DNA of 64,000 bases from a virus. Shown one piece after another: positions 1 to 64,000 of the stretch. A program made the translations under genes and the position numbers. Position 1 is the first letter of the stretch; every line of letters starts with the position of its first letter. The DNA lies in the IMG/VR virus record IMGVR_UViG_3300002052_000002, positions 1 through 64,000 of that record; one strand, written 5' to 3'. Below the pieces are notes generated by a model. The model was not told the DNA's origin, did no database searches, and saw nothing but the letters and a program-made list of their open reading frames with translations.

Positions 1-423
1 CTGCTTTAGCTAGATGCAAGACGACTACTCCACATAGGAGCGCCAGAGCCACTGGAACAAAAAGCATTAGTAAGAATTCACACATCAGCCACATCGCTTC
101 CACTTATTATTCCCCTTTCTTTATTTGGATATCTATTTTAACAGTTATTTCATCTTTATCAGATTTATTGGCAAGTTTATACGCATCATCTAATGCATTC
201 CAAAATCGCCTTACCAACTTTATTTGCCATGCTTCTGATTTCCCACTTAATATAGAGCGTAAAGTCCTATGAAATATCATAAAAACATCCCTCTCGCTGT
301 GCTCAGGATGCGTCAGAATAAGAGATAATATCAAATACTATACCAACTCTTATGCTTTTTCATCCTTAATAAATTATGTGTTAGTGCATATAAAAAATAT
401 ACCAATGATTCTAATAAGATAGA

Positions 424-445
424 AAGTGCGCTTACAAGCGCACTT
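424..445. repeat. Perfect 10-bp inverted repeat AAGTGCGCTT-AC-AAGCGCACTT
   Basis: Read directly; lies in the AT-rich gap just downstream of the ParB-like gene. Confidence 0.75.
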
Positions 446-496
446 ATGCTTTAACTCATTGAAAGTATTAAGGAAAATGAAAATCTTGAACTTTTT

Positions 497-1432
497 TCAA
501 TTTTCAACGTATTCTCCTATCCTGTATATTAAATCTAATTCAAATATAGAGCCTTTCTTTTTATCTAAATTCTTATAAATCTCCTTTATTGTTTCCAATA
601 TAGTTCCAAGGAACTGTTTATCCCAACTCTCTGATTTTCCAAAAGTAATCCTAAATTTCTTTTCATTCTCTGCCCATTCTATTTTTGGTTTTGATCCTCC
701 CCATTTCGGCTCATCTTTTTCCCATAACTCCTTAGCTTTCTCGTGTGAGATGTGAAGTTTCTTAGCTAAGTCCCTATGGGATATAAGACCTTTTTCATCT
801 TTTGTTGGGCGGCCCCTCCTTCTTCCAGTAGCTAAACATTTAATTTGTGCTACCGCTTTCTCTTGGTCTTCTATTGTCATTTGTCTTCGGCAGAGATTGA
901 TATTAATGAATAAATCTAATTTCTGATTATCATCCAAATCATCCACTATGATACAAGGAACCTTCTCTATTCCAACTTTCTTAGCCATTATGTAACGATT
1001 TCGACCATCGATAATTTCATTGTTTTTAGTAATGAGAAGAGGAAGTAAGACTCCCTTTTCCTTTATGTCCTCTCCAAGACGCTCTTGGTCTCTTATCGTT
1101 ATATCCATTTTTGGAATAGTTTTAATTGTTAATAGGTCTTTTACGTTCACAAAAACAATAGTATGTTTTGTAATCTTAGACCATACTTTTCTTAATTCTT
1201 CATTGGATAACTTCTTAACATCTTTAAGTTCTTCCTCTGAAGCGTGTTCAAACTTCTGCATCTTTATAAGTCTATCAGGGACTTCCTTTGCGCCTCTAAG
1301 GCGTTTAACCTTAGTACCAAGATTTCTATCTTTCTCCGCCCTGTCTACTTCTTCTTTTAAGAACTTAGCTAAACCCTTGTATTCTTTCTCTTTATAAGAA
1401 ATTGCGTCTGTCATTCTGTCTCCTTTTTCCAT
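497..1432 (-). CDS. ParB/Srx N-terminal domain protein with HTH
   Basis: 'L.EDIKEKGVLLPLLIT...IIDGRNRY..AKKVG...VPC...ININLCRRQMT' ParB-like signature, followed by HTH-like 'SHRDLAKKLHIS'. Confidence 0.85.
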   Translation of the reverse strand: MEKGDRMTDAISYKEKEYKGLAKFLKEEVDRAEKDRNLGTKVKRLRGAKEVPDRLIKMQKFEHASEEELKDVKKLSNEELRKVWSKITKHTIVFVNVKDLLTIKTIPKMDITIRDQERLGEDIKEKGVLLPLLITKNNEIIDGRNRYIMAKKVGIEKVPCIIVDDLDDNQKLDLFININLCRRQMTIEDQEKAVAQIKCLATGRRRGRPTKDEKGLISHRDLAKKLHISHEKAKELWEKDEPKWGGSKPKIEWAENEKKFRITFGKSESWDKQFLGTILETIKEIYKNLDKKKGSIFELDLIYRIGEYVEN

Positions 1433-1752
1433 TTTACTGTGGCCCCAACTGAGCTTAATTTAAGGACTTTTCTAAATCTCCATTCGAATCCGCAGAGTGG
1501 ACATTCAATTCTGACAGGAGTTAGTGATTTAAAAACGTCTTCCTCATATAAACTTTCGTCGAACGCAGCGAAAATGTGGTGACAATTTGGACATACAAAA
1601 TTCATTTTATCCTCCCTATAATATATAAATCTGGCCTTCTAAGTCCCTCTTATACGCCAGAAAATCCCAAAAAGAAAAGAGATTTAACCCATCCACAGAT
1701 AGAATCCATGCACAGAATAATTAAATCTCTTGGGACTTTGGGATATCTCCAT

Positions 1753-1803
1753 CTATAATATATATACCATCAGCAGCTTTCTTTTGTTGTAATTTTGGGT
1801 AAA
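1753..1803 (-). promoter_or_regulatory. Candidate phage-specific promoter motif, copy 1 (AAATTAC-N20-GGTATATAT)
   Basis: Matches intergenic copies at 2673-2722 (+) and 36121-36171 (+). Confidence 0.5.
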
Positions 1804-1808
1804 TTGCA

Positions 1809-2360
1809 TCATTCTTCATCCTCATATTCTTCTTCCCACAGTTCGTCATCAAAACGAGTATGGTCAACATATATCTCATCAAGATTTATTTCATCAATAG
1901 TTGGAGTTCCTCGATGGGCAGGTCTCAATTCATCTTCCACCCATTGCCATGTAACTGTTGGTCGTCCTTCTCCCCATCTTAATGGTGGTGGAGTGGGAGG
2001 AGCTGGTTGACGCTCCATAGCTGGTTCCCAATTTGCCCACCTATATGTTCGTTCTCGTAATTCTCCCTCTACTGGTGCTGCTTCTAAGTCAACTAAAATA
2101 TCAGGGATTTCTTGCCAATAAGAACGACCACGATAATCATATATACAATGACCATGTGGTTCTCCAACATTTGGGTCTTCTAATATCAATTGTATTCTAT
2201 CAGATGTGCATTTATCGCATGTGCTAGGACAGGGTTCTATTGCGCGAACTAGCCAGACTCTTCCTACCCTAGAATTACGTTCTGACTCGTGTACTTCGTT
2301 AGGAATTTTACCTTTGAAAATATCGTGTTCTAGATTGTCCTTTTCATGCAATATCTTCAT
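1809..2360 (-). CDS. Hypothetical Cys-containing protein, MKIL N-terminus, acidic tail
   Basis: ORF with GAGG RBS; starts MKILHEK. Confidence 0.7.
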   Translation of the reverse strand: MKILHEKDNLEHDIFKGKIPNEVHESERNSRVGRVWLVRAIEPCPSTCDKCTSDRIQLILEDPNVGEPHGHCIYDYRGRSYWQEIPDILVDLEAAPVEGELRERTYRWANWEPAMERQPAPPTPPPLRWGEGRPTVTWQWVEDELRPAHRGTPTIDEINLDEIYVDHTRFDDELWEEEYEDEE

Positions 2361-2672
2361 ATGTGACCTCTCAGCTCGAAATCGGCGGATGAACCCCGCC
2401 CTCTACCTTCTTATATACGTCCTTATATCTAGAATCTCTTCCCCCTGCAATTATTCTATTATAATAACACCATCTTCGTTACAAGTAATTCTGGTAATCA
2501 TTCGTTCACACATAATGTTCACAGGCAACATTACTGTAGATTTCTCATCATATCTTTTAAGTTGTTTTATTAGCTCCCCACAACTTAATCCTTTACGAAA
2601 ATAACGTGAATCATATTTGGTGTTCATCTTGCCTCCCATTGTAGCGTTTCCCTTCCCTCAAAATTAGATAAC

Positions 2673-2722
2673 TTGCCCAAAATTACGCCAATTTTTACTT
2701 CCTGAAGGTATATATATAATAG
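2673..2722 (+). promoter_or_regulatory. Candidate phage-specific promoter motif, copy 2
   Basis: TTGCCCAAAATTAC-N20-GGTATATATATAATAG in an intergenic gap. Confidence 0.45.
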
Positions 2723-3623
2723 TTATATATTAAGATTGTTCGAGGTTATATATAAAATAATATATAGTAGATGTGATTTTTATGGTTTATCACTTAGTAA
2801 AAAGCCGCCCATCAGCCATCCATCTTCTTATTAGCCAGCCATCGTACAAATTTGAAGAACCAATACATAATTAAGAAGAATGTTACGATTCTGCAAACAA
2901 CATCAATCGTTGGTTCCATCTTTTGACTCCATTTCTAATTGATTCTTTATTGGTAGTCCGCATATTGGACATAGAATAATGCCTTCTGGGCCTAATTTAC
3001 ACACAGTCCCTTCCACTAATTTACATTGACATTTCAGCCATATAGGCCATTTATATTTACTTTCCATACCTCTCACTTCTCAGGGTATTTGTAATCACAT
3101 GATGTTTTAGAACATTTATATGCGGTTAATCCCCACATCTTTTCATATTCGACAAGGTCTGAACCACAGATTGGGCATATCCCAGCATTAATACAAGTAT
3201 TGATATATCGTCTTTGTCTATTCTTCTCTTCTAGAATGTTGATAGCTTTAGCCCAAATGTGTGGATTTATTGTTATTTCTTTAGACATTTATTTATCCCT
3301 CCAGATATACCCTATTAAGCATCCGAAGAATACAAGAGTCAATGCAGCAGAGAAGAATGTACATAACGCCACACTAAAGTCATTAGTATCCGTCATCGCC
3401 TTTTCTCCTACAAACCTCCAAAACCATATTGAGCCGATACCTGCACCTGAAAATATTGTGGTTAGTACCCATTTATCCATATTTTCCTCCTATACTAAAG
3501 GTAGAACGATTCTTTGACAGGCCATGCACCAGTAGTATTTCATCACTTTTTCCCAAATGACCGAAACACTTCGACAAATAGGACATTGATGTATTTCGTA
3601 AAGACCTGTTTCCATTTCACCTC

Positions 3624-5078
3624 CTATAAGTTAGAAGCCCATGTTAAATCATCTAACCAGAAATAATAAAATTTATCACAAAATCCACAATGGAAATCCC
3701 CTGCAACTCTATTAACTTTGTGGTCTTCTATTACACAGTTAAATGCACACCGTTCACATCTTCGCCCACATCTTGGACATACTGCATAATCATAAATTTT
3801 ATTCTTCAGTATTTTCATTCTGCACTCTTGGTCTTCGAACTCTTGTTGGCTTTACCCAAGGACGATTAAATATCCATGCAAATGCCTCTACACATAATGA
3901 ATCTACACGTCTTTTCCTTGCTCTACGATAGAATATTATATTTCCATTACACCTAGTGTGGTCAGTTATTCCCCTTATTTCTGGAATACATGGTCTATTT
4001 CCAATCCATTGTGGTCTTTCTCCTTCTGGTAGCACTCTATAACATAAAATCCCTTCTGAAGTGTCACGAGTTATCGTAACAAATTCAGGCGGTTGCGGTC
4101 TCCAAAACTGGTCTCCATAGAATTCCTGCCACGTTTCAGGGTCTGGACACCATCGTGTTCCTACTTTGTATTTCTCGAATGGGTCATTATGTTCAAGAAT
4201 CTTCACCAGTAAGCTCCTTTAAATCTAATGTTATATAGTCTCCTGCCACATATGGCTCTGTTCGTAGTCTCTTTATTATATAACTTAACCTAATAATCCC
4301 TAGTCTTTCCATACATTCTGTTCGCCTACAGGATACTATGGTATCTATTGGTAATGGTTCTCCACACAATGGGCAAAGTTCAAGTCCTATATCTGATAGG
4401 ACTGAGAGTTTTTCAACAAGTTTTATATTCACACATTTATTTTCTACTTGGTCGAGAATCTTCATCTTTTCCTCTTACGACGACACGCTCTCTTTATTTT
4501 CATTTCCTTATTAAATTTGATATTCTCTTTTCTAATACGAGATTCAGTGAAGAGAATTGTTTCAGTAGTTAAATTTTCAGAAAGATAAACCTTCGATTTA
4601 TTTTTCTTTATATGCTTTAAACTTTTAATGATATTATGAACTTCTTCTTCTAGTCTTTCGAAAAGTTCTTGGTCTAAGAAATCTTCATCGTCCATACAAC
4701 GAGCACATAATGGATAATATCTTGCTGTTAATAGTTTATCTCCACAAACTACACAAGTAGTTATATCTTTATCTAATTCCCACCAACCACCTCGCACCTT
4801 CCGAAAATGCATAGGAAATCGTTTTGGATGTTGGATTTCTAAAATCTTCATCGGCGTCTCCTAACATAAAAATTATTTTCAAAATATTCTAACCCCCATT
4901 CTAAATGGTCTTCGCAGACCCAATGTCCCAATCCTCTATTTATTAACCAGTAATCAACATGGTTACGGCAAGGACGTTCTCCAAGATTATTGCGGTAAAT
5001 ACAGACACCGTGCGTTGGAATCCTATCAAATCTTCCATGAGGTACTTCAACTATTGGTTTCTGTTTTAGGATTTTCAT
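3624..5078 (-). CDS. Run of five overlapping small Cys-rich ORFs (3624-3818, 3799-4206, 4193-4465, 4462-4851, 4848-5078), all starting MKIL
   Basis: ORF track; overlapping start/stop codons; CxxC motifs in most. Confidence 0.75.
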
Positions 5079-6511
5079 TCATTTCCCTTTATTAATTTCA
5101 AATTCCTTTTTAATCTACTCCAAGTTTTATGATTTGTAAGCTCAGAAGAGATTTGTGTTCCTTCTTTCAAATTCTCCAATATATATTCGTCAATAGAATC
5201 CTTTAGTTGTAAGACATAATAGAAACAGGTTTGTTTTTGTCCTATTCTATGGATTCTATCCTGAGATTGGTTAAAAGCTGTTAGCCCCCAAGACATATTA
5301 TAGTATATAATATAACTAGCTGCGGTTAGAGTCAGCCCAAATCCCCCAGTAGTAGGACTGGCTATCATTATTCTAATTTCTTGGTCTTCCATAAACTTAT
5401 CTACAATTCTTTCCCTATCTTTTGGTGACATTGCTCCAGCTAATATTACATAGTTTTGTCCAACGGAAGATAACATATCAGCTATTAGCTCTGTTTCTTT
5501 TACCCACCACCTATAAATAATTATCTTTTCTCGCAATGGTATCTCGAAGATAAGGTCTCGTAATAATAGAAGTTTTGGGTTAGGATGGAATAAAACAGGG
5601 TCTTTATCCGTATAGAGGAATCCGCCAGCTATCTGACTTAGCTTCATTAATTGGGTGAGGATATTATCAACTCTAACATTCCCTTCGTCAAATTCCATTT
5701 TATGTACCAAGCCATCAGCTATCGGTCTATACAGCTCTACTTGGTCTTTACTTAAATAAGAAATCCTTTTATTCCAAACCTTTTCTGGTAGGTCAAGACA
5801 CTCTTCTTTACGCACACGGACTGCATTTATAAACATTCGCTCTTGGAATTCCTTTTCTATTTCTGGTTTTATTGCCCATTTTGGAAACTTCCATCCTATA
5901 TTCTTAAAATAAATATTCCTTGCTCTGTAAATATTTTCTCCAAAAGTTTCCCCCCTATCAATAATTCTGTATATAGTCAATAACTTAGTAAGGTCACGGT
6001 CTGATGGAGTTCCAGATAAGCCAATAACATAACCAGCTCTGTCACAAAGAATCTGTAAAGCTTTTGTTCGTAAAGTTGTCATATTTTGAGCGAAGGTTAC
6101 TTCATCCAAAATAATCATTCCGAATTTATGTTGTATAACTTTATCAAGTAATACCCCTAGAGTAGAATCTCTTCTGCCTGGAAGGGAGTCATAACTAATT
6201 ATAAATATTGAAGAATTGCTTCCAAGAAGTTTTATCTTTCTCTCTAAGCTGCCAACCAGCTTAGTATAATTGAAATAAGTATGCTCTTCTATTTGGTCTG
6301 CCCACGATTCTACTACTGATAGTGGACAAACAATCAATAGACTTTTAACTAGTCCTTGTCTATATAACATAGCAAATTTAGCCAAAGCTATCAAAGATTT
6401 ACCAGTCCCACAATCGCTCCAATCAGCACTTCTTGTTTTAGTTAAATGGAATTGCAGATTGTTAACTTGATGTTGAAATAAATCTTTCTTTAGTATCGGT
6501 ATCTTTTTCAT
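5075..6511 (-). CDS. SNF2-family helicase/ATPase
   Basis: Motif I DCGTGKS, Ia LIVCPLSV, II ILDE, III LSGTP, V GFGLTLTAA, VI QSQDRIHRIGQ. Confidence 0.95.
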   Translation of the reverse strand: MKKIPILKKDLFQHQVNNLQFHLTKTRSADWSDCGTGKSLIALAKFAMLYRQGLVKSLLIVCPLSVVESWADQIEEHTYFNYTKLVGSLERKIKLLGSNSSIFIISYDSLPGRRDSTLGVLLDKVIQHKFGMIILDEVTFAQNMTTLRTKALQILCDRAGYVIGLSGTPSDRDLTKLLTIYRIIDRGETFGENIYRARNIYFKNIGWKFPKWAIKPEIEKEFQERMFINAVRVRKEECLDLPEKVWNKRISYLSKDQVELYRPIADGLVHKMEFDEGNVRVDNILTQLMKLSQIAGGFLYTDKDPVLFHPNPKLLLLRDLIFEIPLREKIIIYRWWVKETELIADMLSSVGQNYVILAGAMSPKDRERIVDKFMEDQEIRIMIASPTTGGFGLTLTAASYIIYYNMSWGLTAFNQSQDRIHRIGQKQTCFYYVLQLKDSIDEYILENLKEGTQISSELTNHKTWSRLKRNLKLIKGNE

Positions 6512-7137
6512 TTATCTCTCATCGTTATCTGAATAGATTGGGTTCCCATTTGCATCATATACCATAAATGCTCCTGCTAGTAGACCTCCTCTATGGAGAT
6601 GAGCGTAGTCTTTCAGACATATTCCTGATGCTTTTCTTCCATCCTCTGACCATCTAAAATGATATAAGGTATAGTCCCACTGGCAGTTATTTTTATAACG
6701 GCATTGTGCTATTCTATGGCACACAGAGTGTCCGTAATTTGTCCAACGCCCTCTTTCTGCGCTAGACTTAAGATAACATCCTTGAAAGTTTAATATTTTA
6801 TTCTTCAATATCTTCATATTATTTCATCCTCGAAAACAGGCACCCATTCGGAGTCCCTGCTTTCACTCCTATATAATAACCACTTTCCTGCTTCTGGTCG
6901 CTCCCCACGATAGTGTAAATAATTTACAAGACATAGATTTTCTGCCTGCCGGAGAGCCTCTGAAAATTGTAGATGAAATAGAGTATGGTTAAAAGGACAT
7001 CCTTTCCTTTTAGAATATGCACAACGCGGCTCTCTATCGCATTGGTGGTAATCATATATATACCAATGTCCTACTTTCCCATTAGCCAGGAGTTGGTATT
7101 CCCGCCAATCTTTATCTTTATGACTCAGTATCTTCAT
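6512..7137 (-). CDS. Two tandem paralogous Cys/His proteins (6512-6817, 6814-7137), both MKIL-initiated
   Basis: Shared pattern G.W..Y....C.R...C.Y...C....TL.H...SE.......CL..Y.H. Confidence 0.75.
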
Positions 7138-7281
7138 AATATTCTTCTAATCCTTCTTCAACTCTCTTTTTCTCTTTTGACCGACTATATACTGTTGTTG
7201 GGTCTATGACTTTATTTGGCTTCAAAGGTGCTCTAACAGGGACTTTCCACTTCTTTTCCTTTAATCGCTTATAGTTAGTCT

Positions 7282-8973
7282 TCATCCTGCATGCCCTTCG
7301 CTTTCTACTTGCTTAACGCATTCATCATGCTTTTGGCAGTATAGACAACTATGTCTTTTATATTTGAGCATTACATTAAATGGCTCATACTCTCCACAGA
7401 CATACGCTCTATCTCCAAATTTATCAAACTTATCTGCGGATTGACGATTGCTGCCTACATTCTTATTTGTATTGCTGGCGTTTCCTTCAACTGGAACAGG
7501 GAGATTCTTTACTTCTTGTTTTGCCTGGTCTACTGTATCTTTCCCCTCTTGCTTATCTCTTTCATAGACACTTTCAAGAACTCTCTGTTCTATCTCATCG
7601 ACATTCGTGAAATCGAATCTCATTATTTCGTCTTCTACTTTAGTTTTTCCATGCTTTATTGTGAAGACGATTTCAACATCGTCTATTCCAATGAAGTCAT
7701 ATCCTTCTAATTCTTTTGGCATTTTATCGTCGTCTGGAGCAAGAGTTATAGCAATGATGTTGTCTCTGTGGTCGAGATACGCCCGTATGAAAGTTGTCTC
7801 TCTACGTTGGTAGGAATATCCTTGAACAAGGCCAATTTCTCCCTCAGCGATAGCGTCGTCAATATCCATGAGGAAATGTTTCTTCGCCTCTTGGTCCCAT
7901 TTCTTTGCGAGCTGCCTATCTGTACTGACATAACCTTTCCCAGAAGTTAGCTTTACCCAATCGTTGAAATCTTTAGAATTTCCATCGAACCAAAACTTAT
8001 TATGTTTCTCTGTGAAAGGAAATTCTTGATAGTCTAACCACGCTTGGATGTCGGGGTCAAAGTAATATCCATATTCCTCATCAGTCTTTGGGTCAAGTAG
8101 CTGAGTTGTATTACTTTCGTCCTTGTTCTTATCTTTATCTGTATTCCTATTGTATCTATCTCTCCAATGTTCTCCTTCAGAATATCCGTCCCATCCATTC
8201 CATCCATGACCCCCTATATAACCATGTCCAGCTCCATAGAAATATCTAGATTTGGTTTTGTATGTAAAAAGCTCTTTGATTTCGATAGGATTTACAGATA
8301 TCTCATACATAACTTCATCTTTCATTCTGAGGACTGTTCCATCTGGGAATCCATTAAATCCCCCACTATTGAGGAATTTTGGAATCGAATTGAATATGAT
8401 ATCATCGTCAGATGCAAAGATTATCATCTTTCTATGGGGACGAAATCCTAAATATACTGGAGAAACATACCTTGTGATAAAAATCTTATGCGGGTTCTTC
8501 TTTTCCAGTATAACGAAAGACCCACTACCATATCCAAGCCAAGGCATGGCTTTTTCCATCCCTTCCGTTTCTACATAGGATAGAAAGATTTCTGTATCAA
8601 CCTCACCCTGATACTTGTAATCTTTCAGCTTTGGCAAAGAATGAAGCATACCATTATGGATGGCATAGTAATGTTCAGACTCTACTGGATGGTTATTGAC
8701 ATTATCTTTCTCTGACCCCATTGTGGCAGCTCTGACATGTCCGAAAGCTAATACAGCTTTACCTAATGGTTCCATGAATTTATGCATATGAACTTTGTCA
8801 TAGTTCTCTGCATCTAATGGAGCTTTATGTGTAGTTATATTCCCTTCTTTATCCACACAAAGTAATCCAGTAGCATCACGACCTCTGAGTCTTGAGTTAT
8901 ACATAAGCCTTCGGAATACTTCAGCATTCTCTTTCTTTGGCTCTGGTGTAACGAATCCGAAAATACCGCACAT
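7282..8973 (-). CDS. Class II (Ntn) glutamine amidotransferase, phiEco32-cluster type, with long C-terminal extension
   Basis: N-terminal MCGIFG, RGRDATG, GHVRAAT, NNHP, HNG, VDTE. Confidence 0.93.
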   Translation of the reverse strand: MCGIFGFVTPEPKKENAEVFRRLMYNSRLRGRDATGLLCVDKEGNITTHKAPLDAENYDKVHMHKFMEPLGKAVLAFGHVRAATMGSEKDNVNNHPVESEHYYAIHNGMLHSLPKLKDYKYQGEVDTEIFLSYVETEGMEKAMPWLGYGSGSFVILEKKNPHKIFITRYVSPVYLGFRPHRKMIIFASDDDIIFNSIPKFLNSGGFNGFPDGTVLRMKDEVMYEISVNPIEIKELFTYKTKSRYFYGAGHGYIGGHGWNGWDGYSEGEHWRDRYNRNTDKDKNKDESNTTQLLDPKTDEEYGYYFDPDIQAWLDYQEFPFTEKHNKFWFDGNSKDFNDWVKLTSGKGYVSTDRQLAKKWDQEAKKHFLMDIDDAIAEGEIGLVQGYSYQRRETTFIRAYLDHRDNIIAITLAPDDDKMPKELEGYDFIGIDDVEIVFTIKHGKTKVEDEIMRFDFTNVDEIEQRVLESVYERDKQEGKDTVDQAKQEVKNLPVPVEGNASNTNKNVGSNRQSADKFDKFGDRAYVCGEYEPFNVMLKYKRHSCLYCQKHDECVKQVESEGHAG

Positions 8974-8974
8974 T

Positions 8975-10654
8975 TTAAATTCCCTCCGTTTCTTGGATTG
9001 ATGCTTGTAAAATCCAACCTATCCTTCTATATAGTCTTTCATTCTTTTTAGCCCCCTGTGCCCAGATAGTAGGGAATAGAATAACCACATCTGGATATGG
9101 AGCTTGCCCACGCCGTTGTGTTAAATATTGGTAATCTTGAGAATACTTCAATAAATCATCCACTGTCTTATAATTTAGATGCTCGATATAATGTAGCCTT
9201 GCCACTCTATCTAATTGTTCAATTGCTTTCCTTGAGATTCCGAAGCTGACCAGAGAGTTACCACTATACTCTATCTGGACAGATATATTGTGTCTCAATC
9301 TGCAAGGAACAGGAGTGAAATATTTCTTTATATCGGCATTCCTAGAGATAATAGTAATAGAAGAGCGTCGCTTCTTCGCTATTCTCCAGTTTGGAGCGAT
9401 ATCGACTCCTTCCAATTTAACCTTACCTTTGTTCGTTACAAACATTTCGATGAACATATCTATATCTTTTTTGTAGGCATAATATAATGGGAGGGATTTT
9501 AATGTATGAATCGTCTCTCCATCTTTATATGCCCCATCGTATACCGCTTTAGTCAAAGCATATGTAGTCACAATGATACATTGGCACATATCTTCAGATA
9601 CTATATAAGAAGGTAATTGTCTCCATTCCCATCCACCGTGTGGCTTGTTCGGTCTAAACGCATCACGGCCACCTTCTCGTATAATGTCTGTAAGGTCATT
9701 TCTGATTCCAGTTTGATGTTTAAGTACATATATGCCAATATGCTTGTGTAATAGATGTGGTAATTCTTTAGGATACGATTTCTCACTGAAATGGATATGC
9801 CCGCCAGTATTTACTTTAGTTCCACCACCAGCAAAGATGAGAGATTCAGGTGGAATCGATTCTGAATTGAGAAGTTTCCTCATTACCCTTTTGATATTTC
9901 TCATCAAGTGATAAGGACTTCTGCCAGGGTCTGGACGTATCTCTCCAGTTTCTAGATGACCATCAGTTCCAATCTCTTTACCACCATGGAAAAATACATT
10001 AGCTCCAATGAGCCGTCCTCTCTTATCTATTATCTCAAATTCTGGGTCAGCCCCAACGAGTAAAGATTTGGAGAATATCCTACCAGAAGTTCGTACTTCG
10101 TGGATTTTAGTAAGAATATCTTTCATAAGTGGCACAAACTTTTGGGCAAGATGGGTAATGTCTGAAAGCCATAATAGATTAACTTTCAGGTTATAAAATC
10201 CCATCTCACTTCGGTCAGCATCATTTATAAAAGTGATATCCTTCTGAATATTTCCAGGCAGTTCTATATATTCTTTCTGGTAGCGATGAGATAATGGAAT
10301 GGTAACAGTGATTGGTACGAATCTTGGAGTCTTTATGCGAAGATGGGCAAGGATTTCACTTCTATTATATTCCCTTGTAGTTGCAGTTCCTTCATCATAT
10401 TCGCAGTAGATATAGATTGTGTTTGGTTGTAAGATACCGTAGCCTTGTGTTCCATCTGGATGTGGGTCATCCAGTCTTCTCATATGGTCGACACTATATT
10501 CTTTCATATCTCTACTAAGTACCATAACACCATTATGAGATACAATAGTTTTTAGTTCGCACCGTCTGATTAGAGGAGCCAATTCTTCTACAGCATCCTT
10601 TGTACAACCTTCATGCTCCATCAAGATTTCAATAGGATACTTAGCTCCTGTCAT
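8975..10654 (-). CDS. phiEco32-like COOH-NH2 ligase with extra N- and C-terminal domains
   Basis: VGADPEFEI, IGTDG...GEIRP.P, GGHIHF, HGGWEWRQLPS. Confidence 0.88.
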   Translation of the reverse strand: MTGAKYPIEILMEHEGCTKDAVEELAPLIRRCELKTIVSHNGVMVLSRDMKEYSVDHMRRLDDPHPDGTQGYGILQPNTIYIYCEYDEGTATTREYNRSEILAHLRIKTPRFVPITVTIPLSHRYQKEYIELPGNIQKDITFINDADRSEMGFYNLKVNLLWLSDITHLAQKFVPLMKDILTKIHEVRTSGRIFSKSLLVGADPEFEIIDKRGRLIGANVFFHGGKEIGTDGHLETGEIRPDPGRSPYHLMRNIKRVMRKLLNSESIPPESLIFAGGGTKVNTGGHIHFSEKSYPKELPHLLHKHIGIYVLKHQTGIRNDLTDIIREGGRDAFRPNKPHGGWEWRQLPSYIVSEDMCQCIIVTTYALTKAVYDGAYKDGETIHTLKSLPLYYAYKKDIDMFIEMFVTNKGKVKLEGVDIAPNWRIAKKRRSSITIISRNADIKKYFTPVPCRLRHNISVQIEYSGNSLVSFGISRKAIEQLDRVARLHYIEHLNYKTVDDLLKYSQDYQYLTQRRGQAPYPDVVILFPTIWAQGAKKNERLYRRIGWILQASIQETEGI

Positions 10655-12072
10655 TCTAACACCTCCTTTGCTTTAGATTTATAACCACCATTTCTTGTCA
10701 CCCCGATTATTCATTGTTCGACTGAAAGCAGTTGAAATTGCCTCAGAGACTCGCTCATCGACATAGTTTTCGATTTGCTGAATCATAGGAAATACTTCCG
10801 CATCAACAGCATCCTGACTCCATCTGGCAATCTCATCATCAGATTTTCCGCGAGTCACGCTCTCTACTATCTCTCTGGCAATTTCTTCCAGCCGTCGTTC
10901 AGATAACATCTTCTAGCCTCCTTTCTTTATTTAGCTGTTCGTTGTACAAAAAGGACATCAACCATGATAGTGCATCCCTCCAATGCTGCATCTGTCACTG
11001 TCATATCAGTATCTTTCGATTTCCTAACATATTTGCCAACTGTGTTCATAGTCTCATCCGATAAGGACGCAACAAGAAGGCATTGGTCATTCCCAATTTT
11101 GCAAGGAATTAGGTCTTTCTTACCAAATCCTATTAGTTTCCGCATCCACTCAAAAGTTTCTAAATCTGTTTTCTTAAATGCAATGATTTTGACCATTTTA
11201 CCTCCTAACACTTTCTTGAGTTTTGGCTTCTTATGCTTTCTGCCCATACTCCCATCTCTCCTTTTAGGGATTATTAGACTGACAATAGAATAGAATAGTA
11301 ATCCTACCAAGAATAAAACTATTAGAACCATAACTCCACAGAAGTTTTTAACTCTATCAATCATACTTCTCCTTGCCACAGATAGTACATCTCCATTTGA
11401 GTGGCATACCTTTCGCAGTTTTCATCTGATTGCAGAGTCGATACCCCTTTCCGTATTTCTTATCCTGATAGTCATCGTTACAATCACATTTCCTCAACGC
11501 TGTCATAGCCATATCTCGCTCCCTTAAATAACGTATAGAAATTGGCTATAATTGTAGACTGTTGGGCATTGTTCCACTTTATATTTAAATATACGTCCAC
11601 GCCACCATTTTCTATATTTGTTCCAGCTCCCTGCTACGTCCTCAGCATGTCCATATGAAGTATAAATTACCTTTGGACGACCATAAAGTGTAACCATCCA
11701 TAGTGTAGTTGGGTATATCCGCCGTATATCTTTTGCAGCGTAATCTACTATTGGAACTAGCGTCATATCAAAGCCCAATAATGTAGTCTTTATGGTTCCT
11801 TTATGTTCTACGACTTTCATATCATCCCCACAATTGTTCATAAAGATAGGCAATATATCTGGTTCCTTGATGGAAGTTGTGGCAAGCAGTGGGATAAAGA
11901 CGAGTACCTTCACATTTCGTGTCATTTAATTCTTGTGCTAGCTTCTCCAACTCATTAGGATTATTAGTTAAATCCTCCCTAATCCACCAGATTCTGTAGC
12001 CTTTTATTGAATTATCTCGATTCTTTTTGAATGTTTGCTGAGTAAGATATTTTGGCAGATGGTTTAGAATTT

Positions 12073-12606
12073 TCACTTAATCTCCTTCATCCATACATCA
12101 GTGCCTCGATTTGTAAGCCAAACTTTGCGCCATCTAGTTCTTTTCATAGATTTCGCAGCAACAAGATTATCAGCTTGTACACGAGCTACCATTATATCTA
12201 TCCCATGAGTTTTTGCAATCTCCTCTTTCATAGCATGGAGAACATAAGAATAACCTTTATCACGATATTTCTCCTCAATGCGCATCCCAGAAGAATATAT
12301 GATAAAATTATCTCCACTTATTTCTCCAGCAAGAGTAAGACAGAAACTCCCAAAATAATCACTGAATTTTGCATTGGGAGTTCTAGTATAGATATTCACA
12401 GTTACTCTTTCTCCCCCATCATTTCCTGAATTGAACCAAAGTCTCAAAGAAGCTCCAGATGGTAATAGAACTTTCCAATTATCGAAGACTTTTTCTATGG
12501 ATTCTCTATGGAAAAGTTCTCTTTCCCAAGCATTCTTTTCAACCTTGAGTTTCTTTTCATGCTTAGATACTGTCACAAACATACTATCATTTTGTAATAC
12601 CTTCAT
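12073..12606 (-). CDS. GNAT acetyltransferase (MKVL N-terminus)
   Basis: 'IEEKYRDKGYS' acetyl-CoA motif A and 'DNLVAAK...W' motif B. Confidence 0.75.
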   Translation of the reverse strand: MKVLQNDSMFVTVSKHEKKLKVEKNAWERELFHRESIEKVFDNWKVLLPSGASLRLWFNSGNDGGERVTVNIYTRTPNAKFSDYFGSFCLTLAGEISGDNFIIYSSGMRIEEKYRDKGYSYVLHAMKEEIAKTHGIDIMVARVQADNLVAAKSMKRTRWRKVWLTNRGTDVWMKEIK

Positions 12607-13397
12607 TCTTCTCTCCTTTCTAAGAAATTGTGTATGGCGTTAACGAATCGGCGAGCATTTATATCGCCAAATTCTGGTCGGCTATTAACCTCAAGAACAT
12701 ATAAGTTTCTTCCCTGCATAATAATATCTACCGCACCAAAATCATATTCTAATGCTCTCAACGCTGCCTCTCCTATATTTTTGACGTTTCGACGCAGACC
12801 TCTTTCTTCTCCAACTCCGCCCCATCTTGCTCCTCTATGTTCATTCCATCTGAAGTCCCCATTGGCAGGGGCAAACTTTTCCATAAAGAAAGCCATTATG
12901 CGATGAACCATCATCGCTCTGAACTCTCTATCCTTCTCTATATATTCCTGATATAATTGGTCCCGTTTGAAGCCAGGTCTATTAGTCAATCTCATGCCAG
13001 TTCCCATCTGTCCTACATCTGGTTTAACTACCAAGCGTGGATTACCTGCTCTCTCCCACTGTGCTCTAGTATTATAGACAGTTGGGACAGCAACTCCAGC
13101 ATTTGTAAATAAACGATTCTGCTCTACTTTTCCAATCACTAATCGTGGATTGAGAATTCTCACTCCATTTGGATAGTGTCCTTGGAACCTGCCATGATTA
13201 GCTCCCCATCTTACGATAGTATCACCACGACCAGCTCTTCCATTATAATGTCGCCATCCTCCAATATCAGCAATCCTTCTCCAAGTAGTTAAATGTGCGT
13301 CTGCATCGATGTAAATCATTAGCGTCGTCTCCTTTCTTTGAATAAGAAGAATTCTAATTCTGATTCGGAAATGCACCATATAGAACCATCTTCGCAC
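12603..13397 (-). CDS. ATP-grasp peptide ligase (RimK-like); likely start 13319
   Basis: VVKPD.G..GTGM, YQEYI..DREFR, DFGAVDII, YVLEVNSRP. Confidence 0.92.
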   Translation of the reverse strand: MRRWFYMVHFRIRIRILLIQRKETTLMIYIDADAHLTTWRRIADIGGWRHYNGRAGRGDTIVRWGANHGRFQGHYPNGVRILNPRLVIGKVEQNRLFTNAGVAVPTVYNTRAQWERAGNPRLVVKPDVGQMGTGMRLTNRPGFKRDQLYQEYIEKDREFRAMMVHRIMAFFMEKFAPANGDFRWNEHRGARWGGVGEERGLRRNVKNIGEAALRALEYDFGAVDIIMQGRNLYVLEVNSRPEFGDINARRFVNAIHNFLERREE

Positions 13398-13618
13398 TCT
13401 ACTTCCATAAAATCTGTTGTGCAGTCTTCACATAAATCAGGTTCTATTAATCTATCATTGTGGTCGGAATAACTATCCTTTGCACATTTCCTATATCCTA
13501 CTATTTTACGCCAATAAGGTTCTTCTTCGTCCTCCGTATCTTCTACATATGCAAGATATGAACCTATTGGTGCTAATTCCTCAACTGTCTTGTGATTTTT
13601 CTGCTTCAATATTTTCAT
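13319..13618 (-). CDS. Hypothetical Cys-rich protein, probable start at internal MKILKQK
   Basis: ATG at 13618 preceded by GAGG; the ORF track begins 24 nt earlier. Confidence 0.65.
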   Translation of the reverse strand: MKILKQKNHKTVEELAPIGSYLAYVEDTEDEEEPYWRKIVGYRKCAKDSYSDHNDRLIEPDLCEDCTTDFMEVECEDGSIWCISESELEFFLFKERRRR

Positions 13619-13815
13619 CGGCTGATTCCTCAAATTCAGCATCTATTACGTTGGCATCTCTGCCAGGTAATAGTGCTCTACCTCCCTTCATTAGGTACGT
13701 AGTGTCAGAAGTTAGACTTACTTTCTCTACATCACAACCAAGCTCTGCAGCGACGTCTTTCACTTGGTCTAGGATGTATTCGAGGTAGTCCATATCATCA
13801 TCGTGAATTTGAATG

Positions 13816-14259
13816 TCAAGTTCTATCTTCGCCTTCATCTTCCTCCCCTATTTGATAGTAATATTCTTCGTCCTCTTCATCCTCAAGCTTATCGCCTCTG
13901 AGAATTCTTTCTATTATATCTAGTGGGATTCCCCTCTCTTTTAAATCCTCTATATAGACTTCATATGGGTCTGTTATAATCATCAACTCAAAGTTTGGGG
14001 AACTATTTCCACATTCTCTGCATTCATATCTATCTATTTCAATTTGTTGATGCTCCTCATCTAAATTTTCTTCAGCTCTTCCAAACTCATCAACAAGTGA
14101 TATTCCCCTAACAGTTGATGTCCACATGGCGACTATGTTCTCTGGAGCTCTACAGGCAACACACCAATACCTACCTCCACCGCCTACACTACTCAGCCAC
14201 TCATCATACGTGGGGATATTTATTTCTTTCTTCTCTGGTTTGTTTAGAATAATTTTCAT
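13816..14259 (-). CDS. Zn-ribbon protein (CxxC...CxxC), MKIIL N-terminus, acidic tail
   Basis: CVAC and CREC motifs. Confidence 0.7.
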   Translation of the reverse strand: MKIILNKPEKKEINIPTYDEWLSSVGGGGRYWCVACRAPENIVAMWTSTVRGISLVDEFGRAEENLDEEHQQIEIDRYECRECGNSSPNFELMIITDPYEVYIEDLKERGIPLDIIERILRGDKLEDEEDEEYYYQIGEEDEGEDRT

Positions 14260-15309
14260 AACCCATACCTCTCAATCTCTTCTATATCTGTCAATAGCAT
14301 CCTTTCTCTTGGAAAATGCTTCTTGACGATTCTACACATATTATATGTGTAATCGCAGGAAGCATCCGCCCTAAACATCTCTATGAATTTATAATTTTGC
14401 CCCCTGAAATCTAAACTAAGTTCTCGAACTTCTAAATCATCTGGTCTTTCTGAGGCGATGACGATTCCTTTTTCAGTTGCTGGATGTTTAAACACCCAAA
14501 AGTATGACATTATTTTCTCCCTATTTTCATTCTGCGAAGGATTTCTTCTTTGATTCTCTCCCTCTCTTCTCCCCACTTCACATTATCACCTTTACGGTAA
14601 TTTCGCTCTTGCAACTTGGTAGCTAATAAGAGAGACCGTAACAATGCCTCATCATCAAATTCTCCATAGTTATAGCTGACCATTCTGCACCTCCTTTGTT
14701 GCTACATCTGTGGCCTCTACTTTATAGATTGTGTGGATATGTTTAGTTTTCAGGAAGAACTCAATTGATAAACCAATAAAATCCACAGCATTATCTGATG
14801 CTTCCCTAATTATACCTCTATCTACCCCTGTCCAATACTTATCAGAATGGTTTCGAAGCCAGAAGTATTTCATTATAACCCCCTAACACATACTGGAAAT
14901 CCTTTAGATTCCTGTGGTTCCTTTGGCATATCTGAATCTTCCTCTAATGTTTCTCTATGGGAAGCTAATGCAAGTCTCATACCTATTCTATCTTTGTTGA
15001 AATACTTGCATCGTTTCCACCAGTCTTCCCCCCGCTTTTTCGTTGGGAAAGTTTCAATCCAGATGACCTCTCCGTCTTCTTTCCTAAAGACAAACATAAG
15101 CCACCAATGGAATTCCAGCATTTTTCTACCACATTGATCTTGATTTATCATTTCCTTTATCCTCCTCTTCTGGAGTAAAAAGGAGTTTGAAGAATACTTT
15201 CTTACAATCTGGACATTCCATCCTATCGAAAGTAGAATGTATTTTAATCGTAGCCACTCTTACCAATTCGACATGCTTTTTACAGCGAGGACAGAAATGT
15301 ACTATCTTG

Positions 15310-15600
15310 TCACTTTCCATTCTTCACTCGGTCTCCTCTATACCATACATTTTCTTTTCTAGCTGGAGTCTGTACAAACATCTGCACATCGTCTCCATCT
15401 AGTCTGCCAATAACTACAGGGATGAACAACGCAGTGTATTCCCACGCACAGAGAGGCTCGAATTCTTTCTCAGGAATCTCATAGACTTCTCCATGTATTC
15501 CTTTGAATTCTGCTGCCTGTATAAATTTCCCACCCATCTGTTTCATCTTCCACTCGTTCTCAGCACCCCTTATAAGAGTGCCCCATACGAATAATTTCAT
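15310..15600 (-). CDS. Gamma-glutamylcyclotransferase (AIG2-like)
   Basis: LFVWGTL.RG..N and IHGEVYEI motifs; next to amidoligase. Confidence 0.85.
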   Translation of the reverse strand: MKLFVWGTLIRGAENEWKMKQMGGKFIQAAEFKGIHGEVYEIPEKEFEPLCAWEYTALFIPVVIGRLDGDDVQMFVQTPARKENVWYRGDRVKNGK

Positions 15601-15601
15601 T

Positions 15602-16873
15602 TTATTCCTCCTCTAATTTCTTTTCTGGCGACCATCTGTAGACACAGCCATTCTTATTATCAGAATGAGTATGCCACGACCCATCCAAATACCAATTCTT
15701 ATGAATGGCATTGATATCAAAGAAGTTGTCAACTCCTGAATAAATCATATCTAATAAAGCCTTATGGGTATTCTCGTGGTAGTTTGAGTATCTCCGTTTG
15801 ATAAGTCCTGCAAAGACTGCTTCATTAGATTTTATGACCTTCTTCGCTTTTGGGATATCATAATTATTTATGATTCCTACAATCACATCTTCTTTGACAG
15901 GAAGAATCAATTTGAATATCGGATAATTTAGCCCAAGAAATATAGCTGCTCTCGTCATATCATAAGAGAAATGATATACAACAGGAGAAACTAGGACTGC
16001 AGAACTTGGAGTCCTATATTCAATTCCATGGGATGGGAAACGATATTCCCCCGCTCTTCCATAGTACATCCGTCTTAATGGGCTTTCAACTTTTTGAAAC
16101 ATTGAGACAGACATGATTCCAAAAATGGCATCTGCTGCCTTAATCATATTTATTTTTTCTTCTTCCTTCCTTCCACTTAAGCCAAAATGGAAATGACAGC
16201 CAGCGAATCTAATTGGAAGAGCCGCAGGGTCTTGGACTTGGATGGATGGCGTGTTATAAACATTTTTACTAGGGGCACACCCTAGTTCAATATGCTCTGG
16301 TTTAGCGTCCGCCATTACCTCTGTTGGGATATCCATCACACTTTTGTATGTGAACTGACATTTTCTGTCGAAGGCTCTAGCAGCTTTCCATAATTTGACG
16401 AGTTGATAGTGTGTAGCATCTGTGAAGTATGCTAAACATCCACCATGAGGAACAGTAAATTCCGCCTGGAATCCATCCCAAAATACTCCTTCCCCACTTT
16501 GTTTCGCTGCCTTTTTGTTAGGCAAGAATTTGAAGGCTGGAATTACGATGCCATCTTTGTCCACTACGAATATCTCTGGGTCACCTCCGACGGTGCATCC
16601 TGATACTTGAGCGTAGTGCAATAGCTTTGCCCTACTCTCTGCAGTCATCCCCTTTAAGTCGGCTGTTCCCGCTATAGTACAACGTTCACTCTCTTCCGTC
16701 CTGATGTAGGAACTGTTGCCATTATCGATGTCGATGAGTCTTCCAGATACTATCTTACTTGGTCTGTCATGATACATATCTGTGAAGACGCCGATGGTGC
16801 CCTGGTATTTGATTATCTTACCAGCGCATTCTATCAATAATGGGGGCATCTTCGACCGCCGTTTAAGAATCAT
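15602..16873 (-). CDS. Second phiEco32-like COOH-NH2 ligase (type 2)
   Basis: VGGDPEIFV, DGFQAEF, LGC.PS.NVY, RFAGCHFHFG, RRMYYGRAGEYR...HGIEYRTPS. Confidence 0.92.
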   Translation of the reverse strand: MILKRRSKMPPLLIECAGKIIKYQGTIGVFTDMYHDRPSKIVSGRLIDIDNGNSSYIRTEESERCTIAGTADLKGMTAESRAKLLHYAQVSGCTVGGDPEIFVVDKDGIVIPAFKFLPNKKAAKQSGEGVFWDGFQAEFTVPHGGCLAYFTDATHYQLVKLWKAARAFDRKCQFTYKSVMDIPTEVMADAKPEHIELGCAPSKNVYNTPSIQVQDPAALPIRFAGCHFHFGLSGRKEEEKINMIKAADAIFGIMSVSMFQKVESPLRRMYYGRAGEYRFPSHGIEYRTPSSAVLVSPVVYHFSYDMTRAAIFLGLNYPIFKLILPVKEDVIVGIINNYDIPKAKKVIKSNEAVFAGLIKRRYSNYHENTHKALLDMIYSGVDNFFDINAIHKNWYLDGSWHTHSDNKNGCVYRWSPEKKLEEE

Positions 16874-17352
16874 CTTCTATACCTCCTTTTCTTTTTTGGT
16901 TTCTCCTCTTCAGGGAGTTGTTGAATTGTTAAAGTACTAATCCTTTCCACGTCAAGCTCGCTTCCCCACGTATTTTTACCTTCTAAATGTAAGAAACAAT
17001 TCTTCGGGTTTCTCACAATATCTCGAAGGTTCTCATCTAAACTTTCTTCCTCATCATAATAATTATCAATTAGTTCTCCTTCGAGAATTACTCTAATCCG
17101 CATCACATCACCTCCTTAATGTCGACTACATATGTAAGTCTACTAGTTCTTTCAAATGCTTTCGTGCTTCATTTTTCTCTTCTTCAGTAGAAGCCATCCA
17201 ACAATTGAAGTGCATATAAGTACGAGTATTCTCTTTGGGTTCTCCACATTTGAAACAGTGAGTTAAAACGAATTGCGAATTTCCAAGGTCATTTCTGATA
17301 AGAGTGATGCCGATGTCTACTTTTTTCTCTTCCCATTTATGAAATACTTTCA

Positions 17353-17766
17353 TTAGTTATGCCATTTCCCATCTAAGATATGAGCCATTTCATGCCCGAA
17401 AGTCCGTAAAATTATGGAGCCATCTTTCTGACGTGGAATATATATTTCCTTGAAATCGATTTGCCCATTGTCCTTCCTCTCCCAGTCAATCTCCATCCCA
17501 CCTACTTGCTCAGGTGTATACTTTGGGTAATGCTCTTTGATTACTCTCTCCCATGTCTCTTCATCCACAAATCTAATAGTTATTGGGATTTCTACCATCT
17601 TATCCCCACGTTCCTCTTTCTGGAAAATTTTGTACATATCTTGTTTTGGAACCCAAGTATAATCTCTTGCAGGGATTGGAGAAGAGTATGTACCCATAAC
17701 AAGAAAGATGGCGATAATGCCTGTAAAGATTAAACTAACATAGTTTCTCTTCAAAAACTTCAGCAT
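17353..17766 (-). CDS. Membrane-anchored protein with HExxH zincin motif
   Basis: N-terminal hydrophobic helix; C-terminal FGHEMAH. Confidence 0.55.
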   Translation of the reverse strand: MLKFLKRNYVSLIFTGIIAIFLVMGTYSSPIPARDYTWVPKQDMYKIFQKEERGDKMVEIPITIRFVDEETWERVIKEHYPKYTPEQVGGMEIDWERKDNGQIDFKEIYIPRQKDGSIILRTFGHEMAHILDGKWHN

Positions 17767-18178
17767 CTACACTCCCCTTTCCTTCATTGTTTTCCTTCTT
17801 CCCTTCCTCCATCTTTTGACCACGAGAAAGAAGTCCAACAAATGATTCAATAGTTATAGCTTCTGCTAGTAAGGAATTGTCTCTCATTCCAACAAGTTTG
17901 CCATAGAATGTATCTATAGGTAGGACAGCGATTTCCCTTACTAAGCGAAGGCTCCTCTCTATGTAGGCTAAGTCATATGGGTACATCTCCGATATATTTT
18001 TGATTAATCCTTTCATAGAGCCTCCTTTTAGACATCCTTATATGTTTTATGTGGCGGGATTCTATATCCTATTCCACCTTCATACTTTAGTTCTTGTGGT
18101 AATAACCTGCGGTTACAAATAGGACATCTCACACGCCTACGCTTATCCAAGAATAAGACATTACTACATGGACACCAC

Positions 18179-19060
18179 TTATAGGTTCGTTTCTTTTTTA
18201 GTAGCATAGTGTTCTTCCCTTACTCTACGTTTCACCATCAACGCAGTTTCCCTTCCAATAGCCTTTTTTGCTGCTTCGGTTATTTTAACTTCCTCTTTGC
18301 CCTCTTTCTCAATATCTTCTATCATTAAGGAAATGATTTCCCCTATATTTTCAATTGCTAATTCAACCTTCCCACTCGTGATTATATGATTTAACCTTTC
18401 CTCAGTCACCCACTCATCCACGATGTCTTTTGCTTCTTCCAACATCTTAAGTTTATCTAATACTTTCCTTGGAGTAGCTGTTTCTCTGAACTCATCCCGC
18501 TTATGTTTAGCAATTATTCTTTTACCATCGTTCTTAGTCACCTCTTCTAATGGGCGGAGAACAATTCCCTCTCTTTTATGTCCAGCTCCCATACCGTTAC
18601 GAATAGCTTGGACAGAGTCTGCATCTCTCTCCGCATCAATAGCTTCGAGAGTTGTGGGTATTCGTTTGTAATGCACAAACTCAAGTCCTAATCTCTCACA
18701 GAACTTCTCTGCTTTGAGAACGTTCAACCAAACATTCCCAATCTTTACTTCGAAGCAAACGAATTTTGGTGCATCTCCGTAAGTAGCTGACATCCTTTGG
18801 AATTTACTACCATAGAACTCTCCGTATACGTGGATACTCCTATTTGGAGGAGATACCTCTTTGAATATCTCAAGCAATTTCCCCTCATCAAATAACTTTA
18901 CGAATATTTTATGAGGAAATCCGCCTGAGAAGAATGATATATTACCATTCTTATAACTAATATGAGCGGAAGTTCCATGTATCTTTTCCAGCGCATAGCA
19001 CTCTTTGAATTGAAAGATGTCTTGATTTTTGTAGAGATTATCTATATCCATATAGCTCAT
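18179..19060 (-). CDS. Rnl2-family ATP-dependent RNA ligase (start moved to ATG 19060)
   Basis: Motif I EKIHGTS, III YGEFYG, IIIa FVCFEV, IV REGIVLRP, V IAKHK; GGGAGG RBS before MSYMDIDNLY. Confidence 0.88.
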   Translation of the reverse strand: MSYMDIDNLYKNQDIFQFKECYALEKIHGTSAHISYKNGNISFFSGGFPHKIFVKLFDEGKLLEIFKEVSPPNRSIHVYGEFYGSKFQRMSATYGDAPKFVCFEVKIGNVWLNVLKAEKFCERLGLEFVHYKRIPTTLEAIDAERDADSVQAIRNGMGAGHKREGIVLRPLEEVTKNDGKRIIAKHKRDEFRETATPRKVLDKLKMLEEAKDIVDEWVTEERLNHIITSGKVELAIENIGEIISLMIEDIEKEGKEEVKITEAAKKAIGRETALMVKRRVREEHYATKKETNL

Positions 19061-19081
19061 ATAACGCCTCCCTATAAAATC

Positions 19082-19119
19082 AGATTGGCTTTTCAAGGGT
19101 TAGTTGCTGAAACCAATCT
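19082..19119 (-). ncRNA. CAGCAA hairpin element 1 (in RNA ligase leader)
   Basis: AGATTGG-TTTCAGCAA-CTAACCCTTGAAAAG-CCAATCT. Confidence 0.8.
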
Positions 19120-19435
19120 TCGAAGATTTGCAGGATAGATAGGATTCCTCATCCTGCGAGTTATTTATAAATACCTATTGGGCCAAAATACACTATCAGT
19201 CGAAACATCTCCCGAAGAACCACAAATATCTCGATAATAGAATTCCGTATGACAGTGTACACAAATTCCTTCAGATTTGAGAATTTTGCAGATGGCTTGA
19301 GCTGCCTTTTTACTTAATCCGTTTAACCGTGTATCACCTGTTATGATATAATGTTTTTTCCTCCACAAAAGTTTCTCTCTACTATTAATTTCGTATCTCA
19401 TAAGACCTCCTTTAGTCATCCCCTCTAAACTATTC

Positions 19436-19489
19436 AGGCTGGAGGTTTTCAGATTAAATGTCTGAGCCTTTGGTTGCTGAAACCAGCCT
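19436..19489 (-). ncRNA. CAGCAA hairpin element 2 with tRNA-Lys-like anticodon arm
   Basis: AGGCTGG-TTTCAGCAA-CCAAAGGC-TCAGA-CATTTAA-TCTGA-AAACCT-CCAGCCT. Confidence 0.8.
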
Positions 19490-19934
19490 TCAACACTTAT
19501 ATTATCTTTACCTGATTAAGTTCGATGAAAAACTTCTCTCCGCAACCTGCACACTGTAGATAGACAGGATTATTTCTGTCGTCTCTTATTCTGAAGAATG
19601 CGTAGCCACAACTACATACCCACGTTCTTGGTTCTACTACTACAGGAGACCAGTGGGCTTCTCGTTTTAGTGTTGGTTTTGTGGCATGGGAACCAATCCA
19701 AAATTTTATACTCATCTCTTTCCCCCTCTCTTACTTAACTTCATTGGGTTGATTTTCTTTTTACTTGTTGGGTCAATTACTACAGGTAGTATGTGAGTTC
19801 TACTTGCACATCCGCCCAGCTTTGTCCATAATTTAGTAGGCTCTACGTGCCTATCACAAATCTGCCCCCATTTGATATGGTCACATCCTTCATCTTGTTG
19901 GCACTTCTGATGGAGCTCTAAGTTACTGAATTGA

Positions 19935-20036
19935 TTAATGCTTCTTGATATTCCGAATATCATTTCTTCTCCTCTTCGTAGACCCATCTTGCCCAAAAGT
20001 TTGTCCATCAAGGTCGTTATGGTGGAATATCTTCAT
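19935..20036 (-). pseudogene. N-terminal remnant of a DHH-family phosphoesterase
   Basis: GGAGG RBS, then MKIFHHNDLDG (DHH motif-1-like), then unrelated sequence and a stop after 33 aa. Confidence 0.5.
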
Positions 20037-21142
20037 TATTATCCCTCCGATGCTGCTTTTAGTTGGCAGTAGATTTCGTAGCAGGTCGGATGGAAATACC
20101 AAATTCCTCCGTCCCACAATTCTAAAGGTTTGTAGATTTCCATTATTTCTTCATTACACCATTTACATATTGGGTTATGGCTTTTAGTTTTTTCCATCGT
20201 CATATTTTATATGGTCACACAGTGTGTAGAACTATTAAACCATCGCCATCTCTTAAATCTTCTTTGCAATGTTCACATTTATGTACGAATCCATATTTCT
20301 TTTCATCATAATTTCCAGGCACTAGTACGTGGGGCTTCTGTACTAACTTACTTCTCCTCCTCTTCATCTAACGCCTCCTCTCCTTCTTCCTCTTCTTCCC
20401 TCTTCGCTTTATATAAGAATGGGTGTAGGTATCCAATCCTCTCTTCGATGCTCATGTAACTTAGCTGCGGTTTAATGAGTCCCATCTTTTCTCCCTCCAC
20501 TAATCGCTCTCTAAGTAAATCTCCCCATCGTCTAACTGCCCTACTCCATGCTTCTTACATTCTTCTTCATGTATTCTCTTCGCAGGACAGTTGCCAGCGA
20601 AGCATTTATAAAACTTATGCTTTTTTGGATGGAGATATCCGCATTCGTTGCACGCTTCCTTTATAGCTTTATTCTTCTTCTCTTCCATCTTTCCATTTCC
20701 TCTTCATCTTCTCTAGCTTTTCTCGTTCTCGTTGAAGATAGTTCCATCCCCACGCCATTGTAAAGACCCCGAAAAATATTAATGGTAATGCAGGATGGAG
20801 CATCTTAAGTCCTTTGCCCAGTAAAACCGCCCCAAAGGCGAGGACACCAAGTCCTACCAAACCGTCAATAATTGGAACTATAAAGTCTCTATTTTTCATC
20901 CGTATCCTCCTGCTCCCATCTTCCGTAATATAGTTTGCAATGCCCCATGATATTCTTTTGGGACTCCAAATCCCTCACAAAATGGGCAACGTGGAATCTT
21001 ATTCTTTTCCAACTGCTTTTCATACCTATAGATTAGAATAAATAGCCAGAGGAATCCAACTCCACAAGCCATAAGGAACATCGATAGCAACATAAGTATA
21101 ACATTAATCATCTTAGCTCCTTTCTTAAATGATTTGTTTAGC

Positions 21143-21200
21143 AGATTGACTAGTGGGTTCGACCCCACCATTTATCCAAGTGTTGTGCGGAAGTCAATCT
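21143..21200 (-). ncRNA. Divergent hairpin element 3 (CCGCAC variant)
   Basis: 9-bp stem AGATTGACT/AGTCAATCT with TCCGCAC at the motif position and an internal hairpin. Confidence 0.6.
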
Positions 21201-22962
21201 TCTGGGGGGCTTAACTTATTTCTCTGCAGCGAAAAGCTTTTCCCGTATTAAGAAATAGAGATTATATCTTCGTCGTCGTCGCCTAATGGGAATTTCTCAT
21301 TGCAACCCACACACTCTGCATACCAGCGTAAGTCACAATCCCCACCATCCTCTTTATATATTTCGAAACTACTAGTACCACAAGAGCAAGTGAATATGGA
21401 TATTTTTCTATTTGTGACTTGTTTCCATTTTCCGTTCTTCTTTCTCCCCATCGTCCTCTCCTTTCAAAATGCCTCCTTTATGCTGTGGTAATCCACCATA
21501 TATCGTTGCGTAATACTATAGACCAATCCTGCCTAACAAAAAGATAAGAATCCCAATCGAGTATCATCCAATTGAAATGTCCGTTTCTCATTCCTTTACC
21601 ATCTTCCTTGTTTTCTGCTCTAGGACTTTAGACATATTCTCAATGGATTGTAACACGTTCTCGCCAGTATTCTTAATGGTCTTATCCGTGGTTACTATAT
21701 CCACGCCATACTTCACCGCTGCCATTTTGAGCATACTATCCGTACTTGGCATGGCTACAGATAATAGCAGAGCTATTATAAGAGCAGGAACGAAACGCCG
21801 CAGATATGCTTTAACCATTGGTGCCTGTTTCTCCGCCACCTTGTTGTGGCTTAAATGTTCACTATTAGCATCAACTATATTAACTATTTTCCATATGATG
21901 CCAATAACAACACCTATACTACATACCACTGTAGTTGCGATGAATAGCCCTTGAATAGCTGTTAGTTTGAACAATAAATATACTTGCCACCATTCCATTT
22001 TACTTCCTCCTCTCGAATATTAAAAATGCCTCACTCTCCATTCTCATCCACCATCAGTGTGAAAGGAGTCTATCTTATAACAGATTGTACATTCATAAAT
22101 AGAATCAGCCATAGTTCCACCTATACAGGTATATCTATGTCTCCTCCCTGTTATAATATAACATATCACCTTTCGCCGAATCCATTCAAAGAGTGGAATC
22201 CTCCTCATTGTGATTCTTTCTTCATCATATTCACCTTTTGCTTTTGCAGGCCTTTCACTCTTAGCATATAATTCTAGAAGGTACGGATTATTTGTTATCA
22301 TTTTACTCACCCCCTTACTCATTCCTATTAACAACGATGTTTAAACGAAAGAACATATACTCGATGCTTAATTCTATAACCCAATGACTCATGCCAAAAT
22401 TAAAACCAAACCACACCTCATCTGGGTCGTAGAATAAACTCCATTGCCCCCAACTTGTTCCTTTACCCCACGCTTTCACAATCTTTTCTCCTTCTTAATG
22501 GTTTCATCCACAATTTGGAAGTGAGTATCAGATACAAAGAAACTTACAAGGTGCCCAGTTCTTCTTTCTAACCATCTTGCAAATTCTCGTGGAGTGATAT
22601 CAATTAGCGGATTGCCTTCTTTATCCACGATTTGAAACCAAGTGCCTTCGCCTGCTATTTTAACTGTCCTTAGTTCTCCGTACATGGCTTTCCTTCCTCC
22701 CAATTTATGAATCGTGGGTCTATGTTATGCACACCCCCGTCGAATTCTGTTGCTGTTGCCTTCATCTTTGGACACTTCCTGCATTTCCATAGCTCATATA
22801 TTATAGGAACTCTTCGCACAGTGCTTGAGAATATCAACTGGATTGTGCCGTGCCCTTTCTTCTCTACGACTTTCTCCCACTCATGAAACAGATGCATTGC
22901 ATTCCCCTTTCTTTAAATCTCTCTTACTTTTTCACCCCCTTTCCTTTTTGACCTGAATATGC

Positions 22963-23111
22963 AGATTGGCTTTTTTCAGGGTTCTATTGCTGAAACCAAT
23001 CTTTGAAGATTCACAGGATAGCTTTTTTCATAGTTTGGTTGCTGAAACTATCCTTCTAAACTATTCAGAGTGGTATTTGTCCGTGCAAGGATTTATTGCT
23101 GTAACCACTCT
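22963..23111 (-). ncRNA. Tandem array of three CAGCAA hairpins (22963-23002, 23015-23054, 23067-23111)
   Basis: Stems AGATTGG/CCAATCT, AGGATAG/CTATCCT, AGAGTGGT/ACCACTCT, each followed by T(T/A)CAGCAA; 12-nt linkers. Confidence 0.85.
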
Positions 23112-25271
23112 TCAAAGTTTTATAAGTTTTTATCTGGCGGTCCAATATCTACTTCTACATACCTCTTGTCATCACCATCATAAATAGAAAGTAATACCAT
23201 ATCACATCCATCAAAAGAAGTATGGAAGCGGACTATCTTGTCCTGGTTAAACTGGCTGAGCCATTCGATAACTGTTTTTACCGTTGAGCCCTGCTCTTTC
23301 AATAGCTTATGAGTTACCCTCTTCATTTTTCCCCACCAATTTCGTATACGAGCCACCAGTTTCTAAATCTGGGTGACGAGAATTTAGAAGGGATCGCTAA
23401 TTTCCTGTACGGTGAGAAGATTCATTTTTTTATTTTAAGATCCCGGATTTGACGTTTAAGTTCATCATTTTCTAAAATAAGAAGATTCATTTCATCTGTT
23501 TGCCCCACTAAGTGTTTTCGTTTGTGAGCGAAACACAATCCTTGCCCCCTAGGTGCGATTTGCGGTCTAGGATATTCAATTTTCCAGTTACATTCTTCAT
23601 CTCCAAATTCTTTACATATTCTTGCACCGATTCCCCATAAACTTTTTTTAATATTTTTATTGTTGCAATATGCATCATCATCATTAAAAATACAGTTTAT
23701 TTTTTTATTCATTTAACTTCTCCTTTCTATCTCGTATTCTCTTTGAAATTCCGCTTAAATCCTTTTAATAATCCAACTATCATCTACTCAACATTTATCT
23801 ATATATGTTCTCGTCAGAAACACAACCCCCTTGTCCTTTCTAACTCCTTCCCCATCCTTGGCATATTCCCGTCAGTGGTCTTTCACCGGTGTTCTGGTTA
23901 CTGCGGGACCGCTATGCGATCACTCGTATACGAGTAGCTGTATCCAGTCTTAATCTCTAACCCAAGACGGTTAAGTAATAATGAAAGAATGGAGGAGACA
24001 GACCATTTTGGTGCTCCATATATAGTATGTGGTGGACTATCTCTGAATCTGCCGTCATAGATATTGGCATCTAATGTTAACTGGTCTACCCTACTCTGCA
24101 GGAATTTTACTTCTCTTTCTAATGCTTCAATTCTTTTCTTCTTTGATGGCATAGTTATCCCTCATATCTGTGACCTACGAATGGACGCACTCTTCGGAGC
24201 TTTTTATCTAGTGCTTCCAAAGCCCTCTTAGCTGCGATATTCCAGCCACAGTCCTCATTGTTCTTATCGATGAATGACTTTTTCGTGACACCTTCACCGA
24301 TGATTTGTCTTCCTGTTTTAGGAAGAGTCAGAGTAGCAACTACTACAGTGAAAGCTACACCCTGAAATCCTACCTCTGTATCAACGCTTTCAAGATTATT
24401 TGAAACTTGTAGTAGAGTCCGAAACTCCTTCGCTAACTCTAATGCTGTCTTCTTTCTATACTGTGTCATCCTTTTCACCTCCTTTTATATCTACACTCTC
24501 CTTTTTCCCATTGCTTATACGGACCTTTGTATAGCCCCCTTCATTTGACTTTCAAACCAGCAAGTCTCTTTCGACATCTGCAAAGTTCTAAAATTGCAGA
24601 AAATAATTCATCAGCTTCACCATAGGTTAATACTATATCCCAATGAAAATAACCTTCGTTTCTTTCCATACCTCTCTTCAATGTCTTTTTCAATTCGCTT
24701 AATCGTTTATAGCTCACACAAATTGGCATATTCTCCTCCCTTGGATTTACCCCGTCTCTCATTACACTCGTTACAAGTGCAATTATCACTATATCTATGG
24801 ATGTATTTCATTCTTTCTTCTCTTCTTTCCCATCCTCTTTCGAGTTAACTGTCTCGATACAATACATAACTTGGTTTGCCATGACCAAGACTTTATAGCG
24901 ATTTCTCGCTGCTTCTAAGCTTGGTGCCCTTACTCGTACCTTAGTTGTTATTTTGTACTCAGGCATTCTCTTACCTCCTTTATACTGAATCGACATAGAC
25001 TTTCTTAACTTCGTATATCCCCGTCCTGTTATTCCATTGGATTATGAAATCTATGCAAGCTCTTTGGGTGACTGTAGCCACTCCAGAAGAGGAGAGTCCG
25101 ATATGTGCTTCTAATTTTTGCAACATCTCCCTGACCTCTGTCACTCTCTCTTTATTGAAGAACATCATTGTATATTCTTCACCGTTGGGTGCTGGGAATG
25201 TAATCTTTGGCGTTGGTGTCCATATATCCGCCAATGCTATGTTGTTTTCTTGTGCTTTCTTTGTGTGCATC

Positions 25272-26747
25272 TTATCCCTTTGTCCTCCTTTTCCTTGGAA
25301 TCTTAATCTTATATTTCTCAAGCGTCCTTAACATAACACCTTTAGGAGTCAAGTCTTCCGCACCAAAGATGGCTTTCAATATAGCTGGACTAAAGCCAGA
25401 TACTAATGCCACATTCTTATGTTTCGTAGTCGTTGGTTGTCCCGCATAACCAGTCGTATTCCAATAGACAACTTGAGGAATATCATATCCAGCCTCAAGC
25501 CATTCATCCAATACATTCTCAACCTCTGCTTTCTTACCTGTTGTTCCTTGATGGAACTGCATATCAGAAACGATAAGAAGCATATTAGGCATGCCCTCTT
25601 TCGATACGTTGAAGAACTTCGCTGCTTTTAATAATGTTCTTAATGCTTTAGCTATCTGCGTAGAGCCAACCGCACCATCAAAGATGGTATGACTCTTCAC
25701 CGCTTGAGAGAACTTCATACCATTCCAATCCTTAAGTTTGCCCTCAGAGCAGAAAGCTAGGAACTTCTTATAGAATGGATTGTCCTTGGGAATCTTAGCG
25801 GAGCAGTATAATGCCATCCCTTGGCTGATGTGAACAGCTTGCACAGAGCCACTTACTGCTGTGCTCATAGAACCAGAAGTATCACAGACTACAATAGGTC
25901 TTGCTCCTGTTTCCATGTAATTTGGTAGGGCATCAAACTGTGCATCGGCAATCTTGCTATCACCACTAAGTACAGTTCTTACACAGTCGTGTGGAAACAG
26001 CACATCACTATGGATAGTCGCTTTGCCCTTTTCCAAAGCTTCCTTATACGCTTCGAATCTCTCCGCATCATGCCTTCCAAATGCTTTGGTGTAGCGTGCC
26101 ATAGCCACTGAAGGAACATGCTCGTATGTAATTTTGTTCCATTGATTTGAACACATCTTATACTCAACGATGTGGTCTTTCCGAATCTCAGCGAGGATTT
26201 TCCTAAATGCCCTCTCATTTAACGAGCCTGCTCTTCGCAAAGGCTTATCGCTTCTGTCTGCCCACTTAGCAGCCAGCACATCCTTCTCACTCAAAGCGTG
26301 TGTCCATAGCTTTACAGCTATCTTCTCACACTCTGTGCCGAATAGAGTGCGAAGGTCATCCCACCTTCCAACCAATGGAATCCAGCCAATATTGAGGTCA
26401 ATCCATCTTGGGTCTTCCTTAGCCAACCATCCAAGACAGGCTCTGAATCCACTTCTATTCCCTGCTCCACCACGACAATCTCTCAGCCATAATAGAAGCT
26501 TAAAAGATACTGTTGGGTCAACTATCCAGGTCTTTTGGAACAGAGATAAAGCGGAATCTTCGCTGCCGTAGAAGGTTCCCTTCTTAATAAATAGAGAACC
26601 AGCCTTACTAAAGAATTCCACAGCATGGTCTAGAGAATGCTCATACTGTTTCGCTCCTTCATGTGTCTTATCAGGAGTCTTTGGAATCCTATAGTCTTCC
26701 CCTTCCATCTCTTCATCTTCAAATTCGTCTTCGTAATCGTCCCACAT
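25272..26747 (-). CDS. DUF2828 family protein (Ro60/TROVE-like helical region plus vWA domain); start moved to ATG 26747
   Basis: LWLRDCRGGAG.R, GRWDDL, LAAKWA, I.Y.HVPSVAMARY.KAF, MIDAS VCDTSGSM, SDMQF, VVYWN, ALVSGFSP; AGGAGG RBS. Confidence 0.88.
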   Translation of the reverse strand: MWDDYEDEFEDEEMEGEDYRIPKTPDKTHEGAKQYEHSLDHAVEFFSKAGSLFIKKGTFYGSEDSALSLFQKTWIVDPTVSFKLLLWLRDCRGGAGNRSGFRACLGWLAKEDPRWIDLNIGWIPLVGRWDDLRTLFGTECEKIAVKLWTHALSEKDVLAAKWADRSDKPLRRAGSLNERAFRKILAEIRKDHIVEYKMCSNQWNKITYEHVPSVAMARYTKAFGRHDAERFEAYKEALEKGKATIHSDVLFPHDCVRTVLSGDSKIADAQFDALPNYMETGARPIVVCDTSGSMSTAVSGSVQAVHISQGMALYCSAKIPKDNPFYKKFLAFCSEGKLKDWNGMKFSQAVKSHTIFDGAVGSTQIAKALRTLLKAAKFFNVSKEGMPNMLLIVSDMQFHQGTTGKKAEVENVLDEWLEAGYDIPQVVYWNTTGYAGQPTTTKHKNVALVSGFSPAILKAIFGAEDLTPKGVMLRTLEKYKIKIPRKRRTKG

Positions 26748-26785
26748 AATTAATCCTCCTTCCTTTCGTAACTGTAATACTATAG

Positions 26786-27667
26786 TTACTCCTTCCTTAT
26801 ACACGCAGTCCCATTGAATTCTTCAGATGCTCTAAAATATCTACCAGTGAACTGGATAGTATCCACATGTGAGTATAATATACCAGACCACATTCCAAAT
26901 CGAGATTGATGCCAATTAATATGGAACAAGATTGTGTATTCTTCATCGCTTGGTAGATATCTTAAGTCCCAGTACCCTTGTAATGGTCTGAAATAGTTGT
27001 AAGTATCCCTTCTCGTCATCTCAAATTCAAGTATTTGATAGGGCAGAAGGCACTCCTCACACTCCACAATCATCTGCCCAGTAGCATTCTTATCTTCATC
27101 TAATTTTCCATATAGGGTGTAGAAGACATCACAAGGTGCTACTTGTGGAGCTCTCCAATCTCCTTGAGGAAGCCATCTTATGTGTGGACTTGAGGTATGC
27201 CATGATGGGTCGCCAGTATGATATAGGAAATGTCTATTCAGTTCCCAAAAGAAAGCTGTACCTACAAACGCATCATTCCCTTGTCCTTCGTCATCCCCCA
27301 TATGTATCACGATAGTATTTGGTGCCCTGTAGTACCCATCTAGACAGCCATATGCAGTACGCATTTCTTTAGTGTCTAGCTGTTCCTTATCTACACACCG
27401 TTTATTCCAAGGGCGTATAACTACTCGTAGCTGTTGAGGATTTAGCGATGTTTCGAATAGCCCATTCATGATAGTAAACGCTTCATCTAACGCTTCCCAT
27501 TCTATTTCATTCCAATCCTCATAAAGCCAGTGCTCTTCGTACTGGTTGATGGCTCTATCTCTTGCTTTGATGAGTATCCCATTAGGCGTGGTAGTAGTCC
27601 ACGCATCAGAGATAGAACAAGTTGCCATTAACAATAACCACGCTAATATAACAATGAACTTCGTCAT
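26786..27667 (-). CDS. Secreted hypothetical protein
   Basis: Signal-peptide-like N-terminus. Confidence 0.6.
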   Translation of the reverse strand: MTKFIVILAWLLLMATCSISDAWTTTTPNGILIKARDRAINQYEEHWLYEDWNEIEWEALDEAFTIMNGLFETSLNPQQLRVVIRPWNKRCVDKEQLDTKEMRTAYGCLDGYYRAPNTIVIHMGDDEGQGNDAFVGTAFFWELNRHFLYHTGDPSWHTSSPHIRWLPQGDWRAPQVAPCDVFYTLYGKLDEDKNATGQMIVECEECLLPYQILEFEMTRRDTYNYFRPLQGYWDLRYLPSDEEYTILFHINWHQSRFGMWSGILYSHVDTIQFTGRYFRASEEFNGTACIRKE

Positions 27668-28385
27668 CTTTCAGCCCTCCAATACTCTTTCGTGTGAAAG
27701 GTTATAATGATATTTCTCGAAGTTAGGGAATTTTCCTAGCGATTCTTTGATAGTCTCCCTAATTGAGTCGGACTTCCCTAAGCCAAACCATTTGTCAAAT
27801 AAACGGGCGAATGGCGTGTAATTGAATAGGGCGAATAGTCTATCAGCCTCTTCCTCTCTCTCTAATATAAGTTGTAGGCTCAGATTAAATTTCCTTTCGA
27901 AAGAACTTTTAACTATCATCTTATTCACCTCCTTTGAGAACGAGCTTCTTCCTTTTCGACTGCATTTGCTATTTCCCTCTCGGTGAAGACCACGTATGGG
28001 TCTTTATTCCATTTATGGTTGGCGTCGTCAAGTACCATAGCCTTCAGCTTTCCACACTTACTACATATAAGCAGCTTTTTAACTGCAATCGACTTTCTCT
28101 CATACCTTTTGCCGTAGCGCATAAGGTATGATATAGCCTCGAAAGATATGGCTAATATAGCCTTCCATTTATGCCAACACATCTTATCCACCTCCTTCTA
28201 CTCCTTATCTAAATCCTTCAAGACATTATTATAGTAGGCCATTGAGGCTTCGAATAGTGCAATATCACTAAGTTGCACCGAATACGTTTTCATTAGCTTA
28301 AGTATATCAGCCAAGGCTTTCTTTTGTCTATAGTACAACTTAGAACTTCTCTCCTTAGCTATCTCCATATTAAGTACCATCTCTC

Positions 28386-28952
28386 TCACCACCTAAATCC
28401 TGTATTTACTCCGAAAGTATTTATTCCTCTATCACCAGGTCTTAAAGAAGATAAATGAGAATATCTTCCACCAAGAGTAAACTCTACTCTTTCCCATTTA
28501 ATAGGATATATGAAACCAAGTCCACCATCTATTAATCCTATAATGCCAGGATGTAAGATATTAGGACGTTCACTAGCATCTGTGTATCCAACACCAACTC
28601 CCATGTCAAAATAGAATCTCAACTTGCGTGGATAACAATCCTCTGCAGAGATGTATATAGCAGGGTCAAAGCGGATAATGAAAGATGTGCCCATTTGTAT
28701 GCCAGAAGATTCCTCATACCAAACTTTACCTACATGTCCCTCAGCTCTTAGGCTTAACCAATCATTGATATATTTACCACGAGAGATGCATAGTTTCCCT
28801 GATGTCGCTCCCTTCTGCATCGTATAGGCTTGGTCAAACTGCCAGTACCAACCATCTTCAGCTCTTGCTAATTTAACATAGAAAATGAGCATTGCTAAAA
28901 TAGCAATGATTACATAGATGATTGTCCCATACCTGTAGAGAAACTTATCCAT
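28386..28952 (-). CDS. PagL-like (lipid A 3-O-deacylase/acyloxyacyl hydrolase) outer-membrane beta-barrel
   Basis: Signal peptide ending ARA, amphipathic beta-strands, RYSHLSS...GIN (H-x-S catalytic motif), terminal aromatic FRW. Confidence 0.7.
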   Translation of the reverse strand: MDKFLYRYGTIIYVIIAILAMLIFYVKLARAEDGWYWQFDQAYTMQKGATSGKLCISRGKYINDWLSLRAEGHVGKVWYEESSGIQMGTSFIIRFDPAIYISAEDCYPRKLRFYFDMGVGVGYTDASERPNILHPGIIGLIDGGLGFIYPIKWERVEFTLGGRYSHLSSLRPGDRGINTFGVNTGFRW

Positions 28953-30462
28953 ATTAATTCCTCCTCAATGCCTCTTTAAATAATTCAGCATTCTCACCAC
29001 AATGTTCGCTGGTTAACCTGACGTTAACCACAGTATTAGGGAATCGTATTAGGTCTCTCCCTTCTACTTCATGGTCTTCAAGAACTCTTTGGCAGCGATG
29101 ACAAATATAAGCAGGGATTCTTCGATTCTTTGTCTTCACTACCTCTATTAGTTCTATGTTACTGGAATTACACGCTTTATGATATGGTCTCATTACGCTC
29201 TCCTTATGTTGAATTGACTACCACAATCTTCGCATTTGAGTCCTATGACACTGTGATTCTCGTCGAATAAGAAAACGAGTAGACCATGCGCCCTACTAGC
29301 CACTCTCTTCTTCTCTTTCTCCACTCTACAAGAGCAGTAGAGATTATATAAATAGCTGATGACCGTTCGCTCTTCACTCATTTAGCCCAGCCTCCTGTAG
29401 ATATATTCTCTTGCTTTTTTCTTAGAACGGAATCGTTTAATGTCTCCTTCTACTCTTCGACAGCGATGACAAATGTTGTTCATCACTTCGTAGAGTTTTC
29501 CTTTCGCCTCAAATGGATTCCAAATCCAAATCAGAGAGCATTCCCCTTTCCTAGATACGAAAGTTTCAATGTAACTACCAAAGACATTGAGCTTATCTTT
29601 CCCTCTGTAGAAGGGATGTTTCCTTCTTTTCATTATGACTTCTGTCATCTTACCGTCCTCTCTATTAGTTTCCCTATAATCCAAGCACTTAAGAATAATG
29701 CGAATCCACCTATCACAATAGCTACTGCCTCTTCAGGATTGGTAAACATTGCTAGAAGAATTACAAGTGCGAGAAGTATTTCAATAATAGGTTTGTCTTT
29801 CTTTCTATCCATTTTGCTATCCTCAACGCCTTCTTCTTACCGTATCTTCTCTTCAGTTTATATTCAATAACTAGGATTTTGTTTCTGGCGAAGTGTTCGA
29901 TAGTTCTTCGCATCTCTCTATTGACTCCTTGAAGTGGTCGAGAAAGTCTTCAAATAGTTTCTTTCTCCATCTCCAAAATATAGGAGCAATCCTCCTGATG
30001 ATACCATCCTCATCAACATCTATTCCTACTGTGGCAAATGCCATACTTACATAGTAGCTTCTCATCTCACTTCCTTTTATATCTTTTTCTGTTAGCTTCA
30101 GCTATAGCTAACTGTCTTGGAGTATGGAATCTTGTTGGGACATGCACACCTATCTCCAGCTCCTCTTGATGATACTGTTTGTGTGCTTCCCAATATCTTT
30201 TATCAACGCGTTTGCCACAAAGTGTGCATTTCATTCTATTTCTCCCATCTCTATCTTCTTCCAATGCTCGTAATATCCATGCCCGCAATAAGGACAATGG
30301 AATGTTTTGTTAAAGACTTCTTGCGGATTATTCTTCTCTTCATTAATCAAATCCGTATAGTTTCTTCTCTTCCCTAATACTTTGATTCCTTCTACGAATC
30401 CACATCCTACACATTGTATAGGATATCTAGGGTTTTTGTAACAAGCGATATAGGTAGGTCTT

Positions 30463-30783
30463 TTACACCAGCTTGGTTTTAATTGTTTTGTTAGTGCCAT
30501 CTTGTTCTCTCCTTTTGCATATTGGACAGTATTTCCTTGCGTTCTTCTTATTCTTTATTAATCTTTCATATTGTTTACTCCCCTTCCATAAGCCAAATAC
30601 CACAAACGGTATTCGCTTCTTATAGTATGCTTCTATATATTTCACTCCACTCTTACCAGTAGCGTGGAGTTGTAACCTCTTGTAAAGATTGAGTTTCTTG
30701 CATGAACCGATGTAATGTTGGGCAGGTCTGGTGGGATTTAACGGTGAGATAAAATGAAGCCCATAGACGATTTCAGTTTGCAT
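30463..30783 (-). CDS. GIY-YIG-like endonuclease
   Basis: VYGLHF...HYIGS....L..RL..H..G.....E..IK pattern. Confidence 0.7.
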   Translation of the reverse strand: MQTEIVYGLHFISPLNPTRPAQHYIGSCKKLNLYKRLQLHATGKSGVKYIEAYYKKRIPFVVFGLWKGSKQYERLIKNKKNARKYCPICKRREQDGTNKTIKTKLV

Positions 30784-31199
30784 TGTGCTTCCCTATAATG
30801 TAAACGAATCATAGAATATTGATTTGGTTGAAAGTTTGCACATAGTAATCCTGCTTGTTTATATGTATTACATTGTTGACAAGCATTGGATTCAATACTA
30901 AAGTTCGCACAAGTATTCTTTAAAGGCTTCAATGCTACGAAGCCTCTCTTTACGTAGAAATCGTATTTATGATGGGCACAGTCTAATTTTGGAGTCCTAT
31001 GTAGTTCCTTATTACAATAGGATACCGCGGCCTCTAACAATGCAGTTCCATATCCTTTCTCTCTATATGCTTCTTTTATATAAAAGCCCGCAATATATCC
31101 CGTCTCATCTACCTCTAGTTCTCCAATAGATTCTTCTCCTGAAAGGAGTTCTATCTTTTCCCAGCTACCGAAGGCACGTCTTACTATCTCCATCTTCAT
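30738..31199 (-). CDS. GNAT acetyltransferase with Cys-rich tail
   Basis: FYIKEAYREKGYGTALL; FYVKRGF. Confidence 0.85.
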   Translation of the reverse strand: MKMEIVRRAFGSWEKIELLSGEESIGELEVDETGYIAGFYIKEAYREKGYGTALLEAAVSYCNKELHRTPKLDCAHHKYDFYVKRGFVALKPLKNTCANFSIESNACQQCNTYKQAGLLCANFQPNQYSMIRLHYREAQCKLKSSMGFILSHR

Positions 31200-32199
31200 T
31201 GGGATTCCCCTTTCTCTATTGCTCCGATTCCTAAGAATGCACGAAGCCTTCCAAGTAATCCAATGTTAGGTTCTTCCCTATCTTTCTCCTCATTATAGAG
31301 CCTTTGCGCTCTCTTCCTTGTAAGGTCAAACTTATGATAGACGGAAGTCCCTCTTAATCTCTTGTTTAAGTTGGCGAAAGGTTGCATCCTATTTCTCCTT
31401 CCTTAATACTTTGATAGTACTCTTCGCGGCTTTATCCCATTTACGTCTGGTCTTTTCTGATGCATATTTAAAAGTCTTTCCCTTTTCGAGTAGTTCCTTT
31501 ACTTCTTCCTCACTCTTCGCTTCGAGTATCTGATTCCTTAGCGACATAAAGCACCTCCTTTATGTAACTGCGAATATGGGATAAATACCCAGCTCTCCCC
31601 TATCAATGGCATTCAATGTTTCTTCTGAGCAGAGCTCATTCAAATATTCTATGATGACACGCCACGCTATTCGCTTTGCTTCCCTTATTGAACGCCGCTC
31701 TGCTGGGTTATAACTGATTGTTCCATTAGAATTCCATCTCATGGCTTACTTCCTTTCTTCTGGATGACCACAAAATATACAATGGTCATAGTCTTCATCG
31801 ACGTATACACAGTGGTCAATAGGAGAATTAGGGCATTCCCATCCATCTTCTAAACTGAATGAGACTGTGCTGACCTCCTCTATATCTGTGCACTGACGGA
31901 TGATTTCTTTGCCCAATTTCTTCAAGGCACTTTCCTTCCTTGCTTCAGCGTCATCGATTAATAGTTGCATAGCCTTGATATTAGCAACTAATCCCATGAA
32001 TCCTTCGAGCATATCTTAACCTCCTATACCATCTCAGGGTGTGCCTTAGCTACCCTTTTAGATAGCTTCAGTCCTTCTTGCACTTCCTCTTTCTCTATAG
32101 GAATGTTATGTCCACACCCTGAGCAATGGAGATATGAACAGCAAGTGATTAACATTCCTTTACCACAGATAGGACAAGCTTTTGGTTCAATAAATGTAT

Positions 32200-32442
32200 T
32201 CATGGTCGCACTCCCCTTTCTCTTTTATATCTCCCATTTTGCTTGACAAATATCTCTATTTGCCTTGGCTTCTTAACTATGGGAGTGGGATTGCATTTAA
32301 CATGGGCGAGCTTATAGGAAGTGGTATGATGACCCAAGACTTTATACATAGTGGGATATAACTCTGGAGATTTTCTGCTAACTAACTGATTGCATATTTG
32401 ACAAATCCCTCTGTATCTATGCACAATATCTTTGAGCCTCAT
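32200..32442 (-). CDS. Degenerate HNH-like protein (start moved to 32442)
   Basis: RY.GICQIC ... LAHVKCN; the central DH appears to be lost. Confidence 0.5.
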   Translation of the reverse strand: MRLKDIVHRYRGICQICNQLVSRKSPELYPTMYKVLGHHTTSYKLAHVKCNPTPIVKKPRQIEIFVKQNGRYKRERGVRP

Positions 32443-32472
32443 ATAATCACCTCCCTTATGTGGTAAGTAGAT

Positions 32473-32513
32473 AAAATAAAAGGGGAGCAAGGCCAAGAAC
32501 CTTACTCCCCTTT
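32473..32513 (-). terminator. Intrinsic terminator closing the large structured region
   Basis: Minus strand GGGGAGTAAGG-TTCTTGG-CCTTGCTCCCC-TTTTATTTT. Confidence 0.85.
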
Positions 32514-33530
32514 CTGATGTTATTCCTTTTTAGTTTCTCTTCGGCATTGGAACAACTACTATATTGAAGCACTCAGTTTCATGTTATCGTGTTGAACTGA
32601 GTGGGTAAACCATCACTCTCTATTGACTTAGAAGCTTCCGCTTCTCTCTCTGCATTTTAGTTGACGGCTTTCCACTTTAGTCCGCCTGATTACCAGATTA
32701 GGATGAACGCTTGTATTAACTCCCATATCATCCTTACTTGGAGCATATAATCTATGTAGGCTTTTATTCCTTGCCATAGATAGCAGGTAATATTTCAGCT
32801 CTCCTTGGTTTATCTCCGAACGTAACCAACTTGGTTACTTGACTGTTTCCCTCTCTCCGCTTACTCAAGTGTATAAGCAGAATTCACGGCTTATTTCTTG
32901 CCTTAATCTGTAGCTTAGATAGGCAAGCTACTTTAGGCAATAACACCGTGAGAGAGTAAACCCAAGAGCTTTCTCCGTTACCACGGCTTCGGTATACCCC
33001 GCAGGATAACCAGCGTTTTTGTTGACGGGGAACTCGCATCCATAAGGCGTTGCCTTTATCCGCTGTTACAAGCTGGCATCACCAGTCCATCTGTGCAACT
33101 GGCTTGCTACTTGTTAAGAATCGCTATGTTACAGTAAGGTATCCGCTTAGGGTATATATCCGACCACCTTTCGTATGGCTCCACCCATCATCTTCTAACC
33201 CTCACATAGCTAATAGTTGTCACCAAGCTAATGAAACTTGATGGAAAGTTTAAAGGAGTTTAACCATTTTTCGTTGACTATCGCATCCCTTGTGTGAGAT
33301 ACCAGTTAAGGGATGTCCAAGTTATCCACTCCTCAAGGCAGGCATATAATATTTGAGTCCTCTAAGGTTCGCATTTATCCGAAAGTTAATTGGCATTATG
33401 ACGAATAAATCATTTGAACCGCTCTACCCTTATATGCCACATATATTCAGGCACTTTCAAGCCTTGGCTATATGCAAGCCATATATGATGTTATCTCTAT
33501 GCTTATATTAGCCATAGAGAATTGCATCCA
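32514..33530 (-). ncRNA. Candidate large structured non-coding RNA (~0.9-1 kb)
   Basis: No minus-strand ORF of 60 aa or more; more than 10 nested helices; G-U pairs and GNRA loops favour the minus strand; 5' boundary uncertain. Confidence 0.7.
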
Positions 33531-34326
33531 TACCATAGAATAGAGTAGGTCAGTCTATAAATTGTTTCATATCACCAGCTTTGCGAAGAATAATAGTGGG
33601 AATAAACTTCTTCTTAGCTATTCCCCTTGCATTCTTATTGAATATCTTAATCTTCGCTCTGCCCTTTACCATCAAAGCACCCTCATTACATTTGCCATAC
33701 CGAACTCTATGGCGTATAATATCCCAGTTGGTATGACCCTTAAGGTGTCGCTTTATATGTCCGTAAGCGTGGCGTCTATGATAGCATTTAATTCCTATCA
33801 TCTTTAAGCTCCACAAAGAGCAGAGTCTTAAGCATCTCCATCACTTCCCAATATGCGGAAGCCTTACCCTCAAAGTAAGCCTTAAGTTGCTTACTATTTC
33901 TCTTCTCTTCTGCTTCTTCCACAATGGTCTGTGCTGTATGATGCTTAGACGCTAAACTCTCCAGTATTCTTTCGATAGCCTTTCTCATATGCCACGCTCC
34001 TTTCTGCTACCAATATTCCTGCGTTTTATTTCAGCAGGATAATAGCACTTAAAGTCCTGCGTGGCATTAGGCTTCTTATGGAGCAGATTCATTTTGAGCC
34101 TGTCGCCGCAGGATTGACAGCATTTAGTCGGATGTAAGTCCGTGTTTTTATAAGGCTTCTTCATCGACTTTCCCCTTTCTATCTCCTTTAATCGTTCCAT
34201 ACACTATTAAGTATGCTAATACACACAAGCAAGGAAACCACAAAGGAGATGTGAAGAATAGAATTGTCAGCATAAATGCATATGCTTCCATATTATTCTC
34301 CTTCCCGACTAACCTACTCTATTCAA

Positions 34327-34338
34327 TTTTCAAAGAAC
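34327..34338 (-). promoter_or_regulatory. boxA-like antitermination element GTTCTTTGAAAA
   Basis: Resembles rrn boxA; related copies at 34717-34728 and 35129-35140. Confidence 0.55.
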
Positions 34339-34340
34339 GG

Positions 34341-34455
34341 GGACTCATCAGTGTAGCTATGAGCTACATATAGGGGAGCATCAGATTGATTTGGGTTTGC
34401 ATTCACGCAGTTTAGTTGCGGAAATCAACCTTCAACTGCTCCCTCTATTTCGTCC
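34341..34455 (-). ncRNA. Type II hammerhead ribozyme, predicted cleavage after AUA (between 34369 and 34368)
   Basis: GGAC-GAAA-[stem III TAGAGGGAGCA...TGCTCCCCTA]-TA-[stem I TGTAGCT-CAT-AGCTACA]-CTGATGA-GTCC; complete conserved core. Confidence 0.9.
34383..34431 (-). ncRNA. Hairpin element 7 (CCGCAA variant) nested in hammerhead stem III
   Basis: AGGTTGATT-TCCGCAA-...-AATCAATCT. Confidence 0.75.
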
Positions 34456-34463
34456 TTCTATGC

Positions 34464-34508
34464 AGGTTGGAATTGTCCGTATAAGGGTTTAATTGCTGTA
34501 TCCAACCT
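34464..34508 (-). ncRNA. CAGCAA hairpin element 8, immediately 5' of the hammerhead
   Basis: AGGTTGGA-TACAGCAA-TTAAACCCTTATACGGACAAT-TCCAACCT. Confidence 0.8.
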
Positions 34509-35164
34509 TCATATAGGATTAATCGCCGATAGACACCTTCAACTCCTCTTCTAGTAGCGGCTTCAATTCCGCCCTATCCTGTGCATTGAACCCCTTGATT
34601 TCACGAGCGAATTCGCCAACAGACTGGTTATGGAGTTTACCAAAGAATCGGCTACAAGCAGCAGCAAAACTAATCTTCTCTCCGTCTGCCATTCTTGTCA
34701 CCCCTTTCTTATTTGGATTTAAAAGAACAATATAGATAAGGGATAAGGGAAGGATAGAAGATGGGAAGTAATCAAGACCATTTAGTAGCGGTATCTAAAC
34801 GCCCTTAGAACCGCCCAGAGCTTTTTCAGTTCGAGCTTATTTAGCATGGCTACATCCCATGAGAAGTGAATAGGGTAGCCATTAAGGGTATACATCGAAT
34901 CGACAGGAACCAACTCTTCTATGACCTTTGGCATTGACTCTTTACCTTTCTTTTTTTGCCAATATATGTCATGAAGAATGGAAGATGTACATCGGTATCT
35001 ATTGACCAACTTCTCATCCAACTCAATCGGCATATTGTTGACAACGATTACCATAGCGTATTCCCCTTTCTGCAGTAAAGGGAACTGCGACTTCCCTTTC
35101 CTTCTTCCTTTCCCTTTCCCTTATTCTATTTTCAAAGAGCTGTAAAGTGGTGTCAAATAGGCAT

Positions 35165-35210
35165 AAAAAAAGCCCATATAGACGACCATTATAGTCAATC
35201 CATATGGGCT
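35165..35210 (-). terminator. Intrinsic terminator
   Basis: Minus strand AGCCCATATG...TATATGGGCT-TTTTTT. Confidence 0.75.
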
Positions 35211-35339
35211 TATATATGCTGTTATAAGCAGGAATCTGATTGACAGATTATATCGTTATATCGCTCGGCTTATAAGACGGTCTATATAGGCAACAAAAGG
35301 TCGCTTAGATGATGTAATCTACAAACAACTTGGTGCAGA

Positions 35340-35708
35340 TTACAAATCAAGCAATTCGGCCAGCAAGGTCATGTTCTTCTTCGTGGACTCCTTGACCTTA
35401 TGCTCAACGGTCTTGACGAAAGATAGGCTAAATCCGCCCTTCACAGGCTTGCCGTATATCTTTCCTTCCCGAATGAGTTTCTGGCTTTCATCGATAGGGT
35501 CATAACCCAGCTCTCGAAGAGTGTCATTTAGCGACTTCATCTTCTGGTCGCCAATGACTGGCTTGAAATAGACGGTATGGCAAGAATAGACGACTCTAGG
35601 CTTGCCATCATTCCCTAACTTAGGTGTGCCATCTTCGTTCTTTAGTGGCACTCCCCTTTCAGCGGCTTTGATATAAGCACTGATAACTGCTTCTGCAGTA
35701 GGCTTCAT
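35340..35708 (-). CDS. Hypothetical protein, first clear gene of the left arm
   Basis: ORF with AAGGAG RBS. Confidence 0.7.
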   Translation of the reverse strand: MKPTAEAVISAYIKAAERGVPLKNEDGTPKLGNDGKPRVVYSCHTVYFKPVIGDQKMKSLNDTLRELGYDPIDESQKLIREGKIYGKPVKGGFSLSFVKTVEHKVKESTKKNMTLLAELLDL

Positions 35709-36120
35709 AGTGTTCTCCTTTCCACTCCATCTGGAGTGCGATAATGAGGGTTTAGTAGCACATAGATAGCCTATACAGACCGCCTAACAAGCCGAACGAT
35801 ATGTAGTTTAGAAAGAGCGTCATCGTTGCATCCGTTTGCACCGATGATTCAGTCGGCCTAACCGACTTTCGACCCCAACTTAACACGATTTTGGTTATCC
35901 ACATCGGTCGGATGGGCAAAAACTCCAATGATTTTCGATACTTCCGAATCCAAATCCACAAATTTCGATATTTCAATCGGAGAAGTGCCACCTAACCAAG
36001 GTTGTGATGAACCACATACCCCCCCACCATGCCTAAACAATCCCTTACACCGACTCCGTTTCATATAAAAACCTCGATATATAACATAGAATGCTTATCT
36101 GGACTGGAAAACCCATAAAC

Positions 36121-36171
36121 TTGCCGGAAATTACAACATTTCTTACATAGATAAAGGTATATATCTTATAG
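36121..36171 (+). promoter_or_regulatory. Candidate phage-specific promoter motif, copy 3, facing the right arm
   Basis: TTGCCGGAAATTAC-N21-GGTATATATCTTATAG. Confidence 0.5.
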
Positions 36172-36880
36172 AAGCCAATAACTTGGTTATATATTATTTG
36201 GAAAATGCGCATTGGCGCAATTAATTTGGGCCCCATTGACAATTTGTACCATCCCATCACCTCCTTGAGCGGGAAATCCTCCTTTATGGGGCCCTAAATT
36301 TAAATATGAAGAGTATAAAGGGTATAGTTACTAGAGAAAGATGTCATCTGTGTAATAAGATAAACTCTGTTGGGTTTTGGGTTCCTAATAAGGTATGGAA
36401 GGCTGTTGTACCCAAGAACCTACAAGAATCTGTATTATGCATAGCCTGTTTTACCGACTTTGCGGATGAAAGACTTATAGAATGGGATGAGGAAATAGCA
36501 TTCTTTCCTGTCAGTCTAATCAATCATCTTAGATTTATAGAGGTTATAGATAAATGAAGAACTTAATAAAGAGGATAGGGAGATGGATTATGGATTCCCT
36601 GGAGACTGTAGGGAAGATATATGACAGATATCCTTGGTATCCTTTAGGAGGATTATAATGAAAGAGGATTATAAGGATTATATATTAGAGATTGGGCTTC
36701 CGGAAGGATTTAAACTTCTGGACTGTAATAGTGAGATACTAGGATGGAAAGCTCCTAATGGAGAGGCAGCTAGACTTGGTATTATATCCATAGATACATG
36801 CCCTATTAGAATGTTTGTAAAGGTAGTTGGTTTCGAGGACTTCCGAGCTCCTGTAAGATCCTGGGGAGAGAGACGTATAT

Positions 36881-37318
36881 ATGATACAGATAAGGCAGAT
36901 CAATCCTAAAGAGTTTGCTGAGGTCTTCCAGGCTGAGAATAAATGGAAGGAACATACTCAGAAGAGATTCCGTAAGGATACCATAGAGATGGTAGCCACA
37001 GGGGAAGGTATAGATTGGATGGCCGTAGCCGAAGAGGACGGTCAGATGGTTGGAATTACCTTCACCATAGAGCGCCAGGGAACTCATTGGGGCTGTACAA
37101 TAGTTAAGAAGGAATATAGGAAGTCAGGTATAGGTAGGAAGTTATTATCCTATAGAAAGAAACATTGCCCTTATAGGGTGGTATCCAAGGTCGGATGTAC
37201 CAATCTGGCCTCCATAAAAGTCTGCTTGCAGGCTGGGATGGAGCTTAAGGATGCTAAGTTAGCGGATCTAAAGGAAGAATTTCCCGATCCGGATCCGATA
37301 TTATTATTAATGGAATAG
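36881..37318 (+). CDS. GNAT acetyltransferase
   Basis: IVKKEYRKSGIGRKLL; NLASIKV...AG. Confidence 0.85.
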   Translation: MIQIRQINPKEFAEVFQAENKWKEHTQKRFRKDTIEMVATGEGIDWMAVAEEDGQMVGITFTIERQGTHWGCTIVKKEYRKSGIGRKLLSYRKKHCPYRVVSKVGCTNLASIKVCLQAGMELKDAKLADLKEEFPDPDPILLLME

Positions 37319-38922
37319 GAGGATACAATGATTAAAGTAACTTGGAAAAGTGGCGAGGAGAATGTATTCCATGGGAATGGAATGAGAGTAGTTGGGGATT
37401 ATATTGAGATCTATGAAGGGGCATTGGATTCCTGCTGCCCCATAGCTATTCTAGCAGGAGTGATGGTTCAGAAAGTGATGTATATATTCGACGTAGAGGA
37501 GGAAGAATAATGGACGAAAGGCCTAAAGAAAGTATATATTCCAGTAGCCTGGATATAGAACATCAGCTTATAAATCTTGTTCTACAGGATGTGAGTGGAA
37601 CAGTAGAGCCCTCTAAGTTTGGAGATTGTCATAATTATAGGCTACTTATGACTAGACAGGGAGCTGTTGATATGGCTGCTCATCTCATGTGTACTATATT
37701 CGCACTTGATTGTAGTATAGACCATGAGAGCCCCTCCACCGTTTTAGAGGATGTACAGGACGCAGTGCATAGAATCTTGGAGAAATGGAGAGAGGAAAAT
37801 AAGGAGGTAGAAGAGGATGGAACTGAAAGTGAGCCAACTTGTGAAGTATGTGGGGACAGATTACCCAAGCTTGACGGGGAAGTTAGCGAGAGTGGAGAGG
37901 CTGGATTACAACAGCCGACCAGTGATTCGCTTCCCGTTTCCTGATTATGTATCGGCTACGGTTAAAGAATCTGATATAGAGGTGCTAAGTGAGTAGTCTA
38001 AAAGGCTTCCTCATATCCATACTGCTCTTTGTGGCAGTGGCGTTGATTATGATCTGTAGAGTGGTATTTTCCCCTCTACTGATCTCATGGGAATGGCTAT
38101 GGGATAGTCATGATAGAATATGGCCAGAAGTAGCTATGGATTATTTTAAAGACTTAGTCGGGAGGAATAATGACTGATAAGTGTGTGCATTGTGGCAAGG
38201 CACTAGAGAACGTCTTTGCTATATATATGTATAATAAGAAGCTTTATTGCTCTAAAGAATGTAAGGATATAGTACGATTTGAGGAGATAGCCAAAGATGC
38301 AAGTGAAGTATAAGGGTATATTATTAGATTTAGAATATCACCTAGGGAATAAAATTAACCTTACAGGAGATATGGGGCGAGTCGTAGACGAGCAGAAGGC
38401 TGGGATGTTAATGACCTACGTAGTCAACACATATCTTACTGGCGTATTAACGCACTCTAAGGTAGAGAAATTATTGACAAAATTATTGAAAAAAAGGATG
38501 AAACAAGCTATTAAGTTTGTGTATAAGGAACTCCAGTCAGGAGCGTACGATGCTACAAAGGAGGAAAAGAAGGATGGAGATGGAGAGGCTAGACCAGAGC
38601 CCGACAAAGGAACAGATGAAGCCCAAAGTGGGCAGATGTGAATATTGTAAAAAAGATAAGGAATTAGCTGGAACCGTTGGTGGATTACCTATTTGCTATA
38701 GTTGTCGAAACGAGCTGAGGGAGATCTATGGACACGGAGTCTAAGAAAAATTTAAGAGCGTATAGAAATGAGGATGATCATTGCTGGTGGTGTGGTAAAA
38801 TGGTTATTACTGCTGCTGGTGGAGACCCTGAACATTCGACTTTCTGCTCTCGTGACTGTGAAGATAGATGGAAAAGAGCTATTGGAGAGATAGAAGATAG
38901 GTTTAAAGAATGGGAGGACTAA

Positions 38923-39228
38923 ATGGGAGAGTGTAAAAAATGTGGTGAGTGCTGTAAATGGGTTTATATTTCCTCTCTAAAAACTCCTGAGATAGATGAT
39001 GAATGGTGCAAAGGCAGAGGAATCATCTATGATATAAAAGGAGCCTATATTATATTTAAGATACCCTTAAAATGTAAATATCTTACAGAGGATAACCTAT
39101 GTAGCATACATGATCATAAGCCTGACGTATGTAATAGCTTCCCAGAAAAAACACATAGGTTTTTAATCCCAGAGGAGTGTAGGTATTATGACGCCCCAAT
39201 ACCAGAAGTACCAGAAACGGCTGATTAA
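38923..39228 (+). CDS. YkgJ-like Cys-cluster (Fe-S/Zn) protein
   Basis: CKKCGECC...CKYL..DNLCSIHD.KP.VC..FP. Confidence 0.85.
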   Translation: MGECKKCGECCKWVYISSLKTPEIDDEWCKGRGIIYDIKGAYIIFKIPLKCKYLTEDNLCSIHDHKPDVCNSFPEKTHRFLIPEECRYYDAPIPEVPETAD

Positions 39229-39982
39229 GATATGCGGAGAACGTGGCTACTGGATGAAGGTCTTGGGATTCGTAGGCGATAAGCCTATATGGTTTGTTAG
39301 TATAGATGGTCCTATAGACCAATCAGAAATGTCCCCTTCAAGCCAAGTACCTAAGATACTAGTTGTGGCAGGATTTCATGGGGAGGAAAAAGCGGGTCCT
39401 TGGGCCATCCTGGAATGGCTAGCAACTTATGAAGTAGAGGACGCCACCTATATCTCTGTAATACCAGTTGTTAATCCAACGGCATTTAATCTAGGTAAGC
39501 GTTATAATACATGGGGAGAACGAAGCAATGCAGGATTTAGAGGAAGGGACGGTCTTTCAGAAGAAGGCAAGATTCTTATGGCTAATAAGGACCTTATATT
39601 GGACTGCGCTCATAATGGCATGCTATCTCTCCACGAAGATATAACATGTCCAGATTATTATGCATATACATTTGAAAAGTCTAAAGAGCCAGGTAAATTT
39701 ACTTGTGGGCTCCTAGATGAATTATCTAAGCATTTTGAGAAACCAGCGAATAACGAAACAATTTATACAGATGCAGAGAATCCTGGCCCTTATATAGTGA
39801 ATGGCTTAGTATATAAACATAAAGATGGATCATTTGAGGACTGGCTTTTCCACGAGGGAGTAGCCAGAACGGCAGTAACGGAAACGCCGGGCAAGAGAAT
39901 TCAGTTACAACGGCGGATTAAGGCCAATGTAGATATTATTAATAGATTCATAGAGTTGTGTACGGAGACCTGTAATGAATAG
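39188..39982 (+). CDS. M14-family Zn carboxypeptidase / succinylglutamate desuccinylase-like
   Basis: AGFHGEE.AG, PVVNP.AF....R.N, LSLHED, TETP. Confidence 0.85.
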   Translation: MTPQYQKYQKRLIKICGERGYWMKVLGFVGDKPIWFVSIDGPIDQSEMSPSSQVPKILVVAGFHGEEKAGPWAILEWLATYEVEDATYISVIPVVNPTAFNLGKRYNTWGERSNAGFRGRDGLSEEGKILMANKDLILDCAHNGMLSLHEDITCPDYYAYTFEKSKEPGKFTCGLLDELSKHFEKPANNETIYTDAENPGPYIVNGLVYKHKDGSFEDWLFHEGVARTAVTETPGKRIQLQRRIKANVDIINRFIELCTETCNE

Positions 39983-40713
39983 GATACAAATTGATGCGAG
40001 ATTGTCTAATAAAAAGACTTTTGTTCCCAGAAACTGTGAGGTTTGCCCAATGTTGGCATGTGGCATGGTAGATTGGTGTAACTATTATAATAAGCGCATA
40101 GATGTACCAGATTCTAAGCCAGATTTTTGTGAAGTGAAATCTATTATAGTGGAGGAATAATATGTCAGAGGAGATGGCACAGAAAAAGAAAGAAGAAGAG
40201 GAAGCTATAGAAGCGGCTAAGGAAGAGTGGAAAGAATCCATGAAGCATGATATATGCCCAAGCTGCGGTACTAAAACTATAAATTTTCCTGATAAGTGGA
40301 CCAAGTTAACGAATTGCCAAGGGTTTTTAATGCTTGGTGCTTTAGTTTGCCCTAATTGTGGTATACTATTTGTTCCTCTTTCAATTAGAAAGATGATGAT
40401 AGAGGATATTAGAAAGACCATAGAATCTCCTAGTCGTATAGTATTAGCAGGATAATATATGAGAGATAATCATAGAGAAACAGTAATTCTACCATCAGAC
40501 TTTGAGGAATGGGAATCCGCTCGGAATGGTGAAAGTTATACAAAAAGAAGAAGTGGCTATATTAAAATCTATACCCCAGAAGAGGTTATAGAATTTGCCA
40601 AAATTCATCCAGAAACAGTCCTTTCATTTGGTGCGTGGAAGGCTGAGCGGGATCGTAAAAATCTAGTAGATTCAGCTAGTTGTATCTTGCCGTGGAATCG
40701 GAGTTGATGTCAT

Positions 40714-41040
40714 GTGAGCGAAACATGCGAGCTTTGTACAAGTTGTCCACATAGGGATTATTGCAGTTCTCTATGTCCAGAAGCAGAACTATATGTAAAG
40801 CAAGATGAAGCCCCCCAGAATGAGCTTACCATAGGCGTTCCCACATATGGCAGATGGCCTGATTCAAAAGAGAAAGCCCTATTTACTAAACGAGAGAAAG
40901 AAGTTCTCTCACGCCTAATCGACGGGAAATCAAGAGAAGAAATTGTACAAGAGCTTGATATCACTCTAGAAAATCTACGAGATATTATTAGAAGAATACG
41001 CAGAAAGCGTGAGAAAATTATACCCAAGATAGATGGGTGA
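40714..41040 (+). CDS. Cys4 domain plus LuxR/sigma-region-4 HTH; candidate late transcription regulator
   Basis: CTSCPHRDYCSSLC and FTKREKEVL..LIDGKSREEI..EL.I. Confidence 0.7.
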   Translation: MSETCELCTSCPHRDYCSSLCPEAELYVKQDEAPQNELTIGVPTYGRWPDSKEKALFTKREKEVLSRLIDGKSREEIVQELDITLENLRDIIRRIRRKREKIIPKIDG

Positions 41041-41416
41041 CTATGCGCCCACATAGAACTCCTTGGGCCTAGCACAGACTAATATAGAGCCGGAAGCGGT
41101 GGGATAACGTATATATGGGGACCCTGCCTTATATATTATGGCTACAACAGTTATCGTTATATATGGTTGCAGAGGAACAACGAATATTCTTCCAGCACGT
41201 CTGGAGAAAGATATAAAACCACGTCCAAAGAAAGGCGGGAGGAAGTAATTATGCCGTATAGGATTGAGAAGCAAGGCGGGAGATACGCCATCATTAATAA
41301 AGAAACAGGCAAAGTTGTTGGACATTCCGATTCTCTAGAGAAAGCCAAAGCTTCCGTAAGAGCCAGGTTGGCTGGAGAGCATGGATGGAAGCCAACTGGT
41401 AAGAAAAGGAGTTAAT

Positions 41417-41644
41417 ATGGCAGAGAGATTGGAAAATCTAACTCCAGAGGAAGAGAAGCATGTTGAAAGAGTTATGAATCTCTTTAATAGGAGACGGCTC
41501 CGTTCCTCCGATGGAGAAACTGTTACGGATAGAAGTAAAGCCCTAGCTATCGCTTATTCAGAAGTTAGAGCTAAAAGAGCCCACGGTGGGTTCGAAGAAA
41601 GAACATGGAAAGGACGCAAAAGACTGCGCCCCAAGAAAGCTTAA
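41417..41644 (+). CDS. DUF6496-like small basic protein
   Basis: VERVM..F....LRSS.GETVTDR.KALAIAYSE. Confidence 0.55.
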   Translation: MAERLENLTPEEEKHVERVMNLFNRRRLRSSDGETVTDRSKALAIAYSEVRAKRAHGGFEERTWKGRKRLRPKKA

Positions 41645-42075
41645 GGAGTGATGTATTAATGTCAGATCAAGCTGCATTTGGACCCAGTGGTGGGGAATCT
41701 GATGTGAAAGTGCCTGAGAATAAGGCCCCTGGTTGCAAAACTAAGAGCTCAATGGATGTTGTAATGGTTCCTGATAATCCGAAAGAACCAACTCAAGGTA
41801 GGCCAAGCGAAGGTATCGATTTACAGAAACAATCTGAGGATTTCACTGACCCTCTTTGTTTAGGGTAAAGTGATATAGTGTTATGGATATAACAACTAAG
41901 AAGGCCAATAGACCAAAGTCTGAAAAATTAGATCCGTCTACCCTTATGGACTCTGGCAGGATAGCACATCCTCCTAGGTTAAAACGACCCGATGATGCTC
42001 CTCTTAGAGAAACTTTAGGTAGAGAAGTGTTTATTAAAGGGACACCTCCTAAGGTGTTAGAGGTTGTGATCAAGT

Positions 42076-42600
42076 CTGAGTGATACCGCTATTGATGTTG
42101 AAGTTATAGAAGATATCGAAGACGATGGAGAAGAAAGTTCTCCTCGTGCACCTTATTTAAAAACATTAAGTCCAGAAGAAGCAAAATTCGTACAGCTAGT
42201 TGGAGCTGAAGGATATACTCTTGCGGATGCATATAGAGAAGTATATCCTGAGCGTGCATCTTCAAAATGGTTGGGAAGGTACGCTTCCAAATTAGCAAAA
42301 TCACCTAGAATTAGAGAACAGATAGAGCTCCTGCAGCAAGCTGTACGGGCTCATTTTGTTATTATGGCCCCAAAGGCCGCGGATCGTATAGAAGAGTTGG
42401 CAGAAACTGCCAAAAGTGAAAAGGTTAAACTCGCTGCTAATCAGGAGATCCTGAGGCAGGGTGGAATAACTCCACCTCAAAGAGTAGAAAGCATACATAT
42501 AGGTATTTTTGGAAATGCATCTGCTGAGGATATGCGAAATGTGGTAAGAGCTAAGATCGCAGAGGCAAAATATGATGAAACTGGGAGGTTGATTGACTAA
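42076..42600 (+). CDS. terS: Terminase small subunit, probable CTG start
   Basis: Frame is open from 42070; LSPEEAKFVQLV..GYTLADAYREVY...ASKLAKSPRIREQIE is TerS-HTH-like. Confidence 0.7.
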   Translation: MSDTAIDVEVIEDIEDDGEESSPRAPYLKTLSPEEAKFVQLVGAEGYTLADAYREVYPERASSKWLGRYASKLAKSPRIREQIELLQQAVRAHFVIMAPKAADRIEELAETAKSEKVKLAANQEILRQGGITPPQRVESIHIGIFGNASAEDMRNVVRAKIAEAKYDETGRLID

Positions 42601-42977
42601 TGCCAAGTTACGGGCGAAAAAAGCACTCTTTTAGTTTTGCAGCAACTGGAACTTCGTACGTAGATTGGGATATTGATTTTGTGAATTGGTTGTTCCATTC
42701 CTGGGTCGTGCAGGTACCCACATTTTCAGGGGATACTACTTCTAATTCTGGTTGTTCTGGAATCAATATATCAATTATAGATGAAGACGGATATGTGCTG
42801 TATACAAGTACCGAGTATCCTTCAGCAGGAACAGTAGTAGTGACTGGTATGGATTCGCTTATGGGCGCTGGAAGAGAGATTACTATCCGTGCACAACTAG
42901 CCGGAGGATCAACGATAGTTGAAGTTCCACATCCTGAAGCAAATGCTGATGTCATATTAGTACTTTATATCTGGTAA
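42600..42977 (+). CDS. Putative virion beta-rich protein
   Basis: Composition and position. Confidence 0.5.
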   Translation: MPSYGRKKHSFSFAATGTSYVDWDIDFVNWLFHSWVVQVPTFSGDTTSNSGCSGINISIIDEDGYVLYTSTEYPSAGTVVVTGMDSLMGAGREITIRAQLAGGSTIVEVPHPEANADVILVLYIW

Positions 42978-42983
42978 AAGATT

Positions 42984-43727
42984 ATGGGCATGCGAACGTA
43001 TTATGATGAAGATGAAGTAGCACACAAGGTCTCCATCATACGGAGGCATCGTAGTGGTGTAAGCTTCATACCAACAAATATTAGTGGATGTATACTTTGG
43101 CTTCGTTCTGACCTTGGTATAACAATGGATGGTTCTAATCGTGTTAGTAAATGGGCAGACCAGAGTGGAATTGGAAATGATTTCTCTCAGTCTATAGATG
43201 CCAATAAGTTTGTCTGGACTGACAGTGAGTTAAATGGGTATCCAGGACTTATAGCAGATGGTTCAAGTGATGAGATGCATTGCGTAGGATTTACGTATAT
43301 GCAGCCGATTGATTTTTACATGGTTGTAAAACAGATATCTTGGACTTCAACCGATAGGATTATGGGAGATACGGCGGCCCATGGCTATGCTTTTAATATA
43401 GCACAATTGCTGGTCGGGTCTCCTGATATTGCCATTTACTCTGGTACGGATTGGGTTTGCGTTAATAGTGATTTAACGGTTGGAAGCTATAAATTACTCC
43501 AGGCAACATTTAACGGGGCTTCATCTCTAACCAGGGTGAACGGAGGTTCACCTGTAACTGGAAATCCTGGGGTTGTGGGTTCAACAGACCTTTGGCTTGC
43601 AAGTATTGATGGGGCAAATCATGGAAATATTAGTTTTGTAGAGATCGTTGCGTACAACTCAGCCATTGGTGACAGTGACCGAATAAATTTACAAAATTAT
43701 TTCAACGGAAAATACATAATTTATTAA
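42984..43727 (+). CDS. LamG/ConA-like beta-sandwich virion protein (paralog 1)
   Basis: CILWLRSDLGIT...VSKWADQSG...EIVAYNSA...YFNGKY. Confidence 0.7.
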   Translation: MGMRTYYDEDEVAHKVSIIRRHRSGVSFIPTNISGCILWLRSDLGITMDGSNRVSKWADQSGIGNDFSQSIDANKFVWTDSELNGYPGLIADGSSDEMHCVGFTYMQPIDFYMVVKQISWTSTDRIMGDTAAHGYAFNIAQLLVGSPDIAIYSGTDWVCVNSDLTVGSYKLLQATFNGASSLTRVNGGSPVTGNPGVVGSTDLWLASIDGANHGNISFVEIVAYNSAIGDSDRINLQNYFNGKYIIY

Positions 43728-43751
43728 AAGTAGGAGATATGCAATATACTA

Positions 43752-44474
43752 ATGAGACTCCCACGAAGTAAGATTGAATCACCGTATATAGCTAAAGCAG
43801 TAAAAAGATACCGTCCTGGTGGCTTTATGCCCACGCAATTTGATGGATGTATCCTTTGGCTGCGTGCTGATTTGGGGATAACAATTGATGTAGGAGTATC
43901 AGAATGGAAAAATCAAGCAGCAGATAATCTTCATCCTGTTCAAGCAAATACAGATTATCAACCAACTGTACATAATAATGCGATTAATGGGCATGCTGCT
44001 ATCCAATTTGATGGCACTGATGATTATCTTCAATGTACTGATACATTAGCACAGCCGTATATTTATTATATAGTATTAAACCATATAACTTATGAATTTT
44101 CAGATTATATATATGCGGGAGCAGGATTATCTAATGCAGGTAATATAATTACCTGGACAAATTACTATTTACATTCAGGATCCTCCGTTGATACTGGTAT
44201 AAATGCATCTAGTAAATCTGGTGTATGGGTTATACTTTCTGTGTTATATAATGGAGCAAATTCTAAATTTCGATTAAATAATGGAGAATGGGTAACGAGT
44301 CTTGATCCTGGAACAGATGCTGGTGGAGGAGTTACTCTTGGTGGGTATCCTCCTGCTAGTAACTGGGCTAATGTAGAATATGCAGAAGCCATTACTTATC
44401 TTGAAGATAAAACTATATTAGGAGAAGATTCTATAATTTTAAATTATCTTAATTCAAGATACGCAATATATTAA
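43752..44474 (+). CDS. LamG/ConA-like beta-sandwich virion protein (paralog 2)
   Basis: CILWLRADLGIT..VSEWKNQ...FDGTDDYL...YLNSRY. Confidence 0.7.
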   Translation: MRLPRSKIESPYIAKAVKRYRPGGFMPTQFDGCILWLRADLGITIDVGVSEWKNQAADNLHPVQANTDYQPTVHNNAINGHAAIQFDGTDDYLQCTDTLAQPYIYYIVLNHITYEFSDYIYAGAGLSNAGNIITWTNYYLHSGSSVDTGINASSKSGVWVILSVLYNGANSKFRLNNGEWVTSLDPGTDAGGGVTLGGYPPASNWANVEYAEAITYLEDKTILGEDSIILNYLNSRYAIY

Positions 44475-44619
44475 AAAGGAGTGATATTAATGATAACAGC
44501 ATTTTTGATTGGTGTAGGAATTGGTATTGGTGCAGGAGCATTTGGGCTCTATTTAGCGATTAAGAGAAGGATTATATCTGTTAAGATAGATGAGCCTTCA
44601 AATTAAGGAGTGAAAGTTA

Positions 44620-45201
44620 GTGGACTTACTCAATATATTACAAGGAAGGCAATCTATATGGGCACCCCAAATGCCACAACCACTTCCTGAATGGCCTCAA
44701 CTTCCTGGCCCAAGAAGTCCAGAACCGACAGAAGGAGCAGAAAGAGGAAGAGGAGGTTGGGCGGATTACTTTCAAGGACGAGTTTCAGATTGGGTACAAA
44801 GGCAACGGGAAAGAATGAATATGCTAAGAGGTATGCCAATACCTCAGCCATTACAATTCAGTCCACAGATTCCGCCATTTGGTGGGACCCAACCGATACC
44901 ATTGATGCAATTTGGTGGACGGCTCATGCCAGGACAAACTGGGATAGTCGGGGAAGCTGGAAGACCTGAAATGGTAACTGCTGGACAAGGAGGAGCAAGA
45001 GTTACTCCGATGATGCCTCAGCAAGGATTAGTTCCTCCCACAGGACAAGGACCAAATTGGGCGGAGTTGTTACCATTTATTTTGATGGCCCTACAACAGC
45101 TACAGCAAGGTGGAATCGGAGGACTTGGACAGCCTAATTGGGGGATGCCGAGACAGATGACTGGCACGCCAAATATATCGCCTCCAACGCGATCTAGGTA
45201 A
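44620..45201 (+). CDS. Pro/Gln/Gly-rich protein
   Basis: Low complexity, with a GG...G..GIVGEAGRPEMV motif like those in phage virion proteins. Confidence 0.55.
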   Translation: MDLLNILQGRQSIWAPQMPQPLPEWPQLPGPRSPEPTEGAERGRGGWADYFQGRVSDWVQRQRERMNMLRGMPIPQPLQFSPQIPPFGGTQPIPLMQFGGRLMPGQTGIVGEAGRPEMVTAGQGGARVTPMMPQQGLVPPTGQGPNWAELLPFILMALQQLQQGGIGGLGQPNWGMPRQMTGTPNISPPTRSR

Positions 45202-45204
45202 TTT

Positions 45205-46614
45205 ATGGAATATGATGTCACGACCGAACAAAAGCTAAGATCTTTTGAGAAGTTGTTTAATTACAGACCTAATAATTTGAAATTGGCAAATATGCATAAG
45301 AGCGATTCCAAGACTCGTTTGATTCTTGGAGGTAAAAGGTCTGGCAAAACAACTTTTGGAGTCGTAGAGTGTGCATGGGCTGGATTAGGAATACACCCGT
45401 ATTTGAGTTATCCAGAGCCTCCACTGAACATCCGAATTTGTACCACTTCATTGACATCAGGAATAAAGGGAATCATTCTTCCTATGTTATATGATTGGAT
45501 TCCCAAACATGCCATAAAGAAATATTGGGCAGACGACCATATCCTAGAATTAGTGAATGGTACTTTATTCGATCTCAAATCCTACGAAATGGATTTGGAT
45601 AAGTTTGAAGGTGTCGCAAGGCACTTGGTATGGATGGATGAGGAGCCTCCCAAAGCTATCTATCAATCAAATCAATTGCGTACTATCGCAGCGGATTTAG
45701 GAATGGGCGAGATGGGAGGAAAGTTATTAATAACTTGTACTCCATTATACGGCATGACATGGTTATATTCTGACCTCTACGACAATACGGAGGCCAAGCC
45801 ACCTATTGTCGAACACTGTCATGTTACAATATTTGAGAATCCGACATTGCCTTTAGCCGCCATAGAAGCTGTAAAGAAAGATCCTGCTATGAAGGATAAT
45901 CTTGAGGCAGCCCTGTATGGGCGATTCTTCTCCAGATCTGGCCTTGTTTATCCAGAATTTGGGGATAGAAATTTAATGAAGCCAATAACAGAAATTCCTG
46001 ATGATTGGCTAGTTGTAATGGGAATAGATCCTTCTGGAGGTAGACACCCACATGGTGTTGTATTCTGCGGACTTACGAAAAGCAATATATGGGTTGTTTT
46101 TGATGAGGTACTTCAGACAGGGACTATTGATGAGTTGGTTAAAGAGATACAGAAAAGGCTCGGAAAAAGATTCCCGCCAAACTTAGTGGTGATGGATACT
46201 TCTGGCAAAGCGAAGCAAACTATCTCTGGAAAGAGTATTAAGGATATATTAGAAGCCCCTCCATACCGTTTGTACATAGAAGATGCGAGTAAGGATATTG
46301 AGGCGGGGCGACTGACAATGACTCAGTTATTGGATCCTGGCAAAATGCCTGATGGTAAGTTAATGGAGCCGAAATTATATGTCACTGAGAATTGCCACAA
46401 CTTGAAGCGAGAATTCAGAAACTATATATGGGATAACTGGACTCCAAAGAAAGCGGATAAGTCGGACCCAAAGGAAAGACCGCTAAAGAAAGATGATCAC
46501 TTGTTGGATGCTCTACGTTATGTCGTTATGCTTAACATTGTGTACCGACATCCAAAAATGACGTACAAACCAAAGCTTCCACAAGATGCTAGTAGGGTGA
46601 CGGGATATTTCTAA
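45205..46614 (+). CDS. terL: Terminase large subunit
   Basis: Walker A GGKRSGKT, Walker B VWMDEEP, motif III TCTP, nuclease GIDP and DDHLLDALRY. Confidence 0.95.
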   Translation: MEYDVTTEQKLRSFEKLFNYRPNNLKLANMHKSDSKTRLILGGKRSGKTTFGVVECAWAGLGIHPYLSYPEPPLNIRICTTSLTSGIKGIILPMLYDWIPKHAIKKYWADDHILELVNGTLFDLKSYEMDLDKFEGVARHLVWMDEEPPKAIYQSNQLRTIAADLGMGEMGGKLLITCTPLYGMTWLYSDLYDNTEAKPPIVEHCHVTIFENPTLPLAAIEAVKKDPAMKDNLEAALYGRFFSRSGLVYPEFGDRNLMKPITEIPDDWLVVMGIDPSGGRHPHGVVFCGLTKSNIWVVFDEVLQTGTIDELVKEIQKRLGKRFPPNLVVMDTSGKAKQTISGKSIKDILEAPPYRLYIEDASKDIEAGRLTMTQLLDPGKMPDGKLMEPKLYVTENCHNLKREFRNYIWDNWTPKKADKSDPKERPLKKDDHLLDALRYVVMLNIVYRHPKMTYKPKLPQDASRVTGYF

Positions 46615-49600
46615 TGCTTACAGGAAGAAATCCAGATACAGGAGAATTTCAGGAAGTATCAGTTACTAGTGGTGGAGAAGTCTTAATAACAGGAGACATT
46701 GAAGCCGCTGCTGGCCCTACTGATGTGTATAAAGCGTCGGATATAGATGAGGGAACTACTAGCTATTTTGGTTTTATTGATGCGGATGGAAATTGGTATA
46801 TTTTGAAACTAACTGATACTCAAGCACGATATGCCGTTGGTACACCCCCAACATCCGCTTATACTGATGCCTGGACTGCTAGAGCTAGTCTAACTTATTA
46901 TTATTTTTATGAGGTGTTTTAATTGGCAACACCAAGCTATACGACAGGATTAACAGGATTACTTCTTGAAATGCCAAGTACTTCAGGGTGGACAGCCCTT
47001 GGTGGTGGAGCTGGTGCATTAAATGCTCCTGAGACCGATGTTTTTATCCAAGGAGCAAATTGCATTGATAAAGGTTATTGGTCATCTGCCATTAAAGGTA
47101 TGATCTATAATATGGGATCTGACCAAGCTATTCCTGCTGACAATGCCCTTTACATATGGTTCCAATATACCGCTCCTCCTTCATTAGATACAGAAGCTAA
47201 TGGTGGAATCCGAGTAATAATTGGAAGTGGAACTGGTGATTATAATTATTGGTATGTAAAAGGGAAAGATACTTATACTTACGGTGGCTGGTTTTGTGCT
47301 GTAGTAGATCCTACTATCACTCCTGATAGTGCAGTTGGTTCTCCAACAGGTGCTCATCAATATTTTGGTGGAGTAGCAAATCTCCCTGGAGATGGTCCTA
47401 GTAAAGGGTATCCTTGGTGTATAGATGCTTTTAGATACGGAAGAGACTTTTATATAGGGAATGGAGAAGATGGAGACGAAGCTACTTTTGCGGGAGCAGC
47501 GGCTACAAATGATTTATCTGGAAATAGGTATGGACAATTCCAGGCAATAGATGGTGGATATTTAATGCAGTGCCGCCTAGTTATTGGGACTGCGACTTCT
47601 GCTGTGTATTTTGAGGATGCAAATACTCAAGTAATTATAGCCAATACTAAAAGAGTTTGTGCTGATTTTAATAAACTCGAAGTTAATAATGCTTCAAGTT
47701 ATGTATCTTGGACAGCAATTTCATTCTTAGCTCTTGGAACAGTTTCAAGAGGTGATTTTGAAGCGGTAGATGACGCTGATATAAATATAGATTCCTGTAC
47801 TTTTACGGATATGGGAACCTTCCTATTTAAAAGCAATAGTGCAATCGATAACACTACCTTTAGACGATGCGGCCAGGTTACACAGAATTCAGCTGAATTT
47901 GGTGGATGTATATTTGCTAATTCTTATGCTGCAATAGCTTTGTGTGCCAATGATCCCTCAAAACTTACTGATTGCTCGTGGACTTCAACTGGAACTGGTC
48001 ATGGTATTGAATTTACTACTACAGGTGAATACACATTCAATGGAAATTCATTCAGTAATTATGGAGCAGATGAAACAACTGATGCGGCCATCTATAATAA
48101 TTCAGGTGGGCTAATCACTCTAAACATTGGTGGTGGAGGGGATGGTAGTCCGACAGTTCGAAATGGATCAGGAGCCTCTACAGTACTTTGTGCTGGATTA
48201 GTCACATTAACATTAACAAACGTGTTCTCTGGCAGTGACGTAAGGATTTTCGACCAAGCTGGACCACCTCCAAATATCTTAGCTTCGGCAGATCCTTTTA
48301 CTGCAGCTGGATCAACAGGGAATTTCGAATATTCTTATACATATTCTCCTGATACATATGTGGATGTTGTAATTCATAAAGAAGATAAACAATGGTATTT
48401 TATTAACGATTATTTATTGGGGAATGCAGATGCTAGCATCCCAATTTCCCAGTTAACTGATAGACAATACACAAACCCTTAAGGAGGTTGAATAAACTAT
48501 GGCAATTATGGTTGATCCCGATTATTTAAATGACGGGACAGAAATTATTATTACTCCAGCTAGTAAGACTGTGCAGCTAGTAGAAACTGGCAATCTGACG
48601 AGTGATGGAGTAACTATCAAATGTGTTTATTCGAAATTGAAGGAACTATGGAAAACGAATAATACATACATAAAGTATGCATTTCCTATGACTCCAATTA
48701 CGGACGAGCAGTTTGAAATGGTTAATGACTGGGATTGGGCAGATAGTACTACACGATACCTACTTAGAACTGGTGGGTGGGCTGTTAAGAATACTGGTGG
48801 AATTTCTACCGCAGAATGGTCTGGTATTGTAGGACTAGGTAGCCTTGAATCAGATGCTCAGGTATACTTTCAGCAAGGCTTAGCAGGAGCAGCAGGAAGT
48901 GCTGCATCTAATTTCCAATTAACAGGGCAAGTAAATCAGGCTATCCAAGTTTATGCATCTGGTGGGGATGATTTTAGATCATACTTAAAATTATTCTGTC
49001 GACATTGGGGATATTCGTTTGCTCAAGTTGAAATAGATGATATTGGTGTTTCAACTCTTACTTATCAGGCATATCGATTCCCATTGACTCATGTAGCAGA
49101 TCCTAAAGTTACTCAACCAATGTCAGCGATGTCTGCATCTCCATATACCGATATTAGTGCTGCTTGGTATTCGGCCGCTCAGCAAAGAGATATTGGAGGA
49201 ACAAATCGTGATTTCCACGTCATAATTGATGCTTCTGATGAAAACCTTGAAGATGCATATATGAGAATACAGTATTTATTGCTATCAGGTGGAAATATTA
49301 ATACTGGCGGAACTTATGGAACAGTAGTTGGAGACACAGCAGATCACCTGTTACATTTTACTGGAGACACTCTATATACAGAATTCTATTCTATTGAACC
49401 TACTGGTGGAACATATATAGATAATTTCCAAACTGATGACATCAATCGACTAATCTTTGTAGATGATACTGGAACAGAACGGCAATTCCCATATACTGCA
49501 GTCCTTACGCTTCAGTTTGGAGCTAATGTCTACGGCGATTCTAATTCTAAATATTGGGTATATTTTACGGATATTCCAAGTGGTAATTATGGAGATTCGG

Positions 49601-50548
49601 ATGCTTATTTAGTTAATACAGATAATTATGTTGCTACTGTTGCTAGAGCACGTAATTCTAATACCGCATACTTAACTGCAGCCAATGCTCATGGATTGTC
49701 TGCTGAGGATGGTATCGAAGTAGTGGATGTTGGTGGAGCTGGATATAATGGTGTATGGATAGTTTTAGATACTCCAAGTAACACTGAACTATCTTATGCT
49801 TGTACAGCTGGAGATGAAAGTTATACTGCTGATACTGATGGAACAATCTATGAGCAAATGGCTGGTAAAGTATGGGGACAATCCTCTGTTCAGAAATCAT
49901 TTGCCTATGATACTAATAGCCAGGGTGGAAGAACATCTGGTTCTAATGCAGACGTAACTGCGGTATCTATTGGCCTATCGTCTTCTCAGTTTGTTCTAGC
50001 AACTGGAACTATTCAGAGAAGTACTGCCAACTCGGTTTCATTGGTTTCGGCCTTGGAAAGAAACTACCAGAATCCTGCATAACTAGGAGGATGGCATGGC
50101 GTATACTTTCGATGGTACTAATAAAATTATCACGTACTCTATTGGAACAACTGCAATAGATGTGAAAGATATCTATTCCAGATGGAAGAATTGGGTCCAA
50201 GATGAAGGAAGTATGTATCTAAAAGCTATAGATATTGTTGGTGGGGATCCAATTGATGAAATTAATGGGATTTATATTTCTACGTATGTATTTCTTATAA
50301 ATGGTTGGAGGATTCGGCCAGCAGAGGAGAATCATAAGGTAAAAGTACATAGTGGGATCCTACTGACTGATGTTGGAGAAAGTCCCTTTATCTCAACTGT
50401 AGGAAGTTATAATGTACTTGTAGAGTATTCACAGCCAGTTACTTCACAGACTGTAATGCTAGAAACGGGAATTAGTGGATTAACACAGGAAGAAAGTGAA
50501 CAGTTATTTAAAGCATTAACTACTGCAAAATTCTTGGCTTTGAAATAG
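46614..50548 (+). CDS. Four putative virion proteins (46614-46922, 46923-48482 with beta-helix-like region, 48499-50082, 50096-50548)
   Basis: G/S/T/D-rich composition, tight coupling; the last two have similar N-termini (DG..+II......I.+K.+YS..K..W). Confidence 0.7.
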
Positions 50549-51147
50549 GAGTACTGATGAATTGGTTATATAATATATTATCTCCTAGAAATGAATTAGA
50601 ATCGATAGAAGCGATGCTGGTCCACAGATTACCAGAATTCTTATACACGTCAGTTCCTGATATAGCGTTTCCTGAGCCGACGACCAGTGAATTGTTAAAT
50701 AACTTGATTAGACATGATTTTATTATACATCCTTCGACAGGGAATGTTATGACCGCATGGGATGTTAATAAAGTAGTAAAAGATAATTTAAAAACTATCT
50801 CCCATAATATGGCTTTAGAGTCACAAGTTGTGGAGAAAATCAAACCTATTCTTACGCGAGGTCTTCTTCCGGAATACCAATCACCAGGATGGGCACGATT
50901 TCTAAGATATTTGTAGGAGGTTTAATAATGCCGAAGAAGAGCGATAACGAAATGAATGGAGAACAATCATACATATCTAAGATTGAAAGTGCAGCTAGAA
51001 AAAAGATGTATGATTTTCTAGGGTGGAAGAAAGAACAAGGCCCAGAAGCTCCAAGGGCTTGGAGAGCAAGAAAAGAACAAGGTCCAGGATTCTGGGGAGC
51101 AGATATTGGAGTTTCAGAAGAGAAAAAGAAAAAGTAAGGGGTAAATT

Positions 51148-52950
51148 ATGCCTATAATTGCTGCGCATCAAGGAATGATGTCCGACGTCCCATTGAAAGA
51201 GGATCCAGCTACACATATTGCTAACCTGTATCTATCTGGAAAACAGTGGCGTCAGGCAACGGAAGATAGGTGGAAGAGATTCTATAAACTCTACCGAAGT
51301 TATAGAGACGCAAGTTCCCATCCGTTTAAAAGTAACATCTTTGTTCCTTATATATTTTCTATTGTGGAAAGTTTAGTTCCAAAGATGTTGGGTACGGTAT
51401 TTAATACTAGGCCGATCATATCAATCCAGCCTAGAAAGGGAAGAACAGTTGGCCTCTGTAAGTTATTGGAATCATTACTGGAATATCAACTAGACGAAGA
51501 GCAATTAGAGTTCTTCTCTAAGATTTTGGAGTTCTTCAAAGAGACTTGTATTTATGGAACTGCATTCATGAAAGTAATTCCAAGATTTAATGATGATGAG
51601 TTAGTTTCTTTCAACTATATAGATTTAGAACCAATTGACCTATTTAATATATTTCCTGATTACCGTGCCAAATCGATACGGCGGATGAAATATATAATTC
51701 AGCTATCCTATATGGACTTGGATGAACTACAACATATGGAGAAACAAGGGTTCTACAAGAATGTAAAGGAAGTAGGAAATATATTAGAGGCTAATATGAA
51801 TATTGATGAGGCTAAACGACAAAGGTTGGCTTCAGTCGGAATCTTAGATGAGTATGGATTCGATGCACAGCGTAAAACAGTTGAAGTTTTAGAATATTGG
51901 GACAGAGATAAGATTTATGTAATCGGCGGAAGAAAAGTAATTCTTAAGGAAGAGGATAACCCATTTAGCGGCTTGTTGCCCTATATAATGGCAAGATATG
52001 TACCAGTTCAACACGAACTATATGGAATTGGAATCCCAGAAGTCGCAGAATCTTTACAAGAAGAACTTAATACTGTACGTAATCAGAGAATGGACAATGT
52101 TAATTTAATCATTAATCGAATGTTTGTTGCTCATAAATACGCAGACATTGACTTTGACCAATTAGTATCATATCCAGGAAATGTAATCTTAACTAATAAC
52201 ATGGATGCCGTAAAGCCTTTAGATACAAGAGACATTACCAAATCGGCCTACATGGAAGAAGAAATTATTAAGAGAGACATAGATAACGCTACTGGAGAAT
52301 TTGCTTATTCGCGAGGAGAAGCACCAGAAAGACGAGAAACAGCAACAGGAATAGTTAGACTGCAGCAAGCCGCTAATATTAGATTTGACACAATAGTGAA
52401 ATCATTAGAGTTTACTGTACTACGACATATCGCTAAGATGTTCTTATGGTTAGATTACCACTTCTTGTCACCAGAAGCGATGGCTAAAATTGTTGGGCAA
52501 GAAGAATTCATGAAGTATAATGGAATAGAGTTTTATAATCAGGATATAGAAGATGTTTTAAAGCAGTATAACTTCCAGCCTATGGGCTCCGCTACTACGG
52601 CTGTAAAAGAAGTACGAATCCAGCAAATGATGCAAGCCTATAGATTGTTTAATATGGATCCAATGATCAATCAGTTAGCATTAAGGAGAATGGTCCTTAG
52701 TGCATTGGAAATCAAGAATGAAGACGAATTACTTCAGCCACCTCCCATGATGGGACCAGGAGCAGGAATGCCTGGAATGATGGGGCCTGGACAAGCTGGT
52801 CCTGGCGGGGTACAAGCTCCAGCTCCTCCTCAAGCTCCGCAACCTGGTCAGAAGGCTATCCCAGCAGAACGGCAAATGGCCGAAATGATGAGGGTAGCTG
52901 GTGGTGGCCTTATCAAAGGAGGCCCGACGTTTCCTCAAAACGTGGGCTAA
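51148..52950 (+). CDS. Portal protein (P22-like)
   Basis: 600 aa; SNIFVP, YGTAFMKV, YGIGIPE....LQ.ELN..RNQRMDN, ETATG; Pro/Gln tail. Confidence 0.92.
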   Translation: MPIIAAHQGMMSDVPLKEDPATHIANLYLSGKQWRQATEDRWKRFYKLYRSYRDASSHPFKSNIFVPYIFSIVESLVPKMLGTVFNTRPIISIQPRKGRTVGLCKLLESLLEYQLDEEQLEFFSKILEFFKETCIYGTAFMKVIPRFNDDELVSFNYIDLEPIDLFNIFPDYRAKSIRRMKYIIQLSYMDLDELQHMEKQGFYKNVKEVGNILEANMNIDEAKRQRLASVGILDEYGFDAQRKTVEVLEYWDRDKIYVIGGRKVILKEEDNPFSGLLPYIMARYVPVQHELYGIGIPEVAESLQEELNTVRNQRMDNVNLIINRMFVAHKYADIDFDQLVSYPGNVILTNNMDAVKPLDTRDITKSAYMEEEIIKRDIDNATGEFAYSRGEAPERRETATGIVRLQQAANIRFDTIVKSLEFTVLRHIAKMFLWLDYHFLSPEAMAKIVGQEEFMKYNGIEFYNQDIEDVLKQYNFQPMGSATTAVKEVRIQQMMQAYRLFNMDPMINQLALRRMVLSALEIKNEDELLQPPPMMGPGAGMPGMMGPGQAGPGGVQAPAPPQAPQPGQKAIPAERQMAEMMRVAGGGLIKGGPTFPQNVG

Positions 52951-52964
52951 TATAGGAGACTAAT

Positions 52965-53282
52965 ATGCCAAAAAGCAGATTAGAAATGGTAATGGCTGAT
53001 GAAGCTACTAAAGTAGATGACTCAGCTAAACTACGGCAGCAAGCCGATGAATTTTATGCCTTGAAAGTCACGCTCGATAGTCGTGGCTGGAAAGAGATTA
53101 TTGGTAAGTATCTAGCAAACCGCCTAGATCTTAACAGATTTCTCCAAACTAAAACAACTCAAGAAAGGCACGAAATGTATGGTGCTCTTAACGAGGTGCA
53201 AGAATTTATAAGTTTCTTAGAACAGAAACTCAAAGATGGAGAAAAGGCAGTTATGGTACTTAACCGAAGGGAGGAAAAATGA
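52965..53282 (+). CDS. Small helical protein between portal and scaffold
   Basis: Synteny; RBS. Confidence 0.65.
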   Translation: MPKSRLEMVMADEATKVDDSAKLRQQADEFYALKVTLDSRGWKEIIGKYLANRLDLNRFLQTKTTQERHEMYGALNEVQEFISFLEQKLKDGEKAVMVLNRREEK

Positions 53283-54379
53283 GTAAAACAATGGACGACT
53301 TACAAAGTCAAGTTAACGACATGCAGATGGGTCTAACTTCGGACGACGATCTGCAAGCCCTGTTCGATGGTCTACCAGAAGTGGGAACGACTGAACCCGT
53401 ACAGGCTGCTTCGGCGGGAGATAATCCGCCAACACCTCCGGCCCCTGAGCCAACCCCTGCTCCTGCGCCAGCTCCGGCCCCACAGCCGACGCCTGCGCCG
53501 AAGCCAGAACCTACTCCGGCACCAACGCCGGATCCGACCCAGGGAAAACCGCCCGTTTCTGATGTGCCTGACAAATTCAGAGACGTGGATGTGCAAGCTT
53601 CATTGAATAAAGCCGTAAAATCGTATGAGGAATTAGAAGCTCGGCACGCAGCTCAAGAAAAAGAGCTAGCAAATTTGAGGAAACTAGTTGGTCAATTGAC
53701 TACTGGTACTACTCCTCAGCCGACTCCTAGCGTACCTACACAGGTTCCGGTAGCGACACCGACAGTAGTGGACGAGGAAATTCCCGATTCGGATTACTTC
53801 GAAAAACCCAATGAAGCTGTAGGCAAAAAGGTCCTTCAGGATCTTAATAAATATGCTCCTGAATTGATCGCTAAGAAGATCATGGAGTATCACGATTGGA
53901 ATACCCGCCAGATGATACTTCGAGATTTTCGAAGGGAACATCCAGATTTCGATAATTATGTTCAGGATATTCTACAAATCGCTCAGGCTCGGCCTGATAT
54001 AGATAGATTACCTCCTGATCAATCATTGCCTATGTTATATGATTTAGCTAAAGAAAGAGCTAGATTAAAACTTGAGACAATGAAGAGAGATCTAGGTATT
54101 CCTGAGATAACGCCTGCGCCTCAACCTGCACCAGCCCCCGCACCTTCAACAGAAGAGATAGCGAAGATGGTTCAGGCTAGGTTGATCGAAGAAATCAATC
54201 GACGAAGACGCGCTTCAGGCATCACTGGAGCAGAAGGAACGCCCCCTGTGAATCCACAGGATAGAGCAACTCCGGCTCCGAAACCACAAGAGAAAACCTA
54301 CGGTGAAGAGGTTTTCGATAGAATGATGGCTACTAAACCAAAGCATCCTGATGATATATTGGGAACTGCGAGGTTATAA
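53279..54379 (+). CDS. Capsid scaffolding protein
   Basis: Pro/Ala repeats, VPDKF....L.KSYEELE coiled coil, directly upstream of the capsid gene. Confidence 0.85.
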   Translation: MSKTMDDLQSQVNDMQMGLTSDDDLQALFDGLPEVGTTEPVQAASAGDNPPTPPAPEPTPAPAPAPAPQPTPAPKPEPTPAPTPDPTQGKPPVSDVPDKFRDVDVQASLNKAVKSYEELEARHAAQEKELANLRKLVGQLTTGTTPQPTPSVPTQVPVATPTVVDEEIPDSDYFEKPNEAVGKKVLQDLNKYAPELIAKKIMEYHDWNTRQMILRDFRREHPDFDNYVQDILQIAQARPDIDRLPPDQSLPMLYDLAKERARLKLETMKRDLGIPEITPAPQPAPAPAPSTEEIAKMVQARLIEEINRRRRASGITGAEGTPPVNPQDRATPAPKPQEKTYGEEVFDRMMATKPKHPDDILGTARL

Positions 54380-54423
54380 GCTATCACTTGCACATTTTAT
54401 AAAGAGGAGGTGCTTCATAGACT

Positions 54424-55611
54424 ATGGCAGTGACCGTTATTTCTGGTGCAACCGGAAGTTTAGGAACTAATGCTATTTTAGCAGCTCAGAAAGTTGTTGA
54501 CATTAGCGATAAGATCTACTTACTGGAACCCAACGCGGCTCCTTTATATGTTCTTGTTTCTAAGTTAGGGAAAGACGTTACTATCAATCCAGCTTTTAGT
54601 TGGTTGGAAGACGAGCTTCAGCCCTCTTGGACAACTCTTGCAGTTTCAGCAGCAGCAGGCGATGGCACTCTGACGGCGTCTAACGGATACGTTAATAAAT
54701 TTGATCTGTTGAAAGTCCCTTCTACGGGCGAGGTTATGCTTGCTCATACAGTGTCTTCGACAGCAGTTCAGGTTTATCGTGCGTACGGTACGACAATCGC
54801 AGCGTGCGCTGATGCTGGTGTTGATATCCTAATTCTTGGTCCAGCTTTTGCAGAAGGTTCTCTTGGAACAGACCTTGCAACCGTAACAACCCAGACAAAT
54901 GAGGTATGGAATTATACTCAGTTGTTTAGAAAGTCCTGCGAAGTAACTCGTACATTGGCTAATACCGAGCTCTATGGTGGGCCCGAAAGGAACAACCAGA
55001 GGAGAAAGAAAGGTATCGAGCTTATGCGAGATTTCGAAAGGATGTTCTTGTTCGGCGAAGGACTCCAAGATACTGGTGCTGGTAAAGACACTAACCTAAC
55101 CCATGCGCGTAGGACAATGAGAGGAGTAGATTCTTTTATTGCTTCTAATGCGACTGCGGCAGGCGGAGTTCTTACCGAATCAGAATTTGAGGCTTTCTTG
55201 CGAACCGTATTTCGGTACGGCGGATCATCCAGGTATTTGTTCTGCGCTCCCCTGATCCTTTCAGTGATCAGCCAGTGGGCACAGGGTAAACTCCAGATGT
55301 TCCCTAAGGACAAGAGTTATGGTGTTGCTATTACTCAGTATCTGTCTCCTCAGGGCTCAGTGAATTTGATTCGTGAGTTCATGTTGGAGAATGCTGGTGG
55401 AGTTTCTAGTGTTTCCTACTATGGCGGATATGCCTTTGCACTCGCTCTAGAAGAGATCAGGTATCGTTACCTGCAGAACAGAGATGTTCAGCTTGAAACT
55501 GATATCCAGGCTCCTGGGGACGATTCGTTCAAAGATCAGTATATCTGCGAAGTTAGTATGGAATTTCGTCAGCAGAGAATGCACGGAAAACTTACTGGCG
55601 TGACTGGTTAA
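54424..55611 (+). CDS. Major capsid protein (SU10/phiEco32-like HK97 fold)
   Basis: DISDKIYLLEPNAAP, FSWLEDEL, NYTQLFRKS.EVT.T, DFERMFLFG, RRTMRGV; GAGGAGG RBS. Confidence 0.92.
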   Translation: MAVTVISGATGSLGTNAILAAQKVVDISDKIYLLEPNAAPLYVLVSKLGKDVTINPAFSWLEDELQPSWTTLAVSAAAGDGTLTASNGYVNKFDLLKVPSTGEVMLAHTVSSTAVQVYRAYGTTIAACADAGVDILILGPAFAEGSLGTDLATVTTQTNEVWNYTQLFRKSCEVTRTLANTELYGGPERNNQRRKKGIELMRDFERMFLFGEGLQDTGAGKDTNLTHARRTMRGVDSFIASNATAAGGVLTESEFEAFLRTVFRYGGSSRYLFCAPLILSVISQWAQGKLQMFPKDKSYGVAITQYLSPQGSVNLIREFMLENAGGVSSVSYYGGYAFALALEEIRYRYLQNRDVQLETDIQAPGDDSFKDQYICEVSMEFRQQRMHGKLTGVTG

Positions 55612-55696
55612 TTCTAGTTATTCCAAGTTTTCTTTAGCATAGATACTATAGATTTATTGCTCCATTAGCGAAAGGGCGTCTAATGGATGAATATAG

Positions 55697-56128
55697 ATGG
55701 AGGTGGAGCTGATGTCAAAACCCACGGAAGTTCATGACCCTTTACTTATTTATATTGCTGCTGCATTAGACATTGCTGGTAGCATAAGAATTGAAGTACC
55801 TAGGAAAACTGGAGAAGACAAAGGAGCATCCCTTTTAGTATGGATTCAATCAAAGAAATTCAAATTGATGGAATTATTACAAAGGAGAGGAGCTTTTGTT
55901 ACTCCTGTATCTGATGGACAATTTAGAGGAAAATGGAAGGATAAGAAAGCAGCAAGACTGCTTAGGCAATTATTGCCTTATCTCCATTTAAGAAGAGAAC
56001 AAGCAAAGATTGGGGTAGAGTTCATGGATGAAAGAGAACTGAACCCGACCGAACATACCGATGCGATATACCGTCTCAGGCTTAAGCTACAAAAGAAAGC
56101 GGATGAAGAGGACGGAAAGGAGAGATAA
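55697..56128 (+). CDS. Single-motif LAGLIDADG endonuclease-like protein, probably degenerate
   Basis: YIAAALDIAGSIRI and W....A.RLL.QLLPYL.LRREQA. Confidence 0.75.
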   Translation: MEVELMSKPTEVHDPLLIYIAAALDIAGSIRIEVPRKTGEDKGASLLVWIQSKKFKLMELLQRRGAFVTPVSDGQFRGKWKDKKAARLLRQLLPYLHLRREQAKIGVEFMDERELNPTEHTDAIYRLRLKLQKKADEEDGKER

Positions 56129-56130
56129 AT

Positions 56131-56652
56131 ATGGCTATATTTGCAAGTAGAATGAGAAGTCTAGTAGTGATTTTAGTTCCAACTGAAACTGTCCTAGACG
56201 AGCTTAGACGACCCATGACTATTAAAGGTAAGAAAGCTACCTTTGCTAATGGTCGATATAAAACTGATGACCCGAAAGAAATTGAGATGTTAAGAAATCA
56301 TGCACAGTTTAATATTGAATTTTTTGAGGTCACAGATGAAGCAAAAAGGATTAAAGAATTCCATGAAACTAAAGTTATTCATGGTGCATTAGGTGCTGGC
56401 CCAAAAGTGGAGGGAGATATAGCTCCTCCAGCGATTCCGAGTTTAAAAGAAGAAATTTTGGCAGCAGTTGATGTTAAAATAACCAACGTAATGGGACAGA
56501 TTTTGTCAGCCATTGAAGGGATGCCAAAGCCCGCAGCTGATGAGCCTGTAAAACCCAAGAAAATATTTACGTGCCCTATCTGCAAAGAGCCTTTCCCAAG
56601 TGGTATTGCAGTTGGGAAGCACAAGAAAGAGGCACATCCTGAGGTGAGTTAA
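56131..56652 (+). CDS. Hypothetical protein with C-terminal C2H2 zinc finger
   Basis: CPICKEPF......KHKKEAH. Confidence 0.7.
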   Translation: MAIFASRMRSLVVILVPTETVLDELRRPMTIKGKKATFANGRYKTDDPKEIEMLRNHAQFNIEFFEVTDEAKRIKEFHETKVIHGALGAGPKVEGDIAPPAIPSLKEEILAAVDVKITNVMGQILSAIEGMPKPAADEPVKPKKIFTCPICKEPFPSGIAVGKHKKEAHPEVS

Positions 56653-56655
56653 ACT

Positions 56656-57378
56656 TTGAATTTTAGTACTCTAAAAGAACGAGTTACGGAGTATCTTGAA
56701 GATCGTACAGATACTGATTTTCAGATTAAAGTTGGTAACTGGATTAATGATACTCGGAAGGACTTGGCCCTAGAGTATGAATTTGATTACCTGTATGTGG
56801 AGGCAACCTATTCCACGAGCGCGGGCTCGGCGGAGTACGCGTTGCCTTCTAGTTTTATAGGTCTAGAAGACGTATGGGTAGGGACCAAGAAATTAGAGAG
56901 ATTATATCTTCCTGAGAGAGATGTGCTTTCTCCAACTGATGTTGATAGCCCTTCTGGAGAGACTTTCTTACTACCAATAGAACAGGGATTAAGTGGAGAC
57001 AGCAACCAGTCGATTCCAGATTATTATATAATTAGAGGCTTTGCACTTGAGCTATGGCCCGTCCCTGATGCTGCATATACTCTGAAGATTAAGTATTATG
57101 CACAGCCTACAGATTTTACTTTAGATGCAGACTACGATCATATTTCAAATTTCCATTTTGATGCCGTGATTTGGGGAGCTGCATTGCGTGGAGCCATATA
57201 CTTAGATGATAATGATAAGATTCAAAAATACGAAGGGTATTATCAGAAGGCCATAGAGAAGATGATAATGAAAGAGAAAAAGAGAGTGGCTAAAGATCAG
57301 CGCCCAAGAATGAAGACTTTCAAAGATTTCTATCTGCCTACATTTAAACGTATGACGAAGATGATACCAATAGAATAA
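56656..57378 (+). CDS. Head-tail adaptor / tail tubular protein A-like
   Basis: MNFSTLK..V...L..WIND; Y.LPSSF; PDYY...LELWPVPD..Y.LKI.YY. Confidence 0.85.
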   Translation: MNFSTLKERVTEYLEDRTDTDFQIKVGNWINDTRKDLALEYEFDYLYVEATYSTSAGSAEYALPSSFIGLEDVWVGTKKLERLYLPERDVLSPTDVDSPSGETFLLPIEQGLSGDSNQSIPDYYIIRGFALELWPVPDAAYTLKIKYYAQPTDFTLDADYDHISNFHFDAVIWGAALRGAIYLDDNDKIQKYEGYYQKAIEKMIMKEKKRVAKDQRPRMKTFKDFYLPTFKRMTKMIPIE

Positions 57379-57388
57379 GGGATCTGTA

Positions 57389-58513
57389 ATGGGATTTAAA
57401 GAAGATTTTGAAAACCTTAAACAGGAAATTTCAGGATTACAAGAAAAAGTAGAGAAATTTCGTAAGCTATCTTATACATATGCTAACATGGATAGCATAC
57501 AAGAATTATATAATAAGATATTAGTCGCTCCGATAATAACTGATTTCTCTTACGCTAAACATTCGTCTATTCATGGTAGTGGTGGGATTGACCCATTAGA
57601 TCATGGTACTTTAGATGGGTTAACTGATGATGATCATCCACAATACTCATTAGTGGATGCAACTAGAGCCTTCACTGGAGCCTTAACTGGTACTAGCGGT
57701 TATTTCGCTACATCAGTTAGTGCTGATGCTTTTGATGGCGGAGTAATGGCTACGCGTGTGAATAGTGGATCAGATACGGCGCGTAGACCTAGATTCAACT
57801 TTATAGAAGGGGATTATATCTCCATTGTAGCTACAGACAATCCTGCTGGTGATGAGACTAATATAACTATTGGAGCAGATGCTCAAGGTTTTGATCCCAC
57901 AAGCTATGCAGAATTTTATGATGATTTCATGTCCATTAATGGTGTTGCATCCCCAGTTATCTCTGATAAACCTTGGATTTTTATAGGAGTATATGGATGG
58001 TCTGAAGACAATAATGGGGTTATACTTATTCGATCAGATGCAACAAATAGAGGACATTTTAGTCAATCTGATGGTAGTGGTACTTTCGCAAAAACTTGGA
58101 TATATTCTCTTAATCCAACTTTTATTTCTCGCATTGCTCAACTTGGAGCTAGTGCGAGCACTCGAAGACTAGGACTCGTTGATGCTACTCTAAATACGGC
58201 GGCTGAACCAGATAATGGGATTTATTTCAGATTTACAGTAGATGGGAATTACATAGCTGTTTGCAGATCAGGTGGATCTGAAGATACTATTGATACAAAC
58301 GTAGCCGCTGCTGACGGAACTTTCAATATATTGAAATTCGTTGTATCTGGAGATGGAACATCGGTTGAATTTTTCGTAGATGGAGTTTCCAAAGGAAGCA
58401 TAACTAATTACATCCCAACAGTTATATTAGGAATTAGTTTTGGAAGTAATACCACAGGAACAGGTAGAGGAGTATATATAGATTTTGTTCATGTTAGACA
58501 GGATAGATCATGA
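57389..58513 (+). CDS. Tail fibre/appendage protein
   Basis: DHG.LDGL.DDDHPQY fibre motif; ConA-like C-terminal domain. Confidence 0.7.
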   Translation: MGFKEDFENLKQEISGLQEKVEKFRKLSYTYANMDSIQELYNKILVAPIITDFSYAKHSSIHGSGGIDPLDHGTLDGLTDDDHPQYSLVDATRAFTGALTGTSGYFATSVSADAFDGGVMATRVNSGSDTARRPRFNFIEGDYISIVATDNPAGDETNITIGADAQGFDPTSYAEFYDDFMSINGVASPVISDKPWIFIGVYGWSEDNNGVILIRSDATNRGHFSQSDGSGTFAKTWIYSLNPTFISRIAQLGASASTRRLGLVDATLNTAAEPDNGIYFRFTVDGNYIAVCRSGGSEDTIDTNVAAADGTFNILKFVVSGDGTSVEFFVDGVSKGSITNYIPTVILGISFGSNTTGTGRGVYIDFVHVRQDRS

Positions 58514-58634
58514 CAATCATTCCAACAAAACTGTGTTTGCTACGACGAGGAGAAATATGCACTAATTGTGGTGCCTGCGAGTCGTGGTGGAATGATACAT
58601 GGTGTGATGTTTCGTATAAGGAGAAAAAGAAATA

Positions 58635-59351
58635 ATGGCATGGTTAGCATACTGGCCAACAGAAAGCGTAGAAGTAAGTGGTAGTACAACCCAAATAAGA
58701 GCTAATTGGGCCGCGATGCAAGCATGGTGGGAAGTGGAACATGTTAGTATAGCCAGTGCTTCTTCAGGAGCAGGGCAACATTTAGCTGGGACTGTTGGAT
58801 TTGTAATTTGGGGAGACTTCTCTGCCCTTCCAAGTACCGCTGCAACGGGAGCCCTCGCTTATACTGATATTGGATTCTTTATATACACCCCCAACGATGC
58901 ATGGGACTCGATAACAGAGACTTATTGGTCCAGAATTAGACAAAGTAATTTAGATTATCTTAATACATCTTATAATGATTTAGTAATACCAGCAAGTACT
59001 TGGACTAAAATGGCGATGAGTGCAACTAGCTCTCATCTTATATATGATTCAATGTCCGAGTATTCAACAGCGGCCAATAGGTGGACAGCGAAAGAAGAAG
59101 GATTTTATATGGTTATAGGAAATATCGTATTTCCTGATGCGGAGACTAATTATCAAAAGGCCGCAGCTATTTCACAAAATGGTGCTGCAGTTGCGGTTGG
59201 AAGAAAATATGGATCTCCAGTAAAGTCGGTACTAGTAAAAGATGTCCTGTATATTGATACTGGAGATTATTTAGAATTATATGGATGGCATAATCATACA
59301 GCAGCAGTAACTGCTGATGCCGCTACATTAATGATACAAAGGGTGAGCTAA
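58635..59351 (+). CDS. Tail fibre paralog A with C1q/TNF-like C-terminal domain
   Basis: Shared N-terminus (EH......G.H..G); WTAKEEGFYMV...L.I.TGDYLELY. Confidence 0.7.
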   Translation: MAWLAYWPTESVEVSGSTTQIRANWAAMQAWWEVEHVSIASASSGAGQHLAGTVGFVIWGDFSALPSTAATGALAYTDIGFFIYTPNDAWDSITETYWSRIRQSNLDYLNTSYNDLVIPASTWTKMAMSATSSHLIYDSMSEYSTAANRWTAKEEGFYMVIGNIVFPDAETNYQKAAAISQNGAAVAVGRKYGSPVKSVLVKDVLYIDTGDYLELYGWHNHTAAVTADAATLMIQRVS

Positions 59352-61006
59352 TGGCGTACGCAGAATGGAATACCTCCGTTCCTACAACTGGGACTAAAAT
59401 AGTTAATATACCTAGTGTTCATTCGAAAAACTGGTACGCTTTCCAATATACTTTAGAAGAGGAACACTATGGATTTAGTAGTCCACTTTCTGGAAGACAT
59501 ATGCTTGGAAGGACTACTATGGTTAGTGCCGCTCCTTCGGCAACCATTTTAGGAATAGCTGCCCCATTTACAGGAGCAATGGGTTGGGATACTGATTCTG
59601 GACAGGGTTGGCTCTATGATGGGGATGCCTGGGTTGTCTGGTCAGAATTGCCAAATAGTAGAGTATTTGCATATATAGGAACAAATCAAACAATACCTGA
59701 AACTTTAGATAATTGTGATTCTATAACAGGCTGGCAAACCACTAATACATGCGCGTGCACTATCTCTTCAGATACTTCTCAAAAATGGGAGGGATCTGCA
59801 TCTATAAAAGTAATACTTGCACCAGCAGAAACAAGTGAGTTTATGGCCTTCGAAACATATACTACTTGTGCAGTAGCGGGTCAGGCATATCCAACATGGT
59901 TTGCTCAACAGTTTGAGACCCCTGAAGCTGCCGAAGTGAACTTTAATAAAGCTTCAATATATATAGCACGCAATACCTTTACGGAAATTCCTATGGCATT
60001 TTATTATATTTATACTGATAATGGCGCCACAGGTGGGGATGCCGGACCTGAAACCATGATAGCTTCCGGTACTAAAACTATGTCTTGGTCCTCCTCATAT
60101 ACATATGAATGGAAGGAATGCACTTTTACTACAGTTTCTACTGGATCAAGTGGTACTAAATATTGGTTAGTAATAAATGACCCGAATCTCGTACTGGAAG
60201 AGCATTATATAGCAATAGATGGAGATGAAGGATATACAGATGGTATATATAAGTTGGGGACTACATTTGCAAACATGGCCACTGCGGCAGCAGATATGGC
60301 GTTTAGAATAGAGGCCTCTACTGGTAGAGATGATTTTTATGTCTATAAAGATTTAGTTCCTTATAAAGATTTTACAGGACTAGGTAATTATAATTCCTAT
60401 GTAAAATCGGATACTAATACTGGTTCCTCAGTAATAGCACATGCTTTTGGGAAATACTCAATAGATGAAAATACTCGTAGCTTAACAATAACTCAAACTG
60501 CTAATTGGGAAGAATTTCGATCAACTATTGGAGAGATCCCTTATTACTCTATAGCTCATATAGGATATCATATTACTGCCACTAATTCTGGGAATATATG
60601 GTTCGACTTTATTACTGTTGGGGATTTCAGTGGTAGCAAAGCTACAGTTGAATTTGATACGGAGAGTTTAGATTCTTTGGGAGAATGGGACGCCTCAACA
60701 TATACTTTTACCGCATGTGCAGATGGATACTATGAGTTATTGTCCTCCTTAACCCTAAGTGGATATGGCGGAACTGAAGTATCAACTTACTTTGTGGTAT
60801 CTAATATTGGGAGCGAGCCAGTTACAGCTGGAAAAAGCGAAATGATAGCGTTATCTGATGATTCTTTTACAATAACATCGAACACTATAGCGAAAGTAGT
60901 AAGTGGTGGAACAGTTAATTTACAAATAGCTCAAGATTGTCCAATAATCTTTACGATACTTAGTGGAGAGGACAAATCATTTTTGAAAATTCATAAACTT
61001 TCTTAG
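59351..61006 (+). CDS. Tail fibre paralog B with inserted domains
   Basis: Same N-terminus; FDTESLD..GEWD..TYTFTA..DGYY. Confidence 0.7.
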   Translation: MAYAEWNTSVPTTGTKIVNIPSVHSKNWYAFQYTLEEEHYGFSSPLSGRHMLGRTTMVSAAPSATILGIAAPFTGAMGWDTDSGQGWLYDGDAWVVWSELPNSRVFAYIGTNQTIPETLDNCDSITGWQTTNTCACTISSDTSQKWEGSASIKVILAPAETSEFMAFETYTTCAVAGQAYPTWFAQQFETPEAAEVNFNKASIYIARNTFTEIPMAFYYIYTDNGATGGDAGPETMIASGTKTMSWSSSYTYEWKECTFTTVSTGSSGTKYWLVINDPNLVLEEHYIAIDGDEGYTDGIYKLGTTFANMATAAADMAFRIEASTGRDDFYVYKDLVPYKDFTGLGNYNSYVKSDTNTGSSVIAHAFGKYSIDENTRSLTITQTANWEEFRSTIGEIPYYSIAHIGYHITATNSGNIWFDFITVGDFSGSKATVEFDTESLDSLGEWDASTYTFTACADGYYELLSSLTLSGYGGTEVSTYFVVSNIGSEPVTAGKSEMIALSDDSFTITSNTIAKVVSGGTVNLQIAQDCPIIFTILSGEDKSFLKIHKLS

Positions 61007-61013
61007 GAGATAT

Positions 61014-62762
61014 ATGTCGACGTGGAGACCAACTAGACCAAATTCATCTGATGATATCGCTGATATCCCTAGTTTGACTCAGGATAATTTTAGTGCTATA
61101 GAGGCCGTATTAGGAGTAGAACATTATACTATTACCCATGCTCTTAGTGGTCTACATAAAGGTGGAATAGCAGGAGGAATGTTTGTAGGTACTACCGCTC
61201 AAATCGCGGCTTTATCAAATCCTCCTACTGGAGCGATGGCACAAGATACAGATCTTGGTGTTGTAGTAGAGTATAGAGGGGGTGCCCTTGGTTGGGATAA
61301 GATCGGGCAAAGTGAATGGTCTAGATCGGCTGCCTATCCAACTACCGCAGTCGCCGTTACCGCAGATGAGCCTCCTTATACTATAATATGGGATACAGAG
61401 ATATATAATACTCTTAGTGAAATGAATACAGCAGATGGAGTTTTTACAGCGAAAGCTAGTGCTGGGTCCTATACTATTGTTGTATCACTAGGATTGGTAG
61501 CCTCTGGTACTCAAGTGGTAGAGGGGTACGCACTTCCTGTAGGAGATTACGCGGTTACTTGGAGTAGGGTGACTACTGGAGCAACCTACAATTATGAAAC
61601 AGTAGATGATTACCCAGGAGCGGATGACGCAGATTATAATGCTGCATGGACAGAGGGACGAGAGGACGAATTCTATGTGGGAAGTTTAGAAGATTCTTGG
61701 ACTACTGGAGAAGATAGTTATTATAGCCTTAAATTAAATGCCGCTAATCATGCTGGTGCTCAGGGATTTATGCTTAGTGCTAATTCTGTAATTAATCATG
61801 TAGAGTTATCTTTAGATAAGCAGAGTCCTGGAGCTGCACAAAATACTAAGGTAGTCTGGGCAGAAATATGGTATGGAGATCCTAGTACTGACGTCCCATC
61901 GGGGGATTCAACTAATTATATTGCTAGAAGTAGCAGTGCTACATTTCAAACTATCCCTACTGCTGGTCCAACTTGGATTAACTTCTATTTTAATCCTCCT
62001 GTAATTCTATCTGCTGATACAGAATATCATATAGTAGCACAAGCAGATTATGGTAGTTCTCTTACTGAATATATAAGATGGGCGAAGGATACTAGTATAG
62101 CGGAATCTGGGAATGGCGGTGGATCAATAGCTAATGATAGTTGGGTATGGACATGTGAAGCAGATGATACGAATACATTATTTAAAATCTATACGCAACC
62201 TTATATACCTGCCGGGTCTACAGGGATTAAAGTTATGACTCATTATAGGGCACGTGCTCAAGGAACCACGGAAGCGACTATAGATTCCTTTATAGTTACA
62301 CCGAATGGCAAAAGTTATGGAATAACTGAGGAACTAACAACTGGACCATTTGTAGATTATGAATGGGAATGGGATTATGATCCGGAAACAAATGAATTAT
62401 GGACTCCCTCAGGAGCTATGCAAATATTAAGATATGGGTATGATTTATGTAATGAATCCCCAACAAGTGCTTCTTCCGCAAATATTTCCCAGATGTATTT
62501 AGAATGGACATGGAATCCTCCCAGACCAATAGTTACTATAGGACTATATAAAGATGATGTACTATTTGAAGCCTCGAAAACTCCCCTTTTTGAAGCTGGG
62601 GAAGCTTCTTACCAGACTGCACAGTTATTCTCTACAGCTAGATTAACGGCTGGACAGGATTTACGAGTAAAAGTGGATAAGACATTAGTGGATGATGAGA
62701 TAGTCGTAGATTCTAAATATACATGGATTTCAATTCATAGAGTTAGTGGAGCGGTATTATAA
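61014..62762 (+). CDS. Tail fibre paralog C with inserted domains
   Basis: Same N-terminus; WDTEIYNTL.E.NT..GVFTA; C-terminal L.AGQ.LRV...ISIHRVS. Confidence 0.7.
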   Translation: MSTWRPTRPNSSDDIADIPSLTQDNFSAIEAVLGVEHYTITHALSGLHKGGIAGGMFVGTTAQIAALSNPPTGAMAQDTDLGVVVEYRGGALGWDKIGQSEWSRSAAYPTTAVAVTADEPPYTIIWDTEIYNTLSEMNTADGVFTAKASAGSYTIVVSLGLVASGTQVVEGYALPVGDYAVTWSRVTTGATYNYETVDDYPGADDADYNAAWTEGREDEFYVGSLEDSWTTGEDSYYSLKLNAANHAGAQGFMLSANSVINHVELSLDKQSPGAAQNTKVVWAEIWYGDPSTDVPSGDSTNYIARSSSATFQTIPTAGPTWINFYFNPPVILSADTEYHIVAQADYGSSLTEYIRWAKDTSIAESGNGGGSIANDSWVWTCEADDTNTLFKIYTQPYIPAGSTGIKVMTHYRARAQGTTEATIDSFIVTPNGKSYGITEELTTGPFVDYEWEWDYDPETNELWTPSGAMQILRYGYDLCNESPTSASSANISQMYLEWTWNPPRPIVTIGLYKDDVLFEASKTPLFEAGEASYQTAQLFSTARLTAGQDLRVKVDKTLVDDEIVVDSKYTWISIHRVSGAVL

Positions 62763-64000
62763 TGCCTTATGAAAAGTACGTTATAGAGAAATTTCAAGTT
62801 GGACTGATAGATGAGAATGAATTATCTAAATTGAGTCATCCTCCTGGAGCATCTATAGATTGTCAAAATGTTATTTGGATGCCTAGTGGGGCGCTGACTA
62901 AGCGAAAAGGCCTTAGAAAGCTAAATGCTGTGGGCCCATTAGTAGACTCTGCTATAGTCCATATGCAGCAGATGAAGGACAAAAATGGGTCTGATTATGT
63001 TGTAGCCTTTTCCTGTGCTTCAGGGAGTACCTCCGCTAGTATTGGTAGATTTGATGATTCTAGTGGGATTGGAACGTTCCATCCTATATATGTGGATGGA
63101 TGGCTAGTAGGAGATGGGCATCCAGTTTCAACTACAACTTTCATGGGATCTGGAGCTTGGACTTCTTGGAGTAATGTAGGTCCAATATATGGATGGGATG
63201 CCGCTGCAGCAACCCCATCAGCAGCTGTCCCAATAACAGATACTCCTAGTGGAGCAAAAGTTGTAGTTGCTTTTGGTAATTTCTTATTTCTTTGTAATAT
63301 GTTGGGGGATACTGGTGCGGAAGCTGGCGTGCAGCAAAGATCCAGAATTAGATGGTCTGCTGCTAGAGATTGGACAGATTGGCCTGTCACATATTATATG
63401 GATTTGGACACGGATGATGGAGACGAGATAAAAGCAGCCACTATGTTCCGTAACTCCCTAATAATATTCAAGGAATTTAAGATGTACGCTATACGTTGGG
63501 TTGGTGGCACGGAGTTATTTAGGGCAGAGCGTATAGATGATAGTGTAGGGTGTGTCGGCCCAAATGCATGGGTAGAGTCTGGCGGAGATTTATACTTCCT
63601 AGGCTGCCAGGTGCCTTATAAGTACACAGGACAAGGAGTACCAGAAAGTATAGGCGACGCGGTACAGAGTACATTTGATGAGATGGATCTTACTATTAGT
63701 CAAATGAATGATGTAGATAGTGATGAAGAATTCTATGAAGTTATGTTTAACATGGCTACAAGTGATTCTGAAGCTGCCAGGAAAGATACACAACTTGTAT
63801 ATGATACACGATTTGGTAGTTGGACTAGATTTGATATGACAGCCTCTTGTATACGTGGGATAGATTATGGCACTAATGCTATGTATATTACTTTAACACA
63901 GCCATATTCCGCGTATGCTGGTACACAAATTAGAGATTGGGCAGGGGCTAAAGAAGGAATGTTGGCAGTAGGCTCATACTCTGGAGATATCAGAGAGTAT
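62762..64000 (+). CDS. Tail nozzle / tail tubular protein B-like (P22 gp10-like), truncated by the window end
   Basis: ATG overlaps the previous stop; MPYEKY.IEKFQVGL...DCQNV.W.PSGALTKRKG...RIRWS; absent from the ORF track, consistent with no stop before the end. Confidence 0.8.
   Translation, partial: MPYEKYVIEKFQVGLIDENELSKLSHPPGASIDCQNVIWMPSGALTKRKGLRKLNAVGPLVDSAIVHMQQMKDKNGSDYVVAFSCASGSTSASIGRFDDSSGIGTFHPIYVDGWLVGDGHPVSTTTFMGSGAWTSWSNVGPIYGWDAAAATPSAAVPITDTPSGAKVVVAFGNFLFLCNMLGDTGAEAGVQQRSRIRWSAARDWTDWPVTYYMDLDTDDGDEIKAATMFRNSLIIFKEFKMYAIRWVGGTELFRAERIDDSVGCVGPNAWVESGGDLYFLGCQVPYKYTGQGVPESIGDAVQSTFDEMDLTISQMNDVDSDEEFYEVMFNMATSDSEAARKDTQLVYDTRFGSWTRFDMTASCIRGIDYGTNAMYITLTQPYSAYAGTQIRDWAGAKEGMLAVGSYSGDIREY

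Follow-up and report, generated by a model that had tools for sequence, protein, structure and literature searches.

The question raised by this locus is why so many small phage proteins should begin with the same four residues. The window analyzed here comprises positions 1 to 64000 of the 112,900-bp contig of an uncultured phage, and in its 1.8- to 14.3-kb stretch MKIL starts head 10 of about 27 genes. All ten were located by sequence checks where the initial annotation had placed them, as were the variant starts at 12606 (MKVL), 14259 (MKIIL), and 11820 (MKVV), and all are on the minus strand. The 13 ORFs concerned encode 64 to 183 amino acids (aa) each:

1809..2360, minus strand: tagged gene, MKILHEK, 183 aa, very acidic ORFan
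3624..3818, minus strand: tagged gene, MKILKNK, 64 aa, Cys-rich; 20-nt overlap with the upstream gene
3799..4206, minus strand: tagged gene, MKILEHN, 135 aa, GTG start
4193..4465, minus strand: tagged gene, MKILDQV, 90 aa; ATGA overlap with the upstream stop
4462..4851, minus strand: tagged gene, MKILEIQ, 129 aa, CxxC pairs; ATGA overlap
4848..5078, minus strand: tagged gene, MKILKQK, 76 aa; ATGA overlap with the end of the SNF2 gene
6512..6817, minus strand: tagged gene, MKILKNK, 101 aa; paralog of 6814-7137 (31% identity)
6814..7137, minus strand: tagged gene, MKILSHK, 107 aa; paralog of the 6512..6817 product
11524..11820, minus strand: variant, MKVVEHK, 98 aa
11822..12076, minus strand: tagged gene, MKILNHL, 84 aa, GTG start
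12073..12606, minus strand: variant, MKVLQND, 177 aa
13319..13618, minus strand: tagged gene, MKILKQK, 99 aa
13816..14259, minus strand: variant, MKIILNK, 147 aa

The 1809..2360 product has no match in Pfam, PHROG, or phage tblastn searches. For the 13319..13618 gene, the longest ORF begins eight codons upstream (13642); a Shine-Dalgarno (SD) sequence is present only at the MKIL start. The variant gene at 12073..12606 had been called a GNAT, for which the only backing is a weak similarity to YycN (E 0.75).

In the whole genome, MKIL opens 18 of the 209 called genes, whereas position-specific residue frequencies predict 0.19 (Poisson p of about 1e-29), and in column shuffles no tetrapeptide was reached more than six times. 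The statement that no protein beyond 14.3 kb starts with MKIL holds within the window, save for one 6-codon ORF, but fails for the rest of the contig, where eight more such starts were found:

94166, 94342, 94523, 97056, 106604, 106767, and 108798, minus strand: further MKIL starts
85298, plus strand: further MKIL start

Sixteen of the 18 genes encode small ORFan proteins (59 to 183 aa) that follow the pattern MKIL-polar-(H/Q/N)-(K/D); the other two encode an Mre11-type phosphoesterase and a glycosyltransferase, in which MKIL belongs to ordinary hydrophobic first strands. All 16 tagged genes lie on the minus arm, which is the non-virion arm. Twelve are in runs of two to five (the Mre11 gene being counted in the run after recA), and six are at least 20 kb from any ligase gene, beside recA, Mre11, and the primase-helicase. 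The tag is absent from about 66 small early genes at 14.6 to 36 kb. A comparison with other phages, which the initial annotation had proposed, bears out the enrichment: when only ORFs of at least 50 aa are counted, the density of MKIL starts is 0.81 per kb in the 1.8- to 14.3-kb stretch versus 0.009 per kb across a background of 25 unrelated viral loci, and comparably shared starts among 85 other viral loci were found only in true tandem paralog arrays. No relatives of the phage were retrieved, nor were homologs of the searched tagged proteins found in any database used.

Conservation resides in the peptide and not in duplicated DNA, as had been argued from the differing codons. Lys is encoded by AAA in nine cases and AAG in seven, Ile by ATA in eight, ATT in five, and ATC in three, and Leu by all six of its codons, which come from both the TTR and the CTN families and thus from different tRNAs. 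The choice of Lys and Ile codons follows genome usage (p 0.88 and 0.84, respectively), synonymous sites are randomized to genome-wide codon usage, and third codon positions carry little information, including those of codons 5 to 7, which were not used for selecting the set. The bodies of the proteins are indeed unrelated: all-against-all blastp and tblastx detected only the 6817/7137 pair (E 9e-16), and Smith-Waterman z scores against shuffles for residues 11 to the end have a median of -0.13, the same as that of controls. Nevertheless, none of the 48 tag codons carries a replacement. This combination of invariant residues, randomized synonymous sites, and random-level bodies requires purifying selection; selection acts on the amino acids of the tag.

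The motif is also specific to the N terminus, because internal KIL occurs as often as expected (15 observed, 15.3 expected); internal copies of the extended motif are absent. ATGA coupling cannot account for the Ile-Leu pair, in agreement with the initial annotation. Beyond the core, positions 5, 6, and 7 prefer K, H/Q/N, and K/D, respectively, and residues 5 to 12 are hydrophobic in 24% of cases in tagged proteins versus 45% in those of other genes of the arm. The variants MKVL, MKIIL, and MKVV are hydrophobic-conservative, whereas translation-equivalent MN starts were never seen. With Lys as the second residue, the initiator Met should be retained. Of two single-sequence structure models, one poor and one of medium confidence, the latter (the 97056 product, pLDDT 67.6) has residues 1 to 12 as coil and its first strand at residues 13 to 18.

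The reading that we favor, at somewhat short of an even chance, is that MKIL and about eight polar residues behind it form a free tag at the N terminus, an address or handling label that is read by one partner. We infer that such a partner exists; it would grip the small accessory proteins, at least 16 in number and unrelated, and handle them as a class. The leading guess, with about half of the weight of this reading, is a host AAA+ unfoldase-protease such as ClpXP, whose binding at the tag would lead to timed removal of the tagged proteins. The remaining weight falls on docking to a phage machine belonging to the DNA-metabolism modules, with smaller shares for modification by the adjoining ligases and for packaging into the capsid. 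In the accounts given of 2003 work, ClpX N-motif 2 reads NH2-Met-basic-φ-φ at positions 1 to 4 and further calls for a hydrophobic position 5 and, beyond five more residues, a second hydrophobic position (bioRxiv 10.1101/2020.10.04.325795, PMC12723719). Like the tag, this motif is strictly N-terminal, and its Met-basic-hydrophobic-hydrophobic order is present in 16 of 16 tagged proteins; both occur on unrelated proteins and are followed by an unstructured stretch fit for unfoldase engagement. Unlike N-motif 2, the tag has a polar residue at position 5 in all 16 proteins (hydrophobic in none) and a hydrophobic one at position 11 in only 7 of 16, and N-motif 2 was defined in E. coli, which need not be the host of this phage. 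Four core residues would be very few for specific docking. A stricter form of the address-tag reading, possible though slightly less probable, is that of a private N-terminal code: a flexible polar arm headed by MKIL-K-H/Q-K would single out at least 16 unrelated accessory proteins of the DNA-metabolism arm, and a single reader would turn over, dock, or modify them as a group. If true, it would amount to a protein-level "regulon" defined by a viral short linear motif, which for N termini is undescribed outside the T4 capsid-targeting case.

An association that the initial annotation had missed concerns the translation signals of the tagged genes. Their median SD energy is -6.35 kcal/mol versus -10.3 kcal/mol (p 4e-5), the weakest being that of the 3624..3818 gene (-2.4 kcal/mol), and 14 of 16 starts overlap the upstream gene versus 35%. 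On the minus arm, the tag is carried by 14 of 41 weak-SD genes and by 3 of 101 strong-SD genes (odds ratio 17, p 1.5e-6); the SD sequences of tagged genes are also the weaker ones when only overlapping genes are compared (-6.35 versus -9.3 kcal/mol, p 0.002).

This association is not predicted by the tag model, and it keeps alive an explanation at the level of translation, the main rival, which we consider possible but on the unlikely side: MKIL would serve as an early-elongation "ramp", a Lys-Ile pair followed by A-rich polar codons, that secures output from coupled or re-initiating starts with poor SD sequences, and its uniformity would have come about by descent or copying of gene starts in fast-evolving arrays of small genes, with no partner involved. 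A published screen counts in its favor, in that yields were highest with K|N-I|Y at codons 3 to 5, regardless of which synonymous codon was used, and "KIH" was a high expresser (Verma et al. 2019, PMC6920384); because the enhancement is independent of the synonymous codon, conservation at the peptide level is compatible with a translational role. The two motifs share a Lys-Ile pair just after the start, and the tag often reads KIL-K-H. However, the motif of the screen is degenerate and stands at codons 3 to 5 after Met-Val, whereas the tag is an exact tetrapeptide at codons 2 to 4 in 16 genes of one class. The expected degeneracy was not found there (no MNIL, MKYL, or MKI followed by another residue), Leu-4 occurs in 18 of 21 MKI starts, and the change from Lys to Asn, although accessible, was never observed. 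Many tripeptides performed equally well in the screen, and neither the invariant Leu-4 nor the preferences for H/Q-6 and K-7 are predicted by it. K/N-I/Y is enriched at residues 2 to 5 across phage genes, which fits a general effect on translation, but only about 2-fold, and the tag is too strong for translation bias alone. Likewise, A content at +4 to +33 is higher in tagged genes (0.50 versus 0.40), but local mRNA folding energy is equal, and the synonymous sites of the tag show no start-specific A/U bias, codons 2 to 4 leaning the opposite way with an excess of G-ending Leu codons. Among genes with weak SD sequences, moreover, 27 on the virion arm and 27 on the minus arm do without the tag. 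As for copying of gene starts, two IMG/VR tandem paralog arrays (L020, MSKII in nine genes; L008, MKIY in four) are similar runs of small genes in which the start, Lys-Ile included, is best conserved; their proteins, however, align over the full length (E down to 1e-23), and the MKIL proteins do not. Extended tags are alike between distant genes (3818/6817, 5078/13618, and 94523/106767) and not between neighbors, which speaks against simple tandem descent. A related but improbable explanation is that the tag is a functionless relic of one ancestor, or of repeated copying of one gene start, that has not yet diverged, the source perhaps being the Mre11-type gene, whose family typically begins with MKIL. 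The clustering of 12 tagged genes in runs, the still recognizable paralogy of 6817 and 7137, and the MKIL start of the Mre11 homolog itself, right after two tagged genes, are all in line with it; however, a relic would hardly keep its replacement sites intact once synonymous sites and bodies have randomized, sequences upstream of the tagged starts are not conserved, and tblastx detected no frameshifted similarity among the tagged genes. A single paralog family was also considered and rejected, similarity beyond the shared peptide being confined to 6817/7137. Least probable of all is that the conserved bases form an RNA or DNA operator, that is, a translational repressor site of the T4 RegA kind, a promoter, or a recombination element. 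RegA-type repressors bind the initiation regions of many early mRNAs, and about nine fixed bases around the start codon are indeed common to many genes of one arm; however, the fixed sites coincide exactly with the first and second codon positions, third bases vary as in genome-wide synonymous usage, and even the first base of the Leu codon varies between C and T. Moreover, ATGAARATHYTN occurs outside gene starts at chance level (3 versus about 2.3 expected), upstream conservation is limited to the purine-rich SD, and promoter and terminator scans gave no more than shuffles.

The initial annotation had proposed a sorting or docking tag, by analogy with T4 capsid targeting, or a recognition leader for the interleaved peptide ligases. 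A generic tag of the former kind is still plausible, but capsid targeting and the ligase leader find little support. The leader reading turns on the neighboring genes:

5075..6511, minus strand: SNF2-family helicase, starting MKKIPILKK, which is not the tag; then five consecutive tagged genes
7282..8973, minus strand: class II glutamine amidotransferase domain protein (context)
8975..10654, minus strand: phiEco32-like COOH-NH2 ligase (PF14395), untagged (context)
12603..13397, minus strand: RimK-like ATP-grasp ligase (context); start likely ATG 13319, with a strong SD there
15602..16873, minus strand: second COOH-NH2 ligase (context, outside the tagged stretch)

That the tagged proteins are substrates of these enzymes (the ATP-grasp protein, the two COOH-NH2 ligases, and the amidotransferase), docked via the tag in the manner of ribosomally made peptides (RiPPs) and modified at residues such as Lys 2, 5, or 7, seems quite improbable, only a little less so than packaging into the capsid. 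Within 12 kb, the genes of these enzymes are interspersed with 10 of the 16 tags and with every one of the three variants, the tag is Lys-rich, and the ATP-grasp protein weakly resembles RiPP maturase models in addition to RimK; many-precursor RiPP systems with ATP-grasp graspetide maturases likewise have small products with a common N-terminal peptide among ATP-grasp/amide-ligase genes. However, RiPP leaders usually run to 10 to 30 residues and precede a conserved core, whereas the bodies here are unrelated, share no core motif, are folded or Zn-ribbon-like, and reach 183 aa, and one third of the tag carriers are distant from the ligases. In 24 distant viral loci with related amidoligases, nonparalogous genes show no shared start. 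All ligase matches score far below the family cutoffs, so that no substrate class can be inferred from them, and the targets of such clusters may just as well be small molecules or DNA bases. Capsid targeting, in which the tag would direct proteins to the scaffolding core for packaging and injection, is very unlikely. Nothing is fixed beyond position 7, and thus a cleavage site (such as hydrophobic-x-Glu) at a fixed distance is absent; no prohead protease was recognized among the head genes by a nonexhaustive scan of Pfam and PHROGs; the tagged genes all lie opposite the virion arm, within DNA-metabolism operons; and 16 cargo species would be unusually many. The analogy has its merits, since some of the tagged proteins, all of them small, are very basic or very acidic and since the T4 internal proteins are a diverse set with only the capsid targeting sequence in common, so that in T4, too, unrelated proteins of one phage (IPI to IPIII and Alt) are joined by a short N-terminal peptide alone, which one shared machine reads (PMC3012670). 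The T4 sequence, however, has about 10 residues, ends in a prohead-protease cleavage site, and serves a few late-assembled cargos, whereas the core of the MKIL tag spans four to seven residues and has 16 carriers.

A short N terminus common to unrelated ORFans is detectable in this phage genome by simple counting, far from chance. The initial annotation had reported MKIL starts at 2360, 3818, 4206, 4465, 4851, 5078, 6817, 7137, 12076, and 13618, with variants at 12606 (MKVL), 14259 (MKIIL), and 11820 (MKVV); every one of them is present on the minus strand, with position and codons as described. Thus, 10 of about 27 genes between 1.8 and 14.3 kb begin with MKIL, and three more begin with MKVL, MKIIL, or MKVV. 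A whole-genome scan of the 112,900-bp record, whose first 64 kb are the window, added seven MKIL starts in the minus-strand arm (94166, 94342, 94523, 97056, 106604, 106767, and 108798; positions above 64,000 are genome coordinates), while the plus-strand arm has a single MKIL start, at genome position 85298. Two of the 18 are ordinary cases, a phosphoesterase (MKILLFTDLH) and a glycosyltransferase/radical-SAM fusion (MKILWFP), in which the hydrophobic run past MKIL is the first beta-strand, unlike the tag. Mre11/SbcD proteins usually begin with MKIL. The location of the fusion is as follows.

Genome 85298 to 87571 (1298 to 3571 of genome piece L144), plus strand: glycosyltransferase fusion, 757 aa, with GT-B and B12-binding radical-SAM domains, in the late glycan cluster

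The 16 that remain make up a class of their own, proteins of 59 to 183 aa in which MKIL is followed by polar residues. When the Mre11 gene is counted, 12 such genes lie in runs: five after SNF2 and two before it, two after recA followed by the MKIL-starting Mre11 gene, and two after the primase-helicase gene. The listed GTG start (13397) of the ATP-grasp ORF at 12603 to 13397 (minus strand) would overlap the tagged gene at 13319 to 13618 by 79 nt; the ATG at 13319, which has a strong Shine-Dalgarno (SD) site (GAAAGGAGA), is more likely.

Gene calls and GC skew divide the genome into two arms. A JGI metagenome contig, Ga0209635_10013479 (99.2 to 99.9% identical), joins both genome ends (1 to 1687 of the window and 108033 to 112900 of the genome, in piece L146) with a 67-nt overlap, which indicates a circular or circularly permuted genome with a minus-strand arm that is continuous over the record end. 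This arm runs from 36.3 kb through position 1 and from 112.9 to 90.3 kb, and it carries small early genes, the ligase/SNF2 cluster, and replication and recombination genes. Its Pfam matches are ParB_N, SNF2, a class II amidotransferase, two phiEco32-like COOH-NH2 ligases, a RimK-like ATP-grasp, RecA, Metallophos (Mre11 type), an SMC-like ATPase, DnaB-primase, and PolA fused to a UDG domain. In the last of these, a family A DNA polymerase (genome 103528 to 105948, 3528 to 5948 of piece L145, minus strand), the uracil-DNA-glycosylase-superfamily domain is N-terminal to the 3'-5' exonuclease and polymerase domains. The plus-strand arm (36.3 to 90.3 kb) carries the terminase, portal, capsid, tail, and glycan genes, and the genome as a whole is devoid of phage tRNA genes.

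MKIL starts occur in 18 of the 209 called genes, whereas the residue frequencies at each position in the remaining genes predict 0.19 (Poisson P of about 1e-29), and in 5,000 column shuffles the maximum for any tetrapeptide was 6. The initial annotation called for a test of enrichment against other phages: MKIL starts that head an ORF of 50 aa or more have a density of 0.81 per kb here and of 0.009 per kb in 450 kb from 25 unrelated viral loci. In a survey of 85 viral loci, each 8 kb or longer (1.16 Mb and 1,711 genes in total), the commonest N-terminal tetrapeptide was present in at most three copies per locus, except in two loci with nine and four copies.

The bodies of the tagged proteins are mostly unrelated. 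All-against-all blastp and tblastx searches found a single related pair, the proteins starting at 6817 and 7137 (31% identity; E = 9e-16), the alignments of the remaining pairs being limited to the first 6 to 14 residues. From residue 11 to the end, Smith-Waterman scores do not differ from those of shuffled sequences (median z = -0.13) and equal those of 16 control genes, and frameshifted paralogy between tagged genes was rejected. Pfam gave no match among the 10 tagged proteins in the window, nor did PHROGs among all 16 and the variants, word-indexed searches of 5.8 billion proteins with 7137 and 97056 (self only), or tblastn searches of phages with three of the tagged proteins. In that protein database, independent gene calls adopt the same MKIL starts (107, 101, and 111 aa). 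The gene at 12606 had been called a GNAT; a match to YycN does exist, but at an E value of 0.75 and as the sole support. An HMM of 6817 and 7137 retrieved, from 1.8 billion representatives, only self and repeat proteins; one of the latter, P0045 (1,096 aa, RyR-domain repeats), matches in 17 stretches at query residues 44 to 77 (E = 7e-14), which hints at a RyR-like module in this pair (6512 to 7137, minus strand).

The consensus of the tag is M-K-I-L followed by K (8/16) or another polar residue, H/Q/N (13/16), and K/D (10/16), and residues 5 to 12 are 24% hydrophobic, compared to 45% in other genes of the arm. Extended tags are alike between distant genes (3818/6817, 5078/13618, 94523/106767, and 94342/106604) and unlike between neighbors. 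In the predicted structure of 97056, the one usable model (pLDDT 67.6), residues 1 to 12 are coil and a beta-rich domain begins at residue 13; Foldseek found no significant match to this model among viral structures, and the ESM Atlas structure search returned unnamed viral clusters only. The AF2 model of 7137 (pLDDT 48) is too poor to count.

Several lines of evidence agree with the earlier proposal that selection acts on the peptide. Most of the information content sits in the first and second codon positions, with third positions near background, and the same holds for codons 5 to 7 (xAx-CAx-AAx), which lie outside the residues used to select the set. The choice of Lys and Ile codons follows genome-wide usage (P = 0.88 and 0.84), and all six Leu codons are used, those ending in G being slightly overrepresented (P = 0.04). 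The 48 tag codons contain no replacement, beside randomized synonymous sites, at which the A/U bias is not start specific. Away from real gene starts, the nucleotide pattern was observed 3 times versus about 2.3 expected; internal KIL was observed 15 times versus 15.3 expected, and there is no internal copy of the extended motif. The codon-position pattern and these chance-level occurrences argue for constraint on the encoded residues at the very N terminus. Upstream of the tagged starts, the purine-rich SD site alone is conserved. An RNA or DNA operator at the tag is thus very unlikely, and we rejected it on the codon-position pattern.

Our analysis also revealed an association, absent from the initial annotation, of the tag with weak SD sites and overlapping starts. 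Median SD duplex energy is -6.35 kcal/mol for tagged genes, which is weaker than the -10.3 kcal/mol of other genes of the arm (P = 4e-5) and the -9.3 kcal/mol of other overlapping genes (P = 0.002), although values for the comparison genes are somewhat inflated because SD strength was used in start choice. Overlap with the upstream gene was found in 14 of 16 tagged genes versus 35% of others. Within the minus-strand arm, the tag is present in 14/41 weak-SD genes versus 3/101 strong-SD genes (odds ratio, 17; P = 1.5e-6), while it is present in 0/27 weak-SD genes of the plus-strand arm. In about 66 small early genes (14600 to 36300, minus strand), SD sites are strong throughout (median, -10.6 kcal/mol) and MKIL starts are absent, in sharp contrast to the tagged genes farther along this arm, with their weak SD sites and overlaps. 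Arg/Glu runs end several tagged proteins (...VRRRR, ...KERRRR, and ...RRKRKR; elsewhere ...EDEE), as at the following positions.

4848 to 4865, minus strand: Arg/Glu-run tail
13319 to 13335, minus strand: Arg/Glu-run tail
4462 to 4480, minus strand: Arg/Glu-run tail

Read in frame, the SD site of the next overlapping gene (e.g., AGGAGACGCCG before ATG) encodes these tails; therefore, the C termini of tagged proteins are partly dictated by coupling.

Two readings of the tag survive. We tentatively regard MKIL as a putative protein-level address tag, a possibility that falls somewhat short of even chances. Such a tag would explain why an invariant four-residue anchor with graded flanks is restricted to a free N terminus, why it is followed by a polar arm, why its distribution is class specific, and why its variants are hydrophobic-conservative, and the coil predicted for residues 1 to 12 of 97056 fits it. 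The T4 capsid targeting sequence (PMC3012670) is a precedent, as are the N-terminal degrons of ClpX (bioRxiv 10.1101/2020.10.04.325795; PMC12723719); their motif 2 opens with Met-basic-phi-phi, but the MKIL tag departs from it at positions 5 and 11. Somewhat less likely than the address tag, MKIL may instead be a translation-start module kept for protein output. The weak-SD, overlapping context would fit, and Verma et al. (PMC6920384) found that an early K|N-I|Y boosts yield regardless of synonymous codons, with KIH among the best, so that peptide-level conservation is compatible with a nascent-chain effect. However, K/N-I/Y at residues 2 to 5 is enriched only about 2-fold in phage genes generally, the published motif is degenerate compared to a tag with an invariant Leu-4 and never Asn-2, and half of the weak-SD genes lack the tag.

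The remaining weight falls on a relic of descent, a ligase leader, capsid targeting, and an RNA-level operator. Descent within arrays can explain the uniformity and the junction architecture under either the address-tag or the translation reading, but not the absence of replacements beside randomized synonymous sites. A recognition leader for the peptide ligases, as suggested initially, would suit the 10 of 16 tagged genes near ligases, but the other six lie beside recA and primase-helicase; moreover, at 24 viral loci with related amidoligases (25 to 33% identity), no start is common to nonparalogous genes. The ATP-grasp protein resembles RimK and, less strongly, models of RiPP maturases, with every match well under its cutoff. 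As for the capsid-targeting analogy, the tag is without a cleavage motif and no protease was recognized. As an address label, the tag would give common access to 16 functionally uncharacterized phage proteins; one pull-down with the peptide could identify the machine that handles them, and the tag could be used to send or destabilize cargo in infected cells, like the T4 targeting sequence. A translation device would offer an exceptionally clear example from nature of first residues selected for output at coupled, ribosome-binding-site-poor starts, useful in operon design.

Searches yielded no close relative of this phage. GenBank phages gave no match to the region by megablast or to the amidoligase by tblastn and only remote matches (22 to 29% identity) to the capsid protein by tblastn. 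IMG/VR scans with the SNF2 helicase, amidoligase, and PolA found nothing close, and a JGI metagenome scan with the primase-helicase yielded only a 99 to 100% identical fragment and one 25% relative. Two database proteins, P0002 and P0007, are amidoligase homologs (57 and 32% identity), the latter encoded on an 82-kb contig. A DNA-level search of IMG/VR with a degenerate MKILKHK pattern gave 117 single matches and no contig with several, and a literature search found nothing relevant on MKIL phage starts or on one N terminus shared by unrelated early phage proteins. The nine- and four-copy loci of the tetrapeptide survey, MSKII and MKIY arrays, were rejected as second examples, being ordinary tandem paralog families alignable end to end. 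Both belong to IMG/VR phages with a distant amidoligase: L020 (735 to 19300) has nine tandem small Cys-rich paralogs of about 70 aa (MSKII...), and L008 (6615 to 8350) has four (MKIY...). In both arrays, the best-conserved part is the first 12 to 15 residues, Lys-Ile included.

What the first reader, a model, noticed from the sequence alone, without database searches (positions are those of the whole stretch)
19449..19465. Anticodon-arm mimicry in the variable loops of the hairpins
Seen: element 2 contains UCAGA-CAUUUAA-UCUGA, a 5-bp stem with a 7-nt loop. It differs by one base from the tRNA-Lys(UUU)-type arm UCAGA-CUUUUAA-UCUGA (A in place of U33). Other loops hold anticodon-loop-like heptamers: CCUUGAA (19082 copy), CCCUGAA (22963), CUAUGAA (23015), CUUGCAC (23067), CUUAUAC (34464), mostly without a full stem. 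Established: anticodon nucleases such as PrrC cut tRNA-Lys, and phages counter them with RNA ligases. Inference: a decoy panel against different anticodon nucleases. The match is strong for one copy and only suggestive for the rest.
Basis: partly seen in the sequence, partly recalled or inferred. Interest (0 to 1): 0.7.

Follow-up and report, generated by a model that had tools for sequence, protein, structure and literature searches.

The report
Anticodon-arm bait on phage Ro-partner RNA
One of eight small "handle" RNAs in this phage carries a near-copy of the lysine tRNA anticodon hairpin, and in many other phages the same handle, encoded beside a Ro60-shaped protein gene, displays perfect anticodon hairpins, which makes them plausible but untested baits for bacterial tRNA-cutting defence enzymes.

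Summary
The hairpin UCAGA-CAUUUAA-UCUGA is real (19449-19465, minus strand). It lies in one of eight intergenic elements that share a covarying 7-bp closing stem and a UUWCAGCAA motif.

The other five "anticodon-like heptamers" are no better than chance. In three copies their UGAA is predicted to pair with the handle's UUCA.

The idea does hold for the family:
- Of 95 homologous elements from other viral contigs, 21 carry a 5-bp stem with a 7-nt CU-NNN-R-A loop. Shuffles give 0.3.
- Sixteen carry T-arms, and some carry whole permuted tRNA-like domains.
- The loops are identical to real anticodon loops, with Lys-UUU commonest and then Thr-UGU.
- The window arm matches the tRNA-Lys(UUU) arm of a Felix O1-like phage except at positions 27 and 33.

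The handle travels with DUF2828, which here folds like Ro60. So these are most likely Y-RNA-like partners that display tRNA parts.

The decoy function is inferred, and this window shows one bait, not a "panel". I found the handle in neither Rfam nor the papers searched. This scan has noted the family in at least 26 other genomes, once with this same reading.

The parts
19449..19465 (-). Anticodon-arm-like hairpin UCAGA-CAUUUAA-UCUGA (C32, A33, UUU, A37, A38)
   Evidence: Sequence, fold, shuffle test. It matches a real tRNA-Lys(UUU) arm except at positions 27 and 33.
19436..19489 (-). Element B. The 5' arm AGGCUGG is at 19483-19489, the motif UUUCAGCAA at 19474-19482, and the 3' arm CCAGCCU at 19436-19442. 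The 31-nt variable part holds the hairpin.
   Evidence: Covariance model R1 scores 61.6 bits.
19082..19119 (-). Element A, a short copy with a 15-nt variable part and no arm. UUCAG of the motif is predicted to pair with UUGAA.
21143..21200 (-). Element H, with a divergent motif UUCCGCAC. Its variable part holds a T-arm-like hairpin, GUGGG-GUCGAA-CCCAC.
22963..23002 (-). Element C, a short copy and the first of three in tandem.
23015..23054 (-). Element D, a short copy.
23067..23111 (-). Element E, with a 22-nt variable part and only a 3-bp inner helix.
34383..34431 (-). Element F, with motif UUUCCGCAA. It lies inside stem III of a candidate hammerhead.
34464..34508 (-). Element G, with motif AUACAGCAA.
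25272..26747 (-). DUF2828 + DUF7788 protein with a Ro60-like ring-plus-vWA fold, the likely protein partner of the elements.
   Evidence: Pfam. The start codon was reassigned. The AF2 model has pLDDT 82. The top Foldseek hits are all Ro60.
18179..19066 (-). Rnl2-type RNA ligase, directly downstream of element A.
   Evidence: Pfam and PHROGs. The adjacency is not conserved in relatives.

Best explanation
The eight elements are small structured RNAs read from the minus strand and probably cut out of early transcripts. They belong to a widespread phage family built from two parts.

The first part is a constant 'handle': A | AG+5 nt | UUWCAGCAA-AYAAA ... A-rich | 5 nt+CU | GUU. Its 7-bp closing stem keeps pairing but not sequence. 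The second part is an exchangeable inner 'cargo'.

The handle is most likely the docking site for the phage's Ro60-like DUF2828-vWA protein. That would make these RNAs functional analogues of Y RNAs. The cargo is usually a piece of tRNA: a bare anticodon stem-loop, a T-arm, or a whole permuted tRNA-like domain as in YrlA.

Element B at 19436-19489 is of the anticodon-arm type. Its arm is a tRNA-Lys(UUU) arm with U33 replaced by A.

I think the arm serves as a bait for a protein that recognises the tRNA-Lys anticodon arm, most plausibly a host anticodon nuclease. With A33 it may be a bait that binds but is poorly cut.

Shown: the anatomy, the covariation, the family-wide enrichment of canonical arms, the genomic linkage to DUF2828, and the Ro60-like fold.

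Inferred: binding of the handle to the protein, accumulation as a stable RNA, and the bait or decoy role.
For: The closing stem is 100% paired in 33 aligned members. Five of its 7 pairs show compensatory changes, and the covariation score is 0.691 against 0.207 in shuffles (0 of 500 reach it).

The family is real. A motif-plus-pairing scan found 118 elements, against 2 in reversed-sequence controls.

Arms are enriched. 21 of 95 elements carry a 5-bp stem with a CU-NNN-R-A loop, against 0.31 +/- 0.55 in shuffles (maximum 3 in 500). T-arm-like hairpins occur in 16, against 0.2.

Most arms start 16-24 nt after the 5' arm, comparable to the 19 nt of tRNA positions 8-26. Element B's arm starts 17 nt after it.

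The loops (CUUUUAA, CUUGUAA, CUCAUAA, CUGUUAA, CUUCUAA, CUUGAAA, CUGCAAA, CUUCCAA, CUCUUAA, CUGAAAA) are identical to the loops of real tRNAs in the same contigs. The stems differ and are AU-rich, so the arms are not simple copies of neighbouring tRNA genes.

L099 and L121 differ by a compensatory C-G to G-C swap in the arm.

Linkage to DUF2828: 4-5 tandem elements lie directly upstream of the gene in L091, L092 and L093. At least 15 of 49 loci found by DNA pattern alone also encode a homologue, usually adjacent and on the same strand. Elements lie beside the gene in phages HY02, LAh_6, NCTC12673, LP-064, Nate and Wyatt2.

The AF2 model (pLDDT 82) matches Ro60 over its full length: 1yvr at E 3.9e-10 and TM 0.61, and phage phiLo Ro60 9l5y.

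Context from papers. A Ro60-like protein of the Felix O1-like phage Bas63 counters the Ppl defence and sits upstream of tRNA genes (bioRxiv 10.1101/2024.10.10.617714). PARIS AriB cuts tRNA-Lys(UUU) and P2 OLD cuts tRNA-Thr(UGU) (PMC12445682). These are the two commonest arm types in my sample.
Against: In this window only one of eight copies has an arm. It lacks U33, which is nearly universal in tRNAs and forms the U-turn, so it may be a decaying copy rather than a working mimic.

The elements here are not adjacent to the DUF2828 gene. They lie 2-9 kb away.

I have no expression, processing or binding data. The handle lacks the CGAA-type Ro-binding motif of known Y RNAs.

The match between arm types and known nuclease targets rests on small counts (4 and 3). 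I did not compare it with how common those anticodons are among phage tRNA genes.

Arms could instead recruit tRNA-modifying enzymes, repair enzymes or the ribosome.
Confidence: 0.5

Rival explanations
1. The arm is evolutionary debris. Handle RNAs arose in tRNA arrays and pick up tRNA fragments by recombination. The arm in element B is a decaying remnant (U33A) with no function of its own, and only the handle matters.
For: In relatives the elements sit inside tRNA arrays. Cargo ranges from nothing to whole tRNAs. Element B has A33, and five other window copies have no arm. This genome has no tRNA genes at all.
Against: [quoted passage not shown] Most sit at a similar distance from the handle. 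L099 and L121 show a compensatory stem change. Orthologues keep the stem while the anticodon changes: UUCAA-CUUGUAA-UUGAA versus UUCAA-CUUUUAA-UUGAA. The stems differ from those of nearby tRNA genes.
Confidence: 0.2
2. The arm is a tether or sensor rather than a decoy. It recruits a tRNA-binding enzyme to the Ro-like particle, much as Y RNA tethers PNPase to Ro60. That enzyme could be a modification enzyme, a repair enzyme such as Rnl2 or a kinase-phosphatase, or an exonuclease. Alternatively, cleavage of the arm reports an attack on tRNAs.
For: Y RNAs act as tethers (PMC4201824; PMC12135203 shows phage Ro60 + Yrl + host PNPase). Rnl2 lies next to copy A. In Salmonella the rsr-yrlBA-rtcBA repair operon responds to damaged tRNAs (PMC7790460, abstract).
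Against: The Rnl2 adjacency is not conserved. Nothing here separates this reading from the decoy reading.
Confidence: 0.2
3. The hairpin is an ordinary intergenic hairpin (a terminator, an RNase site or a translational operator) that resembles an anticodon arm by chance.
For: Taken alone, a 5-bp/7-nt hairpin arises in 3.7% of shuffles. The loop breaks the U33 rule.
Against: It sits inside a family member at the family's usual arm position. The arm equals a real tRNA-Lys arm at 15 of 17 positions. No U-run follows it. The family-wide enrichment is about 70-fold.
Confidence: 0.05
4. The elements are reduced but functional decoding tRNAs, lacking D- and T-arms as some mitochondrial tRNAs do.
For: They have a 7-bp end stem, about 19 nt before the arm, and a canonical anticodon loop in many relatives.
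Against: ARAGORN and the Rfam tRNA model find none in this genome. There is no T-arm for EF-Tu, RNase P or the CCA-adding enzyme. The 3' side reads G-U-U, not a CCA context. Many members have no arm at all.
Confidence: 0.03

Closest known systems
YrlA/YrlB Y RNAs with bacterial and phage Ro60 (Rsr, TROVE+vWA); Rfam RF02553; Chen et al. 2014 (PMC4201824); phiLo Ro60-Yrl (PMC12135203)
   Same: Small RNAs encoded beside a Ro60-fold gene. The two ends pair in a closing stem that carries a protein-binding motif on its 5' side. The inner module mimics tRNA. Some family members (L043 13549-13670) have the same V-T-AS-D permuted tRNA-like domain and hit RF02553 at 43 bits.
   Different: The protein is DUF2828, not Pfam TROVE. 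The handle motif is UUWCAGCAA, not GNCGAA(N)G or CGAA. No window copy hits RF02553. Most members are 40-70 nt and carry only an anticodon arm, only a T-arm, or nothing. Copies are multiple (8 here) and dispersed.
Phage-encoded nuclease-resistant tRNAs as counter-defence (van den Berg 2023, PMC10264068; PARIS, retron-Eco7 and OLD rescue tRNAs, PMC12445682, PMC11555353)
   Same: Phage RNAs whose anticodon arms correspond to tRNAs attacked by host nucleases. Changes in the arm affect cleavage.
   Different: Those are complete, decoding tRNAs that replace the lost ones. These are bare arms on a non-tRNA scaffold and cannot decode.
Dictyostelid Class I RNAs (Rfam RF01414; Kjellin et al. 2021, PMC7919456)
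   Same: About 60 nt. A short end-to-end stem conserved in structure but not sequence, a conserved motif directly 3' of the 5' stem strand, a variable remainder, and a CUGU 3' end. RF01414 hits handle RNA L043 7982-8041 at 29.6 bits.
   Different: Those are eukaryotic RNAs with a known RRM protein partner. The hit is below the gathering score of 41.5. RF01414 did not appear among the hits when the three tandem copies were searched alone.
Canonical tRNA anticodon stem-loop
   Same: A 5-bp stem and a 7-nt loop, with C32, UUU at 34-36, A37 and A38. 15 of 17 nt equal a phage tRNA-Lys(UUU) arm.
   Different: A33 in place of the near-universal U33. There is no D-arm, T-arm or acceptor end.

Membership tests
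Y RNA / YrlA (RF02553) | Encoded next to a Ro60-family gene | tested here: inconclusive
   Met for the family: elements lie directly upstream of DUF2828 in L091-L093 and beside it in six named phages. In this window the nearest copy is about 2 kb from the gene (23111 versus 25272).
Y RNA / YrlA (RF02553) | The protein partner has the Ro60 ring (HEAT repeats) plus a vWA fold | tested here: met
   The AF2 model has pLDDT 82. The top 11 Foldseek hits are Ro60/TROVE, with TM up to 0.61. By sequence alone the match is weak: a profile against 1yvp gives E 0.003, and Pfam TROVE was not hit.
Y RNA / YrlA (RF02553) | The 5' and 3' ends form a closing stem | tested here: met
   A 7-bp stem, 100% paired, with 5 of 7 pairs compensatory.
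Y RNA / YrlA (RF02553) | Ro-binding motif GGUCCGA / GNCGAA(N)G / CGAA near the 5' end | tested here: not met
   The consensus is (U/A)NNA-AG-N5-UUWCAGCAA. Only copy A happens to read UUCGAAG.
Y RNA / YrlA (RF02553) | Scores at or above the Rfam gathering score | tested here: not met
   No Rfam hit in the window at the gathering score or at E<=5. The best relative scores 43.4 bits against a threshold of 69.
Y RNA / YrlA (RF02553) | Physically bound by the Ro-type protein | not testable with these tools
   This needs EMSA or RIP with the DUF2828 protein.
tRNA anticodon arm mimic | 5-bp stem with a 7-nt loop | tested here: met
   Element B. None of the other seven window copies meets it.
tRNA anticodon arm mimic | Y32, U33, R37 (and A38) | tested here: not met
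   Element B has C32, A33, A37, A38, so U33 fails. In relatives 21 of 26 C-N-NNN-R-A loops have U33.
tRNA gene | Cloverleaf detected by ARAGORN or Rfam RF00005 | tested here: not met
Anticodon-nuclease decoy | Binds, is cleaved by, or inhibits an anticodon nuclease | not testable with these tools
   This needs biochemical assays.

The most novel reading that the evidence does not exclude
Phage Ro60-like (DUF2828) particles are a modular display platform. A constant CAGCAA handle docks on the ring protein and presents interchangeable tRNA parts, chiefly bare anticodon arms of the tRNAs that bacterial immune nucleases attack (Lys-UUU, Thr-UGU, Met-CAU, Asn, Arg, Gln). These parts trap or inhibit those nucleases. 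Position-33 variants such as the window's CAUUUAA would be uncleavable inhibitors. This would be an RNA-based anti-defence strategy distinct from spare tRNAs and from tRNA repair.
Probability: 0.3. Interest if true: 0.85.

Novelty: new variant of a known kind. Interest (0 to 1): 0.7.

Why it matters
Ro60 and Y RNAs are conserved from bacteria to humans, yet what the variable Y-RNA module does is mostly unknown. Here the module is readable from sequence: it is an anticodon arm, a T-arm or a tRNA-like domain.

tRNA cleavage is now recognised as a major anti-phage strategy (PrrC, PARIS, retron-Eco7, OLD, Schlafen). A Ro60-like protein of a Felix O1-like phage has been reported to counter a defence system.

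If the arms are baits, this gives three things:
- a function for DUF2828, which tblastn found in 693 phage records;
- a new class of RNA anti-defence;
- a way to predict which tRNA a host's nuclease attacks by reading the phage's baits.

It is directly testable in cultivated phages such as Bas63, HY02, LAh_6, LP-064 and NCTC12673.

Tried and rejected
- Rfam at the gathering score over the window, and at E<=5 over 18-36 kb, gave nothing. Searching the three tandem copies alone gave only chance miRNA-type hits.
- Megablast of 18-24 kb against phage records gave no match.
- I considered hammerhead, pistol and other ribozyme readings of the handle, CRISPR-repeat mimicry, type III antitoxin repeats, integron attC sites, promoters and terminators. 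I dropped them because the stems covary while the loop motif is fixed, the copies are not near-identical, and no U-run or hexamer pattern is shared.
- My first pattern scan returned mostly chance hits. Only L022, L043 and L061, and perhaps L024/L071, were real.
- The single-sequence AF2 model of DUF2828 was useless (pLDDT 38). I repeated it with an alignment.
- phmmer of DUF2828 against PDB sequences gave nothing.
- I looked for an orthologue of element B next to Rnl2 homologues in 11 viral contigs and found none. So I could not test whether A33 is conserved.
- A literature search on the motif string was uninformative. DUF2828 appears in only five papers, none about phages.

Full report
**Observation**

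The window is the first 64 kb of a 112.9-kb phage-like contig. Genes run on the minus strand up to about 36 kb.

At 19449-19465 the minus strand reads UCAGA-CAUUUAA-UCUGA, exactly as reported. The hairpin lies in a 77-nt gap between two small minus-strand ORFs, 19165-19419 and 19497-19715.

It is the inner part of a larger element, 19436-19489. That element is a 7-bp closing stem (AGGCUGG/CCAGCCU) with UUUCAGCAA directly 3' of the 5' arm.

Seven more elements share this build, all on the minus strand and all intergenic: 19082, 21143, 22963, 23015, 23067, 34383 and 34464. The arms differ in sequence but always pair.

**Chance tests within the window**

These are not evidence of anything.

In the three short copies (19082, 22963, 23015), RNAfold pairs the shared UGAA with UUCA of the conserved motif. 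That explains why the heptamers look alike.

For element B, a 5-bp/7-nt hairpin occurs in 3.7% of shuffles. One with a loop within one mismatch of CU-NNN-R-A occurs in 0.5%. This is suggestive on its own, but it is one copy and it has A33.

**The family outside the window**

Two IUPAC pattern scans of viral contigs specified only the handle, not the variable part. A motif-plus-pairing filter then gave 118 elements, 103 of them unique, in 57 loci. Reversed-sequence controls gave 2.

On 33 members aligned with covariance model R1, the closing stem is 100% paired. Five of its 7 pairs show compensatory changes. The covariation score is 0.691 against 0.207 in shuffles, and 0 of 500 shuffles reach it.

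The consensus is (U/A)NNA | AG-R-N-U-N-R | U-U-W-C-A-G-C-A-A | A-Y-A-A-A ... A-rich | arm'-CU | G-U-U.

**What the variable part holds**

Of the 95 unique elements outside the window:
- 21 carry a 5-bp stem with a 7-nt CU-NNN-R-A loop. Shuffles give 0.31 +/- 0.55, with a maximum of 3 in 500.
- 24 meet the looser YU-NNN-R-N rule, against 2.5 in shuffles.
- 16 carry a T-arm-like hairpin, against 0.2 in shuffles.

Most arms begin 16-24 nt after the 5' arm. Those sharing an element with other tRNA-like parts lie further in. tRNA positions 8-26 span 19 nt. Element B's arm begins after 17 nt and ends 6 nt before the 3' arm, as in L092, L122, L134 and L149.

The loops found are CUUUUAA x4, CUUGUAA x3, CUCAUAA x2 and CUUCUAA x2. 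Single cases are CUGUUAA, CUUUGGA, CUCUUAA, CUGCAAA, CUUCCAA, CUUGAAA, CUGAAAA, CUGGUAA, CUUAUAA and CUACAAA.

ARAGORN on the same loci shows that real tRNAs there have these same 7-nt loops. The element stems are different and AU-rich, so they are not copies of the neighbouring genes.

Signs of selection appear:
- L099 and L121 differ only by a compensatory C-G to G-C swap in the arm.
- L098 and L209 (UGU) share the stem of L099 and L149 (UUU), so the stem is kept while the anticodon changes.

Other members carry a complete permuted tRNA-like domain (T-arm, closed acceptor stem, D-arm). This is the topology described for YrlA (PMC4201824). One of them hits Rfam YrlA at 43 bits, below the threshold of 69.

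Element B's arm equals the tRNA-Lys(UUU) arm of Escherichia phage HY02 (GCAGA-CUUUUAA-UCUGA) except at positions 27 and 33.

Position 33 is variable in the family. Among C-N-NNN-R-A loops it is U in 21, C in 2, A in 2 and G in 1. The corresponding elements of HY02 and L194 differ there too, CCGGUAA versus CUGGUAA.

**The partner**

The window encodes a DUF2828+DUF7788 protein at 25272-26747.

In three viral contigs with 60-70% identical homologues, 4-5 tandem elements lie directly upstream of that gene on the same strand.

Of 49 loci found by DNA pattern alone, at least 15 also encode a 30-36% identical homologue within the fetched flanks. It is usually adjacent to the elements.

tblastn finds the protein in 693 phage records. 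Elements with a CAGCAA core next to a paired 7-nt stem lie beside the gene in six named phages:
- Escherichia phage HY02 (Felixounavirus)
- Aeromonas phage LAh_6, with eight copies, one reading UUUGA-CUUUUAA-UCAAA
- Campylobacter phage NCTC12673 (CAUUA-CUGAUAA-UGAUG)
- Listeria phage LP-064
- Bacillus phage Nate
- Mycobacterium phage Wyatt2 (UUUCA-AUGGUAA-UGAAA)

With a 36-sequence alignment, AlphaFold gives pLDDT 82. All the top Foldseek hits are Ro60: Xenopus 1yvr at E 3.9e-10 and TM 0.61, Thermus phage phiLo 9l5y, and Deinococcus Rsr 2nvo. A sequence profile also ranks Ro60 first, but weakly, at E 0.003.

**Mechanism**

The best-supported reading is a Y-RNA-like ribonucleoprotein. The handle docks on the Ro60-like ring, and the cargo presents a tRNA part. 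This step is inferred from linkage and from analogy with Ro60/Y RNA (PMC4201824, PMC12135203).

What the arm does is a second inference. The bait or decoy idea fits three published results:
- A Ro60-like protein of the Felix O1-like phage Bas63, encoded just upstream of its tRNA genes, counters the Ppl defence (bioRxiv 10.1101/2024.10.10.617714).
- PARIS AriB targets tRNA-Lys(UUU) and P2 OLD targets tRNA-Thr(UGU) (PMC12445682). These are the two commonest arm types in my sample.
- Phage tRNAs escape nucleases through changes in the anticodon arm (PMC10264068).

The counts are small, and I did not correct for how common these anticodons are among phage tRNAs. A tether or sensor role, or no role at all for a decaying arm, remains open.

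This window shows no panel. It has one arm, one T-arm-like copy (21143), and six copies with little or no cargo.

The Rnl2 ligase lies next to copy A, but 11 loci with Rnl2 homologues have no element within 4 kb.

The whole genome has no tRNA or tmRNA gene, whereas many relatives keep their elements inside tRNA arrays.

**Novelty**

Rfam 15 has no model that finds the handle. The papers I searched describe phage Ro60 with CGAA-type Yrl RNAs and tRNA-like YrlA. They do not describe a CAGCAA handle or bare anticodon arms.

The scan's own notes record this family in at least 26 other genomes, one with the same anticodon-arm reading. My tests were run independently and agree.

Earlier notes also point to Dictyostelid Class I RNAs. 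Rfam RF01414 does hit one handle RNA at 29.6 bits, and the published architecture is alike (PMC7919456). I did not pursue this further.

Noticed in passing
window 34341-34455 (-): A type II hammerhead core checks out by eye. It reads GGAC-GAAA, then a 10-bp stem III (one bulge) enclosing element F, then AUA, then stem I (UGUAGC / GCUACA), then CUGAUGA-GUCC. Rfam reported no hammerhead at E<=5, perhaps because of the roughly 70-nt insert in stem III. Cleavage would free the 3' side of element F.
   Followed up: partly
whole contig G000 (112.9 kb): ARAGORN finds no tRNA or tmRNA gene anywhere in the genome, although related handle RNAs usually sit in phage tRNA arrays.
   Followed up: yes
window 19124-19165 and 34512-34545 (+ coordinates): Partial or degenerate extra copies. 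CAGGATAG starts a second element right after copy A but has no motif. TTAATCGCCGATAGACACCTTCAA resembles the motif end after copy G.
   Followed up: no
window 26691-26747 (-): The DUF2828 protein here has a highly acidic N-terminal extension (MWDDYEDEFEDEEMEGEDY...). It is absent from the 62-70% identical homologues in L091 and L092, which start at M(F/I)(S)KTHEG.
   Followed up: no
L043 7982-8041: The Rfam Dictyostelium Class I RNA model (RF01414) hits a handle RNA at 29.6 bits, against a gathering score of 41.5. Class I RNAs share the short end stem, a motif next to the 5' strand, a variable body and a CUGU 3' end (PMC7919456).
   Followed up: partly
L061 1698-2985; L022 1404-1472 and 9414-9770: The tRNA arrays that hold handle RNAs also hold a GOLLD RNA (169.9 bits), tmRNAs, and an HDV-like ribozyme hit just under threshold (42.2 versus 44).
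   Followed up: no
L091 9726-9800; L093 9723-9795: An odd tRNA-like gene lies between handle RNAs. It has a good acceptor stem and T-arm, but I could not place a normal D-arm or anticodon arm by eye. ARAGORN calls one tRNA in each locus.
   Followed up: no
L032 3394; L199 4442: Some handles enclose what looks like a complete tRNA in normal order (D-arm, anticodon arm, T-arm). One has the anticodon loop CAUCAAA, that is A33 with UCA.
   Followed up: no

Follow-up and report, generated by a model that had tools for sequence, protein, structure and literature searches.

An untranslated, partly structured kilobase at the end of a leftward early unit in an uncultured phage: candidate for an orphan large non-coding RNA

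Does the longest untranslated stretch of a phage genome, whose genes are elsewhere packed end to end, carry a gene for an RNA? The stretch lies in the leftward arm of a phage whose 112.9-kb record is complete and carries direct terminal repeats; the window is its first 64 kb. The minus strand carries all credible genes from position 1 to about 36 kb and the plus strand carries them beyond, and the sign of the GC skew flips at 36 kb. Its portal is of the SU10 type and its terminase of the T4 type, and it also encodes many tiny proteins, COOH-NH2 ligases like those of phiEco32, and a DUF2828/DUF7788 protein. Since the terminase is less than 30% identical to any sequence from GenBank phages, the lineage is uncultured; fragments related to it came from groundwater and wetland metagenomes. 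In a 4-kb contig from another metagenome (L035, Ga0209635_10036408), 3,264 bp are 99.94% identical to the portal region at 49982-53245, so that essentially the same phage was present in a second sample.

The initial annotation described about 1 kb without ORFs, the largest non-coding gap of the arm, and proposed a large phage RNA. Its extent was borne out, as 32497-33549 is the largest stretch in the whole genome without an ORF of at least 75 aa. The untranslated stretch and proposed RNA considered here, referred to as the gap, runs on the minus strand from a long-range stem to the end of a terminator (32478-33536, about 1,060 nt) and is ORF-free in all frames. TAA, TAG and TGA are each present in 4 to 14 copies in each of the six frames, so no reassignment of a stop codon opens a frame, and this rescue of a coding function was ruled out. 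A 3-base periodicity of GC content, clearly seen in six neighboring genes, is missing from the gap. Its open frames showed neither a match nor a remnant in Pfam and PHROGs and had no match in a collection of 5.8 billion protein clusters. At the protein level, the gap had no similarity to the other genes of the phage or to 1 Mb of related phage DNA, and a pseudogene remnant was rejected on the same comparisons. With stops in all frames, no periodicity, no small ORF led by a ribosome site and no Pfam or PHROG remnant, the gap is non-coding, as had been claimed. Its GC content of 41.5% corresponds to the 83rd percentile of 1-kb windows (genome mean 39.2%). Decaying DNA drifting toward AT would have a lowered GC content, which the gap lacks, and this favors an RNA gene.

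Two starts within the gap deserve mention, being the only ones before ORFs of at least 15 aa with a Shine-Dalgarno-like context, both weak. The ATG at 32726, which opens a 32-aa frame, has AGGA 4 nt upstream, and start and site together lie inside a 10-bp helix with a pair probability of 0.92. The second has merely AAGG at -9. Genuine genes of this phage use strong GGAG/GGAGG ribosome sites, and the two gap frames tested had no recorded protein among 15 billion predicted proteins.

If the gap does not encode a protein, it could belong to a catalogued RNA family. No hit was obtained with Rfam 15 cmscan at gathering thresholds over the whole window, and scans at E<=10, over 4.5 kb and, with the laxest filters, over the 1.1-kb gap alone, returned terminator-type noise only. 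The lack of a match at E<=10 excludes recognizable GOLLD, ROOL, OLE, HEARO and raiA RNAs, introns, RNase P, tmRNA and known ribozymes. The GOLLD model (RF01998), with its conserved 3' half, pseudoknots and E-loops, was unmatched both at gathering and at E<=10, and the covariance model of ROOL (RF03087) and those of OLE, HEARO/omega RNA, raiA and other catalogued large bacterial RNAs were unmatched at E<=10. The suggestion of a divergent GOLLD, ROOL, OLE or HEARO was therefore not sustained by the cmscan check proposed with it. HEARO was further rejected on the flanking 83-aa and 80-aa proteins, which lack IscB/TnpB-type domains. A group I or group II intron was discarded as well, as no model matched and the upstream gene has its own stop codon; the gene downstream of the gap begins past the terminator with a ribosome site and an ATG of its own. 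That the region bears no intron, tmRNA or RNase P hallmark agrees with the Rfam models, unmatched at E<=10. GOLLD and ROOL often sit beside tRNA genes in phage or prophage DNA. Here ARAGORN found neither tRNA nor tmRNA in the 64-kb window, and the initial annotation was right in seeing no tRNA genes. A hammerhead inside the gap was dismissed, with no CUGANGA on either strand of 32473-33545 and no ribozyme model match. Judged by these searches, the gap appears to lie outside every described RNA family, an orphan of a known kind.

The frames and the model searches together bear on one alternative, namely that the gap conceals at least one minute protein gene (the 32-aa frame at 32726, for instance) or is a large RNA of a catalogued family, so divergent that the models miss it. 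Tiny proteins are common in this phage, the ATG at 32726 has its AGGA, and extreme divergence can escape covariance models. Against this, that start and its site are locked in a helix, the other candidate has a poor site where real genes have strong ones, both frames are absent from the predicted proteins, and Rfam yielded nothing but noise even under the laxest filters. We regard this alternative as most improbable.

The gap is closed on its 3' side by an intrinsic terminator (32478-32514, minus strand) with a stem of 16-17 bp including 7 G-C pairs, a small loop, a U run and a mean pair probability of 0.97. The earlier claim that the region ends in a minus-strand terminator was confirmed: it is a strong one, with 17 pairs at 32514-32478 followed by a T run, and from 31000 to 36600 the minus strand has no other strong one. 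No such terminator separates the gap from a hammerhead-like element located upstream, in agreement with the proposal that both belong to the same leftward early unit. The ATG of the next gene follows 35 nt past the terminator. No promoter of its own was seen for the gap, and it contains 8 sigma-70-like sites versus 13.8 in shuffles. The non-coding nature of the gap, its minus-strand early context, the GC-skew switch and the sole strong terminator favor the reading as an RNA gene, which is weakened by the lack of a visible promoter. The same features would also suit a cis-acting 3' untranslated tail that shields the early mRNA from 3' exonucleases and separates the early unit from the genes that follow. 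Such a tail needs no promoter, would be continuous with the early cistrons up to the terminator of the unit, as the gap is, and would be followed closely by the next gene. Against it, the terminator hairpin suffices for protection of the 3' end, and a kilobase is costly in a tightly packed genome.

Folding of the whole gap gave -303.9 kcal/mol for the minus strand (z -3.96 against dinucleotide shuffles) and -271.3 kcal/mol for the plus strand (z -2.79). The better minus-strand energy and the location of all ORFs of the arm on the minus strand both point to the minus strand as the relevant one, as previously assumed, and many of the helices listed earlier do carry the reported G-U pairs. Elsewhere in this arm, three stretches of 1,036 nt gave z values of -1.46, -2.35 and -6.48, the last for the coding stretch 34600-35635. 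The folding z-score suggested as a check falls, for the whole gap, inside the range of its neighbors and does not by itself distinguish the gap. A thermodynamic z-score is in any case weak evidence of function when taken alone. Both this and the fact that a neighboring coding stretch equals or exceeds the whole-gap value weaken the RNA-gene reading. A cis-acting tail, in turn, is compatible with an early region that is generally structured, as heavy structure would then be a habit of the transcript and not a mark specific to the gap.

The structure is unevenly distributed along the gap. Its 3' portion (32515-32972, minus strand, 458 nt) is well folded, with a four-way-junction domain and the hairpins 32700-32734, 32607-32670 and 32570-32603. 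It reached z -5.30, 0 of 100 shuffles folding as well, and its helices have probabilities of 0.87-1.0; a GGAA-loop hairpin at 32630-32645 sits within 32607-32670. The 5' portion (32973-33536, minus strand, 563 nt), likewise non-coding, gave z -1.76, which 6 of 100 shuffles matched. In 180-nt sliding windows, the 3' half of the gap reaches z -4.8 and -5.2 and the 5' portion stays near 0, with none of the 120 windows of this size from six coding controls falling under z -3.7. The description as densely base-paired thus holds for the 3' 458 nt and fails for the 5' 563 nt, and the idea of the whole kilobase as one densely paired RNA was not upheld, the 5' portion having no excess over shuffles. 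The ten helices proposed earlier fared similarly. Seven were recovered at a pair probability of at least 0.7 (32570-32603, 32630-32645 with its GGAA loop, 32700/32734, 32855-32882, two nested in 32897-32940, and 33284/33315) and the hairpin 33221-33243 is present in the minimum free energy (MFE) structure, but 32935/33055, 33123/33210 and 33341/33438 found no support.

The four-way-junction domain (32795-32972, minus strand, 178 nt) has an MFE of -65.1 kcal/mol and a z of -5.54, unmatched by any of 200 shuffles, and its MFE and centroid structures are identical. A closing helix formed by 32964-32970/32797-32803 and 32957-32962/32807-32812 carries three hairpin arms at 32885-32950, 32856-32881 and 32822-32838. 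Folded as the plus strand, the domain gave -51.6 kcal/mol (z -3.77), 13.5 kcal/mol worse than the minus strand. The z values of the 3' core and of this domain, set against coding controls that never fall under -3.7, argue for an RNA gene; the ordinary 5' 563 nt argue against it.

Upstream of the gap, three long-range stems bracket early cistrons on the minus strand (33537-35803). The first, 35803-35768 paired with 35292-35257, has 33 bp and -57 kcal/mol and encloses a 122-aa gene. The second pairs 35130-35089 with 34770-34731 (about 37 bp, -45 kcal/mol) around a 90-aa gene, and the third, 34325-34306 with 33556-33537, consists of 18 contiguous pairs (-30.9 to -33.2 kcal/mol) around four small genes. 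Among 300 random pairs of 51x41-nt segments, the mean was -12.4 kcal/mol (sd 4.2) and the best value -25.5 kcal/mol; stems of -57, -45 and -31 kcal/mol compared with this random best speak for the RNA-gene reading. The 3' arm of the third stem (33537-33556) overlaps the stop codon of the 83-aa gene, and the gap begins at the very next base. We propose that this arm marks the 5' processing site of a gap RNA. A stem joining the two ends of the gap was also considered and rejected, as none comparable was found. For the cis-acting tail the position of the third stem is unfavorable, as a long-range stem just upstream looks built to part the tail from the mRNA. Taking this together with the points given above, we consider a purely cis-acting tail unlikely.

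Immediately upstream of the 5' arm of the third stem (34306-34325) are the hammerhead-like element and a boxA-like word, GTTCTTTGAAAA. BoxA-like words (GYTCTTTNAAA) cluster right before the stems, three of them in a 0.8-kb segment of the minus strand; two have a 17-nt repeat in common (TCTTTGAAAAT-W-GAATA); a scan for relatives with the repeated word gave chance matches only. An rRNA-operon-like layout around mRNAs, as seen at 33537-35803, is unusual. The hammerhead-like core was recognized by eye at about 34341-34455 on the minus strand (GGAC-GAAA ... CUGAUGA-GUCC). It has a stem III of about 11 bp with an inserted hairpin of about 50 nt, a closed 7-bp stem I with a CAU loop, and an open 4-bp stem II. 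In a scan of 211 nt, no Rfam hammerhead model matched this element at a cutoff as lax as E<=10, and from its visible core we call it a candidate, hammerhead-like element.

Relatives of the gap were sought at several levels. Its DNA had no match among 50,697 GenBank phages (blastn 'distant'), six-pattern probes made from its open frames had no match in IMG/VR, JGI metagenomes or GTDB genomes, and nhmmer, blastn and tblastx found nothing in any of the recovered relatives. A covariance model of the 178-nt domain was run on the remainder of the genome and on 0.7 Mb of DNA from related phages, and recovered the domain alone. With the portal as anchor, true relatives were obtained (G004-G009, L035-L060) whose structural proteins are 60-81% identical, and none of them reaches or carries the early module. 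The nearest long relative (G005, 102.6 kb, L063-L068) is syntenic for the structural and the replication genes, whose products are 30-70% identical. There, about 7 kb at 13200-20400, without a large gap, replace the early module of about 22 kb (about 14300-36600) that holds the DUF2828 gene, hairpin RNAs, the hammerhead-like element and the gap. From this comparison, the whole early module appears to be accessory. That no homologue occurs in the collections searched and that the nearest relatives are without the early module weakens the RNA-gene reading; since the whole module is an orphan, the want of relatives of the gap RNA carries little weight either way.

Two further observations were made during these comparisons. 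The DUF2828/DUF7788 gene (25272-26804, minus strand) has a product 60-70% identical in L003, L004 and L005. Used as an anchor, it retrieved three large phages (G001-G003; 96, 186 and 95 kb) that have nothing else in common with the present phage, a pattern that fits horizontal movement of the gene between phage lineages. A relative with a terminase of 76% and a portal of 81% identity (G004, L034) is without about 4.3 kb between the terminase and portal genes (comparison region 46615-50900), a segment that holds two ORFs of about 520 aa here; the difference would be an insertion or deletion inside the packaging module.

The genes on either side of the gap encode small basic proteins, both without relatives in IMG/VR; the identical 83-aa and 80-aa proteins occur on 4 and 3 contigs, respectively, the longest being 113,089 bp. 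The upstream gene (33550-33801, minus strand) encodes a very basic protein of 83 aa with no match in Pfam or PHROGs and a single homologue family in 1.84 billion representatives, P0003/P0004 (103 aa), found on contigs of 1.8-2.3 kb. P0003 is 47% identical to it (E 5e-7), and the motif KRHL-x-GH-x-NWD-x-IR ... NEG-x-L ... N-x-NAR ... ILRK is common to all three. Given an AlphaFold pLDDT of 38 and the missing Pfam and PHROG matches, this protein may fold only with a partner. The downstream gene (32200-32442, minus strand) encodes an 80-aa protein with a CxxC...HH...HxxC pattern, for which the protein collection holds no relative except itself. Its Atlas model resembles HNH endonucleases and the nuclease portion at the C terminus of reverse transcriptases from group II introns (TM 0.50-0.58). 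It may be a minimal HNH nuclease; we take this structural likeness as a lead only.

This neighborhood raises the possibility that the gap is non-functional DNA, left by one or more decayed genes or by a mobile element, with a 3' fold due to chance or a leftover. A homing-endonuclease setting would fit the HNH-like predicted structure of the downstream protein, and a scar would be expected to have no counterpart in any relative or database searched, to lie in a 22-kb accessory module absent from the nearest long relative, and to be as unremarkable as the 5' 563 nt are. The decay of a gene is difficult to reconcile with frames none of which resembles, at the protein level, anything in Pfam, PHROGs, the other genes of this phage or 1 Mb of related phages, with the absence of leftover codon periodicity, and with a GC content over the genome mean and not AT-drifted. 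A chance fold is opposed by z values of -5.3 to -5.5, unmatched in 120 control windows, and a kilobase of junk is rarely kept by lytic phage genomes. We hold this explanation to be unlikely.

A function at the level of DNA was also weighed: the gap could be where replication starts, where the genome is packaged or recombines, or where promoters or operators for the next temporal class cluster. The location between the early unit and the following genes would suit such an element, as would several short palindromic GCATAT/ATATGC and TCTATGG words in the 5' portion. Their enrichment is lost after correction for the number of words, and AGCGGA, present 4 times versus 0.15 expected, is not significant after correction for 4,096 hexamers. 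The gap has no internal direct repeats, iterons or CRISPR-like arrays and no AT-rich unwinding region. No promoter-like word is common to the gap, its 5' portion included, and other intergenic regions, and sigma-70-like sites are fewer than in shuffles. A DNA-level element is thus a very unlikely explanation. At the RNA level, a role as a sponge was rejected, as ribosome-site-like words are not enriched in the gap.

We therefore return to the gap as part of a transcript. On present evidence, it would plausibly be either an orphan large phage ncRNA or the structured 3' tail of an early transcript. Our preferred reading, to which we tentatively give somewhat less than an even chance, is that the gap forms the untranslated 3' end of the leftward early unit and most likely yields a discrete, stable, large ncRNA. 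RNA polymerase starting from an early promoter region near 36 kb would read through to the gap, and the upstream boxA-like words may help it to cross the untranslated kilobase without Rho termination. An RNase III-type enzyme would then cut the 18-bp stem 34306-34325/33537-33556 and free an RNA of about 1,060 nt, whose 3' end would be guarded by the terminator hairpin. The folded 3' core of about 460 nt would be the functional part and may act in trans early in infection. The core would bind proteins, as a scaffold or decoy, and would not be an antisense regulator; no significant complementarity to the rest of the genome was found.

A bolder version may be formulated, which we consider doubtful. 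The 3' ~460 nt could be the founder of a new class of large phage RNA, excised from a stem-bracketed, boxA-guarded early transcript of the rRNA-operon type. It could work as a ribonucleoprotein with both flanking basic orphan proteins, for example by sequestering a host RNA-binding or defense protein early in infection.

Large bacterial and phage RNAs such as GOLLD, ROOL and OLE proved to form remarkable RNA-only assemblies, and to our knowledge the abundant early long RNAs in several lytic-phage transcriptomes are understood by nobody. If the gap is a true RNA gene, it would add a case with a clear maturation route, consisting of the long-range stem and the terminator with boxA-like words and a hammerhead-like element upstream, in a phage lineage without a cultured relative. 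Its 178-nt domain is compact enough for chemical probing or cryo-EM. We regard the gap RNA, as predicted from sequence, as a lead and not a discovery.

Compared with known systems, the early transcript resembles those of rRNA operons and of the T7 early region, where processing involves RNase III stems and boxA antitermination, in that stems of 18-37 bp bracket segments of one transcript. As in rRNA operons, boxA-like GYTCTTTNAAA words precede the stems, and untranslated RNA follows the last of them. Unlike in rRNA operons, the stems enclose protein-coding cistrons and none encloses the gap RNA, and both cleavage and antitermination are putative. GOLLD (RF01998) and ROOL (RF03087) are large ornate RNAs, often found in phages and prophages, that form RNA-only cages (PMC12286853). 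The gap is similar to them in being a large multi-helix non-coding stretch of the same size class in a phage genome. It differs in that their models are unmatched, no tRNA genes are adjacent, just about 460 of about 1,060 nt are strongly folded, and no homologue family was found.

The closest parallels are with long early transcripts of other phages. In phage K, the early long ncRNAs lnc001 (635 nt) and lnc002 (1,154 nt) were found to be abundant by RNA-seq (PMC9241854), and in the crAss-like phage phi14:2 two long intergenic regions are transcribed (bioRxiv 10.1101/2020.03.07.982082). No sequence similarity links the gap to these RNAs in the search of all GenBank phages. Phage K lnc001 has an early promoter of its own, in contrast to the gap, for which none was seen, and these RNAs were seen to be abundant by RNA-seq, whereas expression of the gap is predicted from its sequence. 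As precedents of orphan early RNAs of 0.6-1.2 kb, they nevertheless favor the RNA-gene reading. Like them, the gap is intergenic and ORF-free, lies on the early-transcribed strand and belongs to no catalogued family.

Follow-up and report, generated by a model that had tools for sequence, protein, structure and literature searches.

A complete type II hammerhead lies on the minus strand (34341-34455, located by inspection of the sequence) in the spacer that separates two small genes of the early region in an uncultured ~113-kb phage, whose genome record is complete at 112.9 kb. Positions are those of the window, the whole 64,000-nt stretch of this genome that was analysed. The motif is canonical for a phage hammerhead, with a stem III that is unusual in being composite; it is missed by the Rfam models and stands on the sense strand of the flanking genes. 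We favour, with moderate confidence, the reading that it is a genuine type II hammerhead that splits the polycistronic RNA of a minus-strand early operon. Hairpins of a separate phage family lie inside its stem III and directly upstream, a combination that appears specific to this phage and two near-identical relatives.

Anatomy of the hammerhead

Along the minus strand, the spacer holds hairpin 1, CAUAGAAG, the hammerhead, a boxA-like GUUCUUUGAAA and the ribosome-binding site GGAAGGAG, in that order; CAUAGAAG is the eight bases that separate hairpin 1 (34464-34508) from the hammerhead. The individual elements are given in Table 1. The core reads C3 U4 G5 A6 N7 G8 A9 and G12 A13 A14, with A rather than G at H17, so that all eleven invariant core bases are correct, and the three stems abut the core without mispairs. 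All three pairs next to the core are standard: G10.1-C11.1 (G34344-C34452), U1.1-A2.1 (U34368-A34352) and A15.1-U16.1 (A34448-U34370). Stem III has 11 bp with A34444 bulged and encloses hairpin 2, the whole element spanning 79 nt (34370-34448), while stem II has 4 bp, a CCG bulge and then 4 more bp (UUCU/AGAA). The 5´ strand of stem II together with its extension (34334-34344) overlaps the boxA-like motif (34338-34328). Sequence, folding and a descriptor search thus bear out the complete type II core on the minus strand, with the anatomy and topology, that an earlier note on this DNA had described. The layout of the core also places the predicted cut where that note had put it, between 34369 and 34368. 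A second cut at an upstream CCUAUAU|G was considered and ruled out, as stem I there would have only 2 bp.

Table 1. Elements of the hammerhead spacer, its flanking genes and related hairpin loci (window positions unless a locus is named)
Feature	Position	Strand	Details or basis
Upstream 60-aa ORF	34519-34701	minus	no family; just three near-identical homologues
227-nt spacer	stop codon of 60-aa ORF (34519-34701) to start codon of 47-aa ORF (34148-34291)	minus	
Hairpin 1 (upstream)	34461-34511	minus	R1 model, 37.4 bits, E 1.5e-9
Stem II extension, 3´ side AGAA	34459-34456	minus	paired in minimum-energy fold of 138-nt fragment
Stem II 3´ strand GGAC (11.4-11.1)	34455-34452	minus	sequence; paired in minimum-energy fold of 138-nt fragment
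Core G12 A13 A14 A15.1 (GAAA)	34451-34448	minus	sequence, descriptor match
Stem III, AUAG(A)GGGAGCA with UGCUCCCCUAU	34448-34437 with 34380-34370	minus	sequence, fold
Hairpin 2 (inside stem III)	34380-34434	minus	R1 model, 28.2 bits, E 1.3e-6
A17	34369	minus	sequence
Predicted cleavage site	3´ of A17 (34369), 5´ of U1.1 (34368)	minus	position relative to core, hammerhead chemistry
Stem I hairpin UGUAGCU-CAU-AGCUACA, 7 bp	34368-34352	minus	sequence, fold
Core C3-A9 CUGAUGA	34351-34345	minus	sequence, descriptor match
Stem II 5´ strand GUCC (10.1-10.4)	34344-34341	minus	sequence, fold
Stem II extension, 5´ side UUCU	34337-34334	minus	pairs with AGAA past CCG bulge
Downstream hydrophobic 47-aa ORF	34148-34291	minus	ribosome-binding site GGAAGGAG
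Hairpin loci of relatives	L191:9580-9958, L192:9478-9982, L193:9571-9957, L216-L237		

A 138-nt fragment takes the hammerhead three-way junction as its minimum-energy fold, with z = -5.2 and no equally good fold among 200 shuffles. When the full 230-nt spacer was folded with the nearest-neighbour model, a fold without stem II was favoured by 2.4 kcal/mol and stem II made up about 1.7% of the ensemble, its competitor being an extended hairpin 1 stem (UCCUAUAU with AUAGAAGGA); the pair probabilities of stem I are 0.66-0.99. We also noted that CCUAUAUG occurs twice on the minus strand, at 34510-34517 (5´ of hairpin 1) and at 34367-34374 (the cut site), and that the purine-rich AUAGAAGG and AUAGAGGG can pair with either copy, giving alternative folds of the spacer.

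The spacer carries two hairpins of a phage RNA family

The hairpins were scored with a covariance model, R1, whose seed consists of 31 hairpins of other phages only, these relatives having been reached through the DUF2828 protein. The family frame is an invariant A-AG ... CU-G, in which an A-AG-N5 stem leads into a loop that starts UUUCAGCAA and N5-CU-G closes the element. Five of the seven stem pairs covary, with double changes in the seed, although its rows were selected for pairing. R1 matches seven sites of the window, each of them on the minus strand. Two of these are the elements that the earlier note had seen inside stem III and directly upstream, so that both are recovered by a model built independently of them; judged by these scores, both local hairpins are true members of the family. 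Hairpin 1 has the stem AGGUUGG/CCAACCU and a loop that starts AUACAGCAA, and begins 8 nt past the stop codon of the 60-aa ORF. Hairpin 2, which is coaxial with stem III, has the stem AGGUUGA/UCAAUCU and a loop that starts UUUCCGCAA. Where stem III meets hairpin 2, the sequence GCA-GUU-GA ... GA-UGC has a k-turn-like pattern, with weak matches to C/D-box snoRNAs. As a trait of the hairpin family the k-turn was ruled out, since other members have neither an outer stem nor a second G.A pair.

In the relatives, one to four copies of the hairpin stand in tandem directly 5´ of DUF2828 genes at about 25 related phage loci, and at nine loci 1-4 nt separate the end of the last hairpin from a GGAG Shine-Dalgarno sequence. 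In the window, hairpins stand ahead of the ribosome-binding sites that serve the RNA ligase gene and small ORFs; copies were observed at 19079-19122, 19433-19492 and 22960-23114. The hairpins match no Rfam Y RNA model, and their placement looks like that of a shared translational operator or leader element more than that of a free Y-like RNA. No such hairpins are found at the DUF2828 locus of Vibrio phage KVP40, and a pattern scan of IMG/VR with the hairpin seed alone returned mostly chance single matches and about six real copies. Two family members have a variable loop that resembles a tRNA T arm, ACGGTTCGATCCCGT (L228:7802-7872) and GGGGTCGAACCC (window 21143-21200); the latter copy is too divergent to be found by R1 at E <= 1.

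The association of ribozyme and hairpin is a single case

Hairpins are carried by three full-length relatives (96, 186 and 95 kb) and by most of 22 metagenome loci. At least 38 hairpins, most of them adjoining DUF2828 genes, were counted over about 25 related loci, with no credible hammerhead at any, and no ribozyme lies alongside the other five R1 hairpins of the window. Applied in all three hammerhead topologies to the three full relatives and the 22 metagenome loci, the descriptor gave only long-looped matches inside genes, and RF02276 found nothing in the three full relatives. The IMG/VR scan for the architecture GAAA, CAGCAA hairpin and CUGAUGAG yielded 68 stretches, all of them chance matches that do not fold as a hammerhead, and the scan for CUGAUGAG followed by the boxA-like TTCTTTGAAAA gave coding-sequence matches only. 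A blastn search of 33000-36000 against cultured phages gave no match, and relatives sought via the flanking 122-aa and 60-aa ORFs were spurious loci or none. With no homologous hammerhead in the IMG/VR pattern scans, the three full relatives or the 22 metagenome loci, the hammerhead has no covariation support.

Because the hairpins occur without a ribozyme both in the window and in the relatives, the association of the two is a single case. The link that the earlier note had drawn between the ribozyme and the hairpin family is therefore real in this genome, but it is neither conserved nor a system-level design. The hairpin-bearing relatives that have no hammerhead argue that the hairpin in stem III would be a passenger. 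Hairpin 2 is most likely a local copy of the leader element that landed in, or helped to build, a position where hammerheads tolerate an insert of any length, and is probably not a conserved functional partner of the hammerhead.

A functional partnership of ribozyme and hairpin was nevertheless considered. A protein that binds the CAGCAA hairpins, with DUF2828 as the candidate, might change the folding by sitting on hairpin 2 or hairpin 1, which would make the ribozyme protein-responsive, or the cut might create the mature, cyclic-phosphate 3´ end of a two-hairpin RNA that is then carried by such a protein. The coaxial position of hairpin 2 on stem III is consistent with this, as are the clustering of the hairpins beside DUF2828 genes in relatives, the alternative pairings of CCUAUAUG with AUAGAAGG or AUAGAGGG and the competition between the extended hairpin 1 stem and stem II. 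Against it stand the hairpins without a ribozyme, at least 38 of them in about 25 related loci and five in the window, the status of DUF2828 as only a candidate binder, and a genome that encodes no end-healing enzyme and no RtcB; on balance we consider such cooperation unlikely. Given the fold without stem II, the repeated CCUAUAUG and the k-turn-like junction, a hairpin-binding protein could shift the folding of the spacer, although we would give this only a small chance. Little credence is due to a ribozyme that is gated by protein or coupled to an RNP, whether the binding of a Ro-like DUF2828 protein to both hairpins would switch the RNA between the stem II-less and the active fold or a two-hairpin RNA with a cyclic phosphate would enter a DUF2828/RNA-ligase pathway. 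The RNA ligase of the phage is of the PF09414 type, and neither RtcB nor an AAA_33-type kinase was found in the complete 112.9-kb genome, which extends to the whole genome the caution, expressed earlier for the window, that direct religation is not implied.

Within this genome the motif is not a chance match, and it escapes the Rfam hammerhead models

A type II descriptor (CUGANGA, GAAA and UH, with minimum stems of 4, 3 and 4 bp), run on both strands of the whole 112.9-kb genome, matched this site only. In two sets of dinucleotide-preserving shuffles of the genome (300 and 1,996), the loose descriptor gave 0.05-0.06 matches per shuffled genome. Stems I/II/III of at least 7/4/4 bp were found in 3/1,996 shuffles, a count that takes no account of seven further stem III pairs, of the stem II extension or of the exact G10.1-C11.1 pair, nor of the motif being intergenic and on the sense strand. 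Within this genome the hammerhead motif is not a chance match.

The earlier note had proposed a cmsearch with hammerhead models, and on this count the site failed, as no Rfam hammerhead model scores it even at E <= 10. The Rfam hammerhead models gave no match at the gathering score in the window, nor at E <= 10 in slices of 651 and 146 nt, and RF02276 (Hammerhead_II) had no match on the whole genome. No other ribozyme was found anywhere in the window by Rfam at the gathering score and E <= 10. In most, but not all, type II hammerheads a pseudoknot joins loop I to the nucleotides just 3´ of stem II (PMC3088659). Here, loop I (UCAUA) has no partner of at least 4 bp just after stem II, and its sole 4-bp matches, 21-27 nt away, draw on bases of stem I. 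A 5-bp pairing of UCAUA with UAUGA at 34513-34509 was tried as the pseudoknot and found unconvincing, since by our estimate chance alone would supply such a pairing in about half of cases. The silence of Rfam is plausibly due to the 79-nt stem III, in place of a short hairpin, together with the missing pseudoknot. The geometry, with a stem I of 6-7 bp and a small loop facing a 4-bp stem II and its 3-nt bulge, would be compatible with a loop-bulge contact.

These results bear on the reading that the motif is inactive or a chance look-alike, and that the real features are the two leader hairpins and the palindrome TGTAGCT-CAT-AGCTACA, which could be a protein-binding site or an RNase target. Such a reading would account for the missing Rfam match, conserved homologue and type II pseudoknot, and for the weakness of stem II in the ensemble. 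A few good chance matches are also expected over the many gigabases scanned, the extrapolated chance being about 5e-6 per 113 kb with the extra stem III pairs counted. It would, however, leave to coincidence eleven correct invariant core bases, a correct A15.1-U16.1, H17 and G10.1-C11.1, three stems that meet the core without mispairs, the right strand and intergenic position, and stems that were equalled in 3/1,996 shuffled genomes even with the extended stem III ignored. We therefore hold a look-alike to be distinctly unlikely.

Operon context

The hammerhead belongs to a run of small same-strand genes on the minus strand, which a strong terminator at 32514-32478 ends, and a sigma-70-like promoter lies at 35156-35128 on the minus strand (TTGACA, 17 nt, GAAAAT). 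The boxA-like motif GYTCTTTNAAA has three exact minus-strand copies in successive spacers (34328-34338, 34718-34728 and 35130-35140), and, with one mismatch allowed, is no more frequent in the window than expected by chance; as the copy at 35130 overlaps the sigma-70-like promoter, at least one copy may be promoter sequence and not boxA. That cleavage would mainly serve GUUCUUUGAAA, releasing the 3´ strand of stem II and leaving the motif single-stranded at the new 5´ end for antitermination or another factor, would fit its place directly 3´ of the ribozyme, its overlap with the stem II extension and its recurrence in successive spacers (34328, 34718 and 35130), but is very unlikely in view of this chance-level count, the copy that coincides with the promoter and the purely coding-sequence matches to CUGAUGAG followed by TTCTTTGAAAA in IMG/VR.

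Several further features of the window were observed. A hairpin GCCCAUAUGG ... CUAUAUGGGC followed by a U run (35164-35207, minus strand) looks like an intrinsic terminator; within the early region, it sits immediately upstream of the promoter-like site. Between the small early genes and the terminator at 32514-32478, some 1 kb (32518-33530) holds no credible ORF and has no Rfam match at the gathering score. No tRNAs were found in the window. A peptide/amidoligase-type cluster on the minus strand (7282-16873) includes two phiEco32-like COOH-NH2 ligases (PF14395), a glutamine amidotransferase and a RimK-like ATP-grasp gene, and an SNF2-type helicase is encoded at 5075-6511.

A model for splitting of the early transcript

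If, as we favour, the motif is a genuine hammerhead, stems III and I would fold first during synthesis of the polycistronic RNA, after which GUCC (34344-34341) would close stem II with GGAC (34455-34452) and the core would cut between A34369 and U34368. The upstream RNA would then carry the 90-aa and 60-aa genes and both hairpins and would end in a 2´,3´-cyclic phosphate one base past stem III. Provided that the ribozyme is active, self-cleavage would thus set the 3´ end of a two-hairpin RNA, as the earlier note had suggested. The downstream RNA would start with a 5´-OH at the foot of the stem I hairpin and would comprise the 47-, 71- and 66-aa genes, of which the 47-aa ORF has its start codon 77 nt after the predicted cut, and a roughly 1-kb non-coding stretch. 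Stem III would cap the upstream RNA at its 3´ end, and stem I the downstream RNA at its 5´ end. Since helices would cap both new ends, the two halves of the transcript could have different lifetimes; we infer cleavage, the end chemistry and this effect on RNA stability.

Implications

Hammerheads between phage genes have been known since 2011 (PMC3088659), and the ribozyme alone adds little. What this site does illustrate is that a textbook core escapes curated covariance models when a long insert occupies one of its arms and the usual pseudoknot is absent, and Rfam-based counts of phage hammerheads are therefore underestimates. It is also a natural case of a ribozyme arm that is built from a separately conserved RNA module, probably a protein-bound one. 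The construct suits asking whether the DUF2828 protein binds the hairpins, and whether binding affects RNA processing. The neighbouring system of hairpins and DUF2828 is a more interesting object than the hammerhead itself.

Comparison with known systems

A role in dividing long transcripts into shorter mRNAs has been proposed for type II hammerheads located between phage and prophage genes (Perreault et al. 2011, PMC3088659). The present motif shares with them (RF02276; PMC3088659) the canonical core, closed stems I and III and an open stem II, as well as the intergenic sense-strand position in a phage operon and the proposed cutting of long transcripts. It differs from them in being unscored by the Rfam model and in having no pseudoknot between loop I and the 3´ tail. 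In addition, its 79-nt stem III holds an independently conserved hairpin module, and its stem II resumes past a 3-nt bulge. Hammerheads with large peripheral insertions exist, in the form of discontinuous or expanded-stem hammerheads. Like these, the motif combines an intact catalytic core with extra structure on one arm, but unlike the inserts of expanded-stem hammerheads, its insert belongs to a distinct RNA family whose other copies precede DUF2828 and RNA ligase genes.

With Ro60/Y RNA and the phage ROT/TROVE proteins (PMC4201824; PMC7824862) the phage shares small structured RNAs beside the gene of such a protein, with an RNA ligase close by. The protein, of DUF2828 plus vWA type (25272-26804), is annotated as 'RNA-binding protein' in cultured phages, but has no sequence match to any solved Ro60 structure. 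The hairpins likewise differ from Rfam Y RNAs and often end, operator-like, 1-4 nt before a Shine-Dalgarno sequence. To our knowledge, no ribozyme is known in Ro/Y systems.

In the early mRNAs of T7-type phages, RNase III processing hairpins are cut between the cistrons of a polycistronic transcript, leaving a 3´ hairpin on the upstream product. The arrangement proposed here would be alike in function, in that an early transcript would be cut between cistrons and the upstream product would keep a 3´ hairpin. However, where T7 relies on a host enzyme and produces 3´-OH and 5´-phosphate ends, the phage RNA would cleave itself and carry 2´,3´-cyclic phosphate and 5´-OH ends.
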